This document shows, piece after piece, positions 1 to 64,000 of a DNA stretch of 64,000 nt. The stretch lies in the IMG/VR virus record IMGVR_UViG_3300031963_000004, positions 62,001 through 126,000 of that record. One strand, given 5' to 3'. A program made the position numbers and the translations under genes. Numbering within the stretch: the stretch's first letter is position 1; each line of letters begins with the position of its first letter. The notes beneath the pieces were generated by a model. That model was given only the letters and a program-made list of their open reading frames with translations, was not told where the DNA came from and made no database searches.

Positions 1-1595
1 TTATCAAAAATAATTGCGCTTGAACCACCTAAATCGCCATTGTCGTTAAATTGTATACTATTAACTGGTCCGCTTGGTAACGTTTTAACAATTTGAGTTG
101 GTTCCCATGCAACTGTACCATTGCCTCTTGTTGTTAAAACAAAGTTAGGGCTACCGCCTGTTAATGTTAAATTAGCTGCACTACCTAAATTAACTGGACC
201 TTCAACTGTTAAACTACTTAGATTACCTAAATTAGTAATGTTGGGCTGATTACTATCAGTTAATGATCCTGATAAACTAGCTGCATTAACAGAGGTAACA
301 CTTAAATTATTTGCATTGAAGCTACTACCACTAAATGACAAACCTGTTGGTGTAGCAGAAATTGTTTGCTCACCTAAATATATTGTATTACCTGATAGGT
401 ATATATCTTTCCAACGTTGTGTAGGTGATCCTAAATCATAGGCTATATCTACATTAGGTACAAGCGGTGATCTTACATTGCCTGTTAATGTTAAATCTCT
501 AGCAGTAACTCTACCATCCGCAGAAATATTATTAATAGATAAATTGTTTGCATCAATATTACCATTAGTATCAATACTTCCGCCTATATTTAAATTACCT
601 GCAATATTAGCTGAAGTTGTTGCAGTAATACTTGTAAATGCACCTGAGTTAGGGCTAATAGCACCAATACGACCAATGAAGGTATTGCTTGCTTGTACTG
701 TATTACCTATTACTCTTTGTGTTGATGTAATATTGCCACCAACTTGAAGTTGGTTAGTAATTCTATTGAATGTTAAGTTCGCAGATGATACGAATATACC
801 AGCACCATCTGTAATTTGAATTTGATTGTTTGCACCTGCTGATGTACCTGCACCTGCTGTAAAGAATGAAACTGTTGCAGTACCAGTATAAGGTGTTATA
901 TTACCTAAACTAGGAGAGCTAAAATCTACTTGATCGGCAACGACATCAAACTTGTCTGTTCTAAATAGTTCAAATGTTGTTTCATCAATAACTTTAGCGT
1001 AATACTTGCTGGTTCCTCTTTCACCTGACGTAGCGATTGCATTTAGAATATTAGCATCACCCTCTACACCAACAATAGTTAGTGGTACACCAGTTACAAT
1101 AGAACTAGCCTTAGTTAATGTTACAACAGCAGGGTTAGTTTTACTAATTCCTGCAATTTCATAAGATAAAACACCACTGTTTACAAACTGAAGGTTACCT
1201 TGTCCATCTGTCTGTAGTGCATATCCATTAACACCACCATAAATTTTAACATTTTCTATCTTACCCAAATCAACTACAGTATTTGAAGTAGGACCACCCG
1301 CATTTACCCAAGCTCCGTCCTGTACAGCCAATACCTGACCTTCTTGGACATTATCAATATTGAGCGTTGTGTTGGCAGAACCATCAACTTTAGCAAAGTT
1401 GAGTGTACTAACCTCTGTTAAAATTTCGGTTTGTGTTGTTGTATTACCGTCAGCAGGAGGGTGTAATAAAGGATCGTTCCCTATATACAGTTTTCGTTCG
1501 TCAGTTGCGAACCCTACTTCGCCTTCGGCTAATTGGGGCAGGTCTACGTTAGCCCCTGTACGGTGTTGAATCTTAGATACTTGTATGATTGCCAT
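1..1595 (-). CDS. Virion structural / tail-fibre-like protein, partial (runs off the left edge; absent from the ORF track)
   Basis: Translated by hand from ATG at 1595: MAIIQVSKIQHRTGANVDLPQLAEGEVGFATDERKLYIG (Mtd-N/fibre-type N-terminus). Open to position 1. Contains YDLGSPTQRWKDIYLSG and QPNIT motifs shared with the 40024..46524 fibre. Late promoter TAAATA at 1626-1631. Confidence 0.8.
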   Translation of the reverse strand, partial: MAIIQVSKIQHRTGANVDLPQLAEGEVGFATDERKLYIGNDPLLHPPADGNTTTQTEILTEVSTLNFAKVDGSANTTLNIDNVQEGQVLAVQDGAWVNAGGPTSNTVVDLGKIENVKIYGGVNGYALQTDGQGNLQFVNSGVLSYEIAGISKTNPAVVTLTKASSIVTGVPLTIVGVEGDANILNAIATSGERGTSKYYAKVIDETTFELFRTDKFDVVADQVDFSSPSLGNITPYTGTATVSFFTAGAGTSAGANNQIQITDGAGIFVSSANLTFNRITNQLQVGGNITSTQRVIGNTVQASNTFIGRIGAISPNSGAFTSITATTSANIAGNLNIGGSIDTNGNIDANNLSINNISADGRVTARDLTLTGNVRSPLVPNVDIAYDLGSPTQRWKDIYLSGNTIYLGEQTISATPTGLSFSGSSFNANNLSVTSVNAASLSGSLTDSNQPNITNLGNLSSLTVEGPVNLGSAANLTLTGGSPNFVLTTRGNGTVAWEPTQIVKTLPSGPVNSIQFNDNGDLGGSSAIIFD

Positions 1596-1653
1596 AGTAT
1601 AATTCTTATGAAAAGATGATTATACTATTTATCAATCAAATTTTAATTGGAAA

Positions 1654-2340
1654 CTATAGAAATTTTGAATAATATTCGTCTAATTTGCGAAACCAGATAT
1701 CCACATACCCATCAAATTCAGCTCCCTCAACTATAAATTCTAGGTACTGATTGTCTGCTGTACACATAAAAATCACACCCTTACGGATATTAGTCCCGTG
1801 TAACTCATTATGTGCTGTGGCATACGCTGCGGATTGTACAAAGTAATCTTCAATCCACTCACGCTTCTTGACTTTGTTGCTTTGTTTATGATCCATAATA
1901 GCTTCTTGTCCATCATGTATCCCACAAAGATCCGTAGTCCCTGCATAGACCTTAGGGAAATATAATGGTACTTCTACTCCCCAGGCTTCGTTTACCTTAC
2001 AAAGACCTTTCTCAATGATTGACTTAGCCATATTATGACTTTGTATACTGTATGGATTACTACCCGGCTCTTTTAACACACCCTCTTTGATATAGTCCTC
2101 AATGAACTTGTGCATTCTTGTACCACGCCCTGCTGCCTCAGTAGTAATCTCTTGCGCTCGTTTATGGCCAACACGGTTACGCCACTCCATTAATGCTTTT
2201 TTAGATTCTTCTGATTTAGTTGCGTCTAAGATAGTTGTTACACTGGGAAGTTTTTCTCCGTCTGGAGTAGCGTACTTTCTTGAGCCGTCAATTGTCTCTT
2301 TGCCGATTTTAACGTAGTTGAATTTGTTTGGATTGTACAT
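1654..2340 (-). CDS. PD-(D/E)XK family exonuclease
   Basis: LPSVTTIL, GRGTRMH, YAGTTDL and IMDHKQS motifs. ATG at 2340 preferred over TTG at 2343. Confidence 0.8.
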   Translation of the reverse strand: MYNPNKFNYVKIGKETIDGSRKYATPDGEKLPSVTTILDATKSEESKKALMEWRNRVGHKRAQEITTEAAGRGTRMHKFIEDYIKEGVLKEPGSNPYSIQSHNMAKSIIEKGLCKVNEAWGVEVPLYFPKVYAGTTDLCGIHDGQEAIMDHKQSNKVKKREWIEDYFVQSAAYATAHNELHGTNIRKGVIFMCTADNQYLEFIVEGAEFDGYVDIWFRKLDEYYSKFL

Positions 2341-2376
2341 CAAGATATTGTATTACGTTTTTACTAATAATACAAC

Positions 2377-2697
2377 TTAAACGGTGAAGCTTTCCCCGCA
2401 ACCACAACGTGCTTTTTCGTTTGGATTTATAAACTCAAAGCCCTCGTTGAGTCCTTTACGAACATAATCAACTGTAAGGCCTTTAACATATACTAGACTT
2501 TTTTGGTCAACTATAATGTTGACACCATGTGTTTCTATTACATTGTCTCCGTCATTTGTATTGTCAACGTATTCAAGTATATACGCAAGACCACTACAAC
2601 CAGTAGTCTTAACACCAACACGAATTCCCATACCTTTACCACGGTGTAGTAAATGTTTAGATATTTTTTTAGCTGCTCGTTCGGTTACTTCAATCAT
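2377..2697 (-). CDS. iscA: A-type Fe-S cluster carrier IscA/HesB
   Basis: [16 protein letters not shown] and C-terminal RCGCGESF with the three conserved Cys. Confidence 0.92.
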
Positions 2698-3029
2698 TTT
2701 GTAGCTGCGCGGTCAGCCATCTTTTGAACAATCTTTGATGCATCGTCAGGAGTCATTGCTCCCATTTGTGCGTTTGGATGCTGACCTTTGAAAATAACGT
2801 TGTCCCCTTTAATATCATCAATCAGATTACTTAAAGGTTCTTTTTTAACCATATCATAGATGTCAGACTTGTCTATGATAATGTCATTACTTTTTAGAAT
2901 TTCTAATAACGCACTTGTGCTTAAAGGTTCAGTACTACCAACGTCAAGGTAACGTGATTTAAGTTGACTGGTTACCGCAGTCAACTTAACACGCAATGGA
3001 TCTTTATCTTCGAACTCAAATAAACGCAT
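2694..3029 (-). CDS. Hypothetical protein (probable late/virion)
   Basis: 111-aa ORF with a 4-bp overlap into iscA; N-terminus MRLFEFE. Confidence 0.6.
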
Positions 3030-3031
3030 TA

Positions 3032-3727
3032 TTAGCGTTTCCCGCGTCCTACTGTAGGCTCTGGAACTTCAGGCTCTTCTTCAGGAACTTCAGGCATTTC
3101 TGCATCCATCGATGGCATCTCTTCACCAGGAACTTCACCCATGCCGCCTGCTGGAGGTACCTCACCGAATGCTGCAGGAGCACCGCCACCTGTAACAACA
3201 TTCATAGCATTTTGCAAACCAAGCTTAGCTTGCTGCAATGCCGAGCCTAATGCGCTAAGTGCGCCTGTAGCTTCATTGTTAAATTGTTCACCTGCGTCAA
3301 CACCAATTTCACTGTTAACACTATCAACCACTGCAGGTAATTCTTTAACTAACATGTCAGAAATATCTTCAATCATTTTCTGTACACTGTCAATCATGTC
3401 CTTAGCGGCTAGAACAACTTGTGCTTGTTCAACACCTTCGTTCTCTACAACAATACGACTGTTATATGCAGGAAGCGCCTTAAGTTCACCGTAATGGTGT
3501 TTTAACGCTTGCTCCATAAATATCAATTTCAAATACGCTGGATTCTGCTCACTAGAATGTATGTCAGGAGATTGTCTAGTTTCACCTATCAACCCTCTCA
3601 CTTTTAGTAGCATATCTTTTGTTTTAGCTAAATCTAGCTTATCAAAGTTATAGTCTGCGTTAAAATTCTCATTCAACGCTCTTTTAGCGATTAGCTTAGG
3701 TTTAGAATTAAATTCGGTAAGTTTCAT
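3032..3727 (-). CDS. Hypothetical protein with helical core and Pro/Glu-rich tail (probable head-associated)
   Basis: Start placed at MKLTEF (3727), downstream of TAAATA at 3753-3758. Confidence 0.6.
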   Translation of the reverse strand: MKLTEFNSKPKLIAKRALNENFNADYNFDKLDLAKTKDMLLKVRGLIGETRQSPDIHSSEQNPAYLKLIFMEQALKHHYGELKALPAYNSRIVVENEGVEQAQVVLAAKDMIDSVQKMIEDISDMLVKELPAVVDSVNSEIGVDAGEQFNNEATGALSALGSALQQAKLGLQNAMNVVTGGGAPAAFGEVPPAGGMGEVPGEEMPSMDAEMPEVPEEEPEVPEPTVGRGKR

Positions 3728-3770
3728 AGTTTTTCCCAAAATGCTTATATTGTATTTATCAAAAGAGGTA

Positions 3771-4247
3771 TTATTTGTAGGAACTTTTCTCAAACTGTCT
3801 GAGCTGCCATTTTTTGGACTTTTCAGCTAGTACTTCAAGTTCGTTAATAACACGCACTCTTTTGCGTTTTTCTTCCGTCAGTTTTGCTTGAAACAATAGG
3901 TTGTTTCCCGTATCCTTAGTTTTTTTAAGCAATTTCTCGTATATTTTAATATTTATTTCTAAACCTGTCAATCTTTGGTCTAGTTCTACTAATTGCTTGG
4001 TGCCCATAATGTCGTTCATGCGGTCCAAAACCACCCAAGTTACTGAATGCTTGAGGCTAGAAAGCAATAGTTTTCCGTGATAGTTGACCTTCTCTATCGA
4101 AAACTCTATGTCTTGTTTTTTAATTATATAGGATTCAAATAATTTATATGAATTACCCTCTTTGGTAATTACAGAATCCTTTACTTTCTCGTAAACTGTG
4201 GATGTTACCAAACTTTCTAAAGCCTGATATACTTTGAGTTTATTCAT
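3771..4247 (-). CDS. Hypothetical coiled-coil protein
   Basis: ATG at 4247 overlaps the upstream stop. Confidence 0.55.
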   Translation of the reverse strand: MNKLKVYQALESLVTSTVYEKVKDSVITKEGNSYKLFESYIIKKQDIEFSIEKVNYHGKLLLSSLKHSVTWVVLDRMNDIMGTKQLVELDQRLTGLEINIKIYEKLLKKTKDTGNNLLFQAKLTEEKRKRVRVINELEVLAEKSKKWQLRQFEKSSYK

Positions 4248-4689
4248 CTTTAACCACCTCAAAATGTATGTTACGCAACTCAGGGCTGGTATCTAAAAAA
4301 GAAGTAAGATTGGGTATATCGTCTAATTTTATCATTGGAACCTGCTCACAGTCAGTGTACAGTCCACCTAGTTCGTGTTCTGAATTTTCAAACACAGCAC
4401 CATAATTTACGTAAAACTTAAAGGACCACATTTTTACTGGTTCGTCACTATTAAGCAAAAAACCAAATCTCTCTAACTTTTCAAGGTTTACTGTTGTTTC
4501 TACGGGATCTGTTATGTTTTCAGGCTGCGCACGTAATGATATAACCTGTATAATAGTATCTAGGTTAGCTTGCATACTACGTTTTTGATACCACTCTGCT
4601 TCGTTACTTGACCCTAGTGGTGCCCTGCGTTGCGTAATTCCTGTCTTTGTTATATTGAACAAAGTACTACATCTTATACTCATTCCCAT
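4240..4689 (-). CDS. Hypothetical protein
   Basis: ORF track 4240..4707; start at 4689 lies just downstream of TAAATA at 4695-4700. Confidence 0.55.
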   Translation of the reverse strand: MGMSIRCSTLFNITKTGITQRRAPLGSSNEAEWYQKRSMQANLDTIIQVISLRAQPENITDPVETTVNLEKLERFGFLLNSDEPVKMWSFKFYVNYGAVFENSEHELGGLYTDCEQVPMIKLDDIPNLTSFLDTSPELRNIHFEVVKDE

Positions 4690-4708
4690 GACAGTATTTA
4701 ATGACAAT

Positions 4709-4741
4709 AAAAAACCCGAGAATAAATCTCGGGTCCTTTGT
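4709..4741 (-). terminator. Rho-independent terminator after the 4757..5152 gene
   Basis: acccgag-aataaat-ctcgggt hairpin followed by an A-run on + (U-run on -). Confidence 0.7.
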
Positions 4742-4756
4742 GATTACTAGTTTAAA

Positions 4757-5152
4757 TTAAGCTAATTTGAAACCGTTGTTTGTTACAACAGCACCAGTTA
4801 ATGCATAACCGTTAACTGTACCTAAAGCACGAACTGCTGCTTGTAGATCGCTAGCTGTCCACGCTGCTGTTGGGTATACAGCGATACTCATGTTATTAGC
4901 TGTACCACTTGCTTCTACTTGATAGAAGTGAACTGTTGCTAATTGTGTGATGCACTTGATAACTGCTTCTACTGCGCCACCAACATCCATTTGTGCTGAT
5001 GGGTCACCACCTAAGTCCATACCGAAGAAGTCTAACTTAGGACCTGCGATTTGAACTGGAACACCTGTTGAAGCACTACCTGAACCGTTTAATTGGTCGA
5101 TTGCGAATACTGGTTTTACATCACCGTTTACTAATTGATTATTATTTGCCAT
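4757..5152 (-). CDS. Small virion structural protein (head decoration/minor capsid-like, inferred)
   Basis: 131 aa, Ala/Gly/Val-rich; has its own late promoter (5193-5198), a strong SD and its own terminator, typical of an abundant structural gene. Confidence 0.55.
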   Translation of the reverse strand: MANNNQLVNGDVKPVFAIDQLNGSGSASTGVPVQIAGPKLDFFGMDLGGDPSAQMDVGGAVEAVIKCITQLATVHFYQVEASGTANNMSIAVYPTAAWTASDLQAAVRALGTVNGYALTGAVVTNNGFKLA

Positions 5153-5217
5153 TTTCTTATTCCTTTAAAAAGTTGAGCCGAGGCTCTAATTGTATTTATT
5201 CCTTTTGTAAAAAAAGG

Positions 5218-6363
5218 TTACCTACCTGCTAGATTTTGACGGCTAAATCCTAGTCTATCTACAAATTTAAGCCCATTAGCCACAAATCCCTCTTGTGTCT
5301 GAGTGCCGTCTTGTAGATATCCTTGAATTGGGCCGACTTCTGCTTGCTTAGCTAACTGCTGAACAAGCTCCATCTTAAGTTTATATATGCTTACCCATAT
5401 AATAAATGCTGCTTTTACTTCATTCTTTTTAGCTGTAATGTATTCAGTTAATTTTGCTTTCATCTTATCAGACATAGGTCGTGTACCTAAAAAGTCTAAG
5501 AATTCACTACCCATGTCATTAAGATTTCCTGCTACAATTCTCTTATTAATATAAACTGTAAACAATCCAGAAAACCCTGCTCTAGCCTGCGGTGCGTTAT
5601 TTAATAAATCGTCTACCATAGCACCATAAGTTTGTATTGATGTTGATGCAGATTTTACGCTAGATTGTGATAATTTTAATTTAGGTGGATTGGGCATTGC
5701 ACTAGGAACGATTGCAACTTTTGTTCTATTCTGTAGGTTGCCTATATTCCCGTTCAATGTCTTAGCATCATCTGTACTCGTTGCATCAGGTGCTAGATAT
5801 TGATGCACTGCAATACCTGCAATTTTATTATTAAACAGTTTACCTAAATCACTTGATGCGTCCAATGAATATGATATACCGTTTGGGTTCGCTCTAAAAT
5901 TATACTTACCTTGTTGAGGTTGTAGTGGTTGACTGAATAACAAATCACCCCAATAATAACCTGGCTGTGCAGGGGTCGCCCCTTCTAATTCTTGCCAAAT
6001 ATTGCCTACCAGTTGACTAAGTTCACTTCTATCAACACCTCTTGCTGCATCATATTGTACAAAATGTTCTGGGCTATAGATAGCACGACCTGCACCACCT
6101 GCCTTATTAAACATGTGTTTGTCCATAATAGCAAATCTACCATTTGCATCACGACCAAATATTAATGCTGGATATCCATCCCACTTGATTGTTACAGTAT
6201 TAGGATTACTTGCGGTAGCTTGTATTGCCTGCAATGCACGGCTTGCACCTTGTGATCCTTCAATGAAGATTAAATCTTCAGGATGATCTAAATGTCCCTT
6301 AGCTTCTTTAACTATAGCTAAAGATTTTAGTTTTTCTAAGGTTTCTTTTATTTCGTAAATCAT
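5218..6363 (-). CDS. Conserved phage protein with HLDHPED and TIKWDG motifs (ligase/nucleotidyltransferase-like KxDG)
   Basis: 381 aa; motifs read from the translation. Confidence 0.6.
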   Translation of the reverse strand: MIYEIKETLEKLKSLAIVKEAKGHLDHPEDLIFIEGSQGASRALQAIQATASNPNTVTIKWDGYPALIFGRDANGRFAIMDKHMFNKAGGAGRAIYSPEHFVQYDAARGVDRSELSQLVGNIWQELEGATPAQPGYYWGDLLFSQPLQPQQGKYNFRANPNGISYSLDASSDLGKLFNNKIAGIAVHQYLAPDATSTDDAKTLNGNIGNLQNRTKVAIVPSAMPNPPKLKLSQSSVKSASTSIQTYGAMVDDLLNNAPQARAGFSGLFTVYINKRIVAGNLNDMGSEFLDFLGTRPMSDKMKAKLTEYITAKKNEVKAAFIIWVSIYKLKMELVQQLAKQAEVGPIQGYLQDGTQTQEGFVANGLKFVDRLGFSRQNLAGR

Positions 6364-7040
6364 TTCTTTTCCTGAATCTTTTTCTGCACTTCGCCGACTA
6401 ACTTTTCTAAGTCACCGGTAGTCATTCTATCAAGTAAATTTATTACTGTTGCTAATTTAACTCTTGCAGTTTCAGATGGTTCTTCAGGAACGTTAGGTTG
6501 ATTAAGTTTTATAACATCATAAATGACTTTACCTATTTTTCTAATAGTAGGTAGTCCTCTGTTTATTTGATAGGTACTTGCTACCTGTGCAGTCAATGCT
6601 TGTAGTTCTCCTTGTGACTGAGCAAGATTATATCCGCTAGCGTACTGAGTTATTACTTGCATTAGATATTGTGCCAAATCAAAATCTTGGTGGGTAGCCA
6701 ATGTTCTTTCATATTGACCTTTATATGCGGTATATTGAGGGGTGCCTGGATTTACTTGCTGCCTACCTACTACAATAGGTTTACCTTGATTAATTAGATC
6801 CATCATTTGTTTGGCAATAGCTGCTTCTTGTTGACTTTTCTGAACCTTTGGCCAAACAATACTTAGCATTCCATTCATTTTACCAACGAATGTGTCGATA
6901 AAATGTTCTTCTTCAAATCTTGATTTTGCTCGTTTGGCTCCTATGCTGGATCCGGCAGCACCTGCTAAGCCACCTATTCCTAACTGAACCCATTTTGATA
7001 GGCCTTCGTTGACACTCTCATCAACTTCCTGTAGTTTCAT
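6360..7040 (-). CDS. Hypothetical protein (probable internal head protein)
   Basis: 226 aa; N-terminus MKLQEVDESVNEG. Confidence 0.55.
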   Translation of the reverse strand: MKLQEVDESVNEGLSKWVQLGIGGLAGAAGSSIGAKRAKSRFEEEHFIDTFVGKMNGMLSIVWPKVQKSQQEAAIAKQMMDLINQGKPIVVGRQQVNPGTPQYTAYKGQYERTLATHQDFDLAQYLMQVITQYASGYNLAQSQGELQALTAQVASTYQINRGLPTIRKIGKVIYDVIKLNQPNVPEEPSETARVKLATVINLLDRMTTGDLEKLVGEVQKKIQEKK

Positions 7041-7275
7041 CGTTTCTTCTTATGCTTTTAGAGAATTTGTCCTGATCTTTGTTTTTTATAGCACTTAATA
7101 GCTTTCTCTCTAGGATAGCTGCTTTTTCAGGATCATAATGTTTATTGATCATTTCGATGAGGTTTATGGCACTTGTTATTATATTATGGGCGCGGCTTTC
7201 TATCATGTGCTTAGTATCACGCTTGTCACCCAATGCTTGCAGTTCCTCAAGCAAACTCTTTGTTTTGCGTTCCAT
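7021..7275 (-). CDS. Hypothetical protein
   Basis: 84 aa; TAAATA at 7295-7300 and an SD-like sequence upstream. Confidence 0.55.
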   Translation of the reverse strand: MERKTKSLLEELQALGDKRDTKHMIESRAHNIITSAINLIEMINKHYDPEKAAILERKLLSAIKNKDQDKFSKSIRRNDETTGS

Positions 7276-7300
7276 TGTAAAATCCCCGTTTAAATATTTA

Positions 7301-8722
7301 TCACTTCCTCAGACTATTAATCATGCTTTTTAGTCTGACGCTTGGAATGTCTGCTGTCACTTTGGGGAGTTCTATTTTCTCCTCAGGAAGCTCACTGTTA
7401 TGTATAGGGCTCGGGGCTACGGTTACACTAGCACTTCTAAACGTACTAATTATATCTTTTGCGCTAGGTAATGGATTATTAGCTTTGAAATCATCAGTTC
7501 CAGGGTCTGTAATTCTCAATGTTTCTACGTTAAACTCAAGTTCAATCTTTTGCCCTACTCCTGAACTGCTACGTGTTTTCATAAGCTGAATCTGATATTG
7601 ACCACGTTCACGCATACTACGACTTGTAAAAATACCAAACACATTGTCTGCCGTATTAATCTTACTAATACCACCTGAGATATGACTATGATCAAATTCA
7701 ATTTCTTCTACTGCACTACGATTTAACTGACTTGCTGTAACTAGCAGCACGTTCAATTCTTTGGATAGATTACGCAATTCTTCCGACACATATTTGTCTT
7801 TGATAAACAAGTCTGAGGGGCTGACTTTTGCGCTGACGGGCATAAGAAGGTCAAGATAGTCAACACAGAGAAAATCAATCTTTGCCCCTGTCTTAATTTC
7901 ATATTCCTTACAATATGCTCGTAAGTCATTAATTGTGCTTTGAGCAGGTAAATACTTAATCTGTAGTTTACCTGACTTCTTAGCTAACATCTTTACTTTC
8001 ATTTCAACATTCTCAATTTCCTTAAAAATGTCACGGCTGCTAGTTTCTGTCATCATACTATCTATACGCATCGAACAAAGACCTTCTGCTAATTCTAATG
8101 TGACATAGATACCAGTAAGTCCTGCTTTACTCCAGTTAACTGCAAGATTTTGCATGAATAATGATTTACCTGATCCTGAACCACCTGCGAATATTTGTAG
8201 TTCACCTCTATTGAAACCACCATATAGCTTACTATCAACAGTGGGCCATCCTGTACTGATTTGACCATTACTACTCTTAAGTAGCATCAATCTACCACGT
8301 GGGTCAGAGAAATAGTCAGTACCCATATCTTTTGTAATTGATATTTGCACTGCGTCTTTAATTAATTTTTCAACTGGATCAAAATTACCTTTTTCTAACA
8401 AGTCGGCTGATTTTAGAATCGCTCTTTCTAGTTCTTGTCTACGGGTAAAGGCTTCAAACTCGTCAAGAAACCATTCATAGTGTTTATCATCTAGATCAGG
8501 AATGGGTTCTAAAGTTGAATTAGATGCAGCATTTACTTGCTTGATATCTGGAATAACATTATATTCTTCTACATAGGTTTTCAAAAACTTTGCTGCTTCT
8601 CTTAAAGACTTATCAAAGTTTTCATGATTCATAATATTGGATACACGCATATATAGCTCACTGCTAGTGAGCATCATACATAGAAATAAACGCTGTACCT
8701 CTACATTATATTCTTTTAACAA
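7301..8722 (-). CDS. gp41: Replicative DNA helicase, DnaB/T4 gp41-like
   Basis: Walker A GGSGSGKS, VTLELAE, VDYLDLL, TASQLNRSA, KTRSSSG. Confidence 0.92.
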   Translation of the reverse strand: MLKEYNVEVQRLFLCMMLTSSELYMRVSNIMNHENFDKSLREAAKFLKTYVEEYNVIPDIKQVNAASNSTLEPIPDLDDKHYEWFLDEFEAFTRRQELERAILKSADLLEKGNFDPVEKLIKDAVQISITKDMGTDYFSDPRGRLMLLKSSNGQISTGWPTVDSKLYGGFNRGELQIFAGGSGSGKSLFMQNLAVNWSKAGLTGIYVTLELAEGLCSMRIDSMMTETSSRDIFKEIENVEMKVKMLAKKSGKLQIKYLPAQSTINDLRAYCKEYEIKTGAKIDFLCVDYLDLLMPVSAKVSPSDLFIKDKYVSEELRNLSKELNVLLVTASQLNRSAVEEIEFDHSHISGGISKINTADNVFGIFTSRSMRERGQYQIQLMKTRSSSGVGQKIELEFNVETLRITDPGTDDFKANNPLPSAKDIISTFRSASVTVAPSPIHNSELPEEKIELPKVTADIPSVRLKSMINSLRK

Positions 8723-9677
8723 GTTTTTTCCTTTGCATTTCTATTTTTATTTTACTGCTTGTTGCATTTTGTAGTATACTTATAAGTGTTGGTAACTTAC
8801 CATATTTTACTACAGCATCGTTCACATCCTTAACATCATCTGCCCAGTTAGGTAAACTAACGCTGTAACCTACTTCTAATGCTTTGTCTATTGATTCTAA
8901 TCCAGTCTTGTCACGGTCGGGCACAAAGATAACTCTCTTATATAATTGTTTTAATAATTTAGCCTGATCATCATTAATTGTGTTGTGTGTCAATGCACAA
9001 CCGTCTATACTAAGAGCATCAAATATACCTTCAACTAGGATACATACCTCGTAATTAGATTTTTGCATATCGTAGTTGAATACATATCCGGGCTGTTGAT
9101 CGTTTATGTATTTTGGTATTCTGTCATCTAAGTACCTGCTAGTATGTCCTACAATTTTATTCTTGTAAAAGTAGGGTATGATAATTCTTTTACTATTGCG
9201 CCCTTCTTCCTTTGGCGTAACATAAAAGGTGTACTTATTAAAATCGATTTTTCTCTTTACAAGATAATCAACAAATATTTTATGATCTGGATTGTGTACA
9301 TCAATGGATTCACATTCAGGTAAGTTCTTTAAAGTAAAATTGAATGTTTTTTCTTTCTCGTATTTTACAGTAAAGTCTAATAAATCTTTGTGCTGTAGGC
9401 TTTCTAAACTCCATCGTTTTATTTCCTGATCGTCGATTCCCGCATACTTCAGTAAATCAGTTGTCTTTTGACCAATGGGTCTGCCCAATTCAAAATTACA
9501 TGTGAAGTTACAATTGAAACAATGATAAGTCCAATTGTTACCATCAAGCTTTATGCCTCCCCTGCCGCGCTTATCTTGTCTATGTCCTAATGAAGTGCAG
9601 CATATGGCATTAAAGCTGTACCAACCGCTAGGAGTTAATCTTTTCTTACCTGGAATAATAGATAGAATATCAAACAT
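8706..9677 (-). CDS. gp61: DNA primase, T4 gp61-like
   Basis: Zn-binding CC...YHCFNC, RIIIPY, TOPRIM VEGIFDA, DRDKTG and KDVND. Start moved to 9677 because the track start (9695) lies inside the promoter. Confidence 0.9.
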   Translation of the reverse strand: MFDILSIIPGKKRLTPSGWYSFNAICCTSLGHRQDKRGRGGIKLDGNNWTYHCFNCNFTCNFELGRPIGQKTTDLLKYAGIDDQEIKRWSLESLQHKDLLDFTVKYEKEKTFNFTLKNLPECESIDVHNPDHKIFVDYLVKRKIDFNKYTFYVTPKEEGRNSKRIIIPYFYKNKIVGHTSRYLDDRIPKYINDQQPGYVFNYDMQKSNYEVCILVEGIFDALSIDGCALTHNTINDDQAKLLKQLYKRVIFVPDRDKTGLESIDKALEVGYSVSLPNWADDVKDVNDAVVKYGKLPTLISILQNATSSKIKIEMQRKKLVKRI

Positions 9678-9683
9678 GCTATT

Positions 9684-9712
9684 ATTATAGCACAAAAATA
9701 CAAGGAATGCAA
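9684..9712 (-). promoter_or_regulatory. Sigma70 promoter for primase (leaderless)
   Basis: TTGCAT-N17-TATAAT with ATG 6 nt after the -10 element. Confidence 0.7.
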
Positions 9713-9721
9713 TTAATTGGT

Positions 9722-10501
9722 TTATCTGACCAAAATTTTTGTTATGTCGCCGTTAGTAGCAACAAACTCTAATCTGTAGTAAGGATGAATACCCGTATCT
9801 AATTGGTAACCCAGTGTTTCGGACCTATTAGTGTAGGAGAACTCTATATCGTCAATGTCATACCAATCGTCACCTTGTTGCGTAGTGCTTCCTTGAAGCT
9901 TAACCGTACCAGTATAATCATCATAAAATACTTGCATGGTAAACGATCTAGCAGGTGTGCTAAAAACACTAGAGTAAAAGGTAATTGGATTAGACTCAGT
10001 TGGGTATTGATGGTTTGGTATCGTGACCTCATGACTTGGCATTAAGTTGGGTATGACACTATTAACAATTTGAATAGTTCCTCTAGCACCCGAATGATCA
10101 TCTGTATAAATTGGATAACCTGAACCTGTATCACCTGAACTTATAATTTCTAAAGAATATTTGGCAAGTTGTGAGTTGACTATCGCTAATTCAAGTTCGT
10201 TTACTGTGAGGACTGCTATGCCAGTTAATGGGAGTGCCCCGTCTGACGGGCTTGTACTCAGTAGTTTTGTGATTAGTATCTTGTTTCCATCGTCACTAAT
10301 TAGCCTAAACTTTACCTCAGAACCCGTCAAATTAATTGGCTTTTGGTCCTGATTTAGAAACTGAAATTGTAACTTATTTTTTACACCCTTGTGTAGTGTT
10401 AAATTCTTTGCATACACAGTGTCATATCTCCTCGCTGATGAGCCCTGCGACAGGACTACATTATGTCTAGGGATGTAATAATATACTGAAGTTGAGTACA
10501 T
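9722..10501 (-). CDS. Virion protein with BppU-like N-terminal Ig-type domain
   Basis: LHKGVKNKLQFQFLNQDQKPINLTG pattern; late promoter at 10518-10523. Confidence 0.55.
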   Translation of the reverse strand: MYSTSVYYYIPRHNVVLSQGSSARRYDTVYAKNLTLHKGVKNKLQFQFLNQDQKPINLTGSEVKFRLISDDGNKILITKLLSTSPSDGALPLTGIAVLTVNELELAIVNSQLAKYSLEIISSGDTGSGYPIYTDDHSGARGTIQIVNSVIPNLMPSHEVTIPNHQYPTESNPITFYSSVFSTPARSFTMQVFYDDYTGTVKLQGSTTQQGDDWYDIDDIEFSYTNRSETLGYQLDTGIHPYYRLEFVATNGDITKILVR

Positions 10502-10574
10502 GCCTAATCCTTTAAGTTATTTATCTTATTTTATTTTTGGTTTTTATAACAGATAAATATACCAGAGTATCATT

Positions 10575-10952
10575 ATGCATAACGACTTTTTCAAAAACTT
10601 AACTGAAAACCACCCCTTCATTACAGTCTGTAACTATTCCGGTCAGGATTATGTTGGGATTATACAGAACAGGGACGATGTTGTAACTACTATATACGAC
10701 TATGGTTCTATAATAGCGCCAGACTTACGTGAAAAATTCCTAGAACTAGGAGATATTTGGTGGTGGGAGAGCAACAGACTTATACCAATTAACATGTTTC
10801 TTAAGGAAGAATGGATAATTTTTAAGCCCTATCTTAGGACTTTTAACAATAAAAGCTTAAGTATTCTTCATGGACCTATCTGTAGTATCAGTGAATTAAG
10901 TAAACGCAGGTCTAAGAAAAAATCTATAACTTTAGTTCGTAGAATGACCTGA
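10575..10952 (+). CDS. Hypothetical protein
   Basis: 125 aa; divergent late promoter TAAATA at 10554-10559. Confidence 0.6.
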   Translation: MHNDFFKNLTENHPFITVCNYSGQDYVGIIQNRDDVVTTIYDYGSIIAPDLREKFLELGDIWWWESNRLIPINMFLKEEWIIFKPYLRTFNNKSLSILHGPICSISELSKRRSKKKSITLVRRMT

Positions 10953-11513
10953 TTCAATAAGATTCATATGCACTGCAACTAACCAAGCATATCCTATAGC
11001 GTGTGCTTTTTTAAACGTATACCCATCTTCTGCTTTATCCCAAACTGTTTTTGCAACCTCTGACCATGGTAATCCGATTAAATGTTTCTTACCAGGTCTA
11101 ATAATAGCTAGAAACATAGCAAGTCTAGGAATACTATCTATAGGTTCTGGCATTTTTTGTAGTGTGCTATACTGATTAGCCAAATGAATTAATTGCGACA
11201 CAAAAGTTTCTTCTTTTAGTTTTGACCAGTTAGGATCACGCATCAATTCAATAAGATGATTTTCGTCTTTGACTAAACCATATACATGAACATTCAGAAA
11301 ATCTAATTTTGTATATCCTCGTTCTTCTGCTTCTGCATAATCTATATTTGATATGTCATTGATAGCATCGTATGGAATTTCATTAACGTAGATACCTGTA
11401 TTATGTTTGCGAATAGGTTTTACGTTACGCATCGCCGCTGAGATATGTTTGATATGTTTTAATATCTTATCTCTGTCGCCGAAATCAATATCGATATCAC
11501 TATTAAACTTCAC
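10932..11513 (-). CDS. dnaE: Miniature DNA polymerase III alpha (DnaE-type, family C) catalytic core
   Basis: DIDIDF..RDKILKHI, KHNTGIYV, GYTKLDFL, LAIIRPG and GYTFKKAHA match the DnaE motifs PDFDVDF, KHAGGVVI, GLVKFDFL, ALFRPG and GYGFNKSHS, in order. Confidence 0.85.
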   Translation of the reverse strand: MKFNSDIDIDFGDRDKILKHIKHISAAMRNVKPIRKHNTGIYVNEIPYDAINDISNIDYAEAEERGYTKLDFLNVHVYGLVKDENHLIELMRDPNWSKLKEETFVSQLIHLANQYSTLQKMPEPIDSIPRLAMFLAIIRPGKKHLIGLPWSEVAKTVWDKAEDGYTFKKAHAIGYAWLVAVHMNLIESGHSTN

Positions 11514-12067
11514 TGCACTAATCCTAACTTCATTAATTTCTTGTATGCTTGTTGCACAACAATAGCTTGCCGTTCAGCATCTTCTACTGCCTTGTGACTT
11601 GTTACATGTCCACCATCTTTAAGTTTAACACCTGCAATTTCAAACAATGTTCTAGTGTCACGAACTGTGTAGAAAGGCCATGGAATAGGATTAGGTCTAT
11701 CTGTTAGTGTTTGACGCATTGCTGTTTCCATTGCAACAACATCGAATGGTGCGCCGTGACTCCATACTGCTCTACGATTCCAACAGAATTTGTAAAGAAC
11801 TTCCATACAATCTTTTAATGACATTCTATTATTATCGCCCATAGCTTCTTCTTGTGCTGCGGCACTTTGAGTAGACCACCAACGTATCGTATCATCATTG
11901 ATGATTCTATTATATTGTTCGGTTTGATCTTCTAACGTAGGACGCAGTTCTAATCTTTCAACTACACCATCACCCTTTGGATCAAAGCGAACTACGCCAA
12001 TAGTAAGTATGACACAATATGGACTTGTGTCAAGACTTTCTATGTCAATCATTATGTCGTTAGCCAT
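11510..12067 (-). CDS. DEDDh 3'-5' exonuclease
   Basis: IMIDIES, WSHGAPFD, RDTRT, HKAVEDA. Confidence 0.85.
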   Translation of the reverse strand: MANDIMIDIESLDTSPYCVILTIGVVRFDPKGDGVVERLELRPTLEDQTEQYNRIINDDTIRWWSTQSAAAQEEAMGDNNRMSLKDCMEVLYKFCWNRRAVWSHGAPFDVVAMETAMRQTLTDRPNPIPWPFYTVRDTRTLFEIAGVKLKDGGHVTSHKAVEDAERQAIVVQQAYKKLMKLGLVQ

Positions 12068-12076
12068 TTATAAAAC

Positions 12077-12259
12077 TTATTTTTTCTCTTTTGTTTTCAT
12101 CAAACACAAACTTGTATGTTCTTTAACTTTTGTCCATTCTTCTCTAGCGTTCATACATTCTTCATGAGTAGGATATTCTTTTGTGTATACAAATTTAATC
12201 TTTGATGGATTTTCTGTCCATAATTGAATTGTCAGTACCCAAGTTACGATCATTTCCAT
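12077..12259 (-). CDS. Small Cys-pair protein (family A)
   Basis: Hydrophobic N-terminus, YPTHEEC...C. Confidence 0.6.
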   Translation of the reverse strand: MEMIVTWVLTIQLWTENPSKIKFVYTKEYPTHEECMNAREEWTKVKEHTSLCLMKTKEKK

Positions 12260-12413
12260 TTTTCGCCTCTTTTTTTTTGCATTCTACCTGAAAAGGATAT
12301 TCATTGTAAAAATTAGCCCATTTAAGACACTCATCAAGATCAGTGTACTCTTCCCGTATATAAGTCTTTGCAGGATTTGTAGTCAACAATAAAACAGTAA
12401 GTATATAAATCAT
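12195..12413 (-). CDS. Small Cys-pair protein (family A)
   Basis: MIYILTVLLL...YTDLDEC...C. Confidence 0.55.
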   Translation of the reverse strand: MIYILTVLLLTTNPAKTYIREEYTDLDECLKWANFYNEYPFQVECKKKEAKNGNDRNLGTDNSIMDRKSIKD

Positions 12414-12414
12414 A

Positions 12415-12714
12415 TCACCCCCATACCAATAAAAAAGCTGTTATTTCTTTTCTATCTTTAAATCTAAACATGTCAAATGATATTCTAACACCGCATTTGG
12501 ATTTTTGACACCACTCTTGTACCGGATCTAAATCTTCTTCCCGTAATCCAGTTGGAGTAATTGCACCATGATCATATACTATGTTAGCCTGTAATACCAG
12601 TGGCTTCATGGGATCTTCATACCAAAACAAACGCTTCGTGCGCATCATTTCTGTAACTCTTTCAACTAGACGGTCAATATCTTCTTGTTTCATGTCCATT
12701 TTAATGTGAACCAA
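12415..12714 (-). CDS. Small protein ending F-x-L-x-W (family B)
   Basis: C-terminus FRFKDRKEITAFLLVWG. Confidence 0.6.
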   Translation of the reverse strand: MVHIKMDMKQEDIDRLVERVTEMMRTKRLFWYEDPMKPLVLQANIVYDHGAITPTGLREEDLDPVQEWCQKSKCGVRISFDMFRFKDRKEITAFLLVWG

Positions 12715-12914
12715 GTTGCATGTGCTTCTTTATAAAATACAAATACAGTATGTTCAGGTGCTACATAATCTCCACTCCAGTCTTGGTATTTGGCCTGATT
12801 ATATTTAAAGTCAAAATCTTTGTGCTGTATCATTCCAGCCTCACGCATCTCTTTGACTATCTCAATAATCTCAGAGGGTTTTTTGTATTTTAACACAATT
12901 TCTATCAACTCCAC
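12690..12914 (-). CDS. Small protein ending F-x-L-x-W (family B)
   Basis: C-terminus FVFYKEAHATWFTLKWT. Confidence 0.6.
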   Translation of the reverse strand: MELIEIVLKYKKPSEIIEIVKEMREAGMIQHKDFDFKYNQAKYQDWSGDYVAPEHTVFVFYKEAHATWFTLKWT

Positions 12915-13120
12915 CTCAATATAAACATGACCAATTCTTCTTCACTTGTATACTCAATTACTGATCCAACAAATGCTTTTTTACCTAAACTTAAATTTTT
13001 TATACACCATTCTTTTAATTCATATTCATAGTGTATCCAATATAAAAAATCTGTCAATACAATATATCCGCTACCGTCTTTAAGTGCGCCATGACTGATA
13101 ACATACGTAGAGTTTTGCAT
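12905..13120 (-). CDS. Small protein ending F-x-L-x-W (family B)
   Basis: C-terminus IEYTSEEELVMFILRWS. Confidence 0.6.
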   Translation of the reverse strand: MQNSTYVISHGALKDGSGYIVLTDFLYWIHYEYELKEWCIKNLSLGKKAFVGSVIEYTSEEELVMFILRWS

Positions 13121-13819
13121 TTACCATTTGAGTTCTGTGAGCAAGTTCTTAACTTCTTCTACTTCTTTGGTCATTTTAGAAAACTTGATTGCCCATTGTG
13201 TCGGCTGTATATAGTCATAGACAATTTTAACCTGATCTTCGTTCAGGTCGTCAATGAAGGCTACTCCACTTTCACTTTGATAAAGCATCCAGGGACTTAA
13301 TTTCCCTTTCGTTATCTCATGGCATATCTTGTTACGATTTCCATATCTTAGAAGGTCGTTCGGTTTAGTATTTTCTTGTTCAGCTAAATTCATGCAGGTT
13401 TCTACACTTCGTTGTACTGCATCTAAATGATCTTCTGTCTTAAGATAATTTAATAAAAATTCTGTGTAGACTGAATCGCTTGTCCAAGTATCTATCTTTA
13501 TTTTTTCTTTCAATAAGTAATCAATATATCTAGGTATGTTAACGCAATTGACCTCCATAACATAATTACCAAACTTAGCGAATGCAGTATAGTATGCGGA
13601 GCGAATGTAATCTTCGTAGGTTCTTTCTTTTTTGCTTGTGCTATGTTTTTTATAAAACTCTAGATAGCATTGATACCCTATTTGATTACCTCTACGATCC
13701 TTTTCTAACCACCTGTGCTTATACTCACAAATATGCTTTAAGAAAGATTGCTCTTGTACGAATGACCTTTTGCAAAATTCGCAGGTCATCTTATCATCAG
13801 TTACCTTTTTCTTTTTCAT
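13121..13819 (-). CDS. Conserved hypothetical protein with an N-terminal Zn finger
   Basis: CEFCKRSF....FLKHIC. Confidence 0.65.
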   Translation of the reverse strand: MKKKKVTDDKMTCEFCKRSFVQEQSFLKHICEYKHRWLEKDRRGNQIGYQCYLEFYKKHSTSKKERTYEDYIRSAYYTAFAKFGNYVMEVNCVNIPRYIDYLLKEKIKIDTWTSDSVYTEFLLNYLKTEDHLDAVQRSVETCMNLAEQENTKPNDLLRYGNRNKICHEITKGKLSPWMLYQSESGVAFIDDLNEDQVKIVYDYIQPTQWAIKFSKMTKEVEEVKNLLTELKW

Positions 13820-14390
13820 ATTCTTTTATGTGTTCTTCTGTAACAAAATCATTAAGTGCTTCTATGTCAGCCAACTTCATGTCAGGGTATAATTGACCTA
13901 AGTAATATTTTTTCTTTTGCTGTCTTTGTATTTCCTCACTGACCATATTAATCGTTTCTTCTGATTCTCTAGGATATATTTTTTTGTAGTATTCCGTAAT
14001 GTCTTTTAAAGTTGCTTTTTCTTTTAGATTAGTGATTGATTCTTTGATATGAGGTATCCATTGATGAAATTGTTTACCGAAGCTAGGGCTGATAGAGCAT
14101 AACATTAACCATTGTAGTTTAGGATGATCTTTAAGGCTACTATCTAACAAATACATGTTAGCGTTCTCGTTTGTGCTTTGTACATAGTACCTTTGTATCT
14201 CTCCATTGCCTTTAATTGCACTCATCCACTGCAATAACATATACGGTACAAACTTTTTCTTCTGATCTTCTGTTAGTCTATCGTAATATCCATAATCTTT
14301 TTTATCCAGTGCTTCTAATGCCTCAAATAGTTGGAAGTCCACATCAGTGAACTTTTCATCTGCACTAGTTTTAGTCTTTGCCTTTGCCAT
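13797..14390 (-). CDS. Probable clamp-loader small subunit (T4 gp62-like)
   Basis: FVPYMLLQWMS...NENAN...HPKLQWLML...KQFHQWI resembles the gp62 pattern; located in the replication cluster. Confidence 0.5.
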   Translation of the reverse strand: MAKAKTKTSADEKFTDVDFQLFEALEALDKKDYGYYDRLTEDQKKKFVPYMLLQWMSAIKGNGEIQRYYVQSTNENANMYLLDSSLKDHPKLQWLMLCSISPSFGKQFHQWIPHIKESITNLKEKATLKDITEYYKKIYPRESEETINMVSEEIQRQQKKKYYLGQLYPDMKLADIEALNDFVTEEHIKEYEKEKGN

Positions 14391-14890
14391 TAAAATGCCT
14401 GTCTATAATCTACAATCTCACAGTTTCTACTAATCTCTTTAACAAAGTAAACGCATCTGGGCTTGTGCGTATCTTCAATCGGTACGCATAGAAACTGACC
14501 ATTCTTCAATCTAGGAGCATACCAAGTTACGTCATGATATATGTCAACGATTTCTATGTCTACGAAAGAAGGTTTGAAACTACTCAATGGATTAAATTCA
14601 AATACTTTAAACCCACGATCATTAATACTAGTCAACGGTAATGTTTCTAAGTCACCAAGTTCGGGTTCGCCAATCAATACTTGCCAATCAACAGGCATCT
14701 TAATTTTCTTATCGCCTATTCGTAATACTAGTGCAGGGCTGTTGAAGCTTTCTAGAAATATTAATGGTATATAATGGTAATCTACATTCGCGGGATTGTT
14801 GTTGTCTAATATGGCGAACCTTAAGTCATCTATTTCTTCAGGTAATGTTTCTAGGTTATAAGCTTGATTGTCTAATGTTAGTATTTTCAT
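14390..14890 (-). CDS. Conserved hypothetical beta-rich protein, possibly a degenerate stand-alone Hint fold
   Basis: 166 aa; see finding. Has its own sigma70 promoter. Confidence 0.55.
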   Translation of the reverse strand: MKILTLDNQAYNLETLPEEIDDLRFAILDNNNPANVDYHYIPLIFLESFNSPALVLRIGDKKIKMPVDWQVLIGEPELGDLETLPLTSINDRGFKVFEFNPLSSFKPSFVDIEIVDIYHDVTWYAPRLKNGQFLCVPIEDTHKPRCVYFVKEISRNCEIVDYRQAF

Positions 14891-14896
14891 AGTCTA

Positions 14897-14925
14897 ATTG
14901 TATCATGTCTTTACTTGTATGTCAA
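14897..14925 (-). promoter_or_regulatory. Sigma70 promoter (leaderless)
   Basis: TTGACA-N17-TACAAT; ATG at 14890, 6 nt after -10. Confidence 0.75.
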
Positions 14926-16368
14926 CTTTTCAACTGTAAACGGATAATTAGCCTCTTTATAAAAATCTTTTCGTTTAGCCAAATGCCGTTTACTAAATCT
15001 ACAGTTGCTAGTTATATCCCATATTTGGACGAAATCTTTATCTTCAGCCTTTCGGATACCTCTACCTATCGATTGTATAACCCGAACGAAGCTTTTTCCA
15101 GGTTCAACAAGAATAAGATTAAAGATACGGGGTATATTAATACCCACAGCAGCAACACCGTAAGTCGCAACAATAACCTTATTATTGCTTGTCGCAATTT
15201 CATCGTATTCTTCTTTTCTTTCTGAAAGTTTAGTACCACCGCTGACAAATACAGAATCAGGTATACGGTCAATTAATTCTTTGCCTGCATTTACTCTATC
15301 AACTAACACTAATGTGTTTCCACTTTCTTTAATGTTTAGTATCAATTCAGCCACATTGTCTAATCTAGTTTTATCTTCTAGCAAATGCTTTAATTCACTT
15401 TGATAATCTTTGAATTCAACGTTATCTTGCATTTGAATTACATTAACGTGGCATCTAGCAAGTACACCTTTATCCTGTAATTCGCTTGCTGCTAATTTGT
15501 TTATCACAGGACCTAAACTAACAAACAACGCCTGACTAGCAAACAACTCTTTGGGTATGGTTCCTGTTAGTCCCCAACGAATAGGTATGTGCCCGAAAGG
15601 ACCTGTCAATAGTGTTTTAAGAACATCTGCTTGCGCCATGTGCGCTTCATCGATAATCAAACACACAACATCTTCAATAAACTCACCAATAGGTACCTCT
15701 GCTTCCTTAGCTTTCGTTGCCTTAAGTATGTTATTCAAACTTTGCCAAGTGCATATCGTGTGAGTTCTGCCTATCTCTTTTCTTTCACCGAAGTACACAC
15801 CCACATCAAGCCCTAAGTTAACATAGTCTGCTTCAGTTTGTACGACAAGACTTTTGTTTGGTACTACAACAATACTTCTGCCATATTTTTCTACACTATG
15901 ACTAAGTGCAGCAGTCATTAATGTCTTACCTGCACCCGTAGCTACCTCTTGTACACTTTGTATATTGGCAAGAAAATCATTGACTACCTTTAACTGATAG
16001 TCACGAAACTTAATTGGCTCACCGCATTGCGGATGACCTTTAGGCCATGTATGATTACTAAATGTATCTTCCTGTATTTGTGTGAATACAAATTGATTTT
16101 GTGTAGTTCTTAAATCTTCTATCTGTATATCATACCCTGCACTGTCAATGACTGGTATAATACTTTCTAATAGATTAATGAATGTGCTGCCGCCCAAACT
16201 GAAATAGCTAACCTTGCCGTTCCATCTACCCAATTGGACACTTGGACGAAATCTAGCACCTGGTATTTCATATTCAAACATCTTCATTAACTTCTTTCTA
16301 TCAGTTAATTCCAAACCCGATAGCTTACAGTTAACTTCATCTTGTATAATTATTTTACATTCTTTCAT
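14911..16368 (-). CDS. uvsW: SF2 DNA helicase UvsW
   Basis: ATGAGKT, IIDEAH, GLTGT, QSIGRGIR. Confidence 0.9.
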   Translation of the reverse strand: MKECKIIIQDEVNCKLSGLELTDRKKLMKMFEYEIPGARFRPSVQLGRWNGKVSYFSLGGSTFINLLESIIPVIDSAGYDIQIEDLRTTQNQFVFTQIQEDTFSNHTWPKGHPQCGEPIKFRDYQLKVVNDFLANIQSVQEVATGAGKTLMTAALSHSVEKYGRSIVVVPNKSLVVQTEADYVNLGLDVGVYFGERKEIGRTHTICTWQSLNNILKATKAKEAEVPIGEFIEDVVCLIIDEAHMAQADVLKTLLTGPFGHIPIRWGLTGTIPKELFASQALFVSLGPVINKLAASELQDKGVLARCHVNVIQMQDNVEFKDYQSELKHLLEDKTRLDNVAELILNIKESGNTLVLVDRVNAGKELIDRIPDSVFVSGGTKLSERKEEYDEIATSNNKVIVATYGVAAVGINIPRIFNLILVEPGKSFVRVIQSIGRGIRKAEDKDFVQIWDITSNCRFSKRHLAKRKDFYKEANYPFTVEKLTYK

Positions 16369-17423
16369 TTTATATCGACCTGTTCGTTATTTGTAATTGT
16401 TATTATTTTAGCGGAGAAAGAACTACCGCTTCCTAAATGATTTAGTGATCCATATTTAATCAATACGGGCATAGATAATGTTCTGTCAAACAGTTTGTTA
16501 CCTTCTTTATCGTGCCATGATCCTACATGAAAAGTTTTTATTTGTAAGCTTTCTAGGTCACGCTTTACACTTTCTTTGGCTGTAGATTTAGATGTCAATA
16601 AACTATAATATAGGTAATCACATTCAATATCTTCTAAGTAATATTTTAACTCAAATATATTTTTTTCATCAATAGAATAATGAGTACTGACCGCAAACAA
16701 TAACCTGTTTATACTAAGTTCATCTTTGCATTGACTACTGAGTTCTTCAATTAGTTCCTCATCAATTTTCACACCATGGTATACTAGTTTAGCCAACATA
16801 CTGTAACTAGTATCTAGCTCAATGTTTTTAAATTGTTCATGTACTTCTTCCGTACATGATGCAATGTATAACCTATTTTGCCTTTTTATAAGTGTCGGAT
16901 TCCAATACTTACATTCATCATATGGTAGTAACTCATTTATAATCTGCTGCGTTTGTTCACAGCAACTAAAATTATCGTAATGTTTGGTAACTATATCGAT
17001 GATTATTTTTAAATTATGTAATCCAAGTTTACTTGAATACACTTTATCGGCGTGACTCCAATTCATGACCCTTGCATTTCTAGCATCTTGTACAAAATTA
17101 GATTTAAATGGTGTGCGAACTATAATCCAATCATCCGATATTTTTACTGAGGGAATGGTAAACTCTGATGAACTAGCAATTACTTTGAGTGTCCAAGGCA
17201 ATTCAGAAAGTATTTGAGCATCCTGGCCTACCTTTTGTACTTGCCGTGAATACTTAAGAACAATTTTTTTGAACAATGCATGTTGGTTACTTGTAATGGG
17301 TTTGCCTAACCCAACATTGTTTAACTGTAGGCTATACAAAAATTTCTTATCGTATGTTCCCAAACTTACTTTGTTAATTAGTAAGTCCAAAACATCTTCG
17401 GCATATGTATAGTTCATCGACAT
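16365..17423 (-). CDS. Hypothetical protein
   Basis: 352 aa; GTGA-type 4-bp overlap with uvsW; promoter TTGACT-N17-CATAAT at 17430-17458. Confidence 0.65.
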   Translation of the reverse strand: MSMNYTYAEDVLDLLINKVSLGTYDKKFLYSLQLNNVGLGKPITSNQHALFKKIVLKYSRQVQKVGQDAQILSELPWTLKVIASSSEFTIPSVKISDDWIIVRTPFKSNFVQDARNARVMNWSHADKVYSSKLGLHNLKIIIDIVTKHYDNFSCCEQTQQIINELLPYDECKYWNPTLIKRQNRLYIASCTEEVHEQFKNIELDTSYSMLAKLVYHGVKIDEELIEELSSQCKDELSINRLLFAVSTHYSIDEKNIFELKYYLEDIECDYLYYSLLTSKSTAKESVKRDLESLQIKTFHVGSWHDKEGNKLFDRTLSMPVLIKYGSLNHLGSGSSFSAKIITITNNEQVDIK

Positions 17424-17469
17424 TTTAGCATTATGATATATTCATAAAAATAAGTCAACACAAATGGCT

Positions 17470-17491
17470 AATGGGAGCCGAAGCTCCCATT
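17470..17491. terminator. Hairpin terminator after the AAA gene
   Basis: aatgggagc-cgaa-gctcccatt perfect stem (UUCG loop on the minus strand). Confidence 0.75.
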
Positions 17492-17507
17492 GCCTAGTTG
17501 AAAAATC

Positions 17508-18542
17508 TTAACTACGTTTCATACATGTAGTTTCAGCAAGCATCTTCCAGTTTTCGCTAATCTTGACCAGATCAGCAATTTTCAGACACATACGCAAGCT
17601 TAGTTCATGCAGTTTATTTTTGTTAACTGCCATGAATTCGAAAATTTCTTCAGCCTTACCTTCTTCAAAATTGTAGTCGCGGAACAGACCACCATCGCTA
17701 TCACGGTGCACCTGCTTGATGCGCAACATCTTGTCACGCTCGGTGTCAACAGTCAGATCCAAAAAGTGACAACGTGACTGCAATGCCTCGAGGTGATCTT
17801 GCAATTTTTTCGACTTGACGTTTTCAAACTTCAAGTTAGTGATGAAGATTGCAGAACCCTCAAAGTTAAACTGATCAGGGATACCCTCACGGCGCAGCAT
17901 AGAACTATCACTGTTCCAGCAGATACGTCTGCGCTTACCCGAATCAAGTGCTGCCTTAAGAATGTTTAGTGACAACTCGTCCTGAAACACAGAATCACAG
18001 TCATCGAACACCAACACGTTTTTCTTGTCAGAGTATTTGTACAATTGTGCATACAAACCCAGTGCAGTCATAGCACCTTTGACAATTTCAAAACGAACAC
18101 GTTTGCCTGCAAGCTTGTCAAACATGCTAGCTTTTTCTAGCTGAGTTTCAACACCGAAACTCTTACCTACACCTGGGGGACCTGATACAATCATAGCCCG
18201 AATATCGCTATTGATTGCAGCCTTAGTCATTTCATCAAGAATCGAAAATCGCTTAGCGATACGATCCATTGCTTCCTCGTCAGTCTCGACCGACTTAGTT
18301 TCTTTTGCTTTAAATGCAATTGCGTTTTCTGTCACGGCTACTTCTCCATTTGTGAATACAACATCATTAATAGAATTTACTTTTACTTTGACAACATCAA
18401 TAGCAATGTCAAATTGACCATCATTTTTTACAGTAACATAGTTACCTTTTTTACCTGTTTGAAAACCCTTGACAAGTGTGAATTCTTGATTAATAACAGG
18501 CTTGTTACGATACTCACCGAACTTAACAATTACTGTACTCAT
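17508..18542 (-). CDS. AAA+ family ATPase (early gene)
   Basis: GPPGVGKS Walker A, LVFDDCD Walker B, FITN sensor, SRCH arginine finger. Confidence 0.85.
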   Translation of the reverse strand: MSTVIVKFGEYRNKPVINQEFTLVKGFQTGKKGNYVTVKNDGQFDIAIDVVKVKVNSINDVVFTNGEVAVTENAIAFKAKETKSVETDEEAMDRIAKRFSILDEMTKAAINSDIRAMIVSGPPGVGKSFGVETQLEKASMFDKLAGKRVRFEIVKGAMTALGLYAQLYKYSDKKNVLVFDDCDSVFQDELSLNILKAALDSGKRRRICWNSDSSMLRREGIPDQFNFEGSAIFITNLKFENVKSKKLQDHLEALQSRCHFLDLTVDTERDKMLRIKQVHRDSDGGLFRDYNFEEGKAEEIFEFMAVNKNKLHELSLRMCLKIADLVKISENWKMLAETTCMKRS

Positions 18543-18572
18543 ATTAGCTCCTAGTTATCAATTTATTTGATA

Positions 18573-18601
18573 ATTATACAGAATACTGGATTAATTGTCA
18601 A
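18573..18601 (-). promoter_or_regulatory. Early sigma70 promoter
   Basis: TTGACA-attaatccagtattctg-TATAAT. Confidence 0.85.
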
Positions 18602-18887
18602 GTGTTGCAATTGCTCTAATGTAAGTATTTCCACCTGAACGATGATAGAAATTTGTTTCACTTGTTGTCACTTTGACAGGACTATCGTATCCTAAATCTT
18701 GATAGATTTGTTTAAGTGTTGCTAAAATTGCATCAGATTTTAAATCGGATATCATAAATGAAACACTACGACGATTCTTGTCAAACTTAGAAGTCTTGTC
18801 AGTCCAGCAACCTGAATATCTTGCATTATTGACATCTAGTGCAATTTTGATAAGTTTTCTTGCTGTTTTTGTATTTGGGGTATTCAT
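18591..18887 (-). CDS. Hypothetical early protein
   Basis: 98 aa; AGGAG SD; own promoter. Confidence 0.65.
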   Translation of the reverse strand: MNTPNTKTARKLIKIALDVNNARYSGCWTDKTSKFDKNRRSVSFMISDLKSDAILATLKQIYQDLGYDSPVKVTTSETNFYHRSGGNTYIRAIATLDN

Positions 18888-18914
18888 ATAAGCTCCTAAT
18901 CAGTCAATGAAGCT

Positions 18915-18943
18915 ATTATATACCCAAACTGATTTATTGTCAA
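18915..18943 (-). promoter_or_regulatory. Early sigma70 promoter
   Basis: TTGACA-ataaatcagtttgggta-TATAAT. Confidence 0.85.
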
Positions 18944-18946
18944 ACG

Positions 18947-19642
18947 TTACAAAATTAACAACCTCGGATTAACAATCTTGTAAAATTGTAAATCATCTTT
19001 CACAGCCTTCAGAAACTTAGCACTAATGTTAAATTCAGGGTACTCGACCAATGATTCAAACATACTCAATAGTGGATTGTGCTTGTCAATAGAAAGGGAG
19101 TAAAGATGGTTATCTTCATCTGTCAACCAAAATTGGTAGTCTGATCCTGACGCTACTGACCTATATAACTTTTTTTCTAATTTAAGCTTTTTTACACCGA
19201 TAAATGTTTGCAAATTTTCAGAGTTGGCATTATTACGCAAATCATCTATTTCTAGGTCGTAATAGTAAAACTCAGGTAACTTATAAATCATACCCCTATA
19301 TTTTTCAGGGTATTCATTAGTGTAACCATTTGCTAGGTAAGTTGATAAATCTTTTCTAAACTTACTTAACTTTTCACCTTTAAGATTTTTAACCACAATC
19401 TTTTTACTATAGTAGTCACGAATTTGTGCGGCTATTTTATGTTCGTGTTCGGTTACATTAAAACCAGAATGCCTATATTCTCGGTGTTTGCGTTGTAAAA
19501 CACTTAATGCTAAACCATCAACAGGGTCTTTCCACATTTTGTTTTCATCCATTTCAATGGAAGAAAAAATATCATCTAAGGACCAGGTGCGGGCAGTTTT
19601 AGTGTTGACTGCAAGATTGCCCAATAGTGTGTTTATACTCAT
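18947..19642 (-). CDS. Hypothetical protein
   Basis: 231 aa; ATGA overlap with uvsY. Confidence 0.6.
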   Translation of the reverse strand: MSINTLLGNLAVNTKTARTWSLDDIFSSIEMDENKMWKDPVDGLALSVLQRKHREYRHSGFNVTEHEHKIAAQIRDYYSKKIVVKNLKGEKLSKFRKDLSTYLANGYTNEYPEKYRGMIYKLPEFYYYDLEIDDLRNNANSENLQTFIGVKKLKLEKKLYRSVASGSDYQFWLTDEDNHLYSLSIDKHNPLLSMFESLVEYPEFNISAKFLKAVKDDLQFYKIVNPRLLIL

Positions 19643-20094
19643 AGAGTTACATCTTCCATTCCAGCAGTACGTAGTTTAACAATGTGGCCCATTTGCCATT
19701 GTTTGGCATCAAGACCCTTCATAATACCTAACCAACGATTACGCAAGTATGCTACTTCGTTGATTATGGTTTCAAAATCAATAACTTCTTGTTCACCGTC
19801 TACATACTTTTCAGCATCACGGCTAGTTAAGACTCTATTATACGCTTCTAAATATTTTTGAAAATGAGTTCGGCGAATTTTCCTAAGTTTGATATTTAGG
19901 AAATTTAACACCGCTTCAATCTCTTGTAATTGATTAAAACGGTGTTCTGTTACTCCCGGAAGCGCAGATATGCTTTTTTCAAGGTTACCAAAAATCTTTA
20001 CTTCATTTTTGGCAGCGGTTAATTCAGATTCATAGTATGATATAAAATCGGGTATAACTGCCAAATCAGCAGAGATTTTTGTGTACCAATTCAT
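19639..20094 (-). CDS. uvsY: Recombination mediator UvsY
   Basis: Helical protein with LTSRDAEKYVDGE and GLDAKQWQMGHIVKL; two genes from uvsX. Confidence 0.8.
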   Translation of the reverse strand: MNWYTKISADLAVIPDFISYYESELTAAKNEVKIFGNLEKSISALPGVTEHRFNQLQEIEAVLNFLNIKLRKIRRTHFQKYLEAYNRVLTSRDAEKYVDGEQEVIDFETIINEVAYLRNRWLGIMKGLDAKQWQMGHIVKLRTAGMEDVTL

Positions 20095-20351
20095 TAGTAT
20101 CTATCCTCATCGTCATAGTCATCGTCATAATAATCTTCATCTTCATCTTGTAGATTACGGTCATCGTATATAGCTAATGCCTTATTGATGTCCTTATCAC
20201 TTCTGAATGAAGATTTTATGTCGCTTGCATCAAAATTATTTTCAATCATATATGATACAAGTTCTTCTGCTGCTTCACTCCTAGAACTCAAATCAATATG
20301 TTGGCGAAGTACATCCCATACTTCAGCAATTACATCTAAATCCATTATCAA
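20094..20351 (-). CDS. Hypothetical acidic protein
   Basis: 85 aa with an Asp/Glu-rich tail. Confidence 0.6.
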   Translation of the reverse strand: MIMDLDVIAEVWDVLRQHIDLSSRSEAAEELVSYMIENNFDASDIKSSFRSDKDINKALAIYDDRNLQDEDEDYYDDDYDDEDRY

Positions 20352-21409
20352 GTCTCCTCGGCTACTTCAGCCTCTCTCTGAACAGTAGATTGCCTATTTT
20401 GATATTCTGCCATAACTTTATCTAAGCAACCTTCTTCGTTACTTTCCCAACCCTTACGGAACATTTTAATAACTTCTCCGTCATTGGTCGTATATGAAAG
20501 ACGATTACCTTCTTTACTAAGTAGGCCGTTCTTCTCAAATAAATCAAGTAAGCCACTGTATGGATTCATACCTGTTGCATATGGAATTTTAATCTGAAGT
20601 GATTCAAATGGTTTTGCGTAACGTGTTTTCATAATTTTACACGCAGCACGAATACCATTTACTTCCGAGACTTTATTACCATCTTCATCTTCTTTGAGTT
20701 TCAATTTCTTCATTGCGACAACAATACTTGATGCGTACACAAAACCTTGTCCACCTGAAATTTTATCGTCAGGATCAAACATATCTTGTGATGCATATGT
20801 ATGGTTAGTTGCAACCATTCCAATGTTTAATGCTCCAAACATATTTACACAATTTCTAACTAAAGCAGTTAGTGCTTTGGGCTTACGACCCATATCGCCC
20901 TTTAAATCACCTGCATCAAACTGATTAACATCAGTAGGTGTCAATAGCATACCTAAACTATCTAAAACAAATAGAACTTTAGGTCTATCTTCTGGTGATA
21001 ATGTTTTATAATCAACTACAAATTTACTGACTGTTTTAGCAACATCGTCAATCATTGCCATATTCAGTTTAAGAAGTTTTTCCTCTGAGGTATCTACTCC
21101 TAACGCTTTGAGCCAATCTTCATCCAATGCGTTTTCTGAATCAATGAGTACCACAAAGATACCTTGTTGCTGAGCATGACGTACCAAGTTACCAGAGCAG
21201 ATGTAACTCTTTCCGGAACCAGATTCGCCAGCAAATACAGTGACCTTACCAAGAGGTACGCCTTTGCTAAAATCACCGCTAATAAGATAATTGAGTGCAT
21301 AATTTCCTGTTGAGATCCAGTCGGTCGGATCATTAAAACCAATACTAAGTCCCTCAATGGACTTAGTAATATCTTTTCTAAATTTACTAACATCAAATGG
21401 CTTTACCAA
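20348..21409 (-). CDS. uvsX: RecA-like recombinase UvsX
   Basis: GESGSGKS, IDSENALD, LDSLGML, TNHTY, SGGQG. Confidence 0.92.
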   Translation of the reverse strand: MVKPFDVSKFRKDITKSIEGLSIGFNDPTDWISTGNYALNYLISGDFSKGVPLGKVTVFAGESGSGKSYICSGNLVRHAQQQGIFVVLIDSENALDEDWLKALGVDTSEEKLLKLNMAMIDDVAKTVSKFVVDYKTLSPEDRPKVLFVLDSLGMLLTPTDVNQFDAGDLKGDMGRKPKALTALVRNCVNMFGALNIGMVATNHTYASQDMFDPDDKISGGQGFVYASSIVVAMKKLKLKEDEDGNKVSEVNGIRAACKIMKTRYAKPFESLQIKIPYATGMNPYSGLLDLFEKNGLLSKEGNRLSYTTNDGEVIKMFRKGWESNEEGCLDKVMAEYQNRQSTVQREAEVAEET

Positions 21410-21410
21410 C

Positions 21411-21620
21411 TTATCCTCCTTGTTGTCTGTTGTTGATTATATCAGGGCAATGTGAGGCTAAGGTATCAATTTCAAAATCATTTGGAAAATGCCTTAACGC
21501 TGTTCTTGCTCTATCTCTGACTAAACTTGGTACACGTGGTGTCTTACCAGGATCACAGAGTTCCTCAAGTAATTTTTTACTTTGTTTAATAGCCTTATAT
21601 CTATCAAGTGGTTGTGTCAT
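21411..21620 (-). CDS. BPSL0761-like small protein
   Basis: TPRVPSLVRDRARTALRHFP. Confidence 0.65.
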   Translation of the reverse strand: MTQPLDRYKAIKQSKKLLEELCDPGKTPRVPSLVRDRARTALRHFPNDFEIDTLASHCPDIINNRQQGG

Positions 21621-21668
21621 AATATCCTCCTAATAGTAGGGAACATCCCTGTCCCCCACTTTTGTACT

Positions 21669-22652
21669 TTAGGCTACTTTATTTTGCCTTGCACGGATCA
21701 TTGCTAGAATGTCCTGTGCTTTGTCGCTTGAGGTTGAAGGAACTGCAATTGGTTGATTGGCAACTGATTCATCTTCCCAAGGTGTGGAGTCTGCTATGGG
21801 TGCGGATGCGGGTGCCACTGAAGATTCAGCATGAGGCTCTTGTTTTTCCGCTGTTGCACCTGCAGGTACTTCCAATCCATATGGGCGATAATATGCGCCC
21901 CACTTTTCAGCATCATATGGACGACCATCAACGCTTGCCTCAAACATTTCTTTGATGACACGCATTTCTGCTTCGCTTGGTTTCTTTGGTAAAAAATCAG
22001 CAAGATTGAACAAGCCATGTGTTTCAACTGCCTGCTGTTCTGCATCAGTAAGAGGTGATTCTCTACGACTCCATGTTGAAGTGCTATAATCCGCATAACC
22101 ACCTTTACTGGTTTTGCTAATACGGAAATCTAAACCTTTCATATAGTCAGTAGGCAATTCAGTAAGTTCTGGATCCATCAAACTATTTTTGATAATTACA
22201 AAAATTTGTGGACCAATGATGAATCTACGAATCGGATTCGCTGGTGTAGCATCGTCACCAATTGGGTTCTGACGAACAAAGCCCTGAAAGATATAACTAC
22301 GCTTCTTCCAATATTTGTTTGCCATTTCTTTTAGTGATTCGTCTTTGTACCATGGGCGAACTTCTGCCAAAATTGGGCAGTTCTCACCATACATTTCAAC
22401 ACAAGGTACTTGTACTTGTATTTGCTTTACATTACTGTCTCCCTTAACACCGTTAAAGGGAAGTTTAATGATTTGACGCTCTACCCAGAAAAATTCACTC
22501 TTTGGATTACCATCTGGTAAAAACCTTACTGTTGCTGAAGTGCCTTCAGCCATATTCCAGTGTGGATAGATTGAATTATCTGATTGTGTAGAACCGGTTG
22601 ATTTGTTTTCTTGTGCCGCGATGCGGGCACGGATTTCTGCTAGACTTGCCAT
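21669..22652 (-). CDS. gp32: Single-stranded DNA-binding protein, T4 gp32-like
   Basis: VRFLPDG, CPIL, KYWKKRSY, GLDFRISK, GGYADYSTS. Confidence 0.88.
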   Translation of the reverse strand: MASLAEIRARIAAQENKSTGSTQSDNSIYPHWNMAEGTSATVRFLPDGNPKSEFFWVERQIIKLPFNGVKGDSNVKQIQVQVPCVEMYGENCPILAEVRPWYKDESLKEMANKYWKKRSYIFQGFVRQNPIGDDATPANPIRRFIIGPQIFVIIKNSLMDPELTELPTDYMKGLDFRISKTSKGGYADYSTSTWSRRESPLTDAEQQAVETHGLFNLADFLPKKPSEAEMRVIKEMFEASVDGRPYDAEKWGAYYRPYGLEVPAGATAEKQEPHAESSVAPASAPIADSTPWEDESVANQPIAVPSTSSDKAQDILAMIRARQNKVA

Positions 22653-22720
22653 AATGTTTCTCCTATAAAAATGTGCCTAAGTTGAGCCTAAATATGCTAT
22701 GTTCGTTGTACGGAGACAAC

Positions 22721-22776
22721 TTAACACACTTACATCCTAGTATAAACTAATTTTGTAAGTGTGTCAATACTATTTA
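22721..22776 (-). promoter_or_regulatory. gp32 control region: sigma70 promoter embedded in an inverted repeat, plus an upstream late promoter
   Basis: TTGACA (22762-67)-N17-TATACT (22739-44); IR arms 22724-22734 and 22754-22764; TAAATA at 22771-76. Confidence 0.75.
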
Positions 22777-22800
22777 TCCCATTAATGGGAAAATAATTTT

Positions 22801-23070
22801 TTAAAACGGTGAATCTATGATGATACCATTACTAGTTGAGTAACTAACAATATCATCTAATGTATCTATATCTGCCTTAACAGCTTCTTGTAATAATTCT
22901 GGGTTAGTATTAAAGGTAAAATGTACTTCATTACCAGAATTAACCACTTGTATATTGTCGCCAATTTTACCTTTTATATTGTTGATAAAATTTTGCCACC
23001 GTGGTGCTAATGTAGGGTCGTCCCAATAAAAGGTTCCACCATGTCTTTTTACAAATTTAACTGTAATCAT
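22801..23070 (-). CDS. Hypothetical protein
   Basis: 89 aa, in tandem with the upstream gene. Confidence 0.55.
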   Translation of the reverse strand: MITVKFVKRHGGTFYWDDPTLAPRWQNFINNIKGKIGDNIQVVNSGNEVHFTFNTNPELLQEAVKADIDTLDDIVSYSTSNGIIIDSPF

Positions 23071-23073
23071 TTT

Positions 23074-24579
23074 TTAATCCTTTATTATACCTGATAAATT
23101 TAAAATTCTATTCAAATCAACACTTTCACTAGCAGAACCTACTAGTTTGCCTTTGAAAGGATGTTGTTTTGATTTTGCGCCTAACACCGGTCCTATACTC
23201 TTTGCCTTGTCAGCACCTTTAACGTAATCACCATCCTTCTGTTCCTCCTGAACCGGTACAGGAGCTGGGGCCGGTGCAGCGACAGGAGCAGGCTGTTGAG
23301 GCATTGCAGCTGGCGCAGGTGTTGATAATTGTTCTACTCTATCTGCTATAGAATGTAATCTATGGTCTTTGGATTTCTTTAAAAAATTTAAAACCTCACC
23401 TCTTACATCTTCATCTGGATCTTCAGCAGATATTTTTTCTAATATGTCCGATAAATCATCATCTTCTAAATGATTCTGTGCCAATAAACTTTTCGCATTT
23501 TTCGCATCAGGACCTACAGGTAATTCATTGGACAATAAATCAACCAATTGTTCTTGTTGTGAATCATTAGATGGCATTAATGCTTCATCAACTAAGTTAT
23601 TTGACCATTCCTCTAATTCTGTTACCTCATCCATTGGTTTCATTGATACTTTTGTGATTCTAGCAATAATCGGTATTGCTGATTCAATTCTAGGATCGAC
23701 ATGGCTTGTCTTAAACGTTTCAGCTAAATCAGGTTGACCGATTGTATCTTCAATTAAAGTCGGGGTCCAACTTTCAAAGTATGCGTTATACCCTCTTTTA
23801 CCTGTCAACTTACGCAATGCTTCTCTCAAATTACCATAATGAGTTACGCCCTCATTAATAAAATCTTGTGCTGATTCATTAAATTGATTATTACGTGTGG
23901 CTCTTACGAACCCAGCCATTTTATTATAATCTTCAACCATCTCATTGATATGATTCCAACGATCATCATTCACTCTACCACCTTCGGCTATATGTCTAGC
24001 ATAAACTCTAGCCAAACCTGGCTTAGTGGTATTGAGTAAGAATCTTTCACCCTCAATATTTTCAAGGTAAATTCTTGCTACATTTCTATAGCGTTGCTCA
24101 CCTTCTTGTATATCTCTAGTATGTTGTAATTTAATTTTAACGGATGGAATGCTGTCATTATAACTTTGGCGTTTACCCAAAGCATGGTATCCTTCGTCTA
24201 ATCTTGTATGTTCTCTTTTGGCCATATCATATTTGAGGTTGTCCTCATCCTTTAATTCAAAACTTAGTTGGTGATTTTTAGACCATTTCTTAAGTTGTCT
24301 AATAAAATCATACCAGCTATTATCTTCACCAGGTCTAGACCCTGATGGACTATTCGCTATAGTATCATTATAATACACCACCAATTTATGTAATCCATCA
24401 ACACTGACTGTTACTGTACCGTATTCCTCTTTATCTTTTTTAAATATAAATTGAAATACCTCAGCATCGTCTGGAACAGCCATTTGCTTACCAGAACTGT
24501 CTAGCATAGTGGGCTGATATCCTCTGCTTTTAAGAAGTCTAAAAAGGTCAGAATTTAGTGTTTCTTGATTGATGGGCAT
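23074..24579 (-). CDS. Conserved hypothetical late protein
   Basis: 501 aa next to terminase; TAAATA at 24601-24606; Pro/Ala linker near the C-terminus. Confidence 0.65.
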   Translation of the reverse strand: MPINQETLNSDLFRLLKSRGYQPTMLDSSGKQMAVPDDAEVFQFIFKKDKEEYGTVTVSVDGLHKLVVYYNDTIANSPSGSRPGEDNSWYDFIRQLKKWSKNHQLSFELKDEDNLKYDMAKREHTRLDEGYHALGKRQSYNDSIPSVKIKLQHTRDIQEGEQRYRNVARIYLENIEGERFLLNTTKPGLARVYARHIAEGGRVNDDRWNHINEMVEDYNKMAGFVRATRNNQFNESAQDFINEGVTHYGNLREALRKLTGKRGYNAYFESWTPTLIEDTIGQPDLAETFKTSHVDPRIESAIPIIARITKVSMKPMDEVTELEEWSNNLVDEALMPSNDSQQEQLVDLLSNELPVGPDAKNAKSLLAQNHLEDDDLSDILEKISAEDPDEDVRGEVLNFLKKSKDHRLHSIADRVEQLSTPAPAAMPQQPAPVAAPAPAPVPVQEEQKDGDYVKGADKAKSIGPVLGAKSKQHPFKGKLVGSASESVDLNRILNLSGIIKD

Positions 24580-24606
24580 GGTTTCTCTTTATTAATAGTG
24601 TATTTA

Positions 24607-26157
24607 TCAACCTAGGACTGCATAGAAGGGTAATGGGGGCAAGAATTCCTCATAATCACGTATTTGTGTCTCCAAATCCTGATGAAAATCTCCTAAATCC
24701 TGCATCATTCTGACTGCTAGAAGTGCTGCCATTACCAAATCATCTGTTTCCCCTATCTTAGCTTTGTAAGACCCGGAGTTTGCTACAAAGGATTTAAGTT
24801 CGGAAACAAAGCTTTTACTATGAATTTTCATCTTTTTGGATTCAATTAAATGCTTCAATTTAGCACAGGCCGCTAGTTTAGTTTTGTTAGTTGTATTATA
24901 CCCTTTACGCTTTCTGATACCTGCTTCAGTCAAAAATATACCCGAAATGTTATGCTCACCGTATTCCTGTAGAGAAATTAATGCTGCTTCACCAATACTA
25001 TTATTTTCAATGCTGTAATAAACATTGTTTGGTTGCTTAGTAATATCAACAATATAATCGGTAATTTGTTTAATTAACCTAATCTGTTCAGGTATAACAG
25101 TTTGATTGTGTTTCCACTCTCCTATTTGTGTTGTCGTATTTGCTTCAAATATTTGTATTGCAGCAGGATCGCCACCAGTACCTAAACTTGGGTCAAGTGA
25201 CACCACATAAATCATATCTTTCTGAGGTTGTTTGTACCAACGAATCTGACCTACTTTGGTAATAGGATCTATACCTTCTAGTTCAAATAGTGTTGAGGGA
25301 GCGATAAGTGTTTCATCAGCAATAATAAATTCACAATCCATTTCACGACGGAAACGATCAGTACCAAGTTGCGCCCGCATTTGCTCGGCCCATGTATCGT
25401 CACGTTCAGGATGTTCTCTCCAAAATGCACGATACGCACGGAAACCATTGACACCAACTTCAGTTTGATTTCCGAATTCATCTTCTGTTTTGTTTGCCTG
25501 TTTCCAAATTAATGCGAATTGATCTTCGTCACTGTTTGGGGTACTTGTAATAATTGCTTTACCACCTGTTGACAATGTAGGGGTAATAGATGTCCAAAAC
25601 TCTTGCGCTATTGTAGGTCTAACGAATGCAAATTCGTCAAGATATAATAATGAGATAGAAAGACCACGACCTGTGTTTTCAGTAGTCGTAGCACTTACTA
25701 TACGACTTCCATTGTCAAAGTCAAGTGAACCTTTGTTATAAGTTACAACCCCTGCTTTGATATGTAGAGGGCAGTTTTCATATGCATATCTGATACGCTG
25801 CATAATTTCTTGAGCACCAGTATATTTGTGTGCAGCGACTAATATAGTGCTGTCAGGAACAAACATAGCATACCATAATAGATAACCAGCAGCACTGGTA
25901 GACTTACCTGTTTGTCGTGGCATAAGACTAATACTGAAGCGGTACTTGTGATACGTTTCAATTAATCTTTTCTGATAGTCCCATGGATGATAAAGCATAC
26001 TACCACGTGTTGGATGCTGTATGTAAAAGAAGTTATCCATAAAATACAAATAACCCATTACAGGGTCACTGCACTTTATAAAATCATCCAATTGATTACT
26101 ATCAGCAAAAACTGTTTTGCTGTAAGGGGTTTTTAGTAAGGTAGGTAAACCACTCAT
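24607..26157 (-). CDS. gp17: Terminase large subunit, T4 gp17-like
   Basis: MPRQTGKST, LYLDEFAF, ITSTPN, SLDPSLG, DDLVMA. Confidence 0.95.
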   Translation of the reverse strand: MSGLPTLLKTPYSKTVFADSNQLDDFIKCSDPVMGYLYFMDNFFYIQHPTRGSMLYHPWDYQKRLIETYHKYRFSISLMPRQTGKSTSAAGYLLWYAMFVPDSTILVAAHKYTGAQEIMQRIRYAYENCPLHIKAGVVTYNKGSLDFDNGSRIVSATTTENTGRGLSISLLYLDEFAFVRPTIAQEFWTSITPTLSTGGKAIITSTPNSDEDQFALIWKQANKTEDEFGNQTEVGVNGFRAYRAFWREHPERDDTWAEQMRAQLGTDRFRREMDCEFIIADETLIAPSTLFELEGIDPITKVGQIRWYKQPQKDMIYVVSLDPSLGTGGDPAAIQIFEANTTTQIGEWKHNQTVIPEQIRLIKQITDYIVDITKQPNNVYYSIENNSIGEAALISLQEYGEHNISGIFLTEAGIRKRKGYNTTNKTKLAACAKLKHLIESKKMKIHSKSFVSELKSFVANSGSYKAKIGETDDLVMAALLAVRMMQDLGDFHQDLETQIRDYEEFLPPLPFYAVLG

Positions 26158-26189
26158 AATTAGTATTTAGTGAACACAGGGAACTATGT

Positions 26190-27080
26190 TTATAATCCGT
26201 ATCTTCCGCGTAGTGCGTTGAAGTTTTGTTGAATTTGACTTGCGTTTAATGCTTGCCCGTAGATAGCAACTGAGCCAATATCACCGCGCCAATAGTTGTC
26301 TGACCGTGCTACTGCTTCTATTCCACTGTTTATAAATTGACTAAATGTTATGCCAGTTGCAGGAGTGCCTATCTGTTGTCCATTGACATAGTAAGTTAAT
26401 ACTCCACTAGTAGTTTGTGTCACAGCTACAACTATCCACTGGTTATCTGTTACGGTAAAAGATGCGGATGATTGGTTAGCCCACGGACTATTAGGACCGG
26501 TGCTAAAATGCAATGTCCAGGTGCTTCCGGACACGTGATACATATAGGTATTAAAGTTGCGATTGTTCCCGTCGCCACCAAACAAGTTACGATAAATGCC
26601 ATTGCCGGTATTGGCATTCACTGTTCTAATTGCAAACATTGTAGTCTTACCTGTATAGGCAACATTCATTTTAGATGTGGTCACAGGAGCAAATTGATTA
26701 GTGCCATTAAAACTAAAGTAACTAGCTGAATCTGCATCGGTAAAAGTTGGCCCGTTGGTCAAGGTAGCATTGTTTTCATAAGTGCTAAGGTCCGTCCAGG
26801 TAGTACCTGAACCAGGATAACTTGCGAGGTCACCTGCATCTAAGTGTAGTAGTAATCCTGAAGTAACCATAGAGTATGATCCTGTCCAAGGACGACCCTC
26901 GACTAATCCACTAGGATGTGATTGAGTGGTTACTGTGTTGTTTGTATAAACAGTTGGTAGTAATGTTTTATCTAATGTGCTTGGGCGACCGTCCGTTGCA
27001 CGTTTAGTAGCTGCCGCAGTTAACTTAGCATCTTGCTTTGCTTGTTTAGTCGATAGTGTTGATATACCATTTAGTGACAT
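26190..27080 (-). CDS. LamG/concanavalin-A-like lectin-domain virion protein
   Basis: GLLLHLDAGDLASYPGSGTTWTDLS...YFSFNG...YYVNG...IYGQALNASQIQQNF. Confidence 0.8.
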   Translation of the reverse strand: MSLNGISTLSTKQAKQDAKLTAAATKRATDGRPSTLDKTLLPTVYTNNTVTTQSHPSGLVEGRPWTGSYSMVTSGLLLHLDAGDLASYPGSGTTWTDLSTYENNATLTNGPTFTDADSASYFSFNGTNQFAPVTTSKMNVAYTGKTTMFAIRTVNANTGNGIYRNLFGGDGNNRNFNTYMYHVSGSTWTLHFSTGPNSPWANQSSASFTVTDNQWIVVAVTQTTSGVLTYYVNGQQIGTPATGITFSQFINSGIEAVARSDNYWRGDIGSVAIYGQALNASQIQQNFNALRGRYGL

Positions 27081-27081
27081 T

Positions 27082-27363
27082 TTATTTTCCTATTGGCTTT
27101 TCGCCTGTCATGTATGGTAAACTGAACCACAATTTAAACCATTCGGGAGTACCAGGCTGTATGTTATGTTGTTTCATTAATTGACCTTTTTCTGTACCTG
27201 TATAACTTATATTAATCTCACCACCAATCGGGTGTTGTGTTATACCTGAAAGTTTTTTTAAATCTTCTATTGTAGTTTCTTGGTTTTCTTGATATGTTGG
27301 AACGGACTTGAGTTTATCAAATCCGTTCATTACTTGTGCTTGTTTCCATACGTCAAAGGTCAT
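27082..27363 (-). CDS. Hypothetical late protein
   Basis: 93 aa; TAAATA at 27368-27373. Confidence 0.6.
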   Translation of the reverse strand: MTFDVWKQAQVMNGFDKLKSVPTYQENQETTIEDLKKLSGITQHPIGGEINISYTGTEKGQLMKQHNIQPGTPEWFKLWFSLPYMTGEKPIGK

Positions 27364-27375
27364 GACGTATTTAGT

Positions 27376-28071
27376 TTACTTTACGTCGAGTGGGCGTTTT
27401 TTGGTTGCTAGTAAACAATAGTATTGTTCGTGTACCTCTATTTTATTACCTTCTTCGTCAACACCTATCGTTAAATCAAAGTCAATCTTATCAAATTTGT
27501 CTACATCGAATCCTGCTCTCATTAACAATGCCATTAATTGAGTAGAACCCATAATACTATAATGATTTAGATTAGTTTCATGCTTTCTCTCACAATCCGG
27601 AGCAGGAACTTCAATGTAAATTTTACCGTTGAGTTTTAACAGTCTGTTATATTCCATTAAACTAAAGATAGGATATGGGCTATGTTCAAGTGCGTGTCTT
27701 AGAAAAATAAAGTCTACGCTCTCATCATAATATCCGTCGGCTTGTGGAATAAAACTTAAATCATACTTTTTAATGTTGTGTCCTTTATCTTCACATAACT
27801 TAATGTCACCAGGACTTAATGTTACGCCGACTACATTAGTATATTCTCTAGCTTTCATTTCATCAAGAAAATAACCAGGACCACAACCTAAATCTAGAAT
27901 GACAGAATCTTTTGGCAAATTTAAAGGGTCAACGTAATTTTGAACGGTTTGTGTTGTAAGTTGCTGATGAAATTGGCTTTCGCCCTCATCATAAATGTGC
28001 GCTGAATAAAGATATTCGTTGTAGAATTTTAATTTGATAAGATCAAGGGTATTGTTAATGTCTATTAGCAT
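27376..28071 (-). CDS. Class I SAM-dependent methyltransferase (small-molecule/sugar type)
   Basis: ILDLGCGPG, DFIFLRHALEH, IYIEVP. Confidence 0.85.
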   Translation of the reverse strand: MLIDINNTLDLIKLKFYNEYLYSAHIYDEGESQFHQQLTTQTVQNYVDPLNLPKDSVILDLGCGPGYFLDEMKAREYTNVVGVTLSPGDIKLCEDKGHNIKKYDLSFIPQADGYYDESVDFIFLRHALEHSPYPIFSLMEYNRLLKLNGKIYIEVPAPDCERKHETNLNHYSIMGSTQLMALLMRAGFDVDKFDKIDFDLTIGVDEEGNKIEVHEQYYCLLATKKRPLDVK

Positions 28072-28123
28072 GATTTTCCTAAAAATAAGATAAACTTACT
28101 TATTCAGAAAGTAGCTAATTAAA

Positions 28124-29301
<1,178 letters not shown>

Positions 29302-29358
29302 TTATGCTGACGGGACAAATGGTGTAGTATAAATAGTAGACTATTTTAGGAGAAAAAT

Positions 29359-29790
29359 ATGAAAAAACTATTACTTTTACTACTAGTTCCAGGACTGGTA
29401 TTCGCTGCTAAAGCCCCTCAGGGTGTTACTTATGATGCACAAATCGTCAGAGTCAACGACGGAGACACAGTTGTTATTGCAGCCCCGTTTTTACCGCAGC
29501 CCCTCAAGCCAGAACTAGCAGTAAGAATATATGGAGTTGACACTCCTGAAAAGGGTCATAGAGCGCAGTGCCCTAGTGAAAATGAGCGTGGTCAAATGGC
29601 AACAAAATTCACTACAAATGCCGTTGCTAAGTCAACTAAACGTCAGGTAATTCTTTATGGTTGGGACAAATTTGGTGGTCGTGTTCTAGGGGATATTGTA
29701 CTAGACGGTCAGAGTTTACGTGCTATGTTAATTCAAAATGGGTTTGCCCGTGAATATTTTGGAGAAGCAAAGCAAAGCTGGTGTAACTAA
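29359..29790 (+). CDS. Staphylococcal nuclease (thermonuclease) homolog with signal peptide
   Basis: MKKLLLLLLVPGLVFA signal, DGDT, RIYGVDTPE, DKFGGRVLG; TATAAATA at 29328-29335. Confidence 0.88.
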   Translation: MKKLLLLLLVPGLVFAAKAPQGVTYDAQIVRVNDGDTVVIAAPFLPQPLKPELAVRIYGVDTPEKGHRAQCPSENERGQMATKFTTNAVAKSTKRQVILYGWDKFGGRVLGDIVLDGQSLRAMLIQNGFAREYFGEAKQSWCN

Positions 29791-30057
29791 TTACTTACCG
29801 ATTTTTTCGTAGATATTTTTTTGAATATTATACCAGTCGTTCCAGCCATTTACTAGTACTGCACATTCATGATATGAAGTATAGTTATTAGTAATAGCAG
29901 TAGATAATTCACTCAACTTAGCGTCCTCCTTTACTTGCTGTAATGGGGGACATTTTTGTTTAAGCATCTCTGGAGCTTCAGGGAACTTGGCAGTCAATGG
30001 TACAGGAGTTGAACATCCTGCTAACATTAGTAAACTAATTAGTAGTATTTGTTTCAT
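29791..30057 (-). CDS. Outer-membrane spanin (o-spanin) lipoprotein
   Basis: Lipobox LAGC, Pro-rich segment, YHEC...WNDW; 4-bp overlap with the i-spanin. Confidence 0.8.
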   Translation of the reverse strand: MKQILLISLLMLAGCSTPVPLTAKFPEAPEMLKQKCPPLQQVKEDAKLSELSTAITNNYTSYHECAVLVNGWNDWYNIQKNIYEKIGK

Positions 30058-30503
30058 TTCGTTGGCTCCTGTGCCGCATCATTGTGAGCCTTAATAAACT
30101 CTTTAGGTATTTCACATGCTCCGCCGGGAGCAAATTTTGCATCGTATTTGACTATTTCTCTGTCAATATACTTTACAATATCTTTACCTCTGGTCTTAAT
30201 ATATTCTCTCTTAACTACAATTTTCTCAACAATTTTGGTATTTTCTTTTGCTGATTGAACTTCTGCTTCTTTAATTTGTTCGGATACCTGGGCGACCCTT
30301 AATTTCCAAGTATTTTCATTTAACATAGCACCTTCCATAAACACCCCGAAAGTAAGTAGTAACAATGACACAAGCTGGATTACAAGCTTGTATTTTTTAA
30401 TTAGAGGTACGAAAGATAAGAGGAAAGCTAGGAATAATCCTGCAACGCCAGCTAAAAGAATTGAATGAAAGACCCAGTCCGGGGTAATTGATAGTATCCA
30501 CAT
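30054..30503 (-). CDS. Inner-membrane spanin (i-spanin, Rz-like)
   Basis: N-terminal TM segments, coiled coil, C-terminal CEIPKEFIKAHN. Confidence 0.72.
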   Translation of the reverse strand: MWILSITPDWVFHSILLAGVAGLFLAFLLSFVPLIKKYKLVIQLVSLLLLTFGVFMEGAMLNENTWKLRVAQVSEQIKEAEVQSAKENTKIVEKIVVKREYIKTRGKDIVKYIDREIVKYDAKFAPGGACEIPKEFIKAHNDAAQEPTK

Positions 30504-30511
30504 AATATTAT

Positions 30512-30757
30512 TTATGCAGAAAGTATACCACTTAGGTACAGAATTGACATAATTATGTTAAGAATCCACATGCTAGGCTGACGCCAAAGAAACCCTAACC
30601 AGCCCCAAAGAAAGGCAGTTAATAGCCCAAAATACTTGTTGATAGGTACAAAATCATGACTGGTAAGATAGACTGTGATTAGTGCGAAAACTGTTGCTGC
30701 CCATTTTACATAAAAATCTATATCTTTTCCAAATAGTTTTATATCACCTTGGTACAT
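30512..30757 (-). CDS. Small multi-TM membrane protein (holin candidate)
   Basis: About three hydrophobic helices; adjacent to the spanins; start placed at MYQGD. Confidence 0.5.
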   Translation of the reverse strand: MYQGDIKLFGKDIDFYVKWAATVFALITVYLTSHDFVPINKYFGLLTAFLWGWLGFLWRQPSMWILNIIMSILYLSGILSA

Positions 30758-31709
30758 AGTATGGGCTGTTGATAAACCAGTCGTAGTACTTTTTAAACCC
30801 ATCTTCTACATTAACTTTGGGGGTGTAGTTGAAATCACGAATAGCTTTGTTAATACTTAATCTACCTCGTTTAGGAAAACTTAAATCTCTAGGCCCTACG
30901 ATAAGTTCCCCTTTACCTGCAATTTTAATTGCTAGTTCTGCTGCTTCTTTTAATGTCCAAAACTTATCAGCACTACGGGTGATATTGTATAACTGATTTG
31001 TTGTATTAGGGCTTAAGCTTGCTTGCACAACACCCTCTGCTGCGTCATCTACATAAGTAAAGTCTAACACTTCATCAGGACCATTTACTTTAAGTGTTTG
31101 GCCTCGTATTGCGCCTAGAACAAATTTGCTAACAACTCTATCTTCCACATCAAACTCGCCGTATACAGCACTAGGGCGAATAATAACATATTCAATACCA
31201 GTCCTGCGACTATAATCTTGTACAAGTTTTTCTCCCATAAGTTTAAAGATACCATACTGCCCTATGGGATTACATGGACTATCTTCTGTTACATCATGTT
31301 CAAAGTCTCCATAAACCATGCTTGAACTAATATAGACAAATCTCTTTACGTTATTTTTTATTGAGGCTTCTAATAGATTAGTAAGACCCTCACACATAAC
31401 TTTAGAACCAAGGGAAGGATCTGCCTCTACTGCCTTTTGTCTAGGATAACTAGCACAATGTATAACTAAATCAAATTTTTGTGTTTGAAATATTGTATCT
31501 ACATTTCTTTTATCAGTAATGTCAACCAAATAATTTGTATACTTTGAGATTTTATTCCTACGTTCCTTAAGTAGATAATCTATTTCAGCCTGAGGTATGA
31601 AACCATAATTAGTATGATTGTCTACAATAGACACCTCATGGTCGTTTTCTAGTTTACTAACTATGTTATGACCAATTAACCCCATTCCGCCTGTAATTAA
31701 TATTTTCAT
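30744..31709 (-). CDS. NAD-dependent nucleotide-sugar epimerase/dehydratase
   Basis: ITGGMGLIG, ISSSMVYG, YGIFK (YxxxK), DFTYVDD. Confidence 0.9.
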   Translation of the reverse strand: MKILITGGMGLIGHNIVSKLENDHEVSIVDNHTNYGFIPQAEIDYLLKERRNKISKYTNYLVDITDKRNVDTIFQTQKFDLVIHCASYPRQKAVEADPSLGSKVMCEGLTNLLEASIKNNVKRFVYISSSMVYGDFEHDVTEDSPCNPIGQYGIFKLMGEKLVQDYSRRTGIEYVIIRPSAVYGEFDVEDRVVSKFVLGAIRGQTLKVNGPDEVLDFTYVDDAAEGVVQASLSPNTTNQLYNITRSADKFWTLKEAAELAIKIAGKGELIVGPRDLSFPKRGRLSINKAIRDFNYTPKVNVEDGFKKYYDWFINSPYYVPR

Positions 31710-31942
31710 TCGTACTTTAACTTATAATATGTAAATTGCTCATCAGTCATCGTAGCTTCAATTGTATATTCCCAACCCCACGATATTGGTCTTGTACCTC
31801 TATGCCAAGTAGGGTCAATAGTATTTTCCATAACCCATTTACCTTTTTCTGATTGCTCAAATTCTACTAAATTTTGTGCAGCCCATAAATCAGGATCTTC
31901 AACGTCTCCCATATGAAATTGATGAACTACTACTTTTTTCAT
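31706..31942 (-). CDS. Hypothetical protein
   Basis: 78 aa; 4-bp overlaps on both sides. Confidence 0.6.
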   Translation of the reverse strand: MKKVVVHQFHMGDVEDPDLWAAQNLVEFEQSEKGKWVMENTIDPTWHRGTRPISWGWEYTIEATMTDEQFTYYKLKYE

Positions 31943-32796
31943 ACTGCCATTGTAGCTTTAATAGGCTCATGACATTGATAATCTTCTAAATGAATATCTT
32001 CCATTGTAAATTGTTCAATATCTTTAATATCAAAATTCAAGAATAATCTTGGCAAAGGATATTCTTCTCTTGAAAGCTGTTCTTTTACCTGTTCAACATG
32101 ATCCTTATAAATGTGTGTGTCACCCATACTAATTATTAGTTCACCTACTTTATATTTGCAAACGTGAGCAATCATGTGTGTAAGTAACGCATAACTTGCT
32201 ATGTTAAAAGGTAATCCTAAAAATACATCAACACTACGTTGATACATATGGCAGCTTAATTCATTATTCTTGTTAACGTAAAATTGACTCATTACATGAC
32301 AAGGAGGTAGTGCCATATCTTCTAATTCAGCAACGTTCCATGAACTAAGTATGTGACGCCTGCTATGTGGATCTTCTTTTAATTGAGTTATTAAAGTTTG
32401 TAATTGGTCTATAGCAACACGCACCGGTGGCTTATCAGTTTTTACCCAATCACGCCATTGTACTCCATAGATACGACCAAGATCGCCTTCAAACTTTGCT
32501 TTATGTTTCCAATACGGTGCAAGTGCGTTCCATGTCCATATTGTTACTGCACCATCACGTGTACCGTGTGTTATTTCTGCAAGTCTACGCTCGTCACTTG
32601 AGCCTTCAATGAACCAAAGTAGTTCACCGACGCAAGCTTTCCAAGCCAACTTTTTAGTTGTGATGGCTGGAAAGCCCCTACGCAAATCAAAGCGAATACT
32701 ACGTCCAAACACACTATAAGTGCCAACACCAGTTCTATCATCTCTGACCTCTCCGTTCTCTAAAATATCTTCTAATAAGTCATGATACTGTTTCAT
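31939..32796 (-). CDS. thyA: Thymidylate synthase ThyA
   Basis: DRTGVGT, ELLWFI, MALPPCH, YQRSVDVFLGLPFN, DTHIY. Confidence 0.97.
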   Translation of the reverse strand: MKQYHDLLEDILENGEVRDDRTGVGTYSVFGRSIRFDLRRGFPAITTKKLAWKACVGELLWFIEGSSDERRLAEITHGTRDGAVTIWTWNALAPYWKHKAKFEGDLGRIYGVQWRDWVKTDKPPVRVAIDQLQTLITQLKEDPHSRRHILSSWNVAELEDMALPPCHVMSQFYVNKNNELSCHMYQRSVDVFLGLPFNIASYALLTHMIAHVCKYKVGELIISMGDTHIYKDHVEQVKEQLSREEYPLPRLFLNFDIKDIEQFTMEDIHLEDYQCHEPIKATMAV

Positions 32797-33089
32797 AATT
32801 TGTTTAGTAATCTATCTGTTTGTGGTTGAACTGCTTTAGCAATATTTTCTACATTAAGAATAAATTCAACAGTAACAATACTTTCGTCTAACTCATCCAA
32901 TTTTCTATTAACAACTTCTTCAACTTGTTCATATTCAAGACCTTGTTTTAATAAGTTTTGAATGTTTATTGTTAACTGTTTTTTCTCTCTGAGTTTGACT
33001 ACTAATTTTTTTAGAAATTGTATGGGAATTTTACTTTTTTCAACATCTTCAAGTATGTGTTCCCATTTCTTATTAAACTCTGAATTCAT
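32793..33089 (-). CDS. Hypothetical protein
   Basis: 98 aa; coupled to thyA. Confidence 0.6.
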   Translation of the reverse strand: MNSEFNKKWEHILEDVEKSKIPIQFLKKLVVKLREKKQLTINIQNLLKQGLEYEQVEEVVNRKLDELDESIVTVEFILNVENIAKAVQPQTDRLLNKL

Positions 33090-33090
33090 T

Positions 33091-33747
33091 TTATGTTGTT
33101 ACTTTGGCCTTTGTTGCTTTAGTTTTTTTCGCAGGTTTTTCAGCTGGCGCCGGCATCATTGCTGCTGCCTCTTTCATTAAACGATCTGCCTCTGCCATCA
33201 AGCCTTTAGCTTCTCGGTTCATTTTTTCTGCTTGGCTTCTAAGATTTGCTGCTAAATCAGCATCACCTAATGCACCTTGACTAGCTTGTGCAGGTGGTGT
33301 ATTTTGTTGACCACGCATTCTTCTTGCAACCTCACCCGGACTTTGTAGTCCTGCCTGTTTATCTAGTTCGGCTAATTTTTTAACAGCAGCCTCACCTTGT
33401 TGCATTTCATTTAGAATTTTGTTTAATTCTTCTAATTTGATTTGTGTACCTGGACTTGGTGTCATCACTACTTGTGATGTTTGGGTTTTCTTTAGTAAGC
33501 CCTCACGGTGTAACATTTGTAATAGCAATTTACCATCTTGTGTAAATGTACGATTGAGTGCGTCAGCAAGATTTTCGCTGTTTTGCCCAATATCGCTTTC
33601 GATACATTTCATTAATGCATCATGAATAATTGCGTTTAATATTTCGGTATAAACTACTAAACACATATGTGGTTCATCAGGAATTTCTCTGAATACCACT
33701 GCTACTTTTCTGTCTCCGATTTTACCTACATGTCTGATAAAACTCAT
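33091..33747 (-). CDS. Hypothetical protein with a coiled-coil C-terminus
   Basis: 218 aa; AGGAG SD; TAAATA at 33775-33780. Confidence 0.65.
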   Translation of the reverse strand: MSFIRHVGKIGDRKVAVVFREIPDEPHMCLVVYTEILNAIIHDALMKCIESDIGQNSENLADALNRTFTQDGKLLLQMLHREGLLKKTQTSQVVMTPSPGTQIKLEELNKILNEMQQGEAAVKKLAELDKQAGLQSPGEVARRMRGQQNTPPAQASQGALGDADLAANLRSQAEKMNREAKGLMAEADRLMKEAAAMMPAPAEKPAKKTKATKAKVTT

Positions 33748-33819
33748 AATAATCTCCTATGCTTAAGCTAGAGATATTTACTATGAAGATAGTTTACAAA
33801 AATTTATTTCGGGTAAGAA

Positions 33820-34095
33820 TCAATTAGACCCTGACCAATATAATTCGTATAGGGTAGCGTCAGAGGTGCTTTCAAAATACACATAATGTTTATTATAGTC
33901 ACGCATTGATATGGGCATGCCTCTTATAGGCGAAGAGTTATCCATATCAATAGGACCTAATACAAACCTACCTGTTGTTTTATTGCGTATCCAATCTAGA
34001 CTATCTGTAGTAACCGGTGTAGGACACTTGACAAAATGCGGAGGTATTAAGGTTAATTCTCTATCTGAGTACCAAATAGCAGGATTGAGCATCAT
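33820..34095 (-). CDS. Small protein ending Y-x-L-x-W (family B)
   Basis: VYFESTSDATLYELYWSG. Confidence 0.6.
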   Translation of the reverse strand: MMLNPAIWYSDRELTLIPPHFVKCPTPVTTDSLDWIRNKTTGRFVLGPIDMDNSSPIRGMPISMRDYNKHYVYFESTSDATLYELYWSGSN

Positions 34096-34436
34096 ACTAT
34101 AACACGTTTTTCCGAATCAGTTGCGCGGTCACTATAAATTTGATGACCGTTTTTACGAATGTAATCTACGATGCCTTGAGGCGCTGCCTCAAAACTTTCT
34201 CGCAACATTGTTTCGGTTACATCTTCTTCAACATCAAAGACATAAATTTCGTAATTTCTTTGAGTGTTATTTCTTGCCCTTAATAATAAATGATTCAACG
34301 GAATTGATTCAGGCAATGGCAGTTCCATTAATGTGTTGTAGGTGCATTCTTGCATATACTGTGTGACATTGAATAGGCTTTCCAGCCCATAACAATCCCA
34401 CACAGCCAAATATTGATTACTCTTGCTCATCGTCAT
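34092..34436 (-). CDS. Hypothetical protein
   Basis: 114 aa. Confidence 0.6.
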   Translation of the reverse strand: MTMSKSNQYLAVWDCYGLESLFNVTQYMQECTYNTLMELPLPESIPLNHLLLRARNNTQRNYEIYVFDVEEDVTETMLRESFEAAPQGIVDYIRKNGHQIYSDRATDSEKRVIV

Positions 34437-34524
34437 TGCCTACTTTACTGACAAAGTAAGAAATACCATAAACAAAAATTCCAATCATACTCAAAGTAAG
34501 TAATACAGTTAAAATATCATTCAT
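34417..34524 (-). CDS. 35-aa single-TM peptide (not in the ORF track)
   Basis: MNDILTVLLTLSMIGIFVYGISYFVSKVGNDDEQE; AGGAG SD upstream. Confidence 0.6.
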   Translation of the reverse strand: MNDILTVLLTLSMIGIFVYGISYFVSKVGNDDEQE

Positions 34525-34537
34525 AATATTCTCCTAA

Positions 34538-35806
34538 TTATTTGTCATCATAAATTGCGTATGTACCAAACGGGGGATTAGGATTTTTGTCACCGTGAAT
34601 GATCCATGTAGTATCACAGTAATCTGGATCGCCCCAAGTACCGCAAGGATAACCATCTGTGAACACAATCAATCGTTTTGGTACGTTGCCTGCTTCTTTG
34701 AGATAATCAAAGATTACACCAAAGTCTGTGCCACCTCCACCTTGTGGTTCATATTCATCAATCGTATCAAGATTTTCACTTGTAAAATCTTTGCAGTTAT
34801 AAATGTCAGTATCAAAGCAGAATACATGAACTTTGTAACCATCAAATGCTTCCATCATGCCTGCGATTTCACTTAAAAAAGCTTTTGCTTGATGATCACC
34901 AATTGAACCACTCATATCAAGTGCAACAACTACATCAATTTCTTCGCCCGGTGTCATACCTGGCATTACTGCATCCATATGCCAACCTCTACGTGAGGGG
35001 CGCATCCAACTATAGTCAGTACGAATTGCACTAGTCAAGTTAGTTTGAATCAATTCACGCCAGGGCATAACTGGGTTGGTAACATCTTTGATAAGACGTT
35101 CAACACCTTTTGGCAATGAACCTGCTTCGGCACTTTGTGCAGCCTGAAGAATTGCCTGTTTCATTTCTTGGCGGGCTTGTTCACGTTCCTCATCAGACAT
35201 TTTGGGACGCTTACTTTTACCTTCACCTTCTTCACCATCATCACTATCACCATCACCATCCATGTGATCGTCAAGCATTTTATCAATGAGATCATCTAAT
35301 GAAATTTTTTGTACGTTTTTCATTAGGTCATCATAAATTTCTTCGGCTGCTTTACCGTCATACTTTGTTTCGTATAAGCAAGGTACAGTAGTAATAAAGT
35401 CACCGACTTTATGACGTTTTAGGTCTGCGTTTACTGCATAGTCATCAGCAATATTCCAAATCTGAGGATCACGTGTGCCTCGGCGACCCATATGATCGTA
35501 AACAACATGTAACACTTCATGCCCAACAAGAAACTCTACTTCTTTGGGCTTAAGCATCATGATGAATCTTGAATTGTAGTAAAACTTTTTGCCGTCAGTA
35601 GCAGCAGTGCCGCACCATTCATCAGCATTTACAAGTGTAAGCCTTGTTGCAAGATTACCAAAAAAACTATGGCGTAATAGTAGACCAATACGTGCAGTGA
35701 CCAATCGTTCACGGGCTGCATGATCTACTTTTGGATCAGTAGGTCCAATTAGATTGTCGAATTTTTTATTGCGTTTTTTCTTTTTTCCACCGATAACGTC
35801 ACTCAT
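34538..35806 (-). CDS. DUF2201-type metallopeptidase plus VWA domain protein
   Basis: TAATDG, HEVLH (HExxH), acidic linker, MIDAS DMSGS, GGGGTDF, FTDG. Confidence 0.88.
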   Translation of the reverse strand: MSDVIGGKKKKRNKKFDNLIGPTDPKVDHAARERLVTARIGLLLRHSFFGNLATRLTLVNADEWCGTAATDGKKFYYNSRFIMMLKPKEVEFLVGHEVLHVVYDHMGRRGTRDPQIWNIADDYAVNADLKRHKVGDFITTVPCLYETKYDGKAAEEIYDDLMKNVQKISLDDLIDKMLDDHMDGDGDSDDGEEGEGKSKRPKMSDEEREQARQEMKQAILQAAQSAEAGSLPKGVERLIKDVTNPVMPWRELIQTNLTSAIRTDYSWMRPSRRGWHMDAVMPGMTPGEEIDVVVALDMSGSIGDHQAKAFLSEIAGMMEAFDGYKVHVFCFDTDIYNCKDFTSENLDTIDEYEPQGGGGTDFGVIFDYLKEAGNVPKRLIVFTDGYPCGTWGDPDYCDTTWIIHGDKNPNPPFGTYAIYDDK

Positions 35807-35834
35807 ATTTTACTCCTATAATCTATTTTTTTGT

Positions 35835-35863
35835 ATTATAGCACCACATCGATTTACTGTCAA
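35835..35863 (-). promoter_or_regulatory. Early sigma70 promoter
   Basis: TTGACA-gtaaatcgatgtggtgc-TATAAT. Confidence 0.85.
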
Positions 35864-36066
35864 TGCAATTTTTTAGGGTCGATGGGTTCATCAAACATTT
35901 CATCTAATAGTTCCATTTCAATTGGGGTTGCCCTTTCTTCTAGTTCGCCTGATTCGGCTAGCCTTTTAATTTCTTCAACCAATTCATCAAGTTCTTCCTG
36001 TGACCCATCAAAATCATCAAAGCAACCTGGGACAAAAACTACCTTCATTTTCTTTTCTTCAGTCAT
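35860..36066 (-). CDS. Small acidic hypothetical protein
   Basis: 68 aa; lies between the MoxR and VWA genes. Confidence 0.55.
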   Translation of the reverse strand: MTEEKKMKVVFVPGCFDDFDGSQEELDELVEEIKRLAESGELEERATPIEMELLDEMFDEPIDPKKLH

Positions 36067-36151
36067 AACATACCTTTATAAGAAAAAAGGGTGAGAATAT
36101 TTCTACTCCCACCCAAATGGTATATTTACATATACCAGGAGCTACCCTAAA

Positions 36152-37249
36152 TTAGTTACCTGCCTCAACAATGTACTTACCATATTTCTTATGGAAGTCA
36201 TCAAAGTTTTTCAATTGACTGGGTTCAATCGGAAGCTTGTAAGTCTTAAGTGCAATTTTTGCACTAACGACAACTAGTTCAGTTTCAAAGTTTGCCATTG
36301 CATACGCAAAGAAATTGTCAGCCATTTCGTGGAACTTTTTCATGTCCACTTTCTTATTGTCAACTGCCTCTTTCAATTCATAGCACATTGAAATTGCCAG
36401 TGAGTACATAGCCGAAACTTCTTTTACTTGCAAATCCTTAACCTTACCGTTGAGAATATCAGTTGGCTCAGGCATCTTACCTGCAAGTTTACGGTGTGCA
36501 GCAAACTTAACTGCAAGACCTTCACCAATCGCACCACTGATAAGATTGAATTGAGTATCAGTGTCCGATGTTTCATCCTGCAATAGATCAGAAACAAAGC
36601 ACCAAGTACGGGGAGTAGCAAATGCGCGGCTACTGGATTTGTTGTCAAAGTCATACAAGTCTTGCTTAGCAAAACTCAAATAGCCAACTACATCCTTGTG
36701 AATTTTCTTGTCAACAGCCCACAACTGCCATGCATTAAAGTCGGGGCGCATTTCAAGGTGAACAAAACGATTCGCAAGCGGCATCGGCATACGATAAGTA
36801 ACACCTTTATCACTATCACGATTACCTGCTGCAACAATCACAACATTGTCGGGAAGTTTATATTTACCTACACGGCGATTAAGAATCAACTGATAACCTG
36901 CAGCCTGAACTGCGGGCGGTGCAGAGTTCATTTCATCTAAGAAAAGAACTACGATAGGATACTTACTTGCAAGTTCCTCATCAGGCAAATCAACTGGGGG
37001 TGCCCAATCCATTTTACCATTTTCTTTATTGAAGTATGGGATACCACGAATGTCAGTAGGTTCCATTTGCGCCATACGCAAATCAATCATAAGACCGCCG
37101 AGTTCTTCTGCGACCTCAGCAACTACCTCAGATTTACCAATACCGGGCGGACCCCAAAGAAAAACGGGTCGTTTAATTTTGAATGCGCTAAGCAATGCTT
37201 TGCGGGTTTGAATACTAGTGATAGTATGATTATCAGATACTTTTGCCAT
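36152..37249 (-). CDS. MoxR-like AAA+ ATPase
   Basis: GPPGIGKS, LFLDEMN, AAGN, PLANRF, ATPRTW. Confidence 0.9.
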   Translation of the reverse strand: MAKVSDNHTITSIQTRKALLSAFKIKRPVFLWGPPGIGKSEVVAEVAEELGGLMIDLRMAQMEPTDIRGIPYFNKENGKMDWAPPVDLPDEELASKYPIVVLFLDEMNSAPPAVQAAGYQLILNRRVGKYKLPDNVVIVAAGNRDSDKGVTYRMPMPLANRFVHLEMRPDFNAWQLWAVDKKIHKDVVGYLSFAKQDLYDFDNKSSSRAFATPRTWCFVSDLLQDETSDTDTQFNLISGAIGEGLAVKFAAHRKLAGKMPEPTDILNGKVKDLQVKEVSAMYSLAISMCYELKEAVDNKKVDMKKFHEMADNFFAYAMANFETELVVVSAKIALKTYKLPIEPSQLKNFDDFHKKYGKYIVEAGN

Positions 37250-37294
37250 TTACTGTAGCTCCTAAAAAAAATATAATTTACTGCAGGAATTTGA

Positions 37295-37323
37295 ATTATA
37301 ATATAAGTATGATTTACTGTCAA
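37295..37323 (-). promoter_or_regulatory. Early sigma70 promoter
   Basis: TTGACA-gtaaatcatacttatat-TATAAT. Confidence 0.85.
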
Positions 37324-37339
37324 AACTGTTTTCGCCCAA

Positions 37340-37492
37340 TTATTGGGTCGCTTCCAATTCTTGAATTTGTTTGTAGAGTTTCCAACGCTGGGCATCAAGT
37401 GCTGCATTGGTTTCTTCATCAAAGCAACCAGCCTGCTCATCCAAATGAACCAGTTCTTCGTACAATACATCAATTAAATTTTGGTCAGCCAT
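37340..37492 (-). CDS. Small early protein
   Basis: Start at MADQNL (37492) with a GAGG SD. Confidence 0.55.
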   Translation of the reverse strand: MADQNLIDVLYEELVHLDEQAGCFDEETNAALDAQRWKLYKQIQELEATQ

Positions 37493-37496
37493 AATT

Positions 37497-37721
37497 TTAC
37501 GCCTCAAACATAGCAGCAGATTGTGCTGCCAATTTTTTAATTGCACGACCAGCTGCCTCACGGCTATTAGTAAATGCATAATCATCACTGAGACTATTAA
37601 AGCCGTGATACAACTCCCACTTACCATCTACCAACCATTCAACCTTAACATCATATGCAGTATCGAACGGTGAACCGTCATGTACGATACGAACCTTACC
37701 AAAATCATTTGCTACATACAT
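37497..37721 (-). CDS. Small early protein
   Basis: Start at MYVAND (37721) with an AGGAG SD. Confidence 0.6.
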   Translation of the reverse strand: MYVANDFGKVRIVHDGSPFDTAYDVKVEWLVDGKWELYHGFNSLSDDYAFTNSREAAGRAIKKLAAQSAAMFEA

Positions 37722-37731
37722 ATTCTTCTCC

Positions 37732-38049
37732 TTATGCCCAAGTAATTTCTTTTGCGGGAAATTCAATCTTACCATCAAACTCAAGTTGGTCACGCTCAAA
37801 CTGTGTGAGGAATTCGTTATCAACCAACTCCCAATCAACGATTGTTTCTATGACATAATCGTCAGCCCGTTCAATTTGTTCACGCAAAACCATTACAGCG
37901 GTTGTTGCTTCTTCCTCATCCCAAATACCAGTGACAACATACTCATCGCCACCCTTAGCTTTCCAATAAGCGTCCTTACCTTTGCCGATAGAACCATCTT
38001 CGTTGAATGCGTAGTTTTCAAAAACTTGGGTATAAATGACTACTTTCAT
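37732..38049 (-). CDS. Early hypothetical protein
   Basis: 105 aa; AGGAG SD; own promoter. Confidence 0.65.
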   Translation of the reverse strand: MKVVIYTQVFENYAFNEDGSIGKGKDAYWKAKGGDEYVVTGIWDEEEATTAVMVLREQIERADDYVIETIVDWELVDNEFLTQFERDQLEFDGKIEFPAKEITWA

Positions 38050-38079
38050 GTTGTTCTCCTATTGTTTGACTATACCGTT

Positions 38080-38108
38080 ATTATATAACCTTTTGGATTT
38101 ATTGTCAA
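38080..38108 (-). promoter_or_regulatory. Early sigma70 promoter
   Basis: TTGACA-ataaatccaaaaggtta-TATAAT. Confidence 0.85.
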
Positions 38109-38121
38109 CCAAAAAGTGTTA

Positions 38122-38352
38122 TCAATCTAGCAACGTCATATAAGCTTCGGCGTTGTTGTCGATGAACCAATTGATGCCCTTGCGAACACCATTGTAATCG
38201 CCCATCAATTCGCAGCCCTTAAGATAGTCATAAACAGCGACTTCCTCAGGGGTAAGCATACAAGTTTCGCCCGAGAACGGGTTGCGTACTTCAACAGGCT
38301 CAGAGTCCATAATCTTGATACCGGGGAAAATCTGAAAAATTGACTTAGACAT
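38122..38352 (-). CDS. Early hypothetical protein
   Basis: 76 aa; AGGAG SD; own promoter. Confidence 0.65.
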   Translation of the reverse strand: MSKSIFQIFPGIKIMDSEPVEVRNPFSGETCMLTPEEVAVYDYLKGCELMGDYNGVRKGINWFIDNNAEAYMTLLD

Positions 38353-38382
38353 TTATCGCTCCTTGTTATTGACTATACAGAC

Positions 38383-38411
38383 ATTATATGCCCAAATGGA
38401 TTTATTGTCAA
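38383..38411 (-). promoter_or_regulatory. Early sigma70 promoter
   Basis: TTGACA-ataaatccatttgggca-TATAAT. Confidence 0.85.
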
Positions 38412-38608
38412 CCAATGGATTTTGTTGCTTTTTTAGCACGAATTTGCTGACTGAGTTTGCACGGATTGCTTTCTTCCCAGCCCCAAGATTTAGCGTTATT
38501 TTCTGGATTTTTGTTACAATTATTGTAAAGCCTTTTGGCTTGTGTTTTTGACAAGTTAGTTTCGATTCTAGCAGTACCGTCGGCAAACTCAACATAAAAG
38601 TTAAACAT
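38408..38608 (-). CDS. Early hypothetical protein
   Basis: 66 aa; GGAG SD; own promoter. Confidence 0.6.
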   Translation of the reverse strand: MFNFYVEFADGTARIETNLSKTQAKRLYNNCNKNPENNAKSWGWEESNPCKLSQQIRAKKATKSIG

Positions 38609-38639
38609 TTAGTAACTCCGTATCAATCACTGTAAAGAC

Positions 38640-38668
38640 ATTATATACCCAAACGGATTTATCGTCAA
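38640..38668 (-). promoter_or_regulatory. Early sigma70 promoter
   Basis: TTGACG-ataaatccgtttgggta-TATAAT. Confidence 0.85.
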
Positions 38669-38670
38669 CC

Positions 38671-38700
38671 AAAAAAAATGTTGCTAATTAGCAACATTTT
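38671..38700 (-). terminator. Terminator after the aminotransferase gene
   Basis: aaaatgttgcta-at-tagcaacatttt palindrome followed by an A-run on +. Confidence 0.65.
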
Positions 38701-38724
38701 CAACATTGAAACATTTACAATTTG

Positions 38725-39891
38725 TTAATTATTTCGCCAGTACTCACTAGCAGTGGCGACACCGCTACCTGGGACGACTTTAATACCAGTATCAAGCATA
38801 GCCATTTCTGCTCCGGCTATAGCAGCCATTAAGTGTACTTCATTCATATCACCTAGATGACCTATGCGGAAAAGCTTACCTGCTACTTTACTAAGTCCTG
38901 CACCCAATGATAGGTTATAGCGTTTGTATGCTCTACTAATAACATCACTACCATTAAATCCTTCAGGTACTATAATTGCTGATACTGTGTCACTATACCA
39001 TTTTGGATCTTTGGCACATAAGTCTAGTTGCCAACCGTCAATTACTGCACGGCGAACGCCTTCTGCAAGATAGTGATGGCGTTTAACAATATTATCTAGA
39101 CCTTCTTCTTCAATCATATTAAGTGCTTCTGCAAGTCCATATAACAATGACAATGCAGGTGTATATGGAAAATAACCAGTTGCATTAGAATTAACCATAT
39201 CAGTTAAATCAAAGTAACTGCGTGATGATTTTGCAGATTTGGTTTTATCCAACGCCTTTTTACTAGCACATAATATACCTAATCCAGCAGGTAACATGAA
39301 CCCTTTTTGTGATCCTGTTACTGCCATGTCAACACCCCATTCATCAAATTTAAAATCTAATGACCCAAGTGAACTTACAGCATCAACAAATAATAATGCA
39401 GGGTGATCACATTCGTTCAGCGCCCAACGCACTTCACTAATACTTGATGTGACTCCCGTAGCAGTTTCATTGTGACATGCTAACACTGCTTTGATTTCTT
39501 GATTTTTATCGTTTGCTAATATTTCAGCAAACTTAGCGGATGGGATACCTGTACCCCACTCGCAGTCTACGATTTCTACATCTAATCCATGTTTTAAACA
39601 CATTTCTATCCAGAGATGACTGAACTGGCCAAATCGTGCAGCTAGAACTTTGTCACCGGGACTTAGTGTATTTGTTATTGCGGCTTCCCAGCATCCTGTA
39701 CCAGATGAGGGGAAAATAAAGGGTGTTCCGTGTTCTGTACGGAATACCTTCTTTAATTTTGGAAATAATTGTGCCGAAAGTTCAGGAAACTTCGGTGAGC
39801 GATGGTCTTCCATAGACACCATCATTGCTCTCATAATACGATCAGGGATGTTTGTAGGCCCAGGTACAAACAAGAAATTACGACCAGCCAT
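38725..39891 (-). CDS. sgaA: Serine-glyoxylate aminotransferase (class V, PLP-dependent)
   Basis: GRNFLFVPGPTNIPDRIMRAM, EDHRS, FGQFSHLW, HNETATGV, GSQKG (PLP Lys), FPYTP, FRIGHLG; closely tracks the SgaA sequence as I recall it. Confidence 0.88.
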   Translation of the reverse strand: MAGRNFLFVPGPTNIPDRIMRAMMVSMEDHRSPKFPELSAQLFPKLKKVFRTEHGTPFIFPSSGTGCWEAAITNTLSPGDKVLAARFGQFSHLWIEMCLKHGLDVEIVDCEWGTGIPSAKFAEILANDKNQEIKAVLACHNETATGVTSSISEVRWALNECDHPALLFVDAVSSLGSLDFKFDEWGVDMAVTGSQKGFMLPAGLGILCASKKALDKTKSAKSSRSYFDLTDMVNSNATGYFPYTPALSLLYGLAEALNMIEEEGLDNIVKRHHYLAEGVRRAVIDGWQLDLCAKDPKWYSDTVSAIIVPEGFNGSDVISRAYKRYNLSLGAGLSKVAGKLFRIGHLGDMNEVHLMAAIAGAEMAMLDTGIKVVPGSGVATASEYWRNN

Positions 39892-40023
39892 AGTATTCTC
39901 CTATGCTCTAAACTAGCAGCGAGATAATACTTAGTTCTGTTAAAACTCTAAAAAATATAAAATTTGACCAAAGCTGTCCTAACCAAATCATAGATAAATA
40001 CTAAAATCAATAAGGAATAACAG

Positions 40024-43000
40024 ATGAGTTGGCCAGCCAATCCAGTAAACGGACAAAGAGTTCAGATTAACGGTGTTTTATATGAATTTAACGCAGCGAA
40101 TGAAACCTGGGATAGAATAGGTGGGTATCCTGATAACTTTATAGTTGAGTTCTTACAAACTCCTAATTTAGTAGTCACCGGTAGAGCGACCTTTACTGAT
40201 GCCGGGAACGTTAAAATTCAAGGTGGTTTCGCCAACTATGTCTTAGTTACAGACGGATCCGGTAATCTTTCTTGGCAACCACAAGCTGATGTTTCAGCAG
40301 CGGGTGTAAACAATGAGGTTCAATTTAATACAAATGATGCACTTGATAGTTCTGCATCATTTACTTTTGACAAAACATCAAATACATTAACTGTCCCTAG
40401 GATAGCGAGTACCCTTACTACATCCGCACAACCAAATATTACTAGTGTTGGTACACTAACAAGTTTAAATGTTAGTGGTAATGCTACCTTTAGCAACAAT
40501 ATTACTGCTAACAATTTTGCTGGCAACTTCTCAGGAAATTTTACAGGAAATTATCGTAGTCCTGGTTCCAACACAGAATTATTATTCAATAACCAAAGTA
40601 ATATTGGTGCTAGTAACAAACTTACATTTGATGGCACTACGCTAAATGTTCAGGGTAATGTCACTGCAACTAATGCTAATTTAGGAAACTTAGTTACTGC
40701 TAATTTTATAAATTCAACATTAACAGTTGCCAATCAACCTAATATTACTAGATTAGGAACTTTAGTAAATCTAACATCATCAGGTAACATCGTAGCACCT
40801 AATTTTGTAGGTAATATAGTAGGTGGTAATATATCAGGTAACTTTGTTGCGCCTGGTTCTAATACACATATGTTACTTAACTATCAAGGTAACATAGCAG
40901 CTACCTCCAATATTACTTTTGCTGATGGATTAATGAATGTTGCAGGTAATATTAATGCAGCTAACATAACCGCTGTTAGTGACATTACTGCAACTACACT
41001 AACAGGTAGTTTGAAAACTGCAAGTCAACCTAATATTACTAGCTTAGGTACACTAACAGGATTAAATGTAACTGGTAATGCTACTATATCAGGTAATGTT
41101 ACTGCTGCCAATTTAAGAGGTAATGTAATTGGTGGTACAATTACAGGTACATTTAGTGCTCCAGGTAATGTTACAGAAGTAGTTTATAACAAACAGGGTT
41201 CATTAGGAACAAGTAGTAATTTTAAATTTGATAATGAAACACTTACTGTAACTGGTAACACGATTTCAGGTAATGTATATGCTAACAGTGGTACGATTGG
41301 TGCTAGTTCTATTGTAGGTACAATTGCAACAGCTAACCAAACAAGTATTACAAGAGTTGGTACATTAGTAAACGCAGCGGTAACTGGTAATGTTACAGCA
41401 GGAAACGTTTATGCTAACATGGGAACAATTGGTGCGGGTTTCCTAACTGGTACGTTAACTACAGCATCACAACCTAATATTACAAGTGTAGGGACAATTA
41501 CTTCTTTAACTGTATCCGGTAACTCAACTTCAGGCAATGTATATGCTAACAGTGGAACTATTGGTGCGAATAGAATAACAGGTAATCATTATACTGCCCC
41601 TACTAATTCGTCTAACACGCAGATATTAATAAACAATCAAGGTAATATCACCGGTTCAAGTAATTTAACATTTAACGGAACTGTATTAAATGTTGCAAGT
41701 AACGTAAACGCAGCAAACATTACAGCAAGTAATGTAACTGCAACTTTATTTACAGGAACATTAACTACACCTTCGCAACCTAATGTAACTAGTGTTGGCA
41801 CACTAACAAGTTTGAATGTTGGTAGTAATGTAGATGTAGCGAATGTTCTAACTGCTAATAAGATAATAGCGAATAGTATTGAGACTGATGTAATACTGGG
41901 TCAATTAACTGCGCCTGCAGGACTAGCAGCAAACAATCAGGTCTTGTTTAATTTAAATGGTGTAGTAGATTCTAGTTCAAAACTTGAATTTAATCCTATA
42001 GGTACAGCTACTTTAACATTAAATGGTAATTTAACTACAGGAAATGCAAATTTAGGAAACAGAGTTACTGCTAATTATATTCAAGGTAGTATTTTACCTA
42101 TTTCAAGTTCACAACCTAACATCACAACAGTTGGCACATTAACTGGACTTGGTGTAGATGGGCCTATTAATATAGCAAATAGTGTAATTACTATTGACAG
42201 TAACTCATATATTGTAGGTAACTTAATCCCTGTAACATCTCCTACAAGCGCAACTGACACATTTACAGGTGACGGTGTACAAACATTATTTGTATTGTCC
42301 GTACTACCTTACCCTGGTGACATAGTAAACATTACAATTGATGGTGTTGCAGAAAATCCTCTAAATTATACAATCCTTAATAAGGACTTAACATTTAATA
42401 CTGCTCCGGCAGTTGGAGCAGCAATTGTAGTACAAATGCAGTTAAATACTCCAATTTATGATTTAGGATCTCCGACTGCTAGATGGCGTGATTTATGGTT
42501 ATCTGGTACTACTATTAAACTAGGTACTGCTACAATTACAAGTACAGATACAGGTACAATTGATACAGGAGGTGGTGAGTTCCAATCTGAAGTTTTAACT
42601 TCTACTGCTACTGATATTGCTCCATTCATTGTTTATAGTAACGTAATGGTTGGTAATTTAAATGTACAATATCTACATGGTTATGAACCATCTACAAGTA
42701 ATCTAGCAAACACGATTGTATTAAGAGATGAATTTCATAATTTTGAAGCAAATGTAATTACAGCAAGATTAGAGGGTAATGCTACAAGATCAAATACAGT
42801 AATTAATCCAGCGCAACCAAATATAACAAGTGTAGGTTTACTCACACATTTAGACGTAGATAATAAACTTACCGCAGCTAACATAGAACTATCATCAAAT
42901 ATTAGTGCAGAATATTTTAAGGGTAGCGGAGCTGAATTATACAATATTAATGGTGCTAATGTAAGTGAAGTACCGTTAGCTACATTCGCTACTGATGCAC

Positions 43001-46000
43001 AAGATGCAGTATTCGCAGTTGATGCAGAAACAGCACAGTTTGGCGTAAATGTAACAGGATGTTCTCAACCAAATATTACAAGTGTAGGCACATTAATATC
43101 TCTTAAAGTTACAGGACAAATTGAAGCAGGAAGTATTGATGCTTCATTAGGTAATATTAAAGGTGCTAATTTCATTGGTGGTAATGTAAGTGGTAATATT
43201 TCAGGCACATTTAGAGCTCCAGGTGGGATAGCATCAAATACGGAAGTTCTTTTCAATAAAGAAGGAAATATCGGCGGAAGTGAAGGATTTAAATTTAATA
43301 GTTTAGTTAATTCGTTGACTATTACAGGTAAATTTAATTCTATTGATGCTAATTTAGGTAATCTAGTTGACGCAAACTTCTTTAGAGGTTCCGGTAATAA
43401 CTTAAGTAATATTCGTGGATCTAACGTTAACGGTGAGGTAGCGTTTGCTGCAACTGCAAATAGTGTAGCCGGTGCTAATGTTTCAGGTCAAGTAGCTAAT
43501 TCGTTAGTTGCAGGTACTGTTTACACTGCTGCACAACCAGCAATCACTAGTGTTGGTACATTGACTGACTTAAATGTTAATTCAGGAACCCTAGTAACAA
43601 GTAATCCAATAGACCTATTGCAAACATGGAATAACAGCAGTGTTGCATTTACTGGTATAAAACAAGTTGTTACTGATACACAAAGTTCAGCAGAATCATT
43701 ATTAATAGACCTACAACAAAACGTAGGTGGTGTAGCTACAAGTAGATTCAAAGTTAATAAAATAGGTAATCTTACTACAGGTAATGTTATTACTGGAAAC
43801 ATTGAGGGTACTATAATTACAGGTGCGCAACCTTTTATTACAAGCTTAGGTACACTATCAACATTAACTATATCTGCAAATATTCAATCAGGTAATGCTA
43901 ATTTAGGTAATCTAGCTAGAGCAAACTTCTTTAGTGGTGATGGCTCATTGTTAACAAATGTTCCTGCAGGTAACAGATTACAAAACGGTACAAGTAACTT
44001 GCAAATAGTTAACAATGGAAATATAAACATTGCTATTGATGGCACAAACGATGTCTTAACATTAGGAAACGTGTCTGGGGTCTACGTAGCTAACCTCAGA
44101 GGCAATCTACTTTCAGGTAATGCAAACTTAGGTAATTTAGTAACTGCAAATTTCTTTGCAGGAAACGCAAGTAATTTATTTAATATAGTTGGTGCTAATG
44201 TTACCGGTACAGTATCAAATGCAACTCATGCGTGTACAGCTAATACAGTAACAAATGCAACACAAACTAATATTACAAGATTGGGTACATTAACCGAACT
44301 TACACTATCAAGTATAGCAGACCCAAGCTTAGGTAATAATGTAACTGCAAGTTTCTTTACTGGTGTAATTACTCAAGCAGCATCAGCACAACCTAACATT
44401 ACAAGTGTAGGTAGATTGACTGGTCTAACAGTAGGAAATGCAACTGCAAACACTGTATTTGGTAACGGAACCATTACTGCTGCTGGAAATATTAGAGGTG
44501 CTAATATTGAGGGTAACCTAGTAGGCAATGGTAGTGGCATAACATACTTAAATGGTGGTGTAGTTAATGGTGATGTTCCGAGTGCTGCTACTGCTACTAC
44601 AGCAGGAACTGTACTTTCATCTTCACAACCAAATATAACAAGTGTTAATACTTCAAGTGGTTTAACATCATTAAAAGTTTCAGGCGAAACTGATTTAATA
44701 GGTAATGTAATAATTAGAAGTAATCTTACTGTACAAGGTACTACGATTACAGCTAATGCAACTACAATGAATGTTAGAGATCCTATTATACAAATAGGTG
44801 GGAATACGTCAGGTGGTGCGTTACCAAACGACGACGGAAAAGATAGAGGAATTTTACTACATTATCACAACGGAGTAACACCAGTTGATGGATTTATGGG
44901 TTGGGATAACGATTTAGAGCAATTTACTTTTGCTAGTAGAGTAAGTGTAACCAATGAAGTTGTTACATTCTCAGAATTAGGTAATATAAGAGCAAGTTAT
45001 TTCTTAGGTAACGGTTCTCAGTTAGAAGGTTTACCTCCACCAAACGAAATATTTAAAGGTACAAGTAATGTAAAAATTCCTGATTTAGACGGTAATGTAA
45101 CTATATCTGCAAACAGTGTTGCCAACATTGTACAAATACACGGTAATAGACCTAGTATAGGTAATGGAGTAATTGTTGCAGGTAATCTTACTGCAACAAG
45201 ATATTTTGGTGACGGAAGTCAATTAACGGGAGTAACAACAACAGCGATTTCCAATGGCACAAGTAATGTTACTTTTGCGGGTGCAGGTGGAAACATTACA
45301 ATGGCAGTTGGTGGCGTTTCTAATGTATTACAAATTGATAGTGTTGGTAACGTAGAGATAAAGGGTTTATTAAAAACAGGTACAGGTTCAGGTGGTAACA
45401 TTGCAGGTGCGAATGTAATTAGTGCAAATACATTTATCGGTAATTTAGCCAATGGTACAAGTAACATAAGAATTACACAAAATGGCAATGTCGGTATATC
45501 CTCTAACGGTGTATCAAATGCTGTAATAATTGCCGGTGGACTTGCTAATGTATTGACTGTAGCAGGTAATATTGATATTGGAAGTAATTGGTTTAGAGGT
45601 AACGGTGCGTTGTTAACTAGTTTACCAACTCCTACTTCTATGACTAACGGTACAAGCAACATTGTTGTTGGGTCAAGCACTGACGTAACTATTAGCGCAA
45701 ATGGTCAATCATCAATTATTGCCGTAAAAGGTAGCGGAACAGCGGGCGCAACTGGTGCAAATGTCAGTGGTTATCTTTCTGTATCCGGTATAATTACCTC
45801 AACAATTGCAACCGGCACAGCACCATTGACTGTAACAAGTACAACACGTGTTGCTAATTTAAACGTTAACTATGCAAACGTAAGTGACTTTAATGTAGTC
45901 ACCGCACAAACAACTGGAACATTATATCCTGCATTGATAAGTGGTGCTACTTCAGCAAATTATGCTTTAGGTGCAAACGCAGGTTTATCGTTTAATGCTG

Positions 46001-46524
46001 CAACTGGTGCATTGACTGCAAGTTCTTTTGTTGGTACAGCGACTGGACCATTGGCGAATGGTACAAGTAACGTCAGTATTGCATCAAGTGGCGGCAACGT
46101 AACTGTTAGTGCGGGCGGCACTGCAAACTTATTAACAGTTACAAGCACAGGTATATTAGGCACATTTGTAAATAGTTCGGATGTTATAAGAGATTACGCA
46201 ACTGTAAGTGTATCGCATGATTATAACCTAGCATCTGTTTTATATGTAAGTGGAGTTACTGGTGCATTGTCCTTAACATTCACAAATATTCCTACAACCA
46301 ATAGCAGGGCACTTGTTATTCCTGTTATTGTTGCACATGGTGCTACGGCTATGACTTATCCAACTTCAATATCAATCAACGGGGTAGGCGGACAAACAAT
46401 TAATTATTTACAAGGTACGACCCCAACTGCTAGAACTAACAAAACAGAAGTATTAGGATTAACATTAATTAGAACAGCTTCTAGTACATGGGTAGTTTTA
46501 GGTTTAGTTTCAAGTTACGGATAA
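40024..46524 (+). CDS. Giant repetitive tail-fibre/virion surface protein (2166 aa)
   Basis: N/T/G/S-rich; about 14 QPNITSVGTL repeats and 6 GTSN(V/I/L) repeats; late promoter at 39995-40000. Confidence 0.85.
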   Translation: MSWPANPVNGQRVQINGVLYEFNAANETWDRIGGYPDNFIVEFLQTPNLVVTGRATFTDAGNVKIQGGFANYVLVTDGSGNLSWQPQADVSAAGVNNEVQFNTNDALDSSASFTFDKTSNTLTVPRIASTLTTSAQPNITSVGTLTSLNVSGNATFSNNITANNFAGNFSGNFTGNYRSPGSNTELLFNNQSNIGASNKLTFDGTTLNVQGNVTATNANLGNLVTANFINSTLTVANQPNITRLGTLVNLTSSGNIVAPNFVGNIVGGNISGNFVAPGSNTHMLLNYQGNIAATSNITFADGLMNVAGNINAANITAVSDITATTLTGSLKTASQPNITSLGTLTGLNVTGNATISGNVTAANLRGNVIGGTITGTFSAPGNVTEVVYNKQGSLGTSSNFKFDNETLTVTGNTISGNVYANSGTIGASSIVGTIATANQTSITRVGTLVNAAVTGNVTAGNVYANMGTIGAGFLTGTLTTASQPNITSVGTITSLTVSGNSTSGNVYANSGTIGANRITGNHYTAPTNSSNTQILINNQGNITGSSNLTFNGTVLNVASNVNAANITASNVTATLFTGTLTTPSQPNVTSVGTLTSLNVGSNVDVANVLTANKIIANSIETDVILGQLTAPAGLAANNQVLFNLNGVVDSSSKLEFNPIGTATLTLNGNLTTGNANLGNRVTANYIQGSILPISSSQPNITTVGTLTGLGVDGPINIANSVITIDSNSYIVGNLIPVTSPTSATDTFTGDGVQTLFVLSVLPYPGDIVNITIDGVAENPLNYTILNKDLTFNTAPAVGAAIVVQMQLNTPIYDLGSPTARWRDLWLSGTTIKLGTATITSTDTGTIDTGGGEFQSEVLTSTATDIAPFIVYSNVMVGNLNVQYLHGYEPSTSNLANTIVLRDEFHNFEANVITARLEGNATRSNTVINPAQPNITSVGLLTHLDVDNKLTAANIELSSNISAEYFKGSGAELYNINGANVSEVPLATFATDAQDAVFAVDAETAQFGVNVTGCSQPNITSVGTLISLKVTGQIEAGSIDASLGNIKGANFIGGNVSGNISGTFRAPGGIASNTEVLFNKEGNIGGSEGFKFNSLVNSLTITGKFNSIDANLGNLVDANFFRGSGNNLSNIRGSNVNGEVAFAATANSVAGANVSGQVANSLVAGTVYTAAQPAITSVGTLTDLNVNSGTLVTSNPIDLLQTWNNSSVAFTGIKQVVTDTQSSAESLLIDLQQNVGGVATSRFKVNKIGNLTTGNVITGNIEGTIITGAQPFITSLGTLSTLTISANIQSGNANLGNLARANFFSGDGSLLTNVPAGNRLQNGTSNLQIVNNGNINIAIDGTNDVLTLGNVSGVYVANLRGNLLSGNANLGNLVTANFFAGNASNLFNIVGANVTGTVSNATHACTANTVTNATQTNITRLGTLTELTLSSIADPSLGNNVTASFFTGVITQAASAQPNITSVGRLTGLTVGNATANTVFGNGTITAAGNIRGANIEGNLVGNGSGITYLNGGVVNGDVPSAATATTAGTVLSSSQPNITSVNTSSGLTSLKVSGETDLIGNVIIRSNLTVQGTTITANATTMNVRDPIIQIGGNTSGGALPNDDGKDRGILLHYHNGVTPVDGFMGWDNDLEQFTFASRVSVTNEVVTFSELGNIRASYFLGNGSQLEGLPPPNEIFKGTSNVKIPDLDGNVTISANSVANIVQIHGNRPSIGNGVIVAGNLTATRYFGDGSQLTGVTTTAISNGTSNVTFAGAGGNITMAVGGVSNVLQIDSVGNVEIKGLLKTGTGSGGNIAGANVISANTFIGNLANGTSNIRITQNGNVGISSNGVSNAVIIAGGLANVLTVAGNIDIGSNWFRGNGALLTSLPTPTSMTNGTSNIVVGSSTDVTISANGQSSIIAVKGSGTAGATGANVSGYLSVSGIITSTIATGTAPLTVTSTTRVANLNVNYANVSDFNVVTAQTTGTLYPALISGATSANYALGANAGLSFNAATGALTASSFVGTATGPLANGTSNVSIASSGGNVTVSAGGTANLLTVTSTGILGTFVNSSDVIRDYATVSVSHDYNLASVLYVSGVTGALSLTFTNIPTTNSRALVIPVIVAHGATAMTYPTSISINGVGGQTINYLQGTTPTARTNKTEVLGLTLIRTASSTWVVLGLVSSYG
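41269..41560 (+). repeat. Three intragenic repeats at 132-bp (44-aa) period
   Basis: GGxAAyGTxTATGCTAAC starts at 41269, 41401 and 41533 (GNVYANxGTIGA). Confidence 0.8.
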
Positions 46525-46527
46525 TAT

Positions 46528-49500
46528 ATGGCAAGATTCGGTTCTACTGCGAGTACGTTTGGTTTAACTTTTTCAGGTAGTTTTACACCAACCTCGACTA
46601 TAACTCCTTCAGCTTCATCAGTCACAGAAAATAGTTCAGTAACTTTTACAATAACAAGCAATTTAATAAGTAAGACAATTAATTGGCGCATAGTTCATAG
46701 TAATACTACCAACGCTGATTTTTTAAACTCCATTGGATCTGGTACAGTTACTACAAATGGTTCAGGGGGAGCATCATTAGTTATAACACCTATTAATGAT
46801 TTACTCTTTCATGCTGCTCCAAAATCTTTCACAATTGTTTTAAGTTTTGAAAGCAAAGATATATCTACCAGTTCAAGCGTTACTATCATTGATGCTGCTA
46901 CTGTATCATTTAGTAGTCCACCCTCAAGTATTAATGAGGGAGTCACAACTACATTTAATGTTACTACGACTAGCCTCTCTAATACAACACTATATTGGAG
47001 TATAGATTTATCTGGTGGTATTACTGCAGGTGATTTTTCCGCCACTTCAGGTCCTTTTTCAATAACAAGTGGTTCAGGATCCTTCAGTATCACCACAACT
47101 CCTGATATGACAACAGAGGGAGGAGAAGCATTTGTATTAAGTATTAGAACTGGTAGCGTTACTGGTACTGTAAGAGCGCAAACTACTGTAAGTATTGCGG
47201 ACACAAGTCTTACAAGAACATATGCATTTGGTACTATACCAACATCTATTAACGAAGGTAATACAGGTATATTTAATGTTAATACTACAAATATACCTAA
47301 CAGTCCAACTACAACATTATACTGGACCATAGTTAATACTTCTACAACTAATCTAGATTTTTCAGCAACATCAGGTTTTTTCTCTATAACGAATAACGCA
47401 GGATCGTTTTCTATAACACCTACACTTGATATGACCAAAACCGGTGTTGAAAGTACAGAATCATTTTATGTGCAAATAAGAACAGATAGTACATCAGGTC
47501 CTGTTGTAGCCACAAGTAACAACGTGAATGTCGTTGATATGGTACCAACTTATTCCGTTGGTCCAAATGTAACTTCTGTAAATGAAGGTGGCACTGTTAC
47601 ATGGACAGTTACAACTAACCATGTTGTTAACGGTACTGTTTTATATTGGAGTGTCAACTTAGCGTTTGGTATGAGTGTTAGTGATTTATTAGACAATGCT
47701 AATGCGACAGGTTCTGTAACTATCAATGACAATATAGGCACTTTCACAACTACTTTAAGAAATGACCAATCCACAGAAGGATCAGAAACTCTTTATGTTT
47801 GGTTATGGACTGATTCGAACAAAACTCAAGGACAGCATGTCGCCCAAAGTATTAACGTTACAGTTACCGACTCAAGTACTGCAATTGTACCATTTGTAGA
47901 AGTTGGTTACACAATCTATCAAGATGTGACTAGTGCGACCTTTACGCAACCTGCAGGTTCTTCATCAGCATTTATCATTGCACAAGGAGGCGGCGGAGGT
48001 GGTGCAGGTGGTTACGCAGTTCCAAACTCTTACGCTGCTAGCGGTGGTGCAGGAGGCGGCGGCTCTGTGGTTAGAGCCTTAGTTAATTTACCTGCAGGTT
48101 CAACACTATCAGTATTTCCAGGAACAGGCGGTGCAGGTAGTTTAGCAGGTAGTACTACTGACGGCGCAGCCGGTGCACCATCCAGTTTAACTGGCACTGG
48201 TATTAGTATATACGCAGCTCCGGGCGGCGGTGGAAAAAATTATAATTTACGAACAGGTGGTGATGGTGGACAATCAATAACAAGTTCTGCAAGTGGAGCC
48301 AATGTAATTGATTTTGGCATAGTATATGGCAGTTCTGGTACTAGCGGCGTATATACTACGGGTTCATTTACTGCGAGTATTGATGGTGGTAGTAGTGCGA
48401 CTACTGCAGGTTCTGGAGTTTATTACCCAATTAGTGGTGGATTAGGAGGACCAGGAGGCGTTACCAATAGCAGTATGTTTGATGCTAAAAACGGAACTTA
48501 TGGTGACGGAGGAGGTGGCGGTGCTGCATACAAAACAACAGGCTCATCTTCATACGGTAGAGGAGGCAATGGAGGTAAAGGAACAGTTATTGTAGTATAT
48601 GGTAACGGTAATGGATTTACAGGAAACCAACCGCAATACACTATAAGTCCAAGTGCAACAACAATCAGTGAAGGACAATCAGTAGTGTTTACTGTAAATA
48701 CTACCAACGTAGCTAATGGCACAGTGTTGTATTGGGATAATGACGTAAACATGCCACATCCCTTCTTCACAACGTCTTTAGATCACACTCAATCAGGTAG
48801 TGTAAGTATAAGCAGTAACACTGCAAGTTTTACGTTAAGTATACCATATGACTCTGTTGATGATAACAATGATAGAATAAGTATAAGGCTATTTAGAGAT
48901 AGCGGAAGAAAATACATGGTTGCAAGGGCAAGTATTGTAACTATAGAAAATTTTGCACAATTAGCTCTAACTCAAAACTGGACTTCAATAACATTCAATC
49001 AAGGCACTGCTGTTACGAATGGACGACCATTTACACCAAGCGGAGGTAGCGGTTCTTATTGGATACTTCCAGACAGTTCCGCTGAAACTGCACTTTCAAA
49101 TGTAGGTTTATCGTGGGATCCTCTCACAGGAACAATAACAGGTACTCCTAATGCTGGCTTAACTGCCTTAACTTTTAATGTACTTTATACTTCAAGTACA
49201 AGTACCGCTAGTCAACAATTATCGAGAACAATAACAGTTAGTGTGGCTTCTGTAGGAGAGTTTACATTGACAGGCAGTCTTAATGACGTTACACAATCTT
49301 GGACAGTACCTGCAGGTGTTACTTCAATATCAATGGTTTGTATAGGCGGAGGGGGCGGGGCAGGCGCATTTGGTTTGCAATATAATACAGCAGGTACACT
49401 ACTTCGCAGATACGGAGGAGGTGCAGGTGGGGGTGGTGCTTTATCATATAGAAATAACTATTCAGTATCACCGGGTTCAACTTTAACTGTAACTGCTGGA

Positions 49501-50193
49501 AAATATGGATCTGGTGCAATAAGTTCTAGGTCAGGCGGCGGTACTGCTGTACCTGATAGATTGGGACCAGATGGTACTGCCGGCGGCACTAGTCAGATTG
49601 TCCTAGGAGCTACTACACTAGTTTCAGCGGGGGGAGGCGGTGCAGGACTCAGAAGCAACTTTTCAGTTAACACATCAGTAACAGGTGGAAGTGGTGGCAC
49701 AAGAAGTGCGATAACAGGTACAGCAGGTGGAAGTGGTGGTAAGGGAGGGAACGGCATTGGTGCTTCATCAGGCACAACTACAGGAATTAGCGGTGGAGAT
49801 GGCGGTGGTGGTGGTGCCGGTGGTTATAGTGGCAATGGTGGTGGAGGGGGAAATGGTAGCACATCTACAACGCAAGCCTCAGGTACAGCAGGCGCAGGCG
49901 GTGGCGGAGGAGGTGGCGCCGGTGGTAGAAATGCTACACCAAGTACAGGTGTTACGACAACTGGAGGCGGAGCTGGCGGAGGTGTTGGTGCATTAGGTAC
50001 TGGTACAAATGGCACTGCCGGGACTTCAACTACACCTAACGGCGGTGGCGGATCGGGAGGTGCTTCAGGTGGACCAAGTGGTGTTGGTGGCAACTATGGT
50101 GCAGGTGGTAACCAAGGTGGTAGAGGTGGACCAGGTTATGTAAGAATTATTTGGCCGGGAACTACAAGAACTTTCCCTAGTGCAGCAACTTAA
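46528..50193 (+). CDS. Virion adhesin/fibre with Calx-beta-like Ig repeats and Gly-rich domains (1221 aa)
   Basis: Five S(V/I)xEG/EN...F(T/N)V modules; two GGGGGG-rich domains, the second starting SWTVPAGVTSISMVCIGGGG. Confidence 0.8.
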   Translation: MARFGSTASTFGLTFSGSFTPTSTITPSASSVTENSSVTFTITSNLISKTINWRIVHSNTTNADFLNSIGSGTVTTNGSGGASLVITPINDLLFHAAPKSFTIVLSFESKDISTSSSVTIIDAATVSFSSPPSSINEGVTTTFNVTTTSLSNTTLYWSIDLSGGITAGDFSATSGPFSITSGSGSFSITTTPDMTTEGGEAFVLSIRTGSVTGTVRAQTTVSIADTSLTRTYAFGTIPTSINEGNTGIFNVNTTNIPNSPTTTLYWTIVNTSTTNLDFSATSGFFSITNNAGSFSITPTLDMTKTGVESTESFYVQIRTDSTSGPVVATSNNVNVVDMVPTYSVGPNVTSVNEGGTVTWTVTTNHVVNGTVLYWSVNLAFGMSVSDLLDNANATGSVTINDNIGTFTTTLRNDQSTEGSETLYVWLWTDSNKTQGQHVAQSINVTVTDSSTAIVPFVEVGYTIYQDVTSATFTQPAGSSSAFIIAQGGGGGGAGGYAVPNSYAASGGAGGGGSVVRALVNLPAGSTLSVFPGTGGAGSLAGSTTDGAAGAPSSLTGTGISIYAAPGGGGKNYNLRTGGDGGQSITSSASGANVIDFGIVYGSSGTSGVYTTGSFTASIDGGSSATTAGSGVYYPISGGLGGPGGVTNSSMFDAKNGTYGDGGGGGAAYKTTGSSSYGRGGNGGKGTVIVVYGNGNGFTGNQPQYTISPSATTISEGQSVVFTVNTTNVANGTVLYWDNDVNMPHPFFTTSLDHTQSGSVSISSNTASFTLSIPYDSVDDNNDRISIRLFRDSGRKYMVARASIVTIENFAQLALTQNWTSITFNQGTAVTNGRPFTPSGGSGSYWILPDSSAETALSNVGLSWDPLTGTITGTPNAGLTALTFNVLYTSSTSTASQQLSRTITVSVASVGEFTLTGSLNDVTQSWTVPAGVTSISMVCIGGGGGAGAFGLQYNTAGTLLRRYGGGAGGGGALSYRNNYSVSPGSTLTVTAGKYGSGAISSRSGGGTAVPDRLGPDGTAGGTSQIVLGATTLVSAGGGGAGLRSNFSVNTSVTGGSGGTRSAITGTAGGSGGKGGNGIGASSGTTTGISGGDGGGGGAGGYSGNGGGGGNGSTSTTQASGTAGAGGGGGGGAGGRNATPSTGVTTTGGGAGGGVGALGTGTNGTAGTSTTPNGGGGSGGASGGPSGVGGNYGAGGNQGGRGGPGYVRIIWPGTTRTFPSAAT

Positions 50194-50444
50194 TTCATTA
50201 TTTGAGCAATGAGTATTAATTTTTGTAGGTGATTAATACTCTTATTAATTTTTTCAATTTGACTTGCCAGCATACTAGTTCTTTTAGTTTGCCTAGCAAT
50301 AACTTCAGACCTACTTAATTCAGTAACCATATCTTCAATATTCTGAAGCATTTTCTTTAAGTCTGGGTTATGACTAACATTCTTCAAGTCTTTCCGTAGG
50401 TTGGCGCTAATGATTTGCCAATCCAAAGCAACTTTGAGTTCCAT
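50190..50444 (-). CDS. Hypothetical helical protein
   Basis: 84 aa; converges on the adhesin gene. Confidence 0.55.
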   Translation of the reverse strand: MELKVALDWQIISANLRKDLKNVSHNPDLKKMLQNIEDMVTELSRSEVIARQTKRTSMLASQIEKINKSINHLQKLILIAQIMN

Positions 50445-50468
50445 AAAATATTTTTAAAAAATGAGGTT

Positions 50469-50486
50469 TTGTAACAGAATTGTCAT
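50469..50486 (+). promoter_or_regulatory. Pho-box-like tandem repeat upstream of pstS
   Basis: TTGTAAC-agaa-TTGTCAT; TGTAAC at 50470 and TGTCAT at 50481 give the 11-bp period of PhoB boxes. TAAATA follows at 50498-50503. Confidence 0.65.
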
Positions 50487-50546
50487 ACTATAACTATTAA
50501 ATATTTATTGCAAATGAATATTTTTTATTTAAAGGAGACACACAGT

Positions 50547-51572
50547 ATGAAAAAGGTATTTGCATTATTAACCTTAATGGTTTCACAAGTCGCAATGTCA
50601 GCAGAATTTACTGGGGCAGGTGCGACTTTTCCATATCCGATTTACGCAAAGTGGGCAGAAGCTTATAAAGCACAAACTGGGATAGGATTGAATTATCAGA
50701 GCATTGGTAGTGGTGGCGGTATTCGTCAAATCAAAGCAAAAACAGTTGACTTTGGTGCAAGTGATATGCCATTAAAACCAGAAGAACTTGAGAAAGAAGG
50801 ACTAGTGCAATTTCCAGCTATCATAGGTGGAGTTGTTCCAGTTGTAAACTTAGATGGTATACAAGGTGGTCAACTAAAATTAACAAGTGATGTTATTGCT
50901 AACATACATTTAGGTAAAATTACTAAATGGAATGACAAAGCTATTGCCGAAATAAATCCTGGAGTTACATTACCTGCATTAAATATCACAGTCGTACATC
51001 GTGCAGATGGATCAGGTACAACATTTATTTGGACAAATTATCTAAGCAAAGCAAACGCAGACTTTCAAAAAACAGTAGGCGAGGGCACAGCAGTTAAATG
51101 GCCAGTAGGTGTAGGTGGTAAAGGTAATGAAGGTGTAGCAGCGCAAGTTCAGCGCATCAAAGGTGCTTTTGGTTATGTAGAATATGCATATGCTAAAAGA
51201 AACAAAATCGCACATACGCAATTAAAAAATCGTGATGGCAATTTTATTCAACCAGATGACAGTACATTCAAAGCAGCAACAGCTAATGCAGACTGGAATA
51301 ATGCTCCTGGCATGTACTTATTATTAACTTGGCAAACAGGCAAAGACGCATGGCCTGCAACTGGCGCAAGTTTTATTCTAATGCACAAACAACAAGCAGA
51401 TGCATTAACTGGTCGTGCTATTTTGAAATTCTTTGATTGGAGTTACAAAAATGGTAGCAAGATGAGTGAAGAATTAGAATATGTTCACTTACCACAGTCA
51501 GTTATTAAGTTGATACAAGAAAACTGGCGCCGTGACTTCAAAGGTCCAGATGGTAACGCAATTTGGAAATAA
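50547..51572 (+). CDS. pstS: Phosphate ABC transporter substrate-binding protein PstS
   Basis: Signal peptide, GAGATFPYP, GSGGG, DFGASD, RADGSGTT, GKGNEGV; AGGAG SD before ATG at 50547. Confidence 0.96.
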   Translation: MKKVFALLTLMVSQVAMSAEFTGAGATFPYPIYAKWAEAYKAQTGIGLNYQSIGSGGGIRQIKAKTVDFGASDMPLKPEELEKEGLVQFPAIIGGVVPVVNLDGIQGGQLKLTSDVIANIHLGKITKWNDKAIAEINPGVTLPALNITVVHRADGSGTTFIWTNYLSKANADFQKTVGEGTAVKWPVGVGGKGNEGVAAQVQRIKGAFGYVEYAYAKRNKIAHTQLKNRDGNFIQPDDSTFKAATANADWNNAPGMYLLLTWQTGKDAWPATGASFILMHKQQADALTGRAILKFFDWSYKNGSKMSEELEYVHLPQSVIKLIQENWRRDFKGPDGNAIWK

Positions 51573-51581
51573 GGGAAAATC

Positions 51582-52988
51582 ATGAAAAAATTTGCAAAAT
51601 TAAGTATTATATTAGCATTAGCAACTGCAATACCTGCTTTTGCTGATGAGTACAAAGAAACATTAAGTATTCTTAGAGATAAAGGCATTCTTACACAACA
51701 AGAGTATAATTCTAAACTCCAAGCATATGAAGAAAGAGAAGAAAACAAAAAGTTTGCAGAACAAAGAATCGACAAAGATGTTAGCGATAACAACAAGTGG
51801 AGACAAGCTAGAGCAAACGATGGTTCAGTTACCGAAAACGGGATCGGACTCAAAAGTAAAGATGGAAACAATACCATCCAACTTACAGGTAGACTTCATA
51901 TGGACTATCGTCAGTACGACCCCGCTTATGGTGCAGGTCAAACCACAGATTCGTATCAGAACCTAGCAGAAGTTCGTCGTGCTAGATTTGGTGTACGTGG
52001 ACAGTTCGCCAAAGACTTTAGATATCAGTTACTTGCTAACTTCGGCAATGAAGTAGGTGCCTCTGCAACTACTACAACAGCAGATGAAATGTGGGTAAAC
52101 TATGCTGCTAATCCTGAAATGCAATTTCAGTTTGGTTTGTTTAAAATGCCTTTTAGTTTAGAACAATTAACAAGCTCTAACAATATTGATTTTATGGAGC
52201 GTAGTTTAATTGGTAATACTGATGGTGAGTTTATACCAGGAAAAGAAACTGGCTTTATGTTACATGGTATTCCTAAGCCTGGTCTACTCTATCAAGTAGC
52301 ACTAAGCCGTGGTCGTGCTAACAAAGATGCATCTAATGATGGCTTTGATTACATCGGTCGTGTTGTAACAAACGTAGCCGAATTACAAGGTAGCAAAGCA
52401 TATGTATTACACTTAGGTGCAGCATATAGCACAGGCGAAGTTAAAGGTGGTGTTACACCAGCAAGCGGTAGAACAGAATCACGCAGTCAATCAGCATGGT
52501 TCACAGGTCCAGCGTTAAGTGGTACTACTACAAGAACACGCCAAGGTCTTGAAGCAGCATTTGCTTATAATGGTCTAAAGGTACAAGGTGAACAGTTCCA
52601 ATTCAATTATGATCCTACTACAGGTAACGATCAGAAAATAAATGGATACTATGTGCAAGCTTTGTATAACTTGACAGGCGAAAGTCACAACTACAAAGAT
52701 GGTATCTTTAATTGGATCAAACCTAACAACCCAACTGATAAAGGTGGTAAGGGTGCATGGCAGGTAGGTGTGCGTATCAGCGAGTTTGATGCTAGTGATA
52801 TTACTGTAGTTACTGGCAAATCAAATCGTGCTACTGCTATGACTTATGGAGTTACTTGGTTCTGTACAGATAATCTACGCTTTATGTTAAACTACGTAGA
52901 CACAAAGTTTGACAGTCTTGTAGGTAGCTCAGGTAGTCGTGTAAACGGTGACAGAGCAATCATGTTCAGGAGTCAGTTAAGCTTCTAA
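51582..52988 (+). CDS. Phosphate-selective outer-membrane porin, OprO/OprP family
   Basis: Signal peptide, coiled-coil leader, VRRARFGVRG, GLFKMPFSLEQLTSSN, FMERS, terminal QLSF; co-transcribed with pstS. Confidence 0.88.
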   Translation: MKKFAKLSIILALATAIPAFADEYKETLSILRDKGILTQQEYNSKLQAYEEREENKKFAEQRIDKDVSDNNKWRQARANDGSVTENGIGLKSKDGNNTIQLTGRLHMDYRQYDPAYGAGQTTDSYQNLAEVRRARFGVRGQFAKDFRYQLLANFGNEVGASATTTTADEMWVNYAANPEMQFQFGLFKMPFSLEQLTSSNNIDFMERSLIGNTDGEFIPGKETGFMLHGIPKPGLLYQVALSRGRANKDASNDGFDYIGRVVTNVAELQGSKAYVLHLGAAYSTGEVKGGVTPASGRTESRSQSAWFTGPALSGTTTRTRQGLEAAFAYNGLKVQGEQFQFNYDPTTGNDQKINGYYVQALYNLTGESHNYKDGIFNWIKPNNPTDKGGKGAWQVGVRISEFDASDITVVTGKSNRATAMTYGVTWFCTDNLRFMLNYVDTKFDSLVGSSGSRVNGDRAIMFRSQLSF

Positions 52989-52990
52989 AA

Positions 52991-53010
52991 TAAGCCCTTC
53001 GGGGCTTTTT
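52991..53010 (+). terminator. Terminator of the pstS-porin operon
   Basis: aagccc-ttcg-gggctttt. Confidence 0.85.
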
Positions 53011-53012
53011 TA

Positions 53013-53678
53013 ATGGAGATAAATAGACATATCATGCTCCCAACAATAGCTTTATTTTTACACCAACCTAAGTGTTCAGTGCAAAGCGGAAATGGGATTA
53101 TCAAAGCATTAAGCCCACACTTTAGATTCAAGATTTTCACAAAACATGAACTAGAGGATGACTTTTTTGATGATGTGGATATTATTGCAGTTCCCGGAGG
53201 AATCGGAGACAGCGATACTTACAAATATCTGATGAAAATTCATGCTCAGTCCATACGGAACTTTGTCGCATCAGGTGGAAAGTACTTAGGAATTTGTATG
53301 GGTGCTTATTGGGCCGACACTGAATACTTAGGGCTATTGAATACGACAAGAGTGGTTCAATATATAAAAAGACCAGGTACCGACACACGCCGACCCCACG
53401 CAAAAAACATTCAAATCACATGGGAAAACAATCCTATGAATATGTACTTCTTTGACGGGTGTGCTTTGGTCGGGGATGAGAGTAAATTTGAAACTATCGC
53501 TAGATACAAGAACGGCGATCCAATGGCTATTATTCAAGATAATGTCGGATTAATAGGTTGTCATCCAGAGAGTGAAAAGCATTGGTATGATGGTTATAGT
53601 TGGATGCGTAGACATTATCATAACAACACTCATGGTAAATTATTGTTGGATTTTACATATCGCTTACTAAAGAAATAA
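53013..53678 (+). CDS. Class I glutamine-amidotransferase-like (BPL_N-type) protein
   Basis: VPGG, YLGICMGAY nucleophile elbow, GCHPE triad; likely start at 53034 after TAAATA at 53020-53025. Confidence 0.8.
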   Translation: MEINRHIMLPTIALFLHQPKCSVQSGNGIIKALSPHFRFKIFTKHELEDDFFDDVDIIAVPGGIGDSDTYKYLMKIHAQSIRNFVASGGKYLGICMGAYWADTEYLGLLNTTRVVQYIKRPGTDTRRPHAKNIQITWENNPMNMYFFDGCALVGDESKFETIARYKNGDPMAIIQDNVGLIGCHPESEKHWYDGYSWMRRHYHNNTHGKLLLDFTYRLLKK

Positions 53679-53679
53679 T

Positions 53680-53883
53680 ATGTGGGTATTACTTATAATC
53701 GTTCTTAGTTCTGAACCTCCTTATAGACATAAAGGAAGTGTTAATAACTTTTATCTTACTGAAAGTGAGTGTAGGAAAGAATTGACTAAGGCTATGCAAG
53801 CACTATATTTAAAAGACACACAAATATCAGGAAATTGTACTTTTAAAGATTATCTTACACCAAACAAAACATTTGATCAATAA
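53680..53883 (+). CDS. Small Cys-pair protein (family A)
   Basis: MWVLLIIVL...YLTESEC...C. Confidence 0.6.
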   Translation: MWVLLIIVLSSEPPYRHKGSVNNFYLTESECRKELTKAMQALYLKDTQISGNCTFKDYLTPNKTFDQ

Positions 53884-54084
53884 TCAACCACCGGGTGAAT
53901 TGTAATATTTAATGTAGATACATCTTGGACTTACTCTGTAACCATCTGTATACCAAGTAGCCCTGATTCTTTCTTTTTCACGCATACATGTTTCGTAACT
54001 AGGCTGAGGAGCCTGTATAACTCCCTGACTTTGTGTAAAGCCATAAGATTGTGGCAAATACATACTGATAATGAGAATCCACAT
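53884..54084 (-). CDS. Small Cys-pair protein (family A)
   Basis: MWILIISM...PSYETC...C; TAAATA at 54090-54095. Confidence 0.6.
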   Translation of the reverse strand: MWILIISMYLPQSYGFTQSQGVIQAPQPSYETCMREKERIRATWYTDGYRVSPRCIYIKYYNSPGG

Positions 54085-54101
54085 ACTATTATTTAGTTAA
54101 A

Positions 54102-54123
54102 AATAGGGACCGAAGTCCCTATT
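54102..54123 (-). terminator. tmRNA terminator
   Basis: Minus strand aatagggac-ttcg-gtccctatt followed by a U-run. Confidence 0.85.
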
Positions 54124-54124
54124 A

Positions 54125-54433
54125 CTATTTTTGGTAACAAGGGATAGTTCCCCCGGAGATCATGCTGCTAGAGCAAAAACCTCATCGTTAGCTGCGTTTG
54201 CAGTTATAATTTTGCTTGATTTACGGTCATCGCCTACCGTGCTGTCCACTCGCCTACTCTTGACCCTGTCGAAACCATGTCTGGCCCATCAAAAGCAAGT
54301 TGGAGCTACTTATTATACCAACATTCAGGAACCGTAGCGGCCGCACAGTATCCGAAGCCATTTGCTTTTGGTGGACCAGGCGGGAGTCGAACCCGCGTCC
54401 AGAACCCTTTTGGGGTTGCTTCATACAGCAATA
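54125..54433 (-). ncRNA. ssrA: tmRNA, circularly permuted two-piece gene
   Basis: Acceptor piece ends GGACGCGGGTTCGACTCCCGCCTGGTCCACCA (3' end at 54369). An 81-nt intervening segment follows. The coding piece starts GGGCCAG at 54287; G3.U70 pair present; tag ORF 54201-54160 reads ANAANDEVFALAA-stop. Outer ends are approximate. Confidence 0.93.
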
Positions 54434-54439
54434 ACCTGT

Positions 54440-54468
54440 AGTTTATATTTATTCGGAAAGATTGTCAA
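54440..54468 (-). promoter_or_regulatory. Sigma70 promoter of ssrA (a TAAATA lies within the spacer)
   Basis: TTGACA-atctttccgaataaata-TAAACT. Confidence 0.75.
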
Positions 54469-54472
54469 CAAA

Positions 54473-54667
54473 TTAGGGTTTCTTAACTTGTTGTTCGGGC
54501 ACACAAAATGCGGTCATGTTTGGTCTATTGTGTGTGATGCTACGTGCGACTTCTAAACATTCTTCCATTCTGTCAAATGTTTTCCATTGACTTTCATGGA
54601 TATGTCCTGAGATAATAACAGCAACAATTAATACATAATTCACATATAATTCCCGGTTATATGTCAT
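54473..54667 (-). CDS. Small Cys-pair protein (family A)
   Basis: YVLIVAVII...FDRMEEC...C; start uncertain (an internal GTG is possible). Confidence 0.55.
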   Translation of the reverse strand: MTYNRELYVNYVLIVAVIISGHIHESQWKTFDRMEECLEVARSITHNRPNMTAFCVPEQQVKKP

Positions 54668-54681
54668 TATGTCGAAATAAA

Positions 54682-54819
54682 CTAATCTTCGTAATCGCTC
54701 AGTGGCTTTTCTTTACTTATCCATTCATGGTATATTAAAACACAAGCCAAACAGATACAACCGGTTAATAAAACCCCAAGCAGAAATCCAATTACAAAAT
54801 ATAATCCTTCAACTGACAT
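54682..54819 (-). CDS. 45-aa single-TM peptide (not in the ORF track)
   Basis: MSVEGLYFVIGFLLGVLLTGCICLACVLIYHEWISKEKPLSDYED; TAAATA at 54825-54830. Confidence 0.55.
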   Translation of the reverse strand: MSVEGLYFVIGFLLGVLLTGCICLACVLIYHEWISKEKPLSDYED

Positions 54820-54834
54820 ATAATTATTTATAAA

Positions 54835-57800
54835 TTACGGGTATAAATTATCGTAGTACTCTTTGATCCAAGCCCAGTCATAGGTTAATCTTAGTTTCTC
54901 AAAGTCACCCTTAACACTTTCATAATACTTGACCGCTTCGTTTGCACCCTTCAAGCAATATTCGCTGTATTCTCCGGTAGCCACGGTAAGCCAAATGTCA
55001 AGTCTTTCTTTGTTTTCTTCAGATCCTATAGTTTCTACGCTATGCTTAAGTTTGACTACTTCTCTAAAAGCAGTTCTCCAAGTATCCCATTTGCTTGTAT
55101 TAAACCGACTAATCCCTGAATTAATATTAACAACTTCGTGTTCACTGTCAAGTGTAAAGTCTAGACCCTTAACAATAGTATTAAGTGTCAACTTTTTATT
55201 GTTGGCGACAATAGCTTGGTGACCATATTCTAATCCATTTAATGGGTTAGTAGCAGTAAAGATATAATGCTTTGGTATCTGTAATCTATCTGGTTGCCAA
55301 TCAAAATTAAAATCTTCATTGACTTTAAGCTTTGCGTTCACTAAGAAATACCAAGGTGTGTTTGACATTCTAGCTGCTTCATGTTGACTAGCTACACGAC
55401 CTTTAATACCATCAACACCTACTACTATGTTAGGCAAGTCTTTTGCTATATTCAACAGATGTTCGTAGTTTTCTTCCGCGCAAGCTTCACCATTACTAAA
55501 GAAAACAATATCTAATGGTTTGCTTTGCGATAATTTTTTACTTGTGATTATATATGGATAATCGTAAATTTCTTTCTTAACAAACTTACTTGTTTCTTTG
55601 GGAGCAATGATTCTACTTGCACCTGTACTTGTGATTATAACAGTTTTATCTTCTGCTTTCCATAATGACATTGTATCAATATCTTCATGCCTCATGTTTT
55701 TATTATCTGCTGTAATAAGAACTTGATATGGAAAGTCTACTTGATTGTGAATGCTATTAACCAAAGTATCATCATCTACTATAGTAACAGGAGCAGGCAA
55801 TCTTGGAACTGATTGCTCACCTTTAAAATTTATTTCAGGGTAATCATCTAACTTTTTAATAATTGGTAAAAACATTCTTAATTCATTCACATTTACTAAG
55901 AATGTGTCACCGAACTTTTGATTATTACTAGCAAACACATACATCTGTTCGCTTGTACCTGTATCAAACGTCTGAGTAAAATCAAAATTACTATAATCAC
56001 AAATTGAACTACATATCCAAATATAATGCTCGTTCTTAGTAGGCAATGATTCTACAATAGAAAAGAACGTCTGATAGTAATCTGTGTCGTGTGGGATAAC
56101 TGTGATATTTCTGTTTGGAACTCTGTCTTTTAAAGTTTCTAAACAAGTGTGTTGATTGCCAAAATCAATTAGATAAATGTCATGCAATGATTCTTTTATC
56201 TTAGCCTCTTTGTTAACAAAGTTTAGCATAGACATATCTTCAAGTAGTTTATCTTTTTTATATTCAATAAGATATGAATCCTTATTTACAAGATAAGTGT
56301 AACCCCACTGAGTCCATTGGGTCTTAAATACGTGAAGCATTCTTGTTTGCCAAATACTAGGATAGTAGTTAAAATCAAAATCAGCATAATCAATCTCGCT
56401 ACTTAAAACCCAAAACAGTTTAGTTTTAGACTTGTTGGCACAACTAGCAATTACTTCAGCCCAGCCGTTAGCGAATCTTGTTTTCTTTATTTGAGGAAAC
56501 TTTTCTTGTAGTATTTCAAAATTTTCTAAACTATCCTTATTCATTCTATCAATATAAAACATATCTAGTTTAGAATCTACATCAATTTCTAGTTCAGAAA
56601 CATAATTATACTGTATTTTTTCTTTACAGTGTTTTTCAATAACAAAGTACGTCTGTAGGTCTAGGCTCTCTTTGTTTCCAAAAACATGCACATATGGGGA
56701 TTCATAATCTTCGGGTTCCCAACTAAAATCAAACTTGTCGTAATTTAATTCAGCGTTTAGGGCCCAAAACATTTCATCAGGATGTTGTTTAATTAAATCC
56801 TCAAGTGTAGTTTCAATATAATATTTTTTGATGTTTTTGTTAATTAATTTTACAATAGGATTAGCAACAAACTTTGTCTGCGTTGCACCTTCTATTTTAT
56901 ATTCTAACACATATTTTAAATTATCTCTATACTCATTTTTGACTCCAAATTTGTAGATATAGGGAGGGTCTCTATCATCATGATGCCAACTATAATCGAA
57001 TAAAATTTCATCAGTAGTTAACTTTGTAAATCTTGATTCATCCGGCAATTTGATTGCTGCTTGAAATGTTTGATATTTAATACCTTCATAATCAGCAACC
57101 ACATAAACAGGACCACCCGTATTTTGCCATTGTGTGCCAAACATATGTAAGTAAGGTTCGTCTTTTCTTGGTTCCCAACTGAAATCAAACTTACTTACAT
57201 CTAGACCTTTAGGCACTGCCCAAAAATTATCTTCAGGGAATTCATTTATTAAATCATCTAAATCGGTTTCAATATAATGAATTACCGTATCAGATGATTT
57301 TTTTGCTATCTGAAATGTTTGATATTTTACTCCCATATAATTAGGAACGATAAGTGCAGGTCCTGCATCTTGATTCCATTGCGTACCAAACTGATGTAAA
57401 TACGGAGGTTCTCCTATAGGAGGTTCCCAACTATAATCAAAATCTTCATCATTTAAATTTTCAGGTACTACCCAAAAAGTTTCAGTTCTATGTTCAGATA
57501 TTATTTTTTGTAACGTATTAATTTTATCTAATGTATATTTTTTAAGTGGTATTTTAGCTGCTAAAGGATAATCATGATACTTGTAACCTTTATTAGAAGG
57601 TACTACATATGCAGGTCCATCTGATGTATTAAATCTCGTACCGAATTGATGAATATAAGGAGGGTCATATCTGTTAGGTACCCACGTAAAATCAAATGAT
57701 TCTTTGTCTATATTGTTAGGTACTGCCCAAAATGCATCACTAGGATATTCGTAAATTAAATCCTCAACTGTCGTAGTATCATCTATTTCATAAATAGGAA

Positions 57801-58503
57801 CCATACACTTTCGTAATGCTTTTTGACTTTGCTGATACTTAGTACCTTGATTATTCGGTACTACATAGCAAGGTCCTCCATCAGAGTCCCATTGTGTTCC
57901 AAATACATGAACATATGGAGGTTCATGTTTATTCGGCATCCAACCAAAGTCAAAGTTTGATACATCTACGTTAACAGGCACAGCCCAAAATTCTGTATCA
58001 AAGTATAAGCTAACTAACTCTTTGAATTCTTTTTGAGAGGAAAATGTAAGGATAGGAGGAATTTTATATTTTAAGTCTATTGAAATATACTTTTGTTTTT
58101 CAGCGCCCTCTACATGATATTCTGCAACAATTTTTTCTTCTTCATCTATTGAACCAATAAAAATATACACGAAGGGTTCTTCAGTGTCATCAGGATGCCA
58201 GCTAAAGTCAAAATCTAATTTATCATTTTTAATAAAAAAGTTTTCTTTATGTTGCAAATGTCTTACTGTTTGAAAGTCATGGTACTTAACACCTTCACTT
58301 TCGGGAATTACAAACTTAGGTCCGCCAGTTTTCTGCCATTGTGTTCCAAACTGATGCGTATAAGGTCTGTCATAGTAACTAGGTCTCCATGAAAAGTCAA
58401 AGCCCTCAGTATCAACATTATCGGGGATAACCCAATAACCTTGTTCCCATAACTTAATTCTTTCTTCTATATCGTAATCTTTTTGTTCTACCATCATGAA
58501 CAC
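54835..58503 (-). CDS. 1222-aa protein with about 11 FDF(S)WxP repeats and a C-terminal glycosyltransferase-like domain
   Basis: Repeats read from the translation; the C-terminal ~230 aa are homologous to the 63173..64000 protein. Confidence 0.75.
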   Translation of the reverse strand: MFMMVEQKDYDIEERIKLWEQGYWVIPDNVDTEGFDFSWRPSYYDRPYTHQFGTQWQKTGGPKFVIPESEGVKYHDFQTVRHLQHKENFFIKNDKLDFDFSWHPDDTEEPFVYIFIGSIDEEEKIVAEYHVEGAEKQKYISIDLKYKIPPILTFSSQKEFKELVSLYFDTEFWAVPVNVDVSNFDFGWMPNKHEPPYVHVFGTQWDSDGGPCYVVPNNQGTKYQQSQKALRKCMVPIYEIDDTTTVEDLIYEYPSDAFWAVPNNIDKESFDFTWVPNRYDPPYIHQFGTRFNTSDGPAYVVPSNKGYKYHDYPLAAKIPLKKYTLDKINTLQKIISEHRTETFWVVPENLNDEDFDYSWEPPIGEPPYLHQFGTQWNQDAGPALIVPNYMGVKYQTFQIAKKSSDTVIHYIETDLDDLINEFPEDNFWAVPKGLDVSKFDFSWEPRKDEPYLHMFGTQWQNTGGPVYVVADYEGIKYQTFQAAIKLPDESRFTKLTTDEILFDYSWHHDDRDPPYIYKFGVKNEYRDNLKYVLEYKIEGATQTKFVANPIVKLINKNIKKYYIETTLEDLIKQHPDEMFWALNAELNYDKFDFSWEPEDYESPYVHVFGNKESLDLQTYFVIEKHCKEKIQYNYVSELEIDVDSKLDMFYIDRMNKDSLENFEILQEKFPQIKKTRFANGWAEVIASCANKSKTKLFWVLSSEIDYADFDFNYYPSIWQTRMLHVFKTQWTQWGYTYLVNKDSYLIEYKKDKLLEDMSMLNFVNKEAKIKESLHDIYLIDFGNQHTCLETLKDRVPNRNITVIPHDTDYYQTFFSIVESLPTKNEHYIWICSSICDYSNFDFTQTFDTGTSEQMYVFASNNQKFGDTFLVNVNELRMFLPIIKKLDDYPEINFKGEQSVPRLPAPVTIVDDDTLVNSIHNQVDFPYQVLITADNKNMRHEDIDTMSLWKAEDKTVIITSTGASRIIAPKETSKFVKKEIYDYPYIITSKKLSQSKPLDIVFFSNGEACAEENYEHLLNIAKDLPNIVVGVDGIKGRVASQHEAARMSNTPWYFLVNAKLKVNEDFNFDWQPDRLQIPKHYIFTATNPLNGLEYGHQAIVANNKKLTLNTIVKGLDFTLDSEHEVVNINSGISRFNTSKWDTWRTAFREVVKLKHSVETIGSEENKERLDIWLTVATGEYSEYCLKGANEAVKYYESVKGDFEKLRLTYDWAWIKEYYDNLYP

Positions 58504-59984
58504 ACCTTTATTTTATATTTGCTTTGAAATCTATCTGCATCTGCTCTATCATTTACCATTGGTTCACCTTTGATATTAAGTGAGGTGTTTAATAACATAG
58601 GACAACCTGTATGATAATGCCAAAATTCTAATAACTCTCTAATACCTGATCCGTCTTTAGGTACAGTCTGTACTCTACTTGTATTATCATGGTGTACGAT
58701 AGCAGGAAACTTTTCTGGATATTTACAGTTAGCAACTATTTGCATGTATCTACTATCTACCCAACATTTAGGCATATCAAAATATTCATTTGCATATTCT
58801 TCTAATATTACGGGTGCAAATGGTCTAAACTTTTGCCTACGCTTAATTTCATTTACTTTATCTTTTATTTCATTCCCTCTAGGATCAGCTAATAAACTGC
58901 GATTGCCTAATGCCCTAGGTCCAAACTCAGCACGACCTGAAGCTACACCCACTATCTTGTTTTTCTTAAGTTCATCATATAAATCTACAGTAGGATAATG
59001 CCCTTTTATGTTATGACCAAGATAAGCATTCTTCCAATTTAAATTACGCCCATAACCTAGTGCTGCTGCTCCTAAACTGCTACCTGCATCACCTGGATTA
59101 GGCATAATCCAAACTTTGTCAAAATATTTACCTAGTATTCTGTTAGCCAAACAATTTAATGCAACGCCACCACCGTATACTAAGTTATTACTATAACCTT
59201 TTTCTTTGCACAGTGTTAACGCTACTTCTAACATTTCTTCTAAAAACTTCTGCGCACTAGCTGCTATATCCATTTCATTAGCATGATGCAAGAAGCTATG
59301 GCGTTCGTCTATACCAGTATGTAAGTTTTCTTTGAATTCAAAATTGTTTTTATCGTATACAAATGATTCAAACATTTGTTCGGTGTATGTAGGGTTGCCA
59401 TAAGCAGCCATACCCATCATAATGTATTCTTCATCCATCGGATGTAAACCTACATGTTGTGTCATAGCACTGTAGAATAAGCCTAAGCTATTTGGATATT
59501 TTTTTGTATACAGATTTTTATATATAGCTTTACCATTACGGTCATAATCTGCATCCCAAATTGATATTGTGTCAAATTCTCCGATAGCATCTATTATTAA
59601 TACCGTAGCATTATTGAACGGACTTGTTTGAAAACCTGCTGCTGCATGGCTTAAATGATGATTGTGATAGTGTAACTTTTTCTTACCTAATCTTTTTTGA
59701 ACTTCTTTACCTATTAATCTTGTTTTACTAAAAACAGAGAAATCTAGTGGTTCACCTGATCGCAATGACCTTAAGAATCGTAAATAAGGTCTTTCGTAAT
59801 AATGTAAATCATGCCCTGAGGAAGAATGTTTTAGTACGTCCGTAATTAAATGAACGTTTAAGTTTGGGTCATTTTTAATTTTGCTATATCTTTCGCTGTG
59901 ACCAGCGAAAAGAATATTACCACGGTCGTCTATTAAACTGACCGCTGCATCATGAAATCCGTTGCTTATGCCTATAAAATTCAT
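58494..59984 (-). CDS. Carbamoyltransferase, NodU/CmcH family
   Basis: FHDAAV, SERYS, HHLSHAA, EFGPRALGNRSLL, FRPFAP, LNTSLN. Confidence 0.95.
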   Translation of the reverse strand: MNFIGISNGFHDAAVSLIDDRGNILFAGHSERYSKIKNDPNLNVHLITDVLKHSSSGHDLHYYERPYLRFLRSLRSGEPLDFSVFSKTRLIGKEVQKRLGKKKLHYHNHHLSHAAAGFQTSPFNNATVLIIDAIGEFDTISIWDADYDRNGKAIYKNLYTKKYPNSLGLFYSAMTQHVGLHPMDEEYIMMGMAAYGNPTYTEQMFESFVYDKNNFEFKENLHTGIDERHSFLHHANEMDIAASAQKFLEEMLEVALTLCKEKGYSNNLVYGGGVALNCLANRILGKYFDKVWIMPNPGDAGSSLGAAALGYGRNLNWKNAYLGHNIKGHYPTVDLYDELKKNKIVGVASGRAEFGPRALGNRSLLADPRGNEIKDKVNEIKRRQKFRPFAPVILEEYANEYFDMPKCWVDSRYMQIVANCKYPEKFPAIVHHDNTSRVQTVPKDGSGIRELLEFWHYHTGCPMLLNTSLNIKGEPMVNDRADADRFQSKYKIKVCS

Positions 59985-60082
59985 TTGTAAATAAATGGAT
60001 CACGTTTTCTTGCTTCTCTTAATTTTTTTCTGTGTAATAATTCTCTGCGAATTTTATTTAAAATCATTCTAATAAAATACAT
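59981..60082 (-). CDS. 33-aa basic peptide coupled to the carbamoyltransferase (not in the ORF track)
   Basis: MYFIRMILNKIRRELLHRKKLREARKRDPFIYK; its TGA overlaps the carbamoyltransferase ATG. Confidence 0.65.
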   Translation of the reverse strand: MYFIRMILNKIRRELLHRKKLREARKRDPFIYK

Positions 60083-60086
60083 AATT

Positions 60087-60902
60087 TTACCTTAGATGCT
60101 CAACTTTCCAGTCTTGATATGGCAATAACCCTGCATTGACATAATCCATATATTGTTGAATAGTGTTAACAGGTTTTAATAAATTTTTCTTAAATTTATC
60201 CATACTTATATGATCTACTTTTTTAGTTTTTACTGCTTCTACTAACATGTTAGACAAAATTTCAAGATTCGGAATACTCATATGATTATCCCTTAAATCA
60301 ATTTGTGTTTTCTTTATCCAATTATAGTAAGCAGTTTCTGGTTTATCTGAAATTAATTCTTCATTGCATATTGTAAGCAATTCAATGTTTGGTCGTAAAA
60401 AATTATCTAGTTCTTTTGCAAAAGAAACATTTACAGTGATATTACTATTCATGAGAAAGATAAACGTAACCTTAGGTAGTTTTTCTGCGATATTTCTTAC
60501 TAAATGAGTCATTGCCTCATGAGTCACAGTTTCTATATACCCATCTTGATTAGCAACAAACCATTCTAAATATTTTTTATTTTCTCTGTACCATTCATGT
60601 TTTGGTAACTTATAATCTGAGACTGGATGTAAATATACCGCTGCCGTTTCAGGTCTTTCTTTTTGAAATTCTAATTTTAATCTTCCCGGAGTACTTCTGC
60701 AAAATACAACCACATCACCGTCTACAAAACGTTCATAATCTTCAAGTAAGCATTTTAAGGCATGCTCAGTACTACCCCCAGTCATTGCTTTGTTTTTAAT
60801 TTTACATCCTAACTTAATTGCAAATCTACTGGGCCAATCTAAATTTTGTATGGGAGTAGAAGCAGAAGCAAAACTATCTCCATAAACATATACAGTATTC
60901 AT
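60087..60902 (-). CDS. SGNH/GDSL-like protein
   Basis: N-terminal VYGDSF, NKAMTGGS, late DNH. Confidence 0.65.
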   Translation of the reverse strand: MNTVYVYGDSFASASTPIQNLDWPSRFAIKLGCKIKNKAMTGGSTEHALKCLLEDYERFVDGDVVVFCRSTPGRLKLEFQKERPETAAVYLHPVSDYKLPKHEWYRENKKYLEWFVANQDGYIETVTHEAMTHLVRNIAEKLPKVTFIFLMNSNITVNVSFAKELDNFLRPNIELLTICNEELISDKPETAYYNWIKKTQIDLRDNHMSIPNLEILSNMLVEAVKTKKVDHISMDKFKKNLLKPVNTIQQYMDYVNAGLLPYQDWKVEHLR

Positions 60903-60903
60903 T

Positions 60904-61845
60904 TCAAATCCATTTACTTATATCAACATCACTAGAACAATGACAAATAGCATTTTTAGTGCAAACTACAGGCTTAGTTGGCCATATAATATCATCTGGT
61001 TTATTGATATTGCCTATAACTCCACCTACCCCGCAATTACCAAGATTAATATCGCCATTCCAATACACAAACATTGCCTTTATACCTATATCACAAGTAT
61101 AGTTGTAAAAGTTTGTCATTCCAGCATTTATGTAATCATTAGCTACTGGCATATAATGTTCTGTGCCATCATCAAAATAATATGTGTTATAATTAATTTG
61201 AGGATCTCTGATAAGTCGTTCTAGCTTTTCTTTTCTGTCTGTATACCCATTATTAGAAAAGAATTCTAATTGGTCTTTGTTATAAAGGTGCGCTTCTCTA
61301 TCTTTTCCAATCCAATCAGTTATTCTTACTGGCTCAACATTTAAACTAGGTATATCTAAAATCTTTTTATATAATTCCATTGACTGATCCCAGTATTTAG
61401 GATGCATCATTACTCTAACAGTTACATTTGTAATTTTACTACTAACTGTTACTTTTTCAATGAAGTCAGGATCAGGGAATTCAGGATGATATGAGAAACA
61501 AATGTAACTCATGTAGTATGCGATTTCTTCCCAATATCTTACAGTTCTTGCTGCGTTACTAGTCATTCCTATGCTATGATTTTTTTCATAGAGCATTTGA
61601 ACTAATTCTTTAAAGAAAGGACTTAAACTAGGTTCGCCACCTGTGATAGTTACATGAATTTTAGGATGTCTATCAAACAACATATGAAAGAATTTTTTAG
61701 CATTCTCCCATTCATAATGATGATTCTTACCCTCATGTAAATCGCTTGGGCAATAACTACACTTGTTTGTACAGATATTGTTTATTACCCAAGTTAAATG
61801 AAACGGTGCGTAATTAGGTTGTTCTATCCTTATTATCTTTTTCAT
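60904..61845 (-). CDS. Radical SAM protein
   Basis: CTNKCSYC, TGGEP, C-terminal Cys cluster (C...GNC...CTKNAICHC). Confidence 0.9.
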   Translation of the reverse strand: MKKIIRIEQPNYAPFHLTWVINNICTNKCSYCPSDLHEGKNHHYEWENAKKFFHMLFDRHPKIHVTITGGEPSLSPFFKELVQMLYEKNHSIGMTSNAARTVRYWEEIAYYMSYICFSYHPEFPDPDFIEKVTVSSKITNVTVRVMMHPKYWDQSMELYKKILDIPSLNVEPVRITDWIGKDREAHLYNKDQLEFFSNNGYTDRKEKLERLIRDPQINYNTYYFDDGTEHYMPVANDYINAGMTNFYNYTCDIGIKAMFVYWNGDINLGNCGVGGVIGNINKPDDIIWPTKPVVCTKNAICHCSSDVDISKWI

Positions 61846-63173
61846 CTATATTTTCCAGGATACATTGTACGCAAGCACTCTAGCTCAGGTATTGTATCAA
61901 ATATACTTTCATCTCTTACTTGATCCACTTGATAGCTTGTTCTTAAAAACTTAATAGCATCTTTAGGATTATGAGGCTTTTTCAACTCATGTATTATTTG
62001 TGCAAAATGAGGTCCTATATCTGTTGAATACTTTTTATCGTATTCTCCGATATAACCATTGATTCTTTCAATGATAGAATCTTTAAACTCATCTGGTAAA
62101 ATATGAACGTGATAATAACTAGGTTGTTCAAGTAGATTAATGAAGAAGTTTTTATACCAAAGCTTTTCTTTAATAACACCCAACTCTAGCAATTTATCAA
62201 TTATCTCAGGTAGTCTGAATACGTTCATAGCACCAATAGTTAATCCAGGTCTGACTATAAGATTATCCAATTTAGTCATTGCTATAAGATTTTCTTCTAC
62301 TTTAGGCCATATAGTACCGCTGCGAATTAACTCTGCTCTTGCACCTATCTCATCAATACTAGGCCAAATTTCTAACTTACCGTAATCCCATTGACTCCAG
62401 TAATCTAACACATTCTTTTTACCATATTCTAATACTGAACAGTTTGTATTATATGAAAGCTTAACGTCGAAACGTTTACCTTCAACTAACATATCAAGTA
62501 TCTGCCAATGCTCAGGCATTAACAATGGTTCACCACCTGCAAAGTAAATCTTCTCTACATGTTGAACCTGATCCTGTAAGAAATCATAGTTAGTTTGTTG
62601 ACCGACTGCATCAATATTCCAAACTTTTTCCTGATCAGTGTAGCCTAATTTCTTTGCATCAGGTACCCATGCTGAACTATATCTTGGCCCACAGCTACGA
62701 CATTTAAAATTACACAGATTACTAAATCTAAAGTCCCAATACTTTAATTTCATTTCATTACAAGTACCATCTTTTTCTGTAATGACTGGAATCTTTTTTA
62801 ATACTGATTTGAATTCACGGTTGTGATATATTCTACCACTTTCACCTGTAACTTTTTCTTTGTCGTAACACTTTCTACATATCTCAGGCTCCTCGTTGTT
62901 CATCATCTGTACACGGAGATTTTTCATATTGTCGCTGTTCCAAATCTGATCAATTGTTTGATGAGTTAGGTCGCCAGCAAAATAATTATATGTAGAAGTT
63001 AAGCAGCAAGGAACTACTTTACCGTTTGGTTCAAAGTTTAAGTGCATCCACGGGACTGCACATATTTTATTGTCTGTCTCTTTCATTAGCTTTCTGTATC
63101 TCCGTTTAGCATATTTGTACAACTGTGTGTTTAATAAAAATCTTTTAATCTTAACTTTAAGTGGAACTGACAT
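61842..63173 (-). CDS. Radical SAM protein with an N-terminal SPASM/twitch-like domain
   Basis: CAVPW...VPCC...CRKC precedes CNFKCRSC and AGGEP. Confidence 0.9.
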   Translation of the reverse strand: MSVPLKVKIKRFLLNTQLYKYAKRRYRKLMKETDNKICAVPWMHLNFEPNGKVVPCCLTSTYNYFAGDLTHQTIDQIWNSDNMKNLRVQMMNNEEPEICRKCYDKEKVTGESGRIYHNREFKSVLKKIPVITEKDGTCNEMKLKYWDFRFSNLCNFKCRSCGPRYSSAWVPDAKKLGYTDQEKVWNIDAVGQQTNYDFLQDQVQHVEKIYFAGGEPLLMPEHWQILDMLVEGKRFDVKLSYNTNCSVLEYGKKNVLDYWSQWDYGKLEIWPSIDEIGARAELIRSGTIWPKVEENLIAMTKLDNLIVRPGLTIGAMNVFRLPEIIDKLLELGVIKEKLWYKNFFINLLEQPSYYHVHILPDEFKDSIIERINGYIGEYDKKYSTDIGPHFAQIIHELKKPHNPKDAIKFLRTSYQVDQVRDESIFDTIPELECLRTMYPGKYR

Positions 63174-64000
63174 TACCAGCCTTCAATTTTCCGTATAATG
63201 TCCATTTCTCTGACTAAGGGACCTAAATTATATTTATCGGCATTATAGTGTCGTTTGAAGAACTTCGATTGTTCTGCACTTAACGCACACATAGGTAACC
63301 CTAACTTGTCAGACAATAACTCGGCTAATTGTTTAGGTTCATTATGTTCAAATGTGTCCCATAACTTTACTAGTTCATCAAAATCTTGAACTTTGTTATA
63401 GTCCCACTCAGTTAGCATAGTCAAATATGTTCCTAATCTTGCACCATAGATAGCCCATTCACCGTTCTCAACATCCATACCCACATTCTGCCATATAGTA
63501 AGATTATTAAGATTTCTACTCGCTACACTTTCTTTAAATGAACTAATACTTGGTTTATTGCCCACTACTAGGCACATCTTTACACCTTCTCTAAATCCTG
63601 CACGCCAAGCTTGAAATGGTGTATAGTTAGGATACGTGGTTGAATAACAATCATACATGCTCCAGTATATATTGTCACTACTATCTAAACAAAAATCAAC
63701 CGTCGTCGCCGCACCGCCGTCACTATTTTCGTGTGTTCGCATATTCATGACGTAAGTTTTAGTCCAACTACTCATGCCACCATTACCGTAACGTAAACCG
63801 TTAACAGCATTAATTGCTCTCCAACGATATTGTGCGATTTGATAGGTAGGGTGTTTATCAGTGAAATCTAAATCTAAATCAAAGAATGACGGATCAGGCA
63901 TATTGTCACCGTCGATTAATATAAATCTTTCTGTGTCGCTTGCCTCTGCTGCTGCTTTGTGTGCGGCATCACTTCCCTTAACTCCATCTACTCTTTTAGC
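63173..64000 (-). CDS. Glycosyltransferase-like (GT-A type) protein, partial (starts beyond the right edge)
   Basis: Frame is open to the edge: AKRVDGVKGSDAAHKAAA...FILIDGDN (DxD), NGLRYGNGG, AWRAGFREGVKM. Confidence 0.7.
   Translation of the reverse strand, partial: AKRVDGVKGSDAAHKAAAEASDTERFILIDGDNMPDPSFFDLDLDFTDKHPTYQIAQYRWRAINAVNGLRYGNGGMSSWTKTYVMNMRTHENSDGGAATTVDFCLDSSDNIYWSMYDCYSTTYPNYTPFQAWRAGFREGVKMCLVVGNKPSISSFKESVASRNLNNLTIWQNVGMDVENGEWAIYGARLGTYLTMLTEWDYNKVQDFDELVKLWDTFEHNEPKQLAELLSDKLGLPMCALSAEQSKFFKRHYNADKYNLGPLVREMDIIRKIEGW

What the first reader, a model, noticed from the sequence alone, without database searches (positions are those of the whole stretch)
10932..11513. 193-aa miniature family-C (DnaE) polymerase with all three catalytic aspartates
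The DnaE palm motifs are present in order: DIDIDF (two Asp), KHNTG, KLDFL (third Asp), IIRPG and GYTFKKAHA. The thumb segment between the first two motifs and most of the fingers are collapsed to short linkers. PHP, HhH, OB and clamp-binding parts are absent, whereas bacterial DnaE is over 1000 aa. There is no frameshift remnant or intein and the gene is tightly coupled to its neighbour, so it looks selected rather than decayed. It is either one subunit of a split DnaE whose PHP/GRGS half lies elsewhere, or a minimal stand-alone nucleotidyltransferase.
Basis: partly seen in the sequence, partly recalled or inferred. Interest (0 to 1): 0.82.

Follow-up and report, generated by a model that had tools for sequence, protein, structure and literature searches.

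The report
Half of a split mini DnaE polymerase
This 193-residue jumbo-phage protein is the metal-binding half of a stripped-down bacterial-type (family C) DNA polymerase. Its nucleotide-binding half is a separate gene about 47 kb away, an arrangement already predicted in 2021 and never tested at the bench.

Summary
Window 10932..11513 (-) is an intact 193-aa ORF carrying, in order, the DnaE palm and finger motifs, including the equivalents of E. coli D401, D403, D555 and the steric-gate H760.

Three lines of evidence agree:
- A profile search of PDB sequences hits only Pol III alpha.
- The AlphaFold model (pLDDT 96) aligns over 182-189 of 193 residues with DnaE residues 397-784.
- The gene is under purifying selection (dN/dS about 0.10, like DnaB) and sits in more than 8000 90%-identity clusters of about 190-200 aa. 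It is not a decayed dnaE.

It is not a complete enzyme. It lacks the GS (GRGS) nucleotide-binding element. I found that element as a separate 168-aa gene (Pfam PF07733) in the same genome. It lies about 47 kb downstream, outside the window, next to the clamp-loader gene, and has no PHP domain.

Rare natural fusions of the two halves (375-376 aa) fold into one C-family polymerase core (Z 21 to DnaE).

This is the "minimal, split DNA polymerase III alpha" of group 2.2 jumbo phages predicted by Iyer et al. 2021 (PMC7824862). It is a new member of a known but biochemically untested kind. Its role is inferred: an accessory DNA polymerase working alongside the phage's family B replicase.

The parts
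10932..11513 (-). C-terminal (Mg2+-binding, primer/template and steric-gate) subunit of a split, minimal family-C (DnaE-like) DNA polymerase. 193 aa, GTG start.
   Evidence: ORF. PHROG phrog_11778 'DNA polymerase', E 3e-53. Profile search of PDB sequences hits only Pol III alpha. AF2 model has pLDDT 96. Foldseek's top 9 hits are all Pol III alpha. VIA-align places model 1-193 on E. coli DnaE 397-784 (Z 8.4) and Taq 459-844 (Z 9.3). Catalytic residues are invariant. dN/dS is 0.10.
11510..12067 (-). Rv2179c-like DEDD-type 3'-5' exonuclease (185 aa), directly upstream with a 4-nt stop/start overlap. A clade-specific neighbour and a possible, untested, trans-acting proofreader.
   Evidence: Pfam PF16473, E 6e-31. 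PHROG 255 'exonuclease'. Upstream of the C-half in 70/70 related environmental loci and directly adjacent in 37. Not at this position in PA5oct or Phosso.
10575..10952 (+). Conserved convergent ORF of unknown function (125 aa). Its 3' end overlaps the 3' end of the polymerase gene by 21 nt. It is a constant neighbour; a functional link is unknown.
   Evidence: phrog_11637, E 1.7e-31. Homologue in the same convergent position in PA5oct and Phosso and in 71 of 77 environmental loci. dN/dS 0.056.
7301..9695 (-). Primase (8706..9695) and DnaB-type helicase (7301..8722). This replication module always lies just downstream of the C-half gene.
   Evidence: Toprim and DnaB_C Pfam hits. Same gene order in PA5oct, Phosso and 80 IMG/VR loci.
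13121..16368 (-). Conserved upstream block: a helicase (14911..16368) and three proteins of unknown function, of 166, 197 and 232 aa. In PA5oct this block directly abuts the C-half gene.
   Evidence: PHROG hits phrog_16, 11279, 11758 and 11058. tblastn to PA5oct and Phosso.

Best explanation
The ORF encodes the catalytic-metal half of a two-piece, minimal family-C DNA polymerase of a lake-water jumbo phage.

What is shown:
- The protein corresponds to E. coli DnaE from the DxD strand (D401/D403) to the finger helix carrying K758/H760. The thumb and about 110 residues of the fingers are deleted.
- It carries the three catalytic aspartates (D6, D8, D71), K69 (equivalent to K553), the RPG motif, and the steric-gate histidine (H171).
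- It lacks the preceding strand, GS loop and helix of the Pol-beta-like fold, which bind the incoming nucleotide's triphosphate.
- That piece is a separate 168-aa protein, ...VWGVGRGSSVAS...EFLK-stop. Its gene starts 46,988 nt downstream of the C-half's start, on the same strand, about 35.5 kb beyond window base 1 and four genes upstream of the clamp loader.
- The break falls exactly where E. coli has the linker PERVSMP (394-400), inside the catalytic palm domain.

What is inferred:
- The two proteins associate non-covalently to rebuild one active site. There is no room for intein fragments.
- The enzyme is a DNA-templated, dNTP-selective polymerase, because the steric-gate histidine is conserved.
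- It has little intrinsic grip on DNA. Having no thumb, HhH, OB or clamp motif, it depends on partners.
- It serves as an accessory polymerase beside the family B replicase that Iyer et al. report for this phage group, for example in primer extension at the primase-helicase or in gap filling and repair.
For: Homology and fold:
- Profile search of PDB sequences hits only Pol III alpha.
- Foldseek and VIA-align on the pLDDT-96 model hit only Pol III alpha, with 182-189 of 193 residues aligned.
- hhalign places the C-half on E. coli 541-642.

Partner:
- N-half genes are found in the same phage genera as C-half genes, with matching record counts: Escherichia 34/34, Pseudomonas 11/11, Salmonella 8/8, Erwinia 8/8, Xanthomonas 4/4, Yersinia 4/4.
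- The N-half of the window's own genome was found by walking along contigs that are 99.9-100% identical to the window and to each other.
- It matches PF07733 at E 1.1e-8. BLAST aligns its residues 134-167 with E. coli 359-392, and the N-half family profile aligns with E. coli 320-394 at 90.6% probability.

One enzyme from two halves:
- Three independent clusters of natural fusions exist (P0159, P0391, P0392; 375-376 aa).
- Their Pfam match runs straight through the junction.
- The AF2 model of P0159 (pLDDT 90.6, pTM 0.88) matches only family-C polymerases: Z 21.4 to M. tuberculosis DnaE1, 20.5 to Taq, 17.7 to PolC. Pol-beta-like nucleotidyltransferases are the next, far weaker, class, matching residues 103-278, which span the junction.

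Selection: dN/dS is 0.10, equal to DnaB's 0.106. Catalytic residues are invariant.

Prior prediction of this same architecture: Iyer et al. 2021, PMC7824862. D401/D403/D555 as active-site residues and H760 as steric gate: PMC8485763.
Against: - No biochemical or genetic data exist for any member in the literature I could search.
- No RNA run holding the stretch was listed, so expression is not shown.
- Heterodimer formation rests on co-occurrence, on the fused relatives and on a model of a fusion that is only about 38% identical to the window's protein. It was not modelled for the window's own pair.
- The finger region deleted here includes about 110 residues that in DnaE contact the incoming nucleotide and the template, so activity or substrate could differ from a normal DNA polymerase.
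- I saw no family B polymerase in the window or in the 52 kb walked beyond it. The 'accessory to PolB' role therefore relies on Iyer et al. and on the annotation of PA5oct-like phages.
- dS is near saturation (about 1.7), so dN/dS is approximate.
Confidence: 0.85

Rival explanations
1. A stand-alone minimal nucleotidyltransferase: the 193-aa protein works without a partner, for example as a terminal transferase or a maker of signalling nucleotides.
For: All three metal-binding aspartates are in this one chain. The model of the chain alone is compact and very confident.
Against: The chain starts at the DxD strand. It lacks the strand, GS loop and helix that every Pol-beta-like nucleotidyltransferase uses to hold the triphosphate. 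A GS-bearing partner co-occurs in the same genera with matching record counts and is present in this genome. Natural fusions join exactly these two pieces.
Confidence: 0.06
2. A decaying remnant of a full-length dnaE: a recent truncation under relaxed selection.
For: It is six times shorter than bacterial DnaE, and Pfam does not recognise it.
Against: More than 8000 90%-identity clusters and 452 50%-identity clusters exist, with full-length members of about 185-215 aa. dN/dS is 0.10, like DnaB. Active-site residues are invariant down to 28% identity. Synteny is conserved from lake phages to PA5oct and Sinorhizobium phage Phosso. There are no frameshifts or internal stops.
Confidence: 0.01
3. 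The two halves are joined covalently by protein trans-splicing, as in the intein-split DnaE of cyanobacteria.
For: Split dnaE genes joined by split inteins are a known precedent (papers listed).
Against: The N-half ends right after the DnaE-homologous ...EFLK. The C-half begins 5 residues before the DxD strand. Neither has room for an IntN of about 100 aa or an IntC of about 35 aa. Pfam finds no intein or Hint domain. In natural fusions the junction is a plain 10-residue linker.
Confidence: 0.01
4. A real two-piece family-C enzyme whose main job is not replication or repair, for example counter-defence, synthesis of modified DNA, or priming-related synthesis.
For: The phage group already has a family B replicase (Iyer et al.). 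About 110 finger residues and the whole thumb are missing. In this clade the gene is paired with an exonuclease of the Rv2179c family, which Pfam describes as an exoribonuclease domain.
Against: The steric-gate histidine and the rest of the dNTP site are conserved. Both genes sit inside replication modules, primase-helicase and clamp loader.
Confidence: 0.07

Closest known systems
Split minimal DNA polymerase III alpha of group 2.2 jumbo phages (Iyer, Anantharaman, Krishnan, Burroughs & Aravind 2021, Viruses 13:63, PMC7824862); PHROG phrog_11778
   Same: Same family: 48% identical to the PA5oct protein and 45% to those of Atu_ph07 and Phosso. Same division into an N-terminal NTP-binding unit and a C-terminal Mg2+/template unit encoded by distant genes. 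Same T4-like replication gene context.
   Different: Nothing essential. This member is from an uncultivated lake-water phage lineage that is very abundant in metagenomes. In this clade the gene has acquired an upstream Rv2179c-like exonuclease. I did not find the rare fused forms mentioned in that paper.
Bacterial replicative Pol III alpha (DnaE; E. coli 2HNH/5FKV, Taq 2HPI/3E0D, M. tuberculosis DnaE1 5LEW/7PU7) and PolC (3F2B)
   Same: Pol-beta-like palm with D401/D403/D555 equivalents, K553, the RPG motif, and the K758/H760 finger helix. The structural core superposes.
   Different: Absent here: the PHP domain, the thumb, about 110 finger residues, the clamp-binding motifs, (HhH)2, the OB fold and the tau-binding tail. 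The catalytic domain itself is cut into two polypeptides between the GS helix and the DxD strand. The two halves total about 360 aa, against 1160.
Full-length DnaE of other phages (group 3.2 jumbo phages such as phage G; the 1233-aa DnaE in locus L132)
   Same: Phage-encoded family-C polymerase. L132 shares the GRGS...VDPIKY block with the N-half (tblastn E 2e-7).
   Different: These are host-like, single-chain enzymes with a PHP domain and all accessory domains, and serve as the phage's main replicase.
Intein-split DnaE of cyanobacteria
   Same: dnaE is encoded as two distant genes.
   Different: There the halves carry split-intein fragments and are spliced into a normal full-length DnaE. Here there are no intein fragments and the split lies inside the palm.
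Minimal Pol-beta-like nucleotidyltransferases (CCA-adding enzyme, Cid1/TUT4)
   Same: The core fold shared by all Pol-beta-like enzymes. These are the only non-polymerase structural matches to the fused model, over residues 103-278.
   Different: The similarity is weak (Z 2-3.4). Those enzymes have the GS motif and the aspartates in one chain and lack the DnaE finger helix.

Membership tests
Family-C DNA polymerase catalytic core (DnaE/PolC) | Two aspartates on one palm strand (E. coli D401, D403) and a third (D555) on the neighbouring strand | tested here: met
   D6, D8 and D71 align to them and are invariant in 87 diverse homologues. The role of the E. coli residues is taken from PMC8485763.
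Family-C DNA polymerase catalytic core (DnaE/PolC) | GS (GRGS) nucleotide-binding loop in the same polypeptide, N-terminal to the DxD strand | tested here: not met
   The ORF starts 5 residues before the DxD strand. The GRGS loop is on a separate 168-aa protein about 47 kb away.
Family-C DNA polymerase catalytic core (DnaE/PolC) | Finger helix with K758 and the steric-gate H760 | tested here: met
   FKKAH171 aligns with FNKSH760. H171 is at least 90% conserved.
Family-C DNA polymerase catalytic core (DnaE/PolC) | Fold: palm plus fingers superposable on solved Pol III alpha | tested here: met
   VIA-align gives Z 8.4-9.3 over 182-189 of 193 residues for the C-half and Z 15-21 for the fused relative. 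Foldseek hits are exclusively family-C polymerases.
Family-C DNA polymerase catalytic core (DnaE/PolC) | Pfam PF07733 (DNA_pol3_alpha) above the gathering score | tested here: not met
   No Pfam hit for the C-half even at E 10. The partner N-half does pass, at 35.5 bits against a cutoff of 23.9.
Bacterial replicative DnaE holoenzyme subunit | PHP domain, thumb, clamp-binding motif, (HhH)2, OB fold and tau-binding C-terminus | tested here: not met
   No such Pfam domains in either half. Structural alignments of both the C-half and the fused-relative model reach no further than about E. coli residue 784. 24 residues stand in place of the 103 that contain the thumb.
Family-C DNA polymerase catalytic core (DnaE/PolC) | Templated DNA polymerase activity | not testable with these tools
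   No experimental report was found.
Split minimal Pol III alpha of group 2.2 jumbo phages (Iyer et al. 2021) | C-terminal unit of about 190 aa with the Mg2+-binding residues, homologous to those of PA5oct, Atu_ph07 and Rak2-like phages | tested here: met
   tblastn finds 96 phage records, all covering at least 80% of the query; all 40 listed are jumbo phages, at 36-48% identity. phrog_11778 matches at E 3e-53.
Split minimal Pol III alpha of group 2.2 jumbo phages (Iyer et al. 2021) | Separately encoded N-terminal NTP-binding unit at a distant locus of the same genome | tested here: met
   L222:14164-14670 is on the lineage that is 100% identical to the window, 46,988 nt from the C-half start. 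For comparison the distance is 43.6 kb in PA5oct, about 30-35 kb in Rak2-like phages and 224 kb in Phosso.
Split minimal Pol III alpha of group 2.2 jumbo phages (Iyer et al. 2021) | Host genome is a jumbo phage with T4-like replication genes and a family B polymerase | tested here: inconclusive
   DnaB, primase, UvsX, UvsY and a gp32-like SSB are in the window. A clamp loader lies next to the N-half. Contigs of the lineage reach 369,578 bp. No PolB was seen in the roughly 116 kb examined.
Intein-split DnaE | Split-intein fragments flanking the break | tested here: not met
   The N-half ends at ...EFLK and the C-half starts MKFNSDIDIDF. There is no Hint or intein Pfam hit.

The most novel reading that the evidence does not exclude
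The split may be functional, not just tolerated. The active site would form only when two replisome sub-assemblies meet. One half is encoded, and perhaps delivered, with the clamp-loader module. The other comes with the primase-helicase module. In this lake-phage clade a DEDD exonuclease gene overlaps the start of the C-half gene by 4 nt and could act as a trans proofreader. Together these would make a three-piece minimal Pol III-like core (alpha-N, alpha-C, an epsilon analogue) of about 550 residues in total. Such a core would be the smallest known proofreading replicative-type polymerase, and a model for an ancestral family-C enzyme.
Probability: 0.15. Interest if true: 0.75.

Novelty: new member of a known kind. 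Interest (0 to 1): 0.4.

Why it matters
Family-C polymerases are the bacterial replicases and were long thought to exist only as multidomain proteins of 1000 aa or more. Here about 360 residues in two chains appear to carry the whole catalytic core.

If active, this would:
- define the minimal family-C polymerase;
- show that a Pol-beta-like active site can be assembled from two polypeptides cut between the nucleotide-binding loop and the metal-binding strand;
- give a compact model for how this polymerase family arose.

The family is very common. Each half has more than 8000 90%-identity clusters in metagenomes, and it occurs in therapeutic-candidate phages such as PA5oct and Rak2-like phages, yet it has never been assayed.

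Tried and rejected
1. Searching the window for the partner. GRGS/ERF-type motif scans, tblastn with the N part of a fused relative and two N-half HMMs on six-frame translations found nothing (best E 0.6). The partner is not in the window.

2. The search for related loci with a single N-half, and with alignments whose back-translated patterns did not fit this clade, did not reach the window's lineage. The clade has GVHKIDS where those patterns expected H[LM][IV]D.

3. I hoped to match N-half clusters to C-half clusters by the length of their longest contig. None of the 120 listed rows matched. Walking with the look-up of encoding contigs succeeded instead. The first look-up failed because of a wrongly chosen TTG start.

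4. One MAFFT alignment holding both halves under the fused protein misaligned one set or the other in every setting tried. It worked only after adding two further fused sequences and restricting the N-halves to close relatives. As a result the N region of the fused model rests on a shallow alignment.

5. hhalign of the first, shallow alignment against E. coli DnaE gave only 17% probability. The deeper alignment gave 60.6%.

6. Single-sequence phmmer against PDB gave nothing.

7. RNA evidence: no listed run holds the stretch.

8. The primase dN/dS of 0.96 is almost certainly an alignment or HSP artefact of my script. I disregard it.
Full report
THE OBSERVATION

Window 10932..11513 (minus strand) is an uninterrupted 193-aa ORF. 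It contains, in order, DIDIDF (6-11), KHNTG (36-40), KLDFL (69-73), IIRPG (137-141) and GYTFKKAHA (164-172).

Its GTG start overlaps the stop codon of the upstream gene by 4 nt, and an AGGA lies 12 nt upstream. The same start position is an ATG in 74 of 79 relatives. One metagenome gene caller chose a later ATG and so missed the DxD strand (locus L134). Conservation of residues 1-27 shows that the long form is correct.

IS IT DnaE-LIKE?

Pfam does not recognise the protein, and single-sequence phmmer against PDB finds nothing. PHROGs places it in phrog_11778, "DNA polymerase", at E 3e-53. There are also weak tails to two long DnaE-type PHROGs at the C-terminal motif.

A profile of 87 homologues, down to 28% identity, was searched against all PDB sequences. 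It hits only Pol III alpha chains of E. coli, T. aquaticus and M. tuberculosis (E 1.8e-5 to 1.8e-4). The next hit has E 0.9. The alignment is in three collinear pieces:
- residues 4-21 with E. coli 399-418;
- residues 54-140 with E. coli 538-641;
- residues 151-180 with E. coli 739-769.

This gives the equivalences D6=D401, D8=D403, K69=K553, D71=D555, R139-P140=R639-P640 and H171=H760. D401, D403 and D555 are the active-site aspartates, and H760 is the presumptive steric gate against ribonucleotides (PMC8485763).

D6, D8, K69, D71 and P140 are invariant in the 87 sequences. D10, H37, G40, R139, K142, K168 and H171 are at least 90% conserved.

The AlphaFold2 model is very confident (pLDDT 96, pTM 0.89). 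Foldseek's nine best PDB matches are all Pol III alpha. VIA-align superposes 182-189 of the 193 residues on E. coli DnaE 397-784 (Z 8.4) and Taq 459-844 (Z 9.3).

The protein is therefore the DnaE core from the metal-binding strand to the steric-gate helix, with the loops cut out. It has 24 residues where E. coli has the 103 that include the thumb. It has 22 where E. coli has 111 finger residues. Nothing follows the helix after the KSH motif.

NOT DECAY

Searches found the following:
- more than 8000 clusters at 90% identity, all about 190-200 aa;
- 452 clusters at 50% identity, whose full-length members are 185-215 aa;
- 96 sequenced phage records; all 40 listed are jumbo phages (PA5oct-like, Atu_ph07, Phosso, Rak2/121Q-like, XaC1, a Vibrio phage) at 36-48% identity.

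Among 80 related IMG/VR loci the median dN/dS is 0.10, the same as the neighbouring DnaB (0.106). dS is close to saturation, so the figure is approximate.

WHAT IS MISSING, AND WHERE IT IS

The chain begins at the DxD strand. It therefore lacks the strand, GS loop and helix that every Pol-beta-like nucleotidyltransferase uses to bind the triphosphate.

The 50%-identity search returned one 375-aa protein, P0159. Its C-terminal half is this family, and its N-terminal half contains VIGVGRGSSSASLLLFLLKIHLIDP, the DnaE GS block.

Using that N part as a query, I found a separate gene of about 155-180 aa in the same phage genera as the C-half, with matching record counts: Escherichia 34/34, Pseudomonas 11/11, Salmonella 8/8, Erwinia 8/8, Xanthomonas 4/4, Yersinia 4/4. 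It is always distant from the C-half:
- 43.6 kb in PA5oct;
- about 30-35 kb in Rak2-like phages;
- 224 kb in Phosso.

It has been annotated "DNA polymerase III alpha subunit" in the GAP32 GenBank record JN882285 because it passes Pfam PF07733. In 75 of 75 environmental loci with enough flank it lies 1.5-3 kb upstream of the clamp-loader gene. It too has more than 8000 90%-identity clusters.

It is not in the window.

I reached it in the window's own genome by walking with the look-up of encoding contigs through L135, L136, L219, L221 and L222.
- L135, L134 and L001 are 100% identical to the window over 12.6-12.7 kb.
- Successive walk loci overlap at 99.9-100% identity over 10-12.5 kb.
- The same 244,235-bp JGI contig is listed at the first walk step and the last two.

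The N-half is L222:14164-14670, 168 aa. It ends ...VWGVGRGSSVASFVLYLLGVHKINSLYYDLPIDEFLK-stop. It matches PF07733 at E 1.1e-8 and has no PHP domain. BLAST aligns its residues 134-167 with E. coli 359-392, and the N-half family profile aligns with E. coli 320-394 at 90.6% hhalign probability.

Its start lies 46,988 nt downstream of the C-half's start on the same strand. That is about 35.5 kb beyond window base 1. The local gene order is: 807-aa structural protein, 274, 78, 204, N-half, 111, Cpn10-like, 109, clamp loader.

The N-half ends at the equivalent of E. coli N393, and the C-half's D6 is D401. The cut therefore replaces only the linker PERVSMP, in the middle of the palm.

DO THE HALVES MAKE ONE ENZYME?

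A search restricted by length to fused forms found three independent clusters (P0159, P0391, P0392; 375-376 aa; 78-81% identical; ENA and Logan sources). They are joined by a plain 10-residue linker. Their Pfam PF07733 match runs through the junction, residues 97-207.

The fused gene sits in the N-half's locus context. Its closest relatives, L103 and L104, have the N-half as a stand-alone gene. The fusion is therefore probably secondary.

The AF2 model of P0159 is confident as a single globule (pLDDT 90.6, pTM 0.88). All 17 Foldseek matches with E up to 3.6e-4 are DnaE or PolC. VIA-align gives Z 21.4 (M. tuberculosis DnaE1), 20.5 (Taq) and 17.7 (PolC).

The only other matches are CCA-adding enzyme, Cid1 and TUT4, at Z 2-3.4. 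They cover residues 103-278, the Pol-beta-like core that straddles the junction.

Caveat: the N region of that model rests on only eight sequences. MAFFT could not align divergent N- and C-halves together.

CONTEXT

The conserved order is: helicase, three unknown proteins (166, 197 and 232 aa), C-half, a convergent 125-aa ORF overlapping its 3' end by 21 nt, a structural-like protein, primase, DnaB. This order is shared with PA5oct and, in its core, with Phosso.

It is upstream in 70 of 70 loci. It is directly adjacent in only 37 of them, and it is absent from that position in PA5oct and Phosso.

The rest of the window is a T4-like jumbo-phage mix: UvsX, UvsY, a gp32-like SSB, large terminase, thymidylate synthase, and structural giants of 1221-2166 aa. 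No family B polymerase was seen in the window or in the 52 kb walked.

The associated metatranscriptome study is labelled lake water, but no RNA run holding the stretch was listed.

WHAT IS KNOWN

Iyer, Anantharaman, Krishnan, Burroughs and Aravind (Viruses 2021, PMC7824862) described this arrangement in group 2.2 jumbo phages, naming Atu_ph07 among them. [quoted passage not shown] They suggested that it cooperates with the family B polymerase in synthesis of one strand or in repair.

I found no later paper and no experiment.

VERDICT

The thing is real, selected and striking, but it is a member of an already described, computationally predicted kind.

- the partner's position in this genome;
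- its constant linkage to the clamp loader;
- the natural fusions and their structure model;
- conservation of the steric-gate histidine;
- the selection estimate;
- the clade-specific exonuclease.

That the two proteins form a heterodimer is inferred. So are its being a dNTP-selective templated polymerase and its accessory role.

Noticed in passing
window 10575-10952 (+): A 125-aa ORF of unknown function (phrog_11637) converges on the polymerase gene and overlaps its 3' end by 21 nt. The arrangement is conserved in PA5oct, Phosso and 71 of 77 environmental loci. Its dN/dS (0.056) is lower than the polymerase gene's own (0.10).
   Followed up: partly
window 11510-12067 (-): An Rv2179c-like DEDD 3'-5' exonuclease overlaps the start of the C-half gene by 4 nt (GTGA). 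It is always upstream within this clade but often separated by 0.4-2 kb of small genes. In other PHROG families the same domain is the C-terminal part of much longer proteins (profile positions 641-817 of 823, and 348-524 of 530).
   Followed up: partly
window 13121-14890 (-): Three conserved proteins of unknown function (232 aa with an N-terminal CxxC...HxxxxxxH zinc-finger-like motif, 197 aa, 166 aa) always lie between the helicase and the C-half gene, also in PA5oct. They may be replication accessory factors.
   Followed up: no
locus L102 1066-2193; proteins P0159, P0391, P0392: Rare natural fusions of the N- and C-halves (375-376 aa), located in the N-half's locus context. Close relatives (L103, L104) have the N-half as a stand-alone gene, so the fusion looks secondary.
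   Followed up: yes
proteins P0404 (540 aa) and P0405 (551 aa): Short proteins with PHP (PF02811) plus PF07733 domains, weakly similar to the fused mini-polymerase. They may be truncated or intermediate-size DnaE forms, or gene fragments on short contigs.
   Followed up: no
window 10932-10960 (C-terminal tail of the 193-aa protein): The last 6-12 residues are poorly modelled (pLDDT about 65) and vary in length. Many relatives end in a recurring [ST][LF][ND]xx[ND]-like tail, which could be a partner- or clamp-binding peptide.
   Followed up: no
window 2377-2697 (-): An IscA/HesB-type Fe-S cluster biosynthesis protein (PF01521) is encoded by the phage, next to a PD-(D/E)XK-like exonuclease (1654-2343, phrog_298).
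   Followed up: no
window 50508-51572 (+) and 58494-63173 (-): Auxiliary metabolic genes: a PstS-like phosphate-binding protein, a Nol-like carbamoyltransferase and two radical-SAM proteins in a row.
   Followed up: no
window 40024-50193 (+) and 54835-58503 (-): Three very large ORFs (2166, 1221 and 1222 aa) with almost no family matches, presumably fibre or structural proteins. A 2613-aa ORF with a weak Mtd_N hit starts just beyond the window's left end (locus L135 11103-18944).
   Followed up: no
locus L222 14709-22424: Next to the N-half and the clamp loader, the phage encodes a Cpn10 (GroES)-like protein, PhoH, a DnaJ-like protein and a ClpB-like AAA+ chaperone. This is a chaperone cluster beside replication genes.
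   Followed up: no

What the first reader, a model, noticed from the sequence alone, without database searches (positions are those of the whole stretch)
38725..39891. Phage-borne serine-glyoxylate aminotransferase
It is full length with an intact PLP lysine and closely follows the serine-cycle enzyme SgaA. It is flanked on both sides by phage genes, with a phage-style SD and terminator. It could boost glycine/C1 supply for nucleotide synthesis (feeding the methylene-THF used by ThyA), detoxify glyoxylate, or support C1 assimilation in a methylotrophic host. I do not recall this as a standard auxiliary metabolic gene.
Basis: partly seen in the sequence, partly recalled or inferred. Interest (0 to 1): 0.62.

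Follow-up and report, generated by a model that had tools for sequence, protein, structure and literature searches.

The report
Phage-borne serine-glyoxylate aminotransferase gene
A large uncultivated freshwater phage carries an intact, selectively maintained copy of the bacterial serine-cycle enzyme that turns glyoxylate into glycine, a rarely noted kind of virus-encoded metabolic gene.

Summary
Window 38725-39891 (-) is a 388-aa class-V PLP aminotransferase with all catalytic residues (K196, D170, R342), an AGGAG ribosome-binding site and a hairpin+T8 terminator. It lies deep inside a phage record of 223 kb (about 63% complete), between the large terminase and the portal and capsid genes. 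More than 24 independent assemblies reproduce both junctions.

It is not BhcA. It scores 590 bits against a cut-off of 650, and true bhcABCD-linked enzymes form a separate clade. Its bacterial orthologues (72-80% identity, freshwater Burkholderiales) sit in glyA-sgaA-hprA modules. The Polynucleobacter-like ones sit in a full serine-cycle cluster (glyA-sgaA-hprA-ftfL-mtkAB-ppc-mcl). So serine:glyoxylate is the best-supported activity.

The phages carry sgaA alone. It occurs in three phage lineages and at two or three genome positions. dN/dS is 0.06-0.11, the codon usage matches the phage (GC3 0.26 against 0.47-0.62 in bacteria), and the bacterial C-terminal tail is missing. Distribution among related phages is patchy.

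The likely role is extra capacity to convert glyoxylate to glycine, and serine to hydroxypyruvate, during infection. The physiological pay-off is inferred, not shown. AGXT already appears in bulk lists of viral metabolic genes, so this is a new, well-documented member of a known kind.

The parts
38725..39891 (-). sgaA-like gene: 388-aa class-V PLP aminotransferase of the serine:glyoxylate (SGAT/AGT1/SgaA) subfamily. Key residues are K196 (Schiff-base lysine), D170, T143, Y243-T244-P245, R342 and the E28-D29-H30-R31 substrate loop.
39898..39902 (-). Shine-Dalgarno AGGAG, 6 nt upstream of the ATG at 39891
   Evidence: read directly from the sequence
39924..39952 (-). Weak sigma-70-like promoter match (TTTAGA-17-TATTAT, 9 of 12) in the 132-nt divergent intergenic region. 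It is no better than chance.
   Evidence: 8 sites found against 7.8 expected in shuffles
38667..38701 (-). Intrinsic-terminator-like hairpin (12 pairs, 3 of them G-C, 4-nt loop) followed by a T run, starting 24 nt after the stop codon
38640..38668 (-). Promoter-like site (TTGACG-17-TATAAT, 11 of 12) directly after the terminator. It would start the next transcription unit of small ORFs and so marks the aminotransferase gene as its own unit.
37340..38608 (-). Block of five small ORFs (66, 76, 105, 74 and 50 aa) downstream of the aminotransferase, none with a family match. The 74-aa ORF (37497-37721) and the 50-aa ORF (37340-37492) recur next to the aminotransferase in divergent phages (L009, L016, L019).
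40024..46524 (+). Divergently transcribed 2166-aa ORF, fibre-like, with a weak PHROG tail-fibre hit. It forms the upstream junction. The variant phages L003 and L004 have a different, shorter region in its place.
31939..32796 (-). Thymidylate synthase ThyA, 6 kb downstream on the same strand. It consumes methylene-THF, so a metabolic link to the aminotransferase is possible but only inferred.
24607..26157 (-). Large terminase subunit, a phage hallmark gene 12.5 kb to the left of the aminotransferase

Best explanation
The ORF encodes a functional homodimeric PLP enzyme of the serine:glyoxylate aminotransferase subfamily. It is carried as an auxiliary metabolic gene by an uncultivated freshwater jumbo phage of about 350 kb. 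The gene descends from the sgaA gene of the glyA-sgaA-hprA (serine-cycle type) module of freshwater Burkholderiales. It has been in phage genomes long enough to take on phage codon usage and to lose the bacterial C-terminal tail. At least three phage lineages keep it under purifying selection. In the infected cell it most likely runs the usual ping-pong reaction on K196-bound PLP: serine (perhaps also alanine or asparagine) gives its amino group to glyoxylate, producing glycine and hydroxypyruvate. The phage brings only this one step. Host SHMT, hydroxypyruvate reductase and the glycine-cleavage and folate enzymes would have to handle the products. The net effect would be more flux of glyoxylate into glycine, which feeds purines and, through host C1 enzymes, the methylene-THF used by the phage ThyA. 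It would also push serine carbon into glycerate and central metabolism. Shown here: gene integrity, phage location, family placement, the operon context of the orthologues, and selection. Inferred: amino-donor preference, direction of flux in vivo, and the benefit to the phage.
For: The catalytic set is intact and the protein is full length. The gene lies inside a phage record, and many assemblies reproduce both junctions. BhcA is excluded by three results. The score is 590 bits against the 650 cut-off. The BhcA tier forms a separate clade with 100/100 support, and a member of that tier was checked to sit in a real bhcABCD cluster. The phage protein has the SgaA state at all 17 columns that separate BhcA from SgaA, and it has E28 as plant SGAT and SgaA do. 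The bacterial orthologues support the serine:glyoxylate activity. SHMT lies directly upstream in at least 52 of 80 loci. hprA overlaps the 3' end of the aminotransferase gene. Polynucleobacter-like contigs carry the full glyA-sgaA-hprA-ftfL-mtkA-mtkB-ppc-mcl cluster. A neighbouring clade (60-65% identity) sits in sga-hprA-?-fchA-mtkA clusters in genomes that carry mch. Purifying selection acts among the phage copies: dN/dS is 0.06-0.11, for example 0.020/0.278 between the window and L003. GC3 is 0.26 in the window gene against 0.47-0.62 in bacterial genes. Related phages carry the gene at other genome positions. A metatranscriptome library holds a 1169-nt contig about 94% identical to the gene, while the neighbouring genes are nearly uncovered.
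Against: No enzyme assay exists, and the amino donor cannot be read from the sequence. The H30-R31 pair, which aligns with the serine-contacting Y35'-R36' of Arabidopsis AGT1, is shared with BhcA, so it does not discriminate (PMC6797613). The phage carries neither glyA nor hprA next to the gene. No SHMT, GCV-T or DHFR was found in the 223 kb held, which is only about 63% of the genome. The link to ThyA is therefore only proximity. Distribution is patchy. None of the 80 closest helicase relatives has the gene beside the phrog_1250 gene, and five large related records lack it in the parts held. The gene is therefore dispensable. The RNA evidence comes from assembled contigs of a variant, and DNA carry-over cannot be ruled out. 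The host genus is unresolved.
Confidence: 0.72

Rival explanations
1. It is a BhcA-type aspartate:glyoxylate aminotransferase, the entry enzyme of the beta-hydroxyaspartate cycle, and makes glycine and oxaloacetate from glyoxylate and aspartate.
For: BhcA is the top NCBIfam model (E 2e-177, 590 bits). The H30-R31 substrate pair is identical in BhcA-tier proteins.
Against: The score is below the curated cut-off of 650, as are the bacterial orthologues at 597-615 bits. Proteins scoring 725 bits or more form their own clade with 100/100 support on a long stem, and one of them was checked to be followed by BhcB, BhcC and BhcD equivalogs. The phage protein differs from that clade at 17 clade-diagnostic columns plus E28. 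Neither the phage loci nor the orthologue loci have bhcBCD next to the gene.
Confidence: 0.06
2. The enzyme is a broad glyoxylate aminotransferase. Its value to the phage is removal of reactive glyoxylate or scavenging of nitrogen and glycine from whatever donor is available (alanine, asparagine, glutamate). It would not support the serine cycle or C1 metabolism.
For: The nearest solved relative, Arabidopsis AGT1, uses serine, alanine and asparagine as donors (PMC6797613). The phage keeps only the aminotransferase and drops glyA and hprA. The candidate host genomes have GlcD-like glycolate oxidase genes, and most lack glyoxylate carboligase, so glyoxylate has few sinks. Polynucleobacter has a complete glyoxylate cycle (PMC3308952).
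Against: The conserved operon context of the orthologues points to serine as donor and hydroxypyruvate as product. No data show glyoxylate stress during infection.
Confidence: 0.17
3. The gene is host DNA that entered the record through mis-assembly, mis-binning or a prophage-host boundary, and is not a phage gene.
For: Identity to bacterial genes is high (up to 80%). The IMG/VR record is linear and incomplete.
Against: The identical gene with both flanks occurs in at least 24 contigs from separate samples, one of them 369,578 bp long. Independent DNA contigs bridge both ends. Phage hallmark genes lie on both sides. GC3 is 0.26, which fits the 36.5% GC phage and not any bacterial homologue. 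Fifteen or more related phage contigs carry their own diverged copies.
Confidence: 0.02
4. In phages the enzyme has been recruited for a non-central-metabolic task such as amination of a sugar or cell-surface precursor. In the L005-type phages it sits at the end of a cluster of glycosyltransferase, epimerase, cytidylyltransferase and methyltransferase genes.
For: The P0075 context shows Glyco_transf_17, Glyco_transf_9, epimerases, PfkB, cupin, CTP_transf_like and GGACT genes directly upstream. The window has an epimerase at 30744-31709.
Against: Known sugar aminotransferases belong to a different family (DegT/DnrJ/EryC1; general knowledge, not tested here). The phage proteins keep 75-80% identity to operon-defined sgaA orthologues and every family-invariant residue. 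In the window the gene is a separate transcription unit that is not next to sugar genes.
Confidence: 0.03

Closest known systems
SgaA, the serine-glyoxylate aminotransferase of the bacterial serine cycle
   Same: Both share the class-V fold-type-I family and the catalytic residues, including the E-D-H-R substrate loop. SgaA-cluster proteins (L126, L128, L129), which sit in sga-hprA-?-fchA-mtkA clusters in mch-positive genomes, are 60-65% identical to the window protein and branch beside its clade. The window's 72-80% identical bacterial orthologues lie in glyA-sgaA-hprA(-ftfL-mtkAB-ppc-mcl) clusters.
   Different: The phage copy is stand-alone, with no glyA or hprA neighbour. It lacks the 17-30-aa C-terminal tail of the Burkholderiales proteins, which in bacteria is encoded in the overlap with hprA. 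Its codon usage is AT-rich. In the careful tree the branching order among SgaA-cluster proteins, tier-2b proteins and the phage+Burkholderiales clade is unresolved.
Arabidopsis thaliana AGT1 / SGAT (PDB 6PK1, 6PK3), the photorespiratory serine:glyoxylate aminotransferase
   Same: It is the best solved-structure match (E 6.5e-134, 450 bits, aligned end to end). The equivalents of Pro15, Gly16, Thr148, Lys201, Thr250, Pro251 and Arg347 are all conserved, as P10, G11, T143, K196, T244, P245 and R342.
   Different: The serine-contacting Tyr35' is His30 in the phage enzyme and in all the bacterial groups except tier 2b. There is no plant-specific C-terminal helix or peroxisomal targeting signal. 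The setting is a virus of bacteria.
BhcA, the aspartate-glyoxylate aminotransferase of the beta-hydroxyaspartate cycle (NCBIfam NF045640)
   Same: It is the closest curated HMM and also takes glyoxylate as acceptor with glycine as product. Identity to proteins of the BhcA tier is about 49-55%.
   Different: The window protein scores below the equivalog cut-off, falls in a separate clade, differs at 17 diagnostic columns and has no bhcBCD neighbours.
Phage auxiliary metabolic genes for nucleotide and C1 supply and host-pathway bottlenecks (for example ThyA/ThyX and PstS), and the KEGG class AGXT (K00830) as listed in viral AMG surveys
   Same: The gene is host-derived, single-step, patchily distributed among related phages and under purifying selection. 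It sits in a genome that also carries ThyA, PstS and a phosphate porin. AGXT is named among virus-associated AMGs in a freshwater mesocosm metagenome study (PMC12370912).
   Different: Full-text searches found no study that analyses a phage SGAT gene, its origin or its context. GenBank phage genomes hold only distant class-V aminotransferases of 33% identity or less.

Membership tests
Class-V (fold-type I) PLP aminotransferases, Pfam PF00266 | Domain match above the gathering score, with the Schiff-base lysine and the aspartate that contacts the pyridine nitrogen | tested here: met
   88.3 bits against a cut-off of 21.5. K196 and D170 are invariant in the 72-sequence alignment.
SgaA/SGAT serine:glyoxylate aminotransferase subfamily | Groups phylogenetically with enzymes whose serine:glyoxylate role is defined by experiment or operon context, and not with BhcA or alanine-type AGTs | tested here: met
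   The best PDB hit is Arabidopsis SGAT at E 6.5e-134, against 1e-35 to 1e-49 for human, Anabaena and archaeal AGT/SPT enzymes. The protein falls in a 98/98 clade with the Burkholderiales orthologues. Together with the SgaA-cluster proteins, that clade is separated from BhcA with 100/100 support.
SgaA/SGAT serine:glyoxylate aminotransferase subfamily | Gene linked to serine-cycle partners (glyA, hprA, mtkAB, ppc, mcl) | tested here: not met
   The feature is met for the bacterial orthologues. It is not met for any phage copy, which carry sgaA alone. Linkage is a property of the pathway and not of the enzyme, so this lowers the claim 'part of a phage-encoded pathway' and not the enzyme assignment.
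SgaA/SGAT serine:glyoxylate aminotransferase subfamily | Measured preference for L-serine as donor and glyoxylate as acceptor | not testable with these tools
   This needs an enzyme assay. The residues that contact the serine hydroxyl in AGT1 (Y35', R36') correspond to H30 and R31, which BhcA also has, so sequence alone cannot decide.
BhcA (NCBIfam NF045640 equivalog) | Score at or above the curated cut-off of 650 bits | tested here: not met
   590 bits. True members in sampled genomes score 725-760 bits.
BhcA (NCBIfam NF045640 equivalog) | Adjacent bhcB, bhcC and bhcD genes | tested here: not met
   These genes are present next to a BhcA-tier gene in G137. They are absent from the phage loci and from the orthologue loci.
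Phage auxiliary metabolic gene (AMG) | Host-like metabolic gene inside a bona fide phage genome, with viral genes on both sides and reproducible junctions | tested here: met
Phage auxiliary metabolic gene (AMG) | Maintained by selection in phage lineages and not a recent passenger | tested here: met
   dN/dS is 0.06-0.11 and GC3 has shifted to the phage value. There are three phage lineages, and no phage copy is more than 81% identical to a bacterial copy.
Phage auxiliary metabolic gene (AMG) | Expressed during infection | tested here: inconclusive
   Contigs from two metatranscriptome libraries lie on the gene at 94-97% identity, and the neighbouring genes are nearly uncovered. These are assembled contigs of variants, and DNA carry-over is not excluded.

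The most novel reading that the evidence does not exclude
Several lineages of abundant freshwater jumbo phages have kept, and possibly acquired more than once, the entry enzyme of their Burkholderiales hosts' serine-cycle and glyoxylate assimilation route. They would use it to steer the processing of C1-C2 acids in lakes (glyoxylate, glycolate and formate from algal exudates and from photo-oxidised humic matter) towards glycine and nucleotides during infection. This would be a virus-encoded serine-cycle step with a measurable effect on freshwater carbon flow.
Probability: 0.3. Interest if true: 0.65.

Novelty: new member of a known kind. Interest (0 to 1): 0.5.

Why it matters
Polynucleobacter- and Limnohabitans-type Burkholderiales are among the most abundant freshwater bacteria, and their use of small photochemical and algal C1-C2 compounds is an active question. 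A phage gene for the glyoxylate-to-glycine step occurs in many lakes: 17 runs from about 15 studies hold this exact locus. That gives a concrete, testable handle on how viruses rewire this part of lake carbon and nitrogen metabolism. The analysis also turned up a conserved glyA-sgaA-hprA module, which in some lineages is a full serine-cycle cluster with formate-THF ligase, in these non-classical-methylotroph bacteria. That finding is of interest in its own right. For AMG curation, the case shows that the nearest curated model (BhcA) would give the wrong name.

Tried and rejected
- **GenBank phage genomes.** tblastn found only six distant hits of 33% identity or less, mostly unannotated Staphylococcus, Enterococcus and gut records. 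Megablast of 20 kb around the gene found nothing. No cultured relative is available.
- **Wrong marker.** I used PF02289 meaning to find fch, but it is mch (H4MPT cyclohydrolase). The result was still useful as a marker of classical methylotrophy: it is present in the SgaA-cluster genomes and absent from the Polynucleobacter-like G003.
- **Host identification.** I tried to name the host through the phage porin. Homologues of 80-99% identity are plentiful, but the sources give no organism names. The host genus stays unresolved.
- **Read-level junction check.** The raw-read run X22 yielded only 5 reads, all on a repeat, so no read-level check was possible. Contig-level bridging from another study (X7) was used instead.
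- **Partner genes in the phage.** SHMT, GCV-T and DHFR were not found in the 223 kb held. The record is about 63% complete, so this does not show absence.
- **One acquisition or several.** The free tree shows three phage lineages, but the AU test does not reject a single phage clade (p 0.249). The question is left open.
- **A family-wide core gene.** Rejected. None of the 80 closest helicase-bearing relatives has the gene beside the phrog_1250 gene, and five large related records (25-69% complete) have no copy.
- **Small downstream ORFs and giant ORFs.** Pfam gave nothing for the small ORFs and only a Gly_rich_2 hit for the 1221-aa ORF. Tandem Repeats Finder found nothing in 40024-50193.
- **Steps not run.** No structure was predicted, because 450 bits to a solved structure made it unnecessary. 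No complex prediction and no alternative genetic code were used.
Full report
**1. What is at the coordinates**

Window 38725..39891 on the minus strand is an uninterrupted ATG-to-TAA ORF of 388 codons. Pfam assigns it to Aminotran_5. The closest solved structure is Arabidopsis serine:glyoxylate aminotransferase AGT1 (6pk1/6pk3), at E 6.5e-134. The alignment runs from residue 3 to 386 of the query and from 8 to 391 of the plant enzyme, so the protein is full length.

I aligned 72 family members: phage copies, their bacterial relatives and three more distant tiers. The window protein keeps all 58 invariant residues. Mapped onto the published AGT1 active site (PMC6797613), these include:
- K196, the PLP lysine (Lys201 in AGT1);
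- T143 (Thr148);
- T244 and P245 (Thr250 and Pro251);
- R342 (Arg347);
- P10 and G11 (Pro15 and Gly16).

D170, the conserved aspartate expected to contact the pyridine nitrogen, is also invariant.

An AGGAG lies 6 nt before the start codon. A 12-bp hairpin with a T8 tail follows the stop codon. Directly after the terminator comes an 11-of-12 sigma-70-like promoter. Two perfect TTGACA-17-TATAAT sites precede the next small ORFs. The aminotransferase gene therefore looks like its own transcription unit. Its own promoter match is weak and no better than chance.

**2. Is it really phage DNA?**

The window is bases 62001-126000 of a 223,151-bp IMG/VR virus record rated 63% complete. The identical protein also occurs on a 369,578-bp contig, which suggests a jumbo phage of roughly 350 kb. 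The overall layout is:
- left of the gene: DnaB helicase, primase, a second helicase, SSB and the large terminase;
- right of the gene: two giant fibre-like ORFs, PstS, a phosphate porin, a carbamoyltransferase and radical-SAM genes;
- further right in the record: the portal and the major head protein.

The exact protein is recorded on at least 24 contigs from separate JGI and ENA samples. In every case the 2166-aa ORF lies on one side and the same small ORFs, then AAA/VWA and ThyA genes, lie on the other. Genes further away differ between strains. Contigs of an independent DNA run bridge both ends of the gene without differences. Seventeen runs from about fifteen freshwater studies hold at least half of the locus. 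The chimera hypothesis is rejected.

**3. Which aminotransferase?**

The best NCBIfam model is BhcA, but at 590 bits it falls under the 650 cut-off. I sampled 251 Pseudomonadota genomes with that model and found three score tiers.
- **Tier of 725 bits or more.** One member was checked. It is followed by BhcB, BhcC and BhcD equivalogs, so it is a real beta-hydroxyaspartate-cycle cluster.
- **Tier of 540-615 bits.** This holds the relatives of the phage protein. It also holds three proteins from mch-positive genomes (L126, L128, L129). Two of them were checked. Each is followed by a 2-hydroxyacid dehydrogenase, an unnamed gene and FchA. In G161 the next gene is malate-CoA ligase beta. This is the classical serine-cycle arrangement.
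- **Tier of 420-470 bits.** I used this tier as the outgroup.

In both the quick and the careful IQ-TREE analyses the BhcA tier is a separate clade with full support. The phage proteins and the freshwater Burkholderiales proteins form one clade (98/98). That clade branches next to the SgaA-cluster proteins. At the 17 columns that separate BhcA from SgaA, every phage copy has the SgaA state. E28 also matches SgaA and plant SGAT, whereas BhcA has I, L or M at that position.

**4. The most informative evidence: context of the bacterial orthologues**

The closest cellular proteins (72-80% identity) come from freshwater Burkholderiales MAGs and isolates. These are labelled Polynucleobacter, Limnohabitans, Rhodoferax, and Burkholderiaceae, Oxalobacteraceae or Comamonadaceae.

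My first look at one contig suggested a stand-alone gene. A systematic survey changed that picture:
- an SHMT gene lies directly upstream in at least 52 of 80 loci, which is essentially all loci whose flank is long enough;
- these genomes hold a second SHMT elsewhere;
- a 2-hydroxyacid dehydrogenase (hprA-type) overlaps the 3' end of the aminotransferase gene by about 40 nt in most loci;
- Polynucleobacter-like contigs continue with formate-THF ligase, malate-CoA ligase beta and alpha, PEP carboxylase and a malyl-CoA-lyase-type gene, which completes a serine-cycle gene set.

A gene that sits between the enzyme that makes serine and the enzyme that reduces hydroxypyruvate is, by context, a serine:glyoxylate aminotransferase. 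The sampled candidate host genomes also have GlcD-like glycolate oxidase genes. Four of the five lack glyoxylate carboligase. G003 lacks mch. The module therefore looks like a route for glyoxylate, glycolate and formate, not classical methanol methylotrophy. That last point is inference.

**5. The gene in phages**

IMG/VR holds 21 loci with relatives. All are phage contigs that share replication or other genes with the window. They fall into three types.
- **Window type (L002-L004).** Identity is 97-100%. The variant phages L003 and L004 keep the gene, its SD, its terminator and the next ORF at 91% nucleotide identity. The 10 kb of giant fibre-like ORFs next to it is replaced by about 4.6 kb of different sequence.
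- **L005 type.** About 16 contigs with GC near 0.40 carry a 391-aa protein of 75-78% identity. The gene sits between a sugar-modification cluster and the phrog_1250 and helicase genes, which is a different genome region.
- **L021.** This contig has GC 0.456 and a copy of 68% identity. The gene lies in the same neighbourhood as in the window but in another slot, and it branches weakly with the Comamonadaceae proteins.

No phage locus has glyA, hprA or any other serine-cycle gene. Phage proteins end right after the conserved W-R motif and lack the 17-30-residue bacterial tail. Among phage copies dN/dS is 0.06-0.11. GC3 of the window gene is 0.26, against 0.47-0.62 in the bacterial genes. This points to long residence under purifying selection.

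A single origin of the phage copies is not rejected (AU p 0.249), and several origins are not excluded.

The gene is accessory. None of the 80 closest helicase relatives has it beside the phrog_1250 gene. Five large related records contain no copy in the parts held.

Two small ORFs travel with the gene. The 74-aa ORF at 37497-37721 is 90-97% identical to an ORF just upstream of the aminotransferase in L009 and L016. The 50-aa ORF recurs near the copy in L019.

**6. Expression**

Two metatranscriptome libraries contain contigs on the gene. One is a 1169-nt contig at about 94% identity that covers 38897-39891. The other library gives short pieces at 93-97%. The flanking genes are almost uncovered. 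This is suggestive only. The contigs come from variants, contigs cannot show strand or transcript ends, and DNA carry-over is not excluded.

**7. Mechanism and role**

Shown: an intact SGAT-type enzyme that a phage encodes and maintains.

Inferred from family knowledge: a homodimer that runs a PLP/PMP ping-pong reaction. The amino group of serine (AGT1 also accepts alanine and asparagine) passes to glyoxylate and gives glycine and hydroxypyruvate.

Inferred role: the phage adds capacity at one step of a host route and relies on host SHMT, HprA and folate enzymes. Glycine feeds purine synthesis. Through host glycine cleavage or SHMT it also feeds methylene-THF, which the phage ThyA consumes 6 kb away. 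The 223 kb held contains no SHMT, GCV-T or DHFR gene, so the C1 link rests on proximity only. Detoxification or general glyoxylate amination is the main rival for the physiological role.

**8. Comparison with what is known, and novelty**

The enzyme family is well known. Phage AMGs as a category are well known. AGXT (K00830) already appears in a list of virus-associated AMGs from freshwater mesocosms (PMC12370912). I found no paper that analyses a phage SGAT, and no cultured phage has one.

The finding is therefore a new, well-supported member of a known kind. It has some added value:
- its origin in a serine-cycle-type module of abundant lake bacteria;
- its multi-lineage, multi-position distribution;
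- the caution that the nearest curated model (BhcA) would give the wrong name.

Read laying was given 3401 letters. Only genetic code 11 was used.

Noticed in passing
window 50508-51572 (+) and 51582-52988 (+): A PstS-type phosphate-binding protein is followed directly by a phosphate-selective porin (Porin_O_P). The phage thus carries a two-gene phosphate-uptake set. The porin has hundreds of 80-99% identical relatives in freshwater metagenomes, some on contigs of 200-370 kb. The pair is retained in the variant phage L003.
   Followed up: partly
window 36152-37249 (-) and 34538-35806 (-): A MoxR-like AAA ATPase is paired with a DUF2201_N metallopeptidase/VWA protein. The pair is conserved (61-73% identity) in the higher-GC phage L021, again close to the aminotransferase.
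   Followed up: no
window 38383-38411, 38080-38108 and 38640-38668 (-): Two perfect (12 of 12) and one 11-of-12 TTGACA-17-TATAAT sites each sit just upstream of a small ORF of unknown function. This looks like a run of host-RNAP (early) promoters. The region as a whole has no more promoter-like sites than shuffled sequence.
   Followed up: no
window 37497-37721 (-) and 37340-37492 (-); L009:3892-4068, L016:2367-2543, L019:8768-8911: A 74-aa ORF is 90-97% identical over 59 residues to an ORF just upstream of the aminotransferase in L005-type phages. Those phages' other shared genes are only about 55-66% identical to the window's. A 50-aa ORF likewise recurs near the L019 copy. Small genes seem to travel with the aminotransferase, or to be exchanged with it.
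   Followed up: partly
window 40024-46524 (+) and 46528-50193 (+): Giant ORFs of 2166 and 1221 aa (the second has a Gly_rich_2 domain) are the hypervariable part of the locus. About 4.6 kb of different sequence replaces them in L003 and L004. They contain dispersed 90-100-nt repeats (about 40417-40517, 41026-41114 and 41764-41861). Contigs from many organisms pile up on 40422-40535 in both DNA and RNA runs. They are probably host-range fibres.
   Followed up: partly
window 54835-63901 (-): A cluster holds a 1222-aa ORF with no family match, a Nol-like carbamoyltransferase (58494-59984), a 271-aa ORF and two radical-SAM proteins (60904-61845 and 61842-63173). It may be a modification or biosynthesis module.
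   Followed up: no
L149:8625-20038 (also L032, L027, L033); bacterial loci L023-L102: Freshwater Burkholderiales carry a conserved glyA-sgaA-hprA module. The aminotransferase C-terminal tail is encoded in a roughly 40-nt overlap with hprA. Polynucleobacter-like genomes extend the module to ftfL-mtkA-mtkB-ppc-mcl, a full serine-cycle gene set, in a genome (G003) that has no mch.
   Followed up: partly
G000:C1:132253-147993 (-) and G000:C1:17893-20169 (-), outside the window: The phage record holds a 5246-aa ORF and a strong match (E 2e-234) to an ATP-dependent protease family (phrog_4871). ARAGORN found no tRNA gene in the 223 kb.
   Followed up: no

What the first reader, a model, noticed from the sequence alone, without database searches (positions are those of the whole stretch)
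50469..53010. Pho-box-controlled pstS plus phosphate porin operon
Phage pstS under host PhoB control is established for cyanophages. Here pstS is paired with an OprO/OprP-type outer-membrane porin, so both envelope steps upstream of the host PstCAB are supplied. The leader has an 11-bp-periodic TGTAAC/TGTCAT repeat and a phage late promoter, predicting dual control by host phosphate status and phage timing. The porin might also alter receptor availability.
Basis: partly seen in the sequence, partly recalled or inferred. Interest (0 to 1): 0.6.

Follow-up and report, generated by a model that had tools for sequence, protein, structure and literature searches.

The report
Phage phosphate-uptake operon: PstS plus porin
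A giant freshwater phage carries a two-gene unit, a phosphate-binding protein plus an outer-membrane phosphate-type porin, behind a conserved host-style phosphate-starvation switch; two unrelated phage lineages share the unit, which suggests these viruses boost their host's phosphate intake during infection.

Summary
Window 50547-51572 encodes a canonical PstS and 51582-52988 an OprO/OprP-family porin. They lie 9 nt apart, behind one leader and before one terminator hairpin (52992-53007). The genome is a real jumbo myovirus (portal, capsid, terminase, sheath).

The Pho-box-like repeat TTGTAAC-AGAA-TTGTCAT (50469-50486) lies 10 nt before TTAAAT(A). Host-like bacterial pstS promoters show the same geometry. 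One copy in 223 kb is what chance gives. Its weight comes from position and conservation: 33 of 40 distinct leaders in related phages keep an 11-bp-periodic pair, while their flanks are randomised.

Both genes are under purifying selection (dN/dS about 0.1). Each forms a single phage clade next to freshwater Burkholderiales. They are adjacent only in phages. The cassette occurs in two phage lineages whose capsid proteins are only about 35% identical. No phage copy of PstCA or PhoB was found.

The late-promoter claim is only partly right. The phage's own late motif is (G)ATAAATA. The exact copy in the leader is on the opposite strand, and the pstS strand has a one-off variant. Dual control and receptor effects remain untested.

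This is a new variant of a known kind. The precedents are cyanophage pstS, a putative porin in P-SSM2, and oprP in amoC-phages.

The parts
50469..50486 (+). Pho-box-like site: two 7-bp direct repeats, TTGTAAC and TTGTCAT, separated by AGAA (11-bp period); 13 of 18 positions match the E. coli consensus CTGTCATAWAWCTGTCAY
   Evidence: Read directly. It is the only strict match in the 223-kb genome. GTAA..GT.A columns are invariant or nearly so in 15 diverged leaders with mean column identity 39%. 33 of 40 distinct leaders keep a GTNAY-N6-GTNAY pair against 0.55 in shuffles.
50497..50503 (+). -10-like box TTAAAT(A), 10 nt after the Pho box; TAAATA is invariant in relatives. It is also a one-mismatch variant of the phage late motif ATAAATA
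   Evidence: Host-like bacterial pstS promoters have Pho box, then N10, then TATATT/TATAGT.
50502..50508 (-). Exact copy of the phage's late-type motif ATAAATA on the minus strand, facing the divergent 84-aa gene
   Evidence: genome-wide, 39 of 62 ATAAATA copies lie within 100 nt upstream of gene starts (14-fold enrichment). This site is listed for gene 112190-112444(-), which is window 50190-50444.
50487..50514 (-). Sigma-70-like promoter match TTTGCA-N16-TATAGT (9 of 12) on the minus strand, overlapping the pstS control region
   Evidence: This is a consensus match only.
50531..50538 (+). Ribosome-binding site AAAGGAGA, 8 nt before the pstS ATG
   Evidence: Read directly. GGAG is conserved before the start in relatives.
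50547..51572 (+). pstS: periplasmic phosphate-binding protein, 341 aa, Sec signal peptide ending AMSA|E, no lipobox cysteine
   Evidence: NCBIfam NF008171 431 bits and TIGR00975 382 bits. PDB PstS chains match at E 3e-118 to 1e-112, with the motifs GAGATF, IGS, GASD and RADGSGT kept. dN/dS is 0.09.
51582..52988 (+). OprO/OprP-family outer-membrane porin, 468 aa: signal peptide 1-21, periplasmic helical extension about 22-83, beta-barrel 84-468
   Evidence: Pfam PF07396 186 bits. OprO 4RJW and OprP 2O4V match at E about 1e-19. AF2 model pLDDT 85.5. Foldseek top hits are OprP at 3e-27 and OprO at 2e-24, against about 1e-13 for general porins. dN/dS is 0.10.
52992..53011 (+). Intrinsic terminator: hairpin AAGCCC-TTCG-GGGCTT followed by TTTT
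50190..50444 (-). Divergent 84-aa gene of unknown function; it shares the 102-bp control region
   Evidence: no Pfam match. It is kept at 65-75% identity in L003, L004, L062, L063 and L069.
53018..53025 (+). Canonical late-type motif GATAAATA directly after the terminator, at the head of the next gene (GATase-like/BPL_N, 53013 or 53034 to 53678). It marks the operon as a separate regulatory unit
   Evidence: Read directly. Motif defined. Gene family.

Best explanation
This is a self-contained phage phosphate-acquisition cassette. One transcript encodes a periplasmic PstS and an outer-membrane porin of the OprO/OprP family. Both are exported by the host Sec and BAM machinery.

The proposed mechanism is as follows. 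The porin raises outer-membrane permeability for phosphate-type anions. The extra PstS captures phosphate in the periplasm and hands it to the host's own PstCAB. More phosphorus then reaches the replication of a roughly 350-kb genome in phosphorus-poor lake water.

Transcription most likely starts at a host-RNA-polymerase promoter. There the Pho box (50469-50486) takes the place of a -35 element, 10 nt before TTAAAT(A). Phosphorylated host PhoB would then switch the operon on when the infected cell is phosphate-starved.

Shown: the gene identities, the operon anatomy, conservation and purifying selection, phage-specific adjacency, spread across two phage lineages, and the absence of phage pstCA and phoB.

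Inferred: PhoB binding, P-dependent induction, anion selectivity, and docking of the phage PstS on host PstCA.
For: Identity.

Operon: a 9-nt gap between the genes, one leader and one terminator.

Real phage: portal, major head protein, terminase, sheath and helicases. The capsid protein is 64-67% identical to those of PA5oct, Serratia BF and Vibrio 2.275.O-type jumbo phages.

Conservation: pstS lies directly upstream of the porin in 79 of 80 related IMG/VR loci. Median dN/dS is 0.09-0.10 with dS 0.7-2.1.

Promoter: GTAA-N-GT.A-N10-TAAATA is invariant or nearly so in 15 leaders whose other columns are randomised. 33 of 40 distinct leaders hold an 11-bp-periodic pair against 0.55 in shuffles. 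A second phage lineage has a different sequence (TTGTGAC-N4-CCGTTAC) with the same period and the same 10-11 nt distance to TTTAGT.

Host-like promoters: Burkholderiales pstS genes carry CTGTCATAAAGCTGACAT-N10-TATATT plus GTGACA-N5-ATGACA. Their porin genes carry TGTCAT-N5-TGAAAA. Those genomes encode a PhoB-like protein next to pstS at 283-291 bits.

Dependence on the host: no PF00528 permease and no PF00486 regulator in G000 or in three cassette-bearing phage genomes that are at least 98% complete.

Origin: phage PstS forms one clade (SH-aLRT 98) sister to 23 bacterial PstS (99). Phage porin forms one clade (100) inside a 99-supported group with 18 Burkholderiales porins.

RNA libraries from three studies hold exact or near-exact contigs of both genes.

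Precedent: PhoBR control of cyanophage pstS, and PhoB gel shifts on phage promoters (PMC10976474).
Against: No experiment shows PhoB binding or induction. PMC10976474 states that Pho-box prediction in phage genomes is unreliable without binding assays.

The first half-site matches the E. coli half-site at only 4 of 7 positions. The strict pattern is not enriched genome-wide.

The -10-like box is poor by sigma-70 standards.

No terminator was predicted between the upstream late structural genes (ending at 50193) and the leader, so read-through could give P-independent expression.

In the porin, OprP Lys121 is replaced by Gln195, and positions 62 and 114 are Arg135 and Lys188. Phosphate selectivity is therefore not assured.

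The host is not identified beyond 'freshwater Burkholiales-like'. The RNA contigs cannot show a start site, and DNA carry-over is not excluded.
Confidence: 0.65

Rival explanations
1. Dual control. The operon would be read both by host RNA polymerase with PhoB and by the phage's late transcription machinery through the TAAATA core. It would then be made late in every infection and boosted under phosphate stress.
For: TAAATA is invariant in all 15 class-A leaders, which is stricter than a typical -10 element. It is the core of the phage's own late motif (G)ATAAATA. TTAAATA is 4-fold enriched upstream of genes, and two other copies sit at canonical distances of 26 and 32 nt.
Against: The base before TAAATA is always T (C in none, A in none) in the pstS leaders, whereas the late motif has A. 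The box lies 50 nt before the ATG, against a peak of 22-31 nt. The smaller-genome lineage with the same cassette has TTTAGT instead and no TAAATA core. The exact motif in this leader points the other way.
Confidence: 0.2
2. Constitutive or read-through expression. The repeat would be only a -35-like element (TTGTCA-N16-TATTTA), or have no function. The operon would be transcribed from an ordinary sigma-70 promoter or by read-through from the upstream late structural genes, independent of phosphate.
For: TTGTCA is 5 of 6 to TTGACA. No + strand terminator was predicted between 50193 and the leader. One genome-wide match equals the chance expectation.
Against: The promoter scan found no + strand sigma-70 match of at least 9 of 12 in the leader. 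This reading does not explain conservation of the distal half-site TTTGTAAC, 11 bp upstream. The alternative -10 (TATTAT/TATTTA) is not conserved in L057, L061, L070 and L073, while TAAATA is. An opposing gene lies between the late genes and the leader.
Confidence: 0.1
3. The porin serves phage-phage competition rather than nutrition. It might replace or mask a host porin that phages use as a receptor (superinfection exclusion). The precedent is the Lc porin of lambdoid phage PA-2, recalled from the literature and not checked here.
For: The porin is an outer-membrane, surface-exposed protein made during infection. The stem leading to the phage porin clade is long (0.38 against 0.17 for PstS).
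Against: The porin is strictly paired and co-transcribed with pstS in 79 of 80 loci. All pore residues that are invariant in the bacterial subfamily are kept. Non-strand segments of the barrel are as conserved as strands (0.80 against 0.83), so there are no hypervariable loops. dN/dS is 0.10. No integrase was found and the phage is of a lytic jumbo type, so there is no lysogenic-conversion setting.
Confidence: 0.05

Closest known systems
Cyanophage pstS (P-SSM2, S-PM2d and other T4-like cyanophages) under host PhoBR control
   Same: A phage copy of the periplasmic phosphate-binding protein feeds the host PstCAB. Pho boxes lie upstream and the host two-component system induces the gene under P limitation (PMC10976474; 10.1101/2021.07.20.453049). 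82 of the 91 phage records with a PstS match are named as cyanophages, Synechococcus phages or Prochlorococcus phages or are cyanophage-like by name.
   Different: Those PstS are only 33-38% identical to this one. The host here is a betaproteobacterium-like freshwater heterotroph. The Pho box is of the enterobacterial TGTCAT type, not the cyanobacterial PyTTAAPyPy(T/A) type. A bona fide porin is co-transcribed with pstS.
P-SSM2 gp247, a putative porin-like protein induced with pstS
   Same: It raised the idea that a phage supplies an outer-membrane channel together with PstS under P limitation.
   Different: gp247 has no recognisable family. It was called porin-like only after PSI-BLAST at E about 1e-6 and modelling. 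The protein here is a full member of Pfam Porin_O_P, and OprP is its best structural match.
oprP genes in group C amoC-phages of freshwater ammonia oxidisers (bioRxiv 10.64898/2026.06.18.733297)
   Same: Large freshwater phages (155-338 kb) carry an OprP-family porin as an auxiliary gene.
   Different: Those copies are described as highly similar to the host gene and are used as host markers. The text does not mention pstS (0 occurrences). The clade here is at most 54% identical to any bacterial porin in the species-representative genomes. It is always paired with pstS. No amoC was found in this record (that control search rang nowhere).
Pseudomonas aeruginosa OprP and OprO
   Same: The fold is the same: Foldseek TM 0.72-0.76 normalised to the target. 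The counterparts of R34, R59, R60, D94, S124, S125 and R133 are conserved. Both are Pho-regulon members in their own organism (established knowledge).
   Different: Identity is only 24%. K121 is Gln. Positions 62 and 114, which set the phosphate-versus-diphosphate preference, are Arg and Lys. There is an added 60-residue N-terminal helical extension. In Pseudomonas the genes are not adjacent to pstS.
E. coli PhoB-dependent promoters (pstS, phoA, phoE)
   Same: An 18-bp Pho box of two 7-bp direct repeats with an 11-bp period replaces the -35 element and ends about 10 bp before the -10 hexamer (established knowledge). The geometry here is identical.
   Different: The distal half-site is TTGTAAC. 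The consensus in the phage clade is TGTAAY rather than TGTCAY. Binding is untested.

Membership tests
PstS, phosphate ABC transporter substrate-binding protein | Score above the curated cut-off of the equivalog models | tested here: met
   NF008171 scores 430.9 bits (cut-off 339) and TIGR00975 scores 382.4 bits (cut-off 205).
PstS, phosphate ABC transporter substrate-binding protein | Phosphate-ligand residues (E. coli T10, F11, S38, D56, R135, S139, G140, T141; numbering from memory) | tested here: met
   The motifs GAGATF, IGS, GASD and RADGSGT are all present in the query and aligned with solved PstS chains. The 1IXH match runs query 19-338 against chain 2-319.
PstS, phosphate ABC transporter substrate-binding protein | Export signal for the periplasm | tested here: met
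   The N-terminus is MKKVFALLTLMVSQVAMSA|EF, read directly. No dedicated signal-peptide predictor was run.
PstS, phosphate ABC transporter substrate-binding protein | Productive docking on PstCA | not testable with these tools
   Only inferred, from 70-78% identity to PstS of candidate host genomes.
Porin_O_P (OprO/OprP family) | Family profile match over the barrel | tested here: met
   PF07396 scores 185.9 bits against a cut-off of 20.9, covering residues 99-442.
Porin_O_P (OprO/OprP family) | OprP-type beta-barrel fold | tested here: met
   AF2 model with pLDDT 85.5. Best PDB matches are OprP 2O4V at E 3.4e-27 and OprO at 2e-24; the next class, general porins, is at about 1e-13.
Porin_O_P (OprO/OprP family) | Arginine ladder and central phosphate site (R34, R59, R60, D94, K121, S124, S125, R133) | tested here: inconclusive
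   R104, R132, R133, D168, S198, S199 and R207 are kept and invariant in 41 phage and bacterial sequences. K121 is Gln195. Positions 62 and 114 are R135 and K188. The outer ladder (R218-R242) could not be aligned.
Porin_O_P (OprO/OprP family) | Anion and phosphate selectivity; trimer | not testable with these tools
   This needs bilayer conductance measurements. A trimer job would exceed the size limit of the complex predictor.
PhoB-dependent (Pho box) promoter | Two 7-bp direct repeats with an 11-bp period, resembling CTGTCAT | tested here: met
   TTGTAAC-AGAA-TTGTCAT matches 13 of 18 positions. It is conserved in relatives.
PhoB-dependent (Pho box) promoter | The box replaces the -35 element and ends about 10 bp before a -10 hexamer | tested here: met
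   A 10-nt spacer is followed by TTAAAT. The layout is the same in bacterial pstS promoters L174 and L175.
PhoB-dependent (Pho box) promoter | PhoB~P binding and induction at low phosphate | not testable with these tools
Candidate hosts encode PhoB-like proteins, and the phages encode none.
T4-type late promoter | Match to the phage's own recurrent late motif, on the sense strand and at the usual distance | tested here: not met
   The sense strand has TTAAATA 50 nt before the ATG. Canonical (G)ATAAATA sites peak at 22-31 nt. The exact copy is on the minus strand.

The most novel reading that the evidence does not exclude
The pstS-porin pair is a mobile, self-regulated phosphate-scavenging module. 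It was assembled in phages, since the two genes are not adjacent in any of the 80 bacterial loci examined. It has since been passed between unrelated phage lineages that share freshwater Burkholderiales hosts: jumbo phages of about 350 kb and phages of about 160 kb whose capsid proteins are about 35% identical. It would be a clear case of viruses re-engineering the outer-membrane permeability of their host for nutrient uptake, with the host's own starvation regulator as the switch.
Probability: 0.45. Interest if true: 0.7.

Novelty: new variant of a known kind. Interest (0 to 1): 0.58.

Why it matters
Lakes are commonly phosphorus-limited, and a 350-kb phage genome is costly in phosphorus. Phage pstS has so far been studied almost only in marine cyanophages. 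This cassette extends Pho-regulon hijacking to phages of freshwater heterotrophs and adds the outer-membrane step.

It also offers a compact, testable promoter. A 102-bp region holds a conserved Pho box, and natural sequence variants exist in two phage lineages.

If the porin is phosphate-selective, infected cells would have altered envelope permeability and altered phosphate uptake kinetics. That bears on nutrient-flux models and on how viral auxiliary genes are catalogued. The porin subfamily, with Gln at the OprP K121 position and Arg and Lys at positions 62 and 114, is also an untested selectivity variant.

Tried and rejected
- Near-identity and protein searches of the INPHARED phage collection found no close genome and no porin homologue.
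- The first scan of species-representative genomes with exact peptides found nothing. Only the degenerate scan from an alignment reached bacterial homologues.
- I tested whether this is one of the published amoC-phages. No AmoC match was found, but that control search rang in no genome, so this is weak evidence.
- Host assignment through the phage tmRNA failed. Only a conserved 35-nt stretch matched candidate genomes.
- Taxon names of the genomes reached through loci are withheld. Some record titles ('uncultured Bifidobacterium', 'Bordetella parapertussis') are plainly placeholder labels on Burkholderiales-like contigs, so the host is given only as freshwater Burkholderiales-like.
- The T4 late consensus TATAAATA is not enriched. 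It was replaced by the de novo motif (G)ATAAATA.
- There is no genome-wide enrichment of the Pho pattern, and no second Pho box was found, for example before phoH.
- I looked for hypervariable porin loops as a sign of receptor arms races and found none.
- RNA-library contigs show presence but give no start site, strand or level.
- One search was a mistaken test call and returned an error.
- No complex prediction was run. The porin trimer exceeds the size limit, and a PstS-PstCA job would not discriminate between phage and host PstS.
Full report
**What is there.**
The window is bases 62001-126000 of a 223,151-bp IMG/VR virus record. CheckV rates it about 63% complete, and its GC content is 36.5%.

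On the + strand, an ORF from the ATG at 50547 to 51572 encodes a 341-aa protein. It scores 431 bits on the NCBIfam PstS equivalog, whose cut-off is 339. An AAAGGAGA ribosome site lies 8 nt before this ATG.

Nine nucleotides after its stop codon, 51582-52988 encodes a 468-aa protein. It scores 186 bits on Pfam Porin_O_P, whose cut-off is 20.9.

A GC-rich hairpin at 52992-53007 with a T-run follows the porin stop. The gene upstream (50190-50444) is on the other strand. The two genes therefore share a 102-bp leader and one terminator.

**It is a phage.**
PHROG scans find the following:
- a portal protein (E 1e-110);
- a major head protein (1e-99);
- a large terminase (8e-106);
- a tail sheath (4e-79);
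- a DnaB-type helicase, among others.

The capsid protein is 64-67% identical to those of jumbo myoviruses such as Pseudomonas PA5oct, Serratia BF, Vibrio 2.275.O and the E. coli and Erwinia phages of about 350 kb. No tyrosine integrase was found.

**The proteins.**
*PstS.* It aligns end to end with solved PstS structures (5WNN at E 3e-118; E. coli 1IXH at 7e-114). It keeps the phosphate-ligand motifs GAGATF, IGS, GASD and RADGSGT. Its N-terminus is a Sec signal without a lipobox.

*The porin.* It matches OprO (4RJW) and OprP (2O4V) at E about 1e-19 over residues 84-457.

I built an AlphaFold model on 41 phage and bacterial sequences; its mean pLDDT is 85.5. The model shows a signal peptide, two helices (23-33 and 39-78) and a barrel. 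Foldseek ranks OprP first (3.4e-27) and OprO next. General porins follow thirteen orders of magnitude behind.

Using the 4RJW and 4RJX pair to fix the numbering, the pore residues compare with OprP as follows:
- Kept, and invariant across all 41 sequences: R34, R59, R60, D94, S124, S125 and R133, which are R104, R132, R133, D168, S198, S199 and R207 here.
- Not kept: K121 is Gln195.
- Positions 62 and 114, which distinguish OprP from OprO, are Arg135 and Lys188.

The protein is thus a full family member, but its exact substrate preference is open.

**The leader.**
The sequence reads TTGTAAC-AGAA-TTGTCAT (50469-50486), then 10 nt, then TTAAAT(A) (50497-50503). The GGAG ribosome site follows further on.

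This is the geometry of an enterobacterial PhoB promoter: an 18-bp box in place of the -35 element, ending about 10 bp before the -10 hexamer. That description rests on established knowledge, not on a test here.

The strict pattern occurs once in 223 kb on both strands, against 1.15 expected from dinucleotide shuffles. By count, the motif alone proves nothing.

The weight comes from comparison. Eighty related loci in IMG/VR carry the porin at 68-100% identity, and 79 of them have pstS directly upstream. Synonymous divergence between copies is 0.7-2.1, so neutral positions are close to saturated, and dN/dS is about 0.1 for both genes.

In an alignment of 15 diverged leaders of the window's type, mean column identity is 39%. 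Even so, GTAA of the first repeat, GT.A of the second and TAAATA are invariant or nearly so, at fixed spacing.

A second group of leaders has a different sequence, TTGTGAC-N4-CCGTTAC, with the same 11-bp period. TTTAGT follows it after 10-11 nt. A third group has four periodic units.

In all, 33 of 40 distinct leaders hold a GTNAY-N6-GTNAY pair on the sense strand. Shuffled leaders give 0.55 on average and never more than 4. The leaders are related to one another, so this is not a clean probability.

**Host-side comparison.**
The nearest bacterial porins are 45-54% identical. The nearest PstS are 70-78% identical and come from the same set of freshwater Burkholderiales-like genomes.

The pstS promoters of those genomes read CTGTCATAAAGCTGACAT-N10-TATATT or TATAGT, with a further GTGACA-N5-ATGACA upstream. 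Their porin promoters read TGTCAT-N5-TGAAAA.

Each genome has a PhoB-like gene at 283-291 bits a few kb from pstS. That is just under the strict cut-off of 296 but about 100 bits above the next paralogue.

The phage record holds no OmpR/PhoB-type domain and no PstC/A-type permease. The same is true of three cassette-bearing phage genomes that are at least 98% complete. So the phage supplies only the two envelope-side components. It must rely on the host's PstCAB and, if the box is functional, on the host's PhoB.

**Origin and spread.**
In maximum-likelihood trees, all 41 distinct phage PstS form one clade (SH-aLRT 98). That clade is sister to 23 bacterial PstS, and the join has 99 support.

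All 45 distinct phage porins form one clade (100). It lies inside a 99-supported group with 18 Burkholderiales porins.

In none of the 80 bacterial loci is pstS within 5 kb of the porin. The adjacency is therefore a phage feature.

The genes have the low GC of the phage (38-39%), against 42-66% in the bacterial loci.

The cassette is accessory. Twelve records with capsid proteins 79-94% identical to this phage's have no Porin_O_P match. They include one complete genome of 374 kb and one of 303 kb rated 86% complete.

Conversely, the cassette occurs in phages of about 160 kb whose capsid protein is only 34-37% identical. One of these has terminal repeats and is rated 100% complete. In that lineage it sits among ribonucleotide reductase genes, next to a SegE-type homing endonuclease.

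Since the phage proteins are monophyletic, the simplest reading is transfer of the cassette between phage lineages. The PstS and porin trees also disagree in places within the phage clade, which hints at recombination inside the cassette. I did not test this.

**The late-promoter claim.**
The T4 consensus TATAAATA occurs 9 times in the genome. A de novo look at upstream regions shows the phage's own motif, (G)ATAAATA. Of its 62 copies on both strands, 39 lie within 100 nt upstream of a gene start, a 14-fold enrichment. Most lie 22-31 nt before the ATG, and many precede structural genes.

The pstS strand of the leader has TTAAATA instead, 50 nt before the ATG. The base before TAAATA is never A in any pstS leader.

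The exact ATAAATA in this leader is on the minus strand (50508 to 50502) and faces the 84-aa gene. A sigma-70-like match, TTTGCA-N16-TATAGT, also lies on that strand.

The gene after the terminator starts with a canonical GATAAATA at 53018-53025.

So the operon is flanked by late-type signals but does not itself carry a canonical one. The invariance of the TAAATA core leaves dual reading possible; I put it at about 0.2. A constitutive or read-through reading is less likely, because it does not explain the conserved distal half-site.

**Expression in nature.**
Near-identical DNA is held in freshwater metagenomes of 16 studies. RNA libraries from three studies contain exact or near-exact contigs. 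One run has four contigs with no mismatch, all inside pstS and the porin and none in the flanks. A contig of a relative bridges the pstS end and a porin start.

These are assembled contigs. They cannot give start sites, strand or level, and DNA carry-over is not excluded.

**Comparison with the literature.**
- Host PhoBR control of cyanophage pstS, and PhoB gel shifts on phage promoters, are documented. The same paper warns that predicted Pho boxes in phages often fail experimentally (PMC10976474).
- A cyanophage P-SSM2 protein, gp247, was proposed to be porin-like on weak evidence (10.1101/2021.07.20.453049).
- A 2026 preprint lists oprP among host-like genes of amoC-phages, without mentioning pstS (10.64898/2026.06.18.733297).
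- I found no description of a pstS-oprP operon in phages.

**Verdict.**
The late-promoter part is not supported as stated. This is a new variant of a known kind of viral auxiliary function. It is well suited to direct tests.

Noticed in passing
window 54069-54482 (-): The phage encodes a tmRNA of the permuted, two-piece betaproteobacterial type. Rfam beta_tmRNA scores 134.6 bits against a gathering score of 84. ARAGORN gives the tag peptide ANAANDEVFALAA. It lies 1 kb downstream of the cassette and points to a betaproteobacterial host.
   Followed up: partly
whole genome G000; in the window e.g. 53018-53025 (+) and about 39990-40000 (+): The recurrent late-type promoter motif is (G)ATAAATA(C/T). 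39 of its 62 copies lie within 100 nt upstream of gene starts, mostly 22-31 nt before the ATG. It resembles T4's TATAAATA, but the first base is usually G.
   Followed up: yes
window about 18888-18950 (-) and about 38596-38720 (-): Two nearly identical sigma-70-type promoters, TTGAC(A/G)ATAAATC(A/C)GTTTGGGTATATAAT, precede small genes (genome 80591-80887 and 100353-100595). Other TTGACA-N17-TATAAT-like early promoters are scattered through the genome.
   Followed up: no
window 53013-53678 (+); homologues within 6 kb of the cassette in most of L003-L081: A GATase-like/BPL_N-like protein (Pfam BPL_N 40 bits, GATase 24 bits) travels with the cassette in both phage lineages, but at varying positions. 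In L012 it lies between nrdA and nrdB. Its function is unknown.
   Followed up: partly
related leaders L039, L042, L054, L071, L075, L006, L007, L070, L061 (just after the TAAATA box); window 50500-50522: Different palindromes or hairpins follow the -10-like box, for example TGTGCAATGCACA, TGTACACATGTACA and GGTACAACATAGTGTTGTACC. Their sequences differ but pairing is kept. This suggests a 5'-terminal mRNA stem-loop or an operator. The window's own version is weak (-1.9 kcal/mol, against -5 to -16 elsewhere).
   Followed up: partly
window 46528-50193 (+) and 54835-58503 (-): Two giant proteins flank the cassette. One is a 1221-aa protein rich in Gly and Thr with Gly_rich_2 domains. The other is a 1222-aa protein made of repeated modules of about 90 aa with a motif like FDFSWxP..PPYxHxFGTQW, and it has no Pfam match.
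   Followed up: no
G000 22885-23655 (+), outside the window (L209): The phage also carries phoH (PF02562, 235 bits). No Pho-box match was found before it.
   Followed up: partly
L012 1-13404: In the smaller-genome lineage the cassette lies between nrdA, the GATase-like gene, nrdB and a methyltransferase on one side, and an IscA-like Fe-S protein, an SNase-like nuclease, a SegE-type GIY-YIG homing endonuclease and a 2OG-Fe(II) oxygenase on the other. The homing endonuclease could help the cassette move.
   Followed up: no
trees: Within the phage clade the PstS and porin trees disagree. For example, L069 groups with the window's set for PstS but with L054 and L063 for the porin. L007, L070 and L061 sit on a long branch for PstS only. 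This suggests recombination between the two genes.
   Followed up: no
L082, L085, L087, L089, L099; L092, L098, L135: Some public record titles ('uncultured Bifidobacterium sp.', 'Bordetella parapertussis') sit on contigs whose porin and PstS group with freshwater Burkholderiales. The labels look like placeholders or errors and should not be used for host calls.
   Followed up: no
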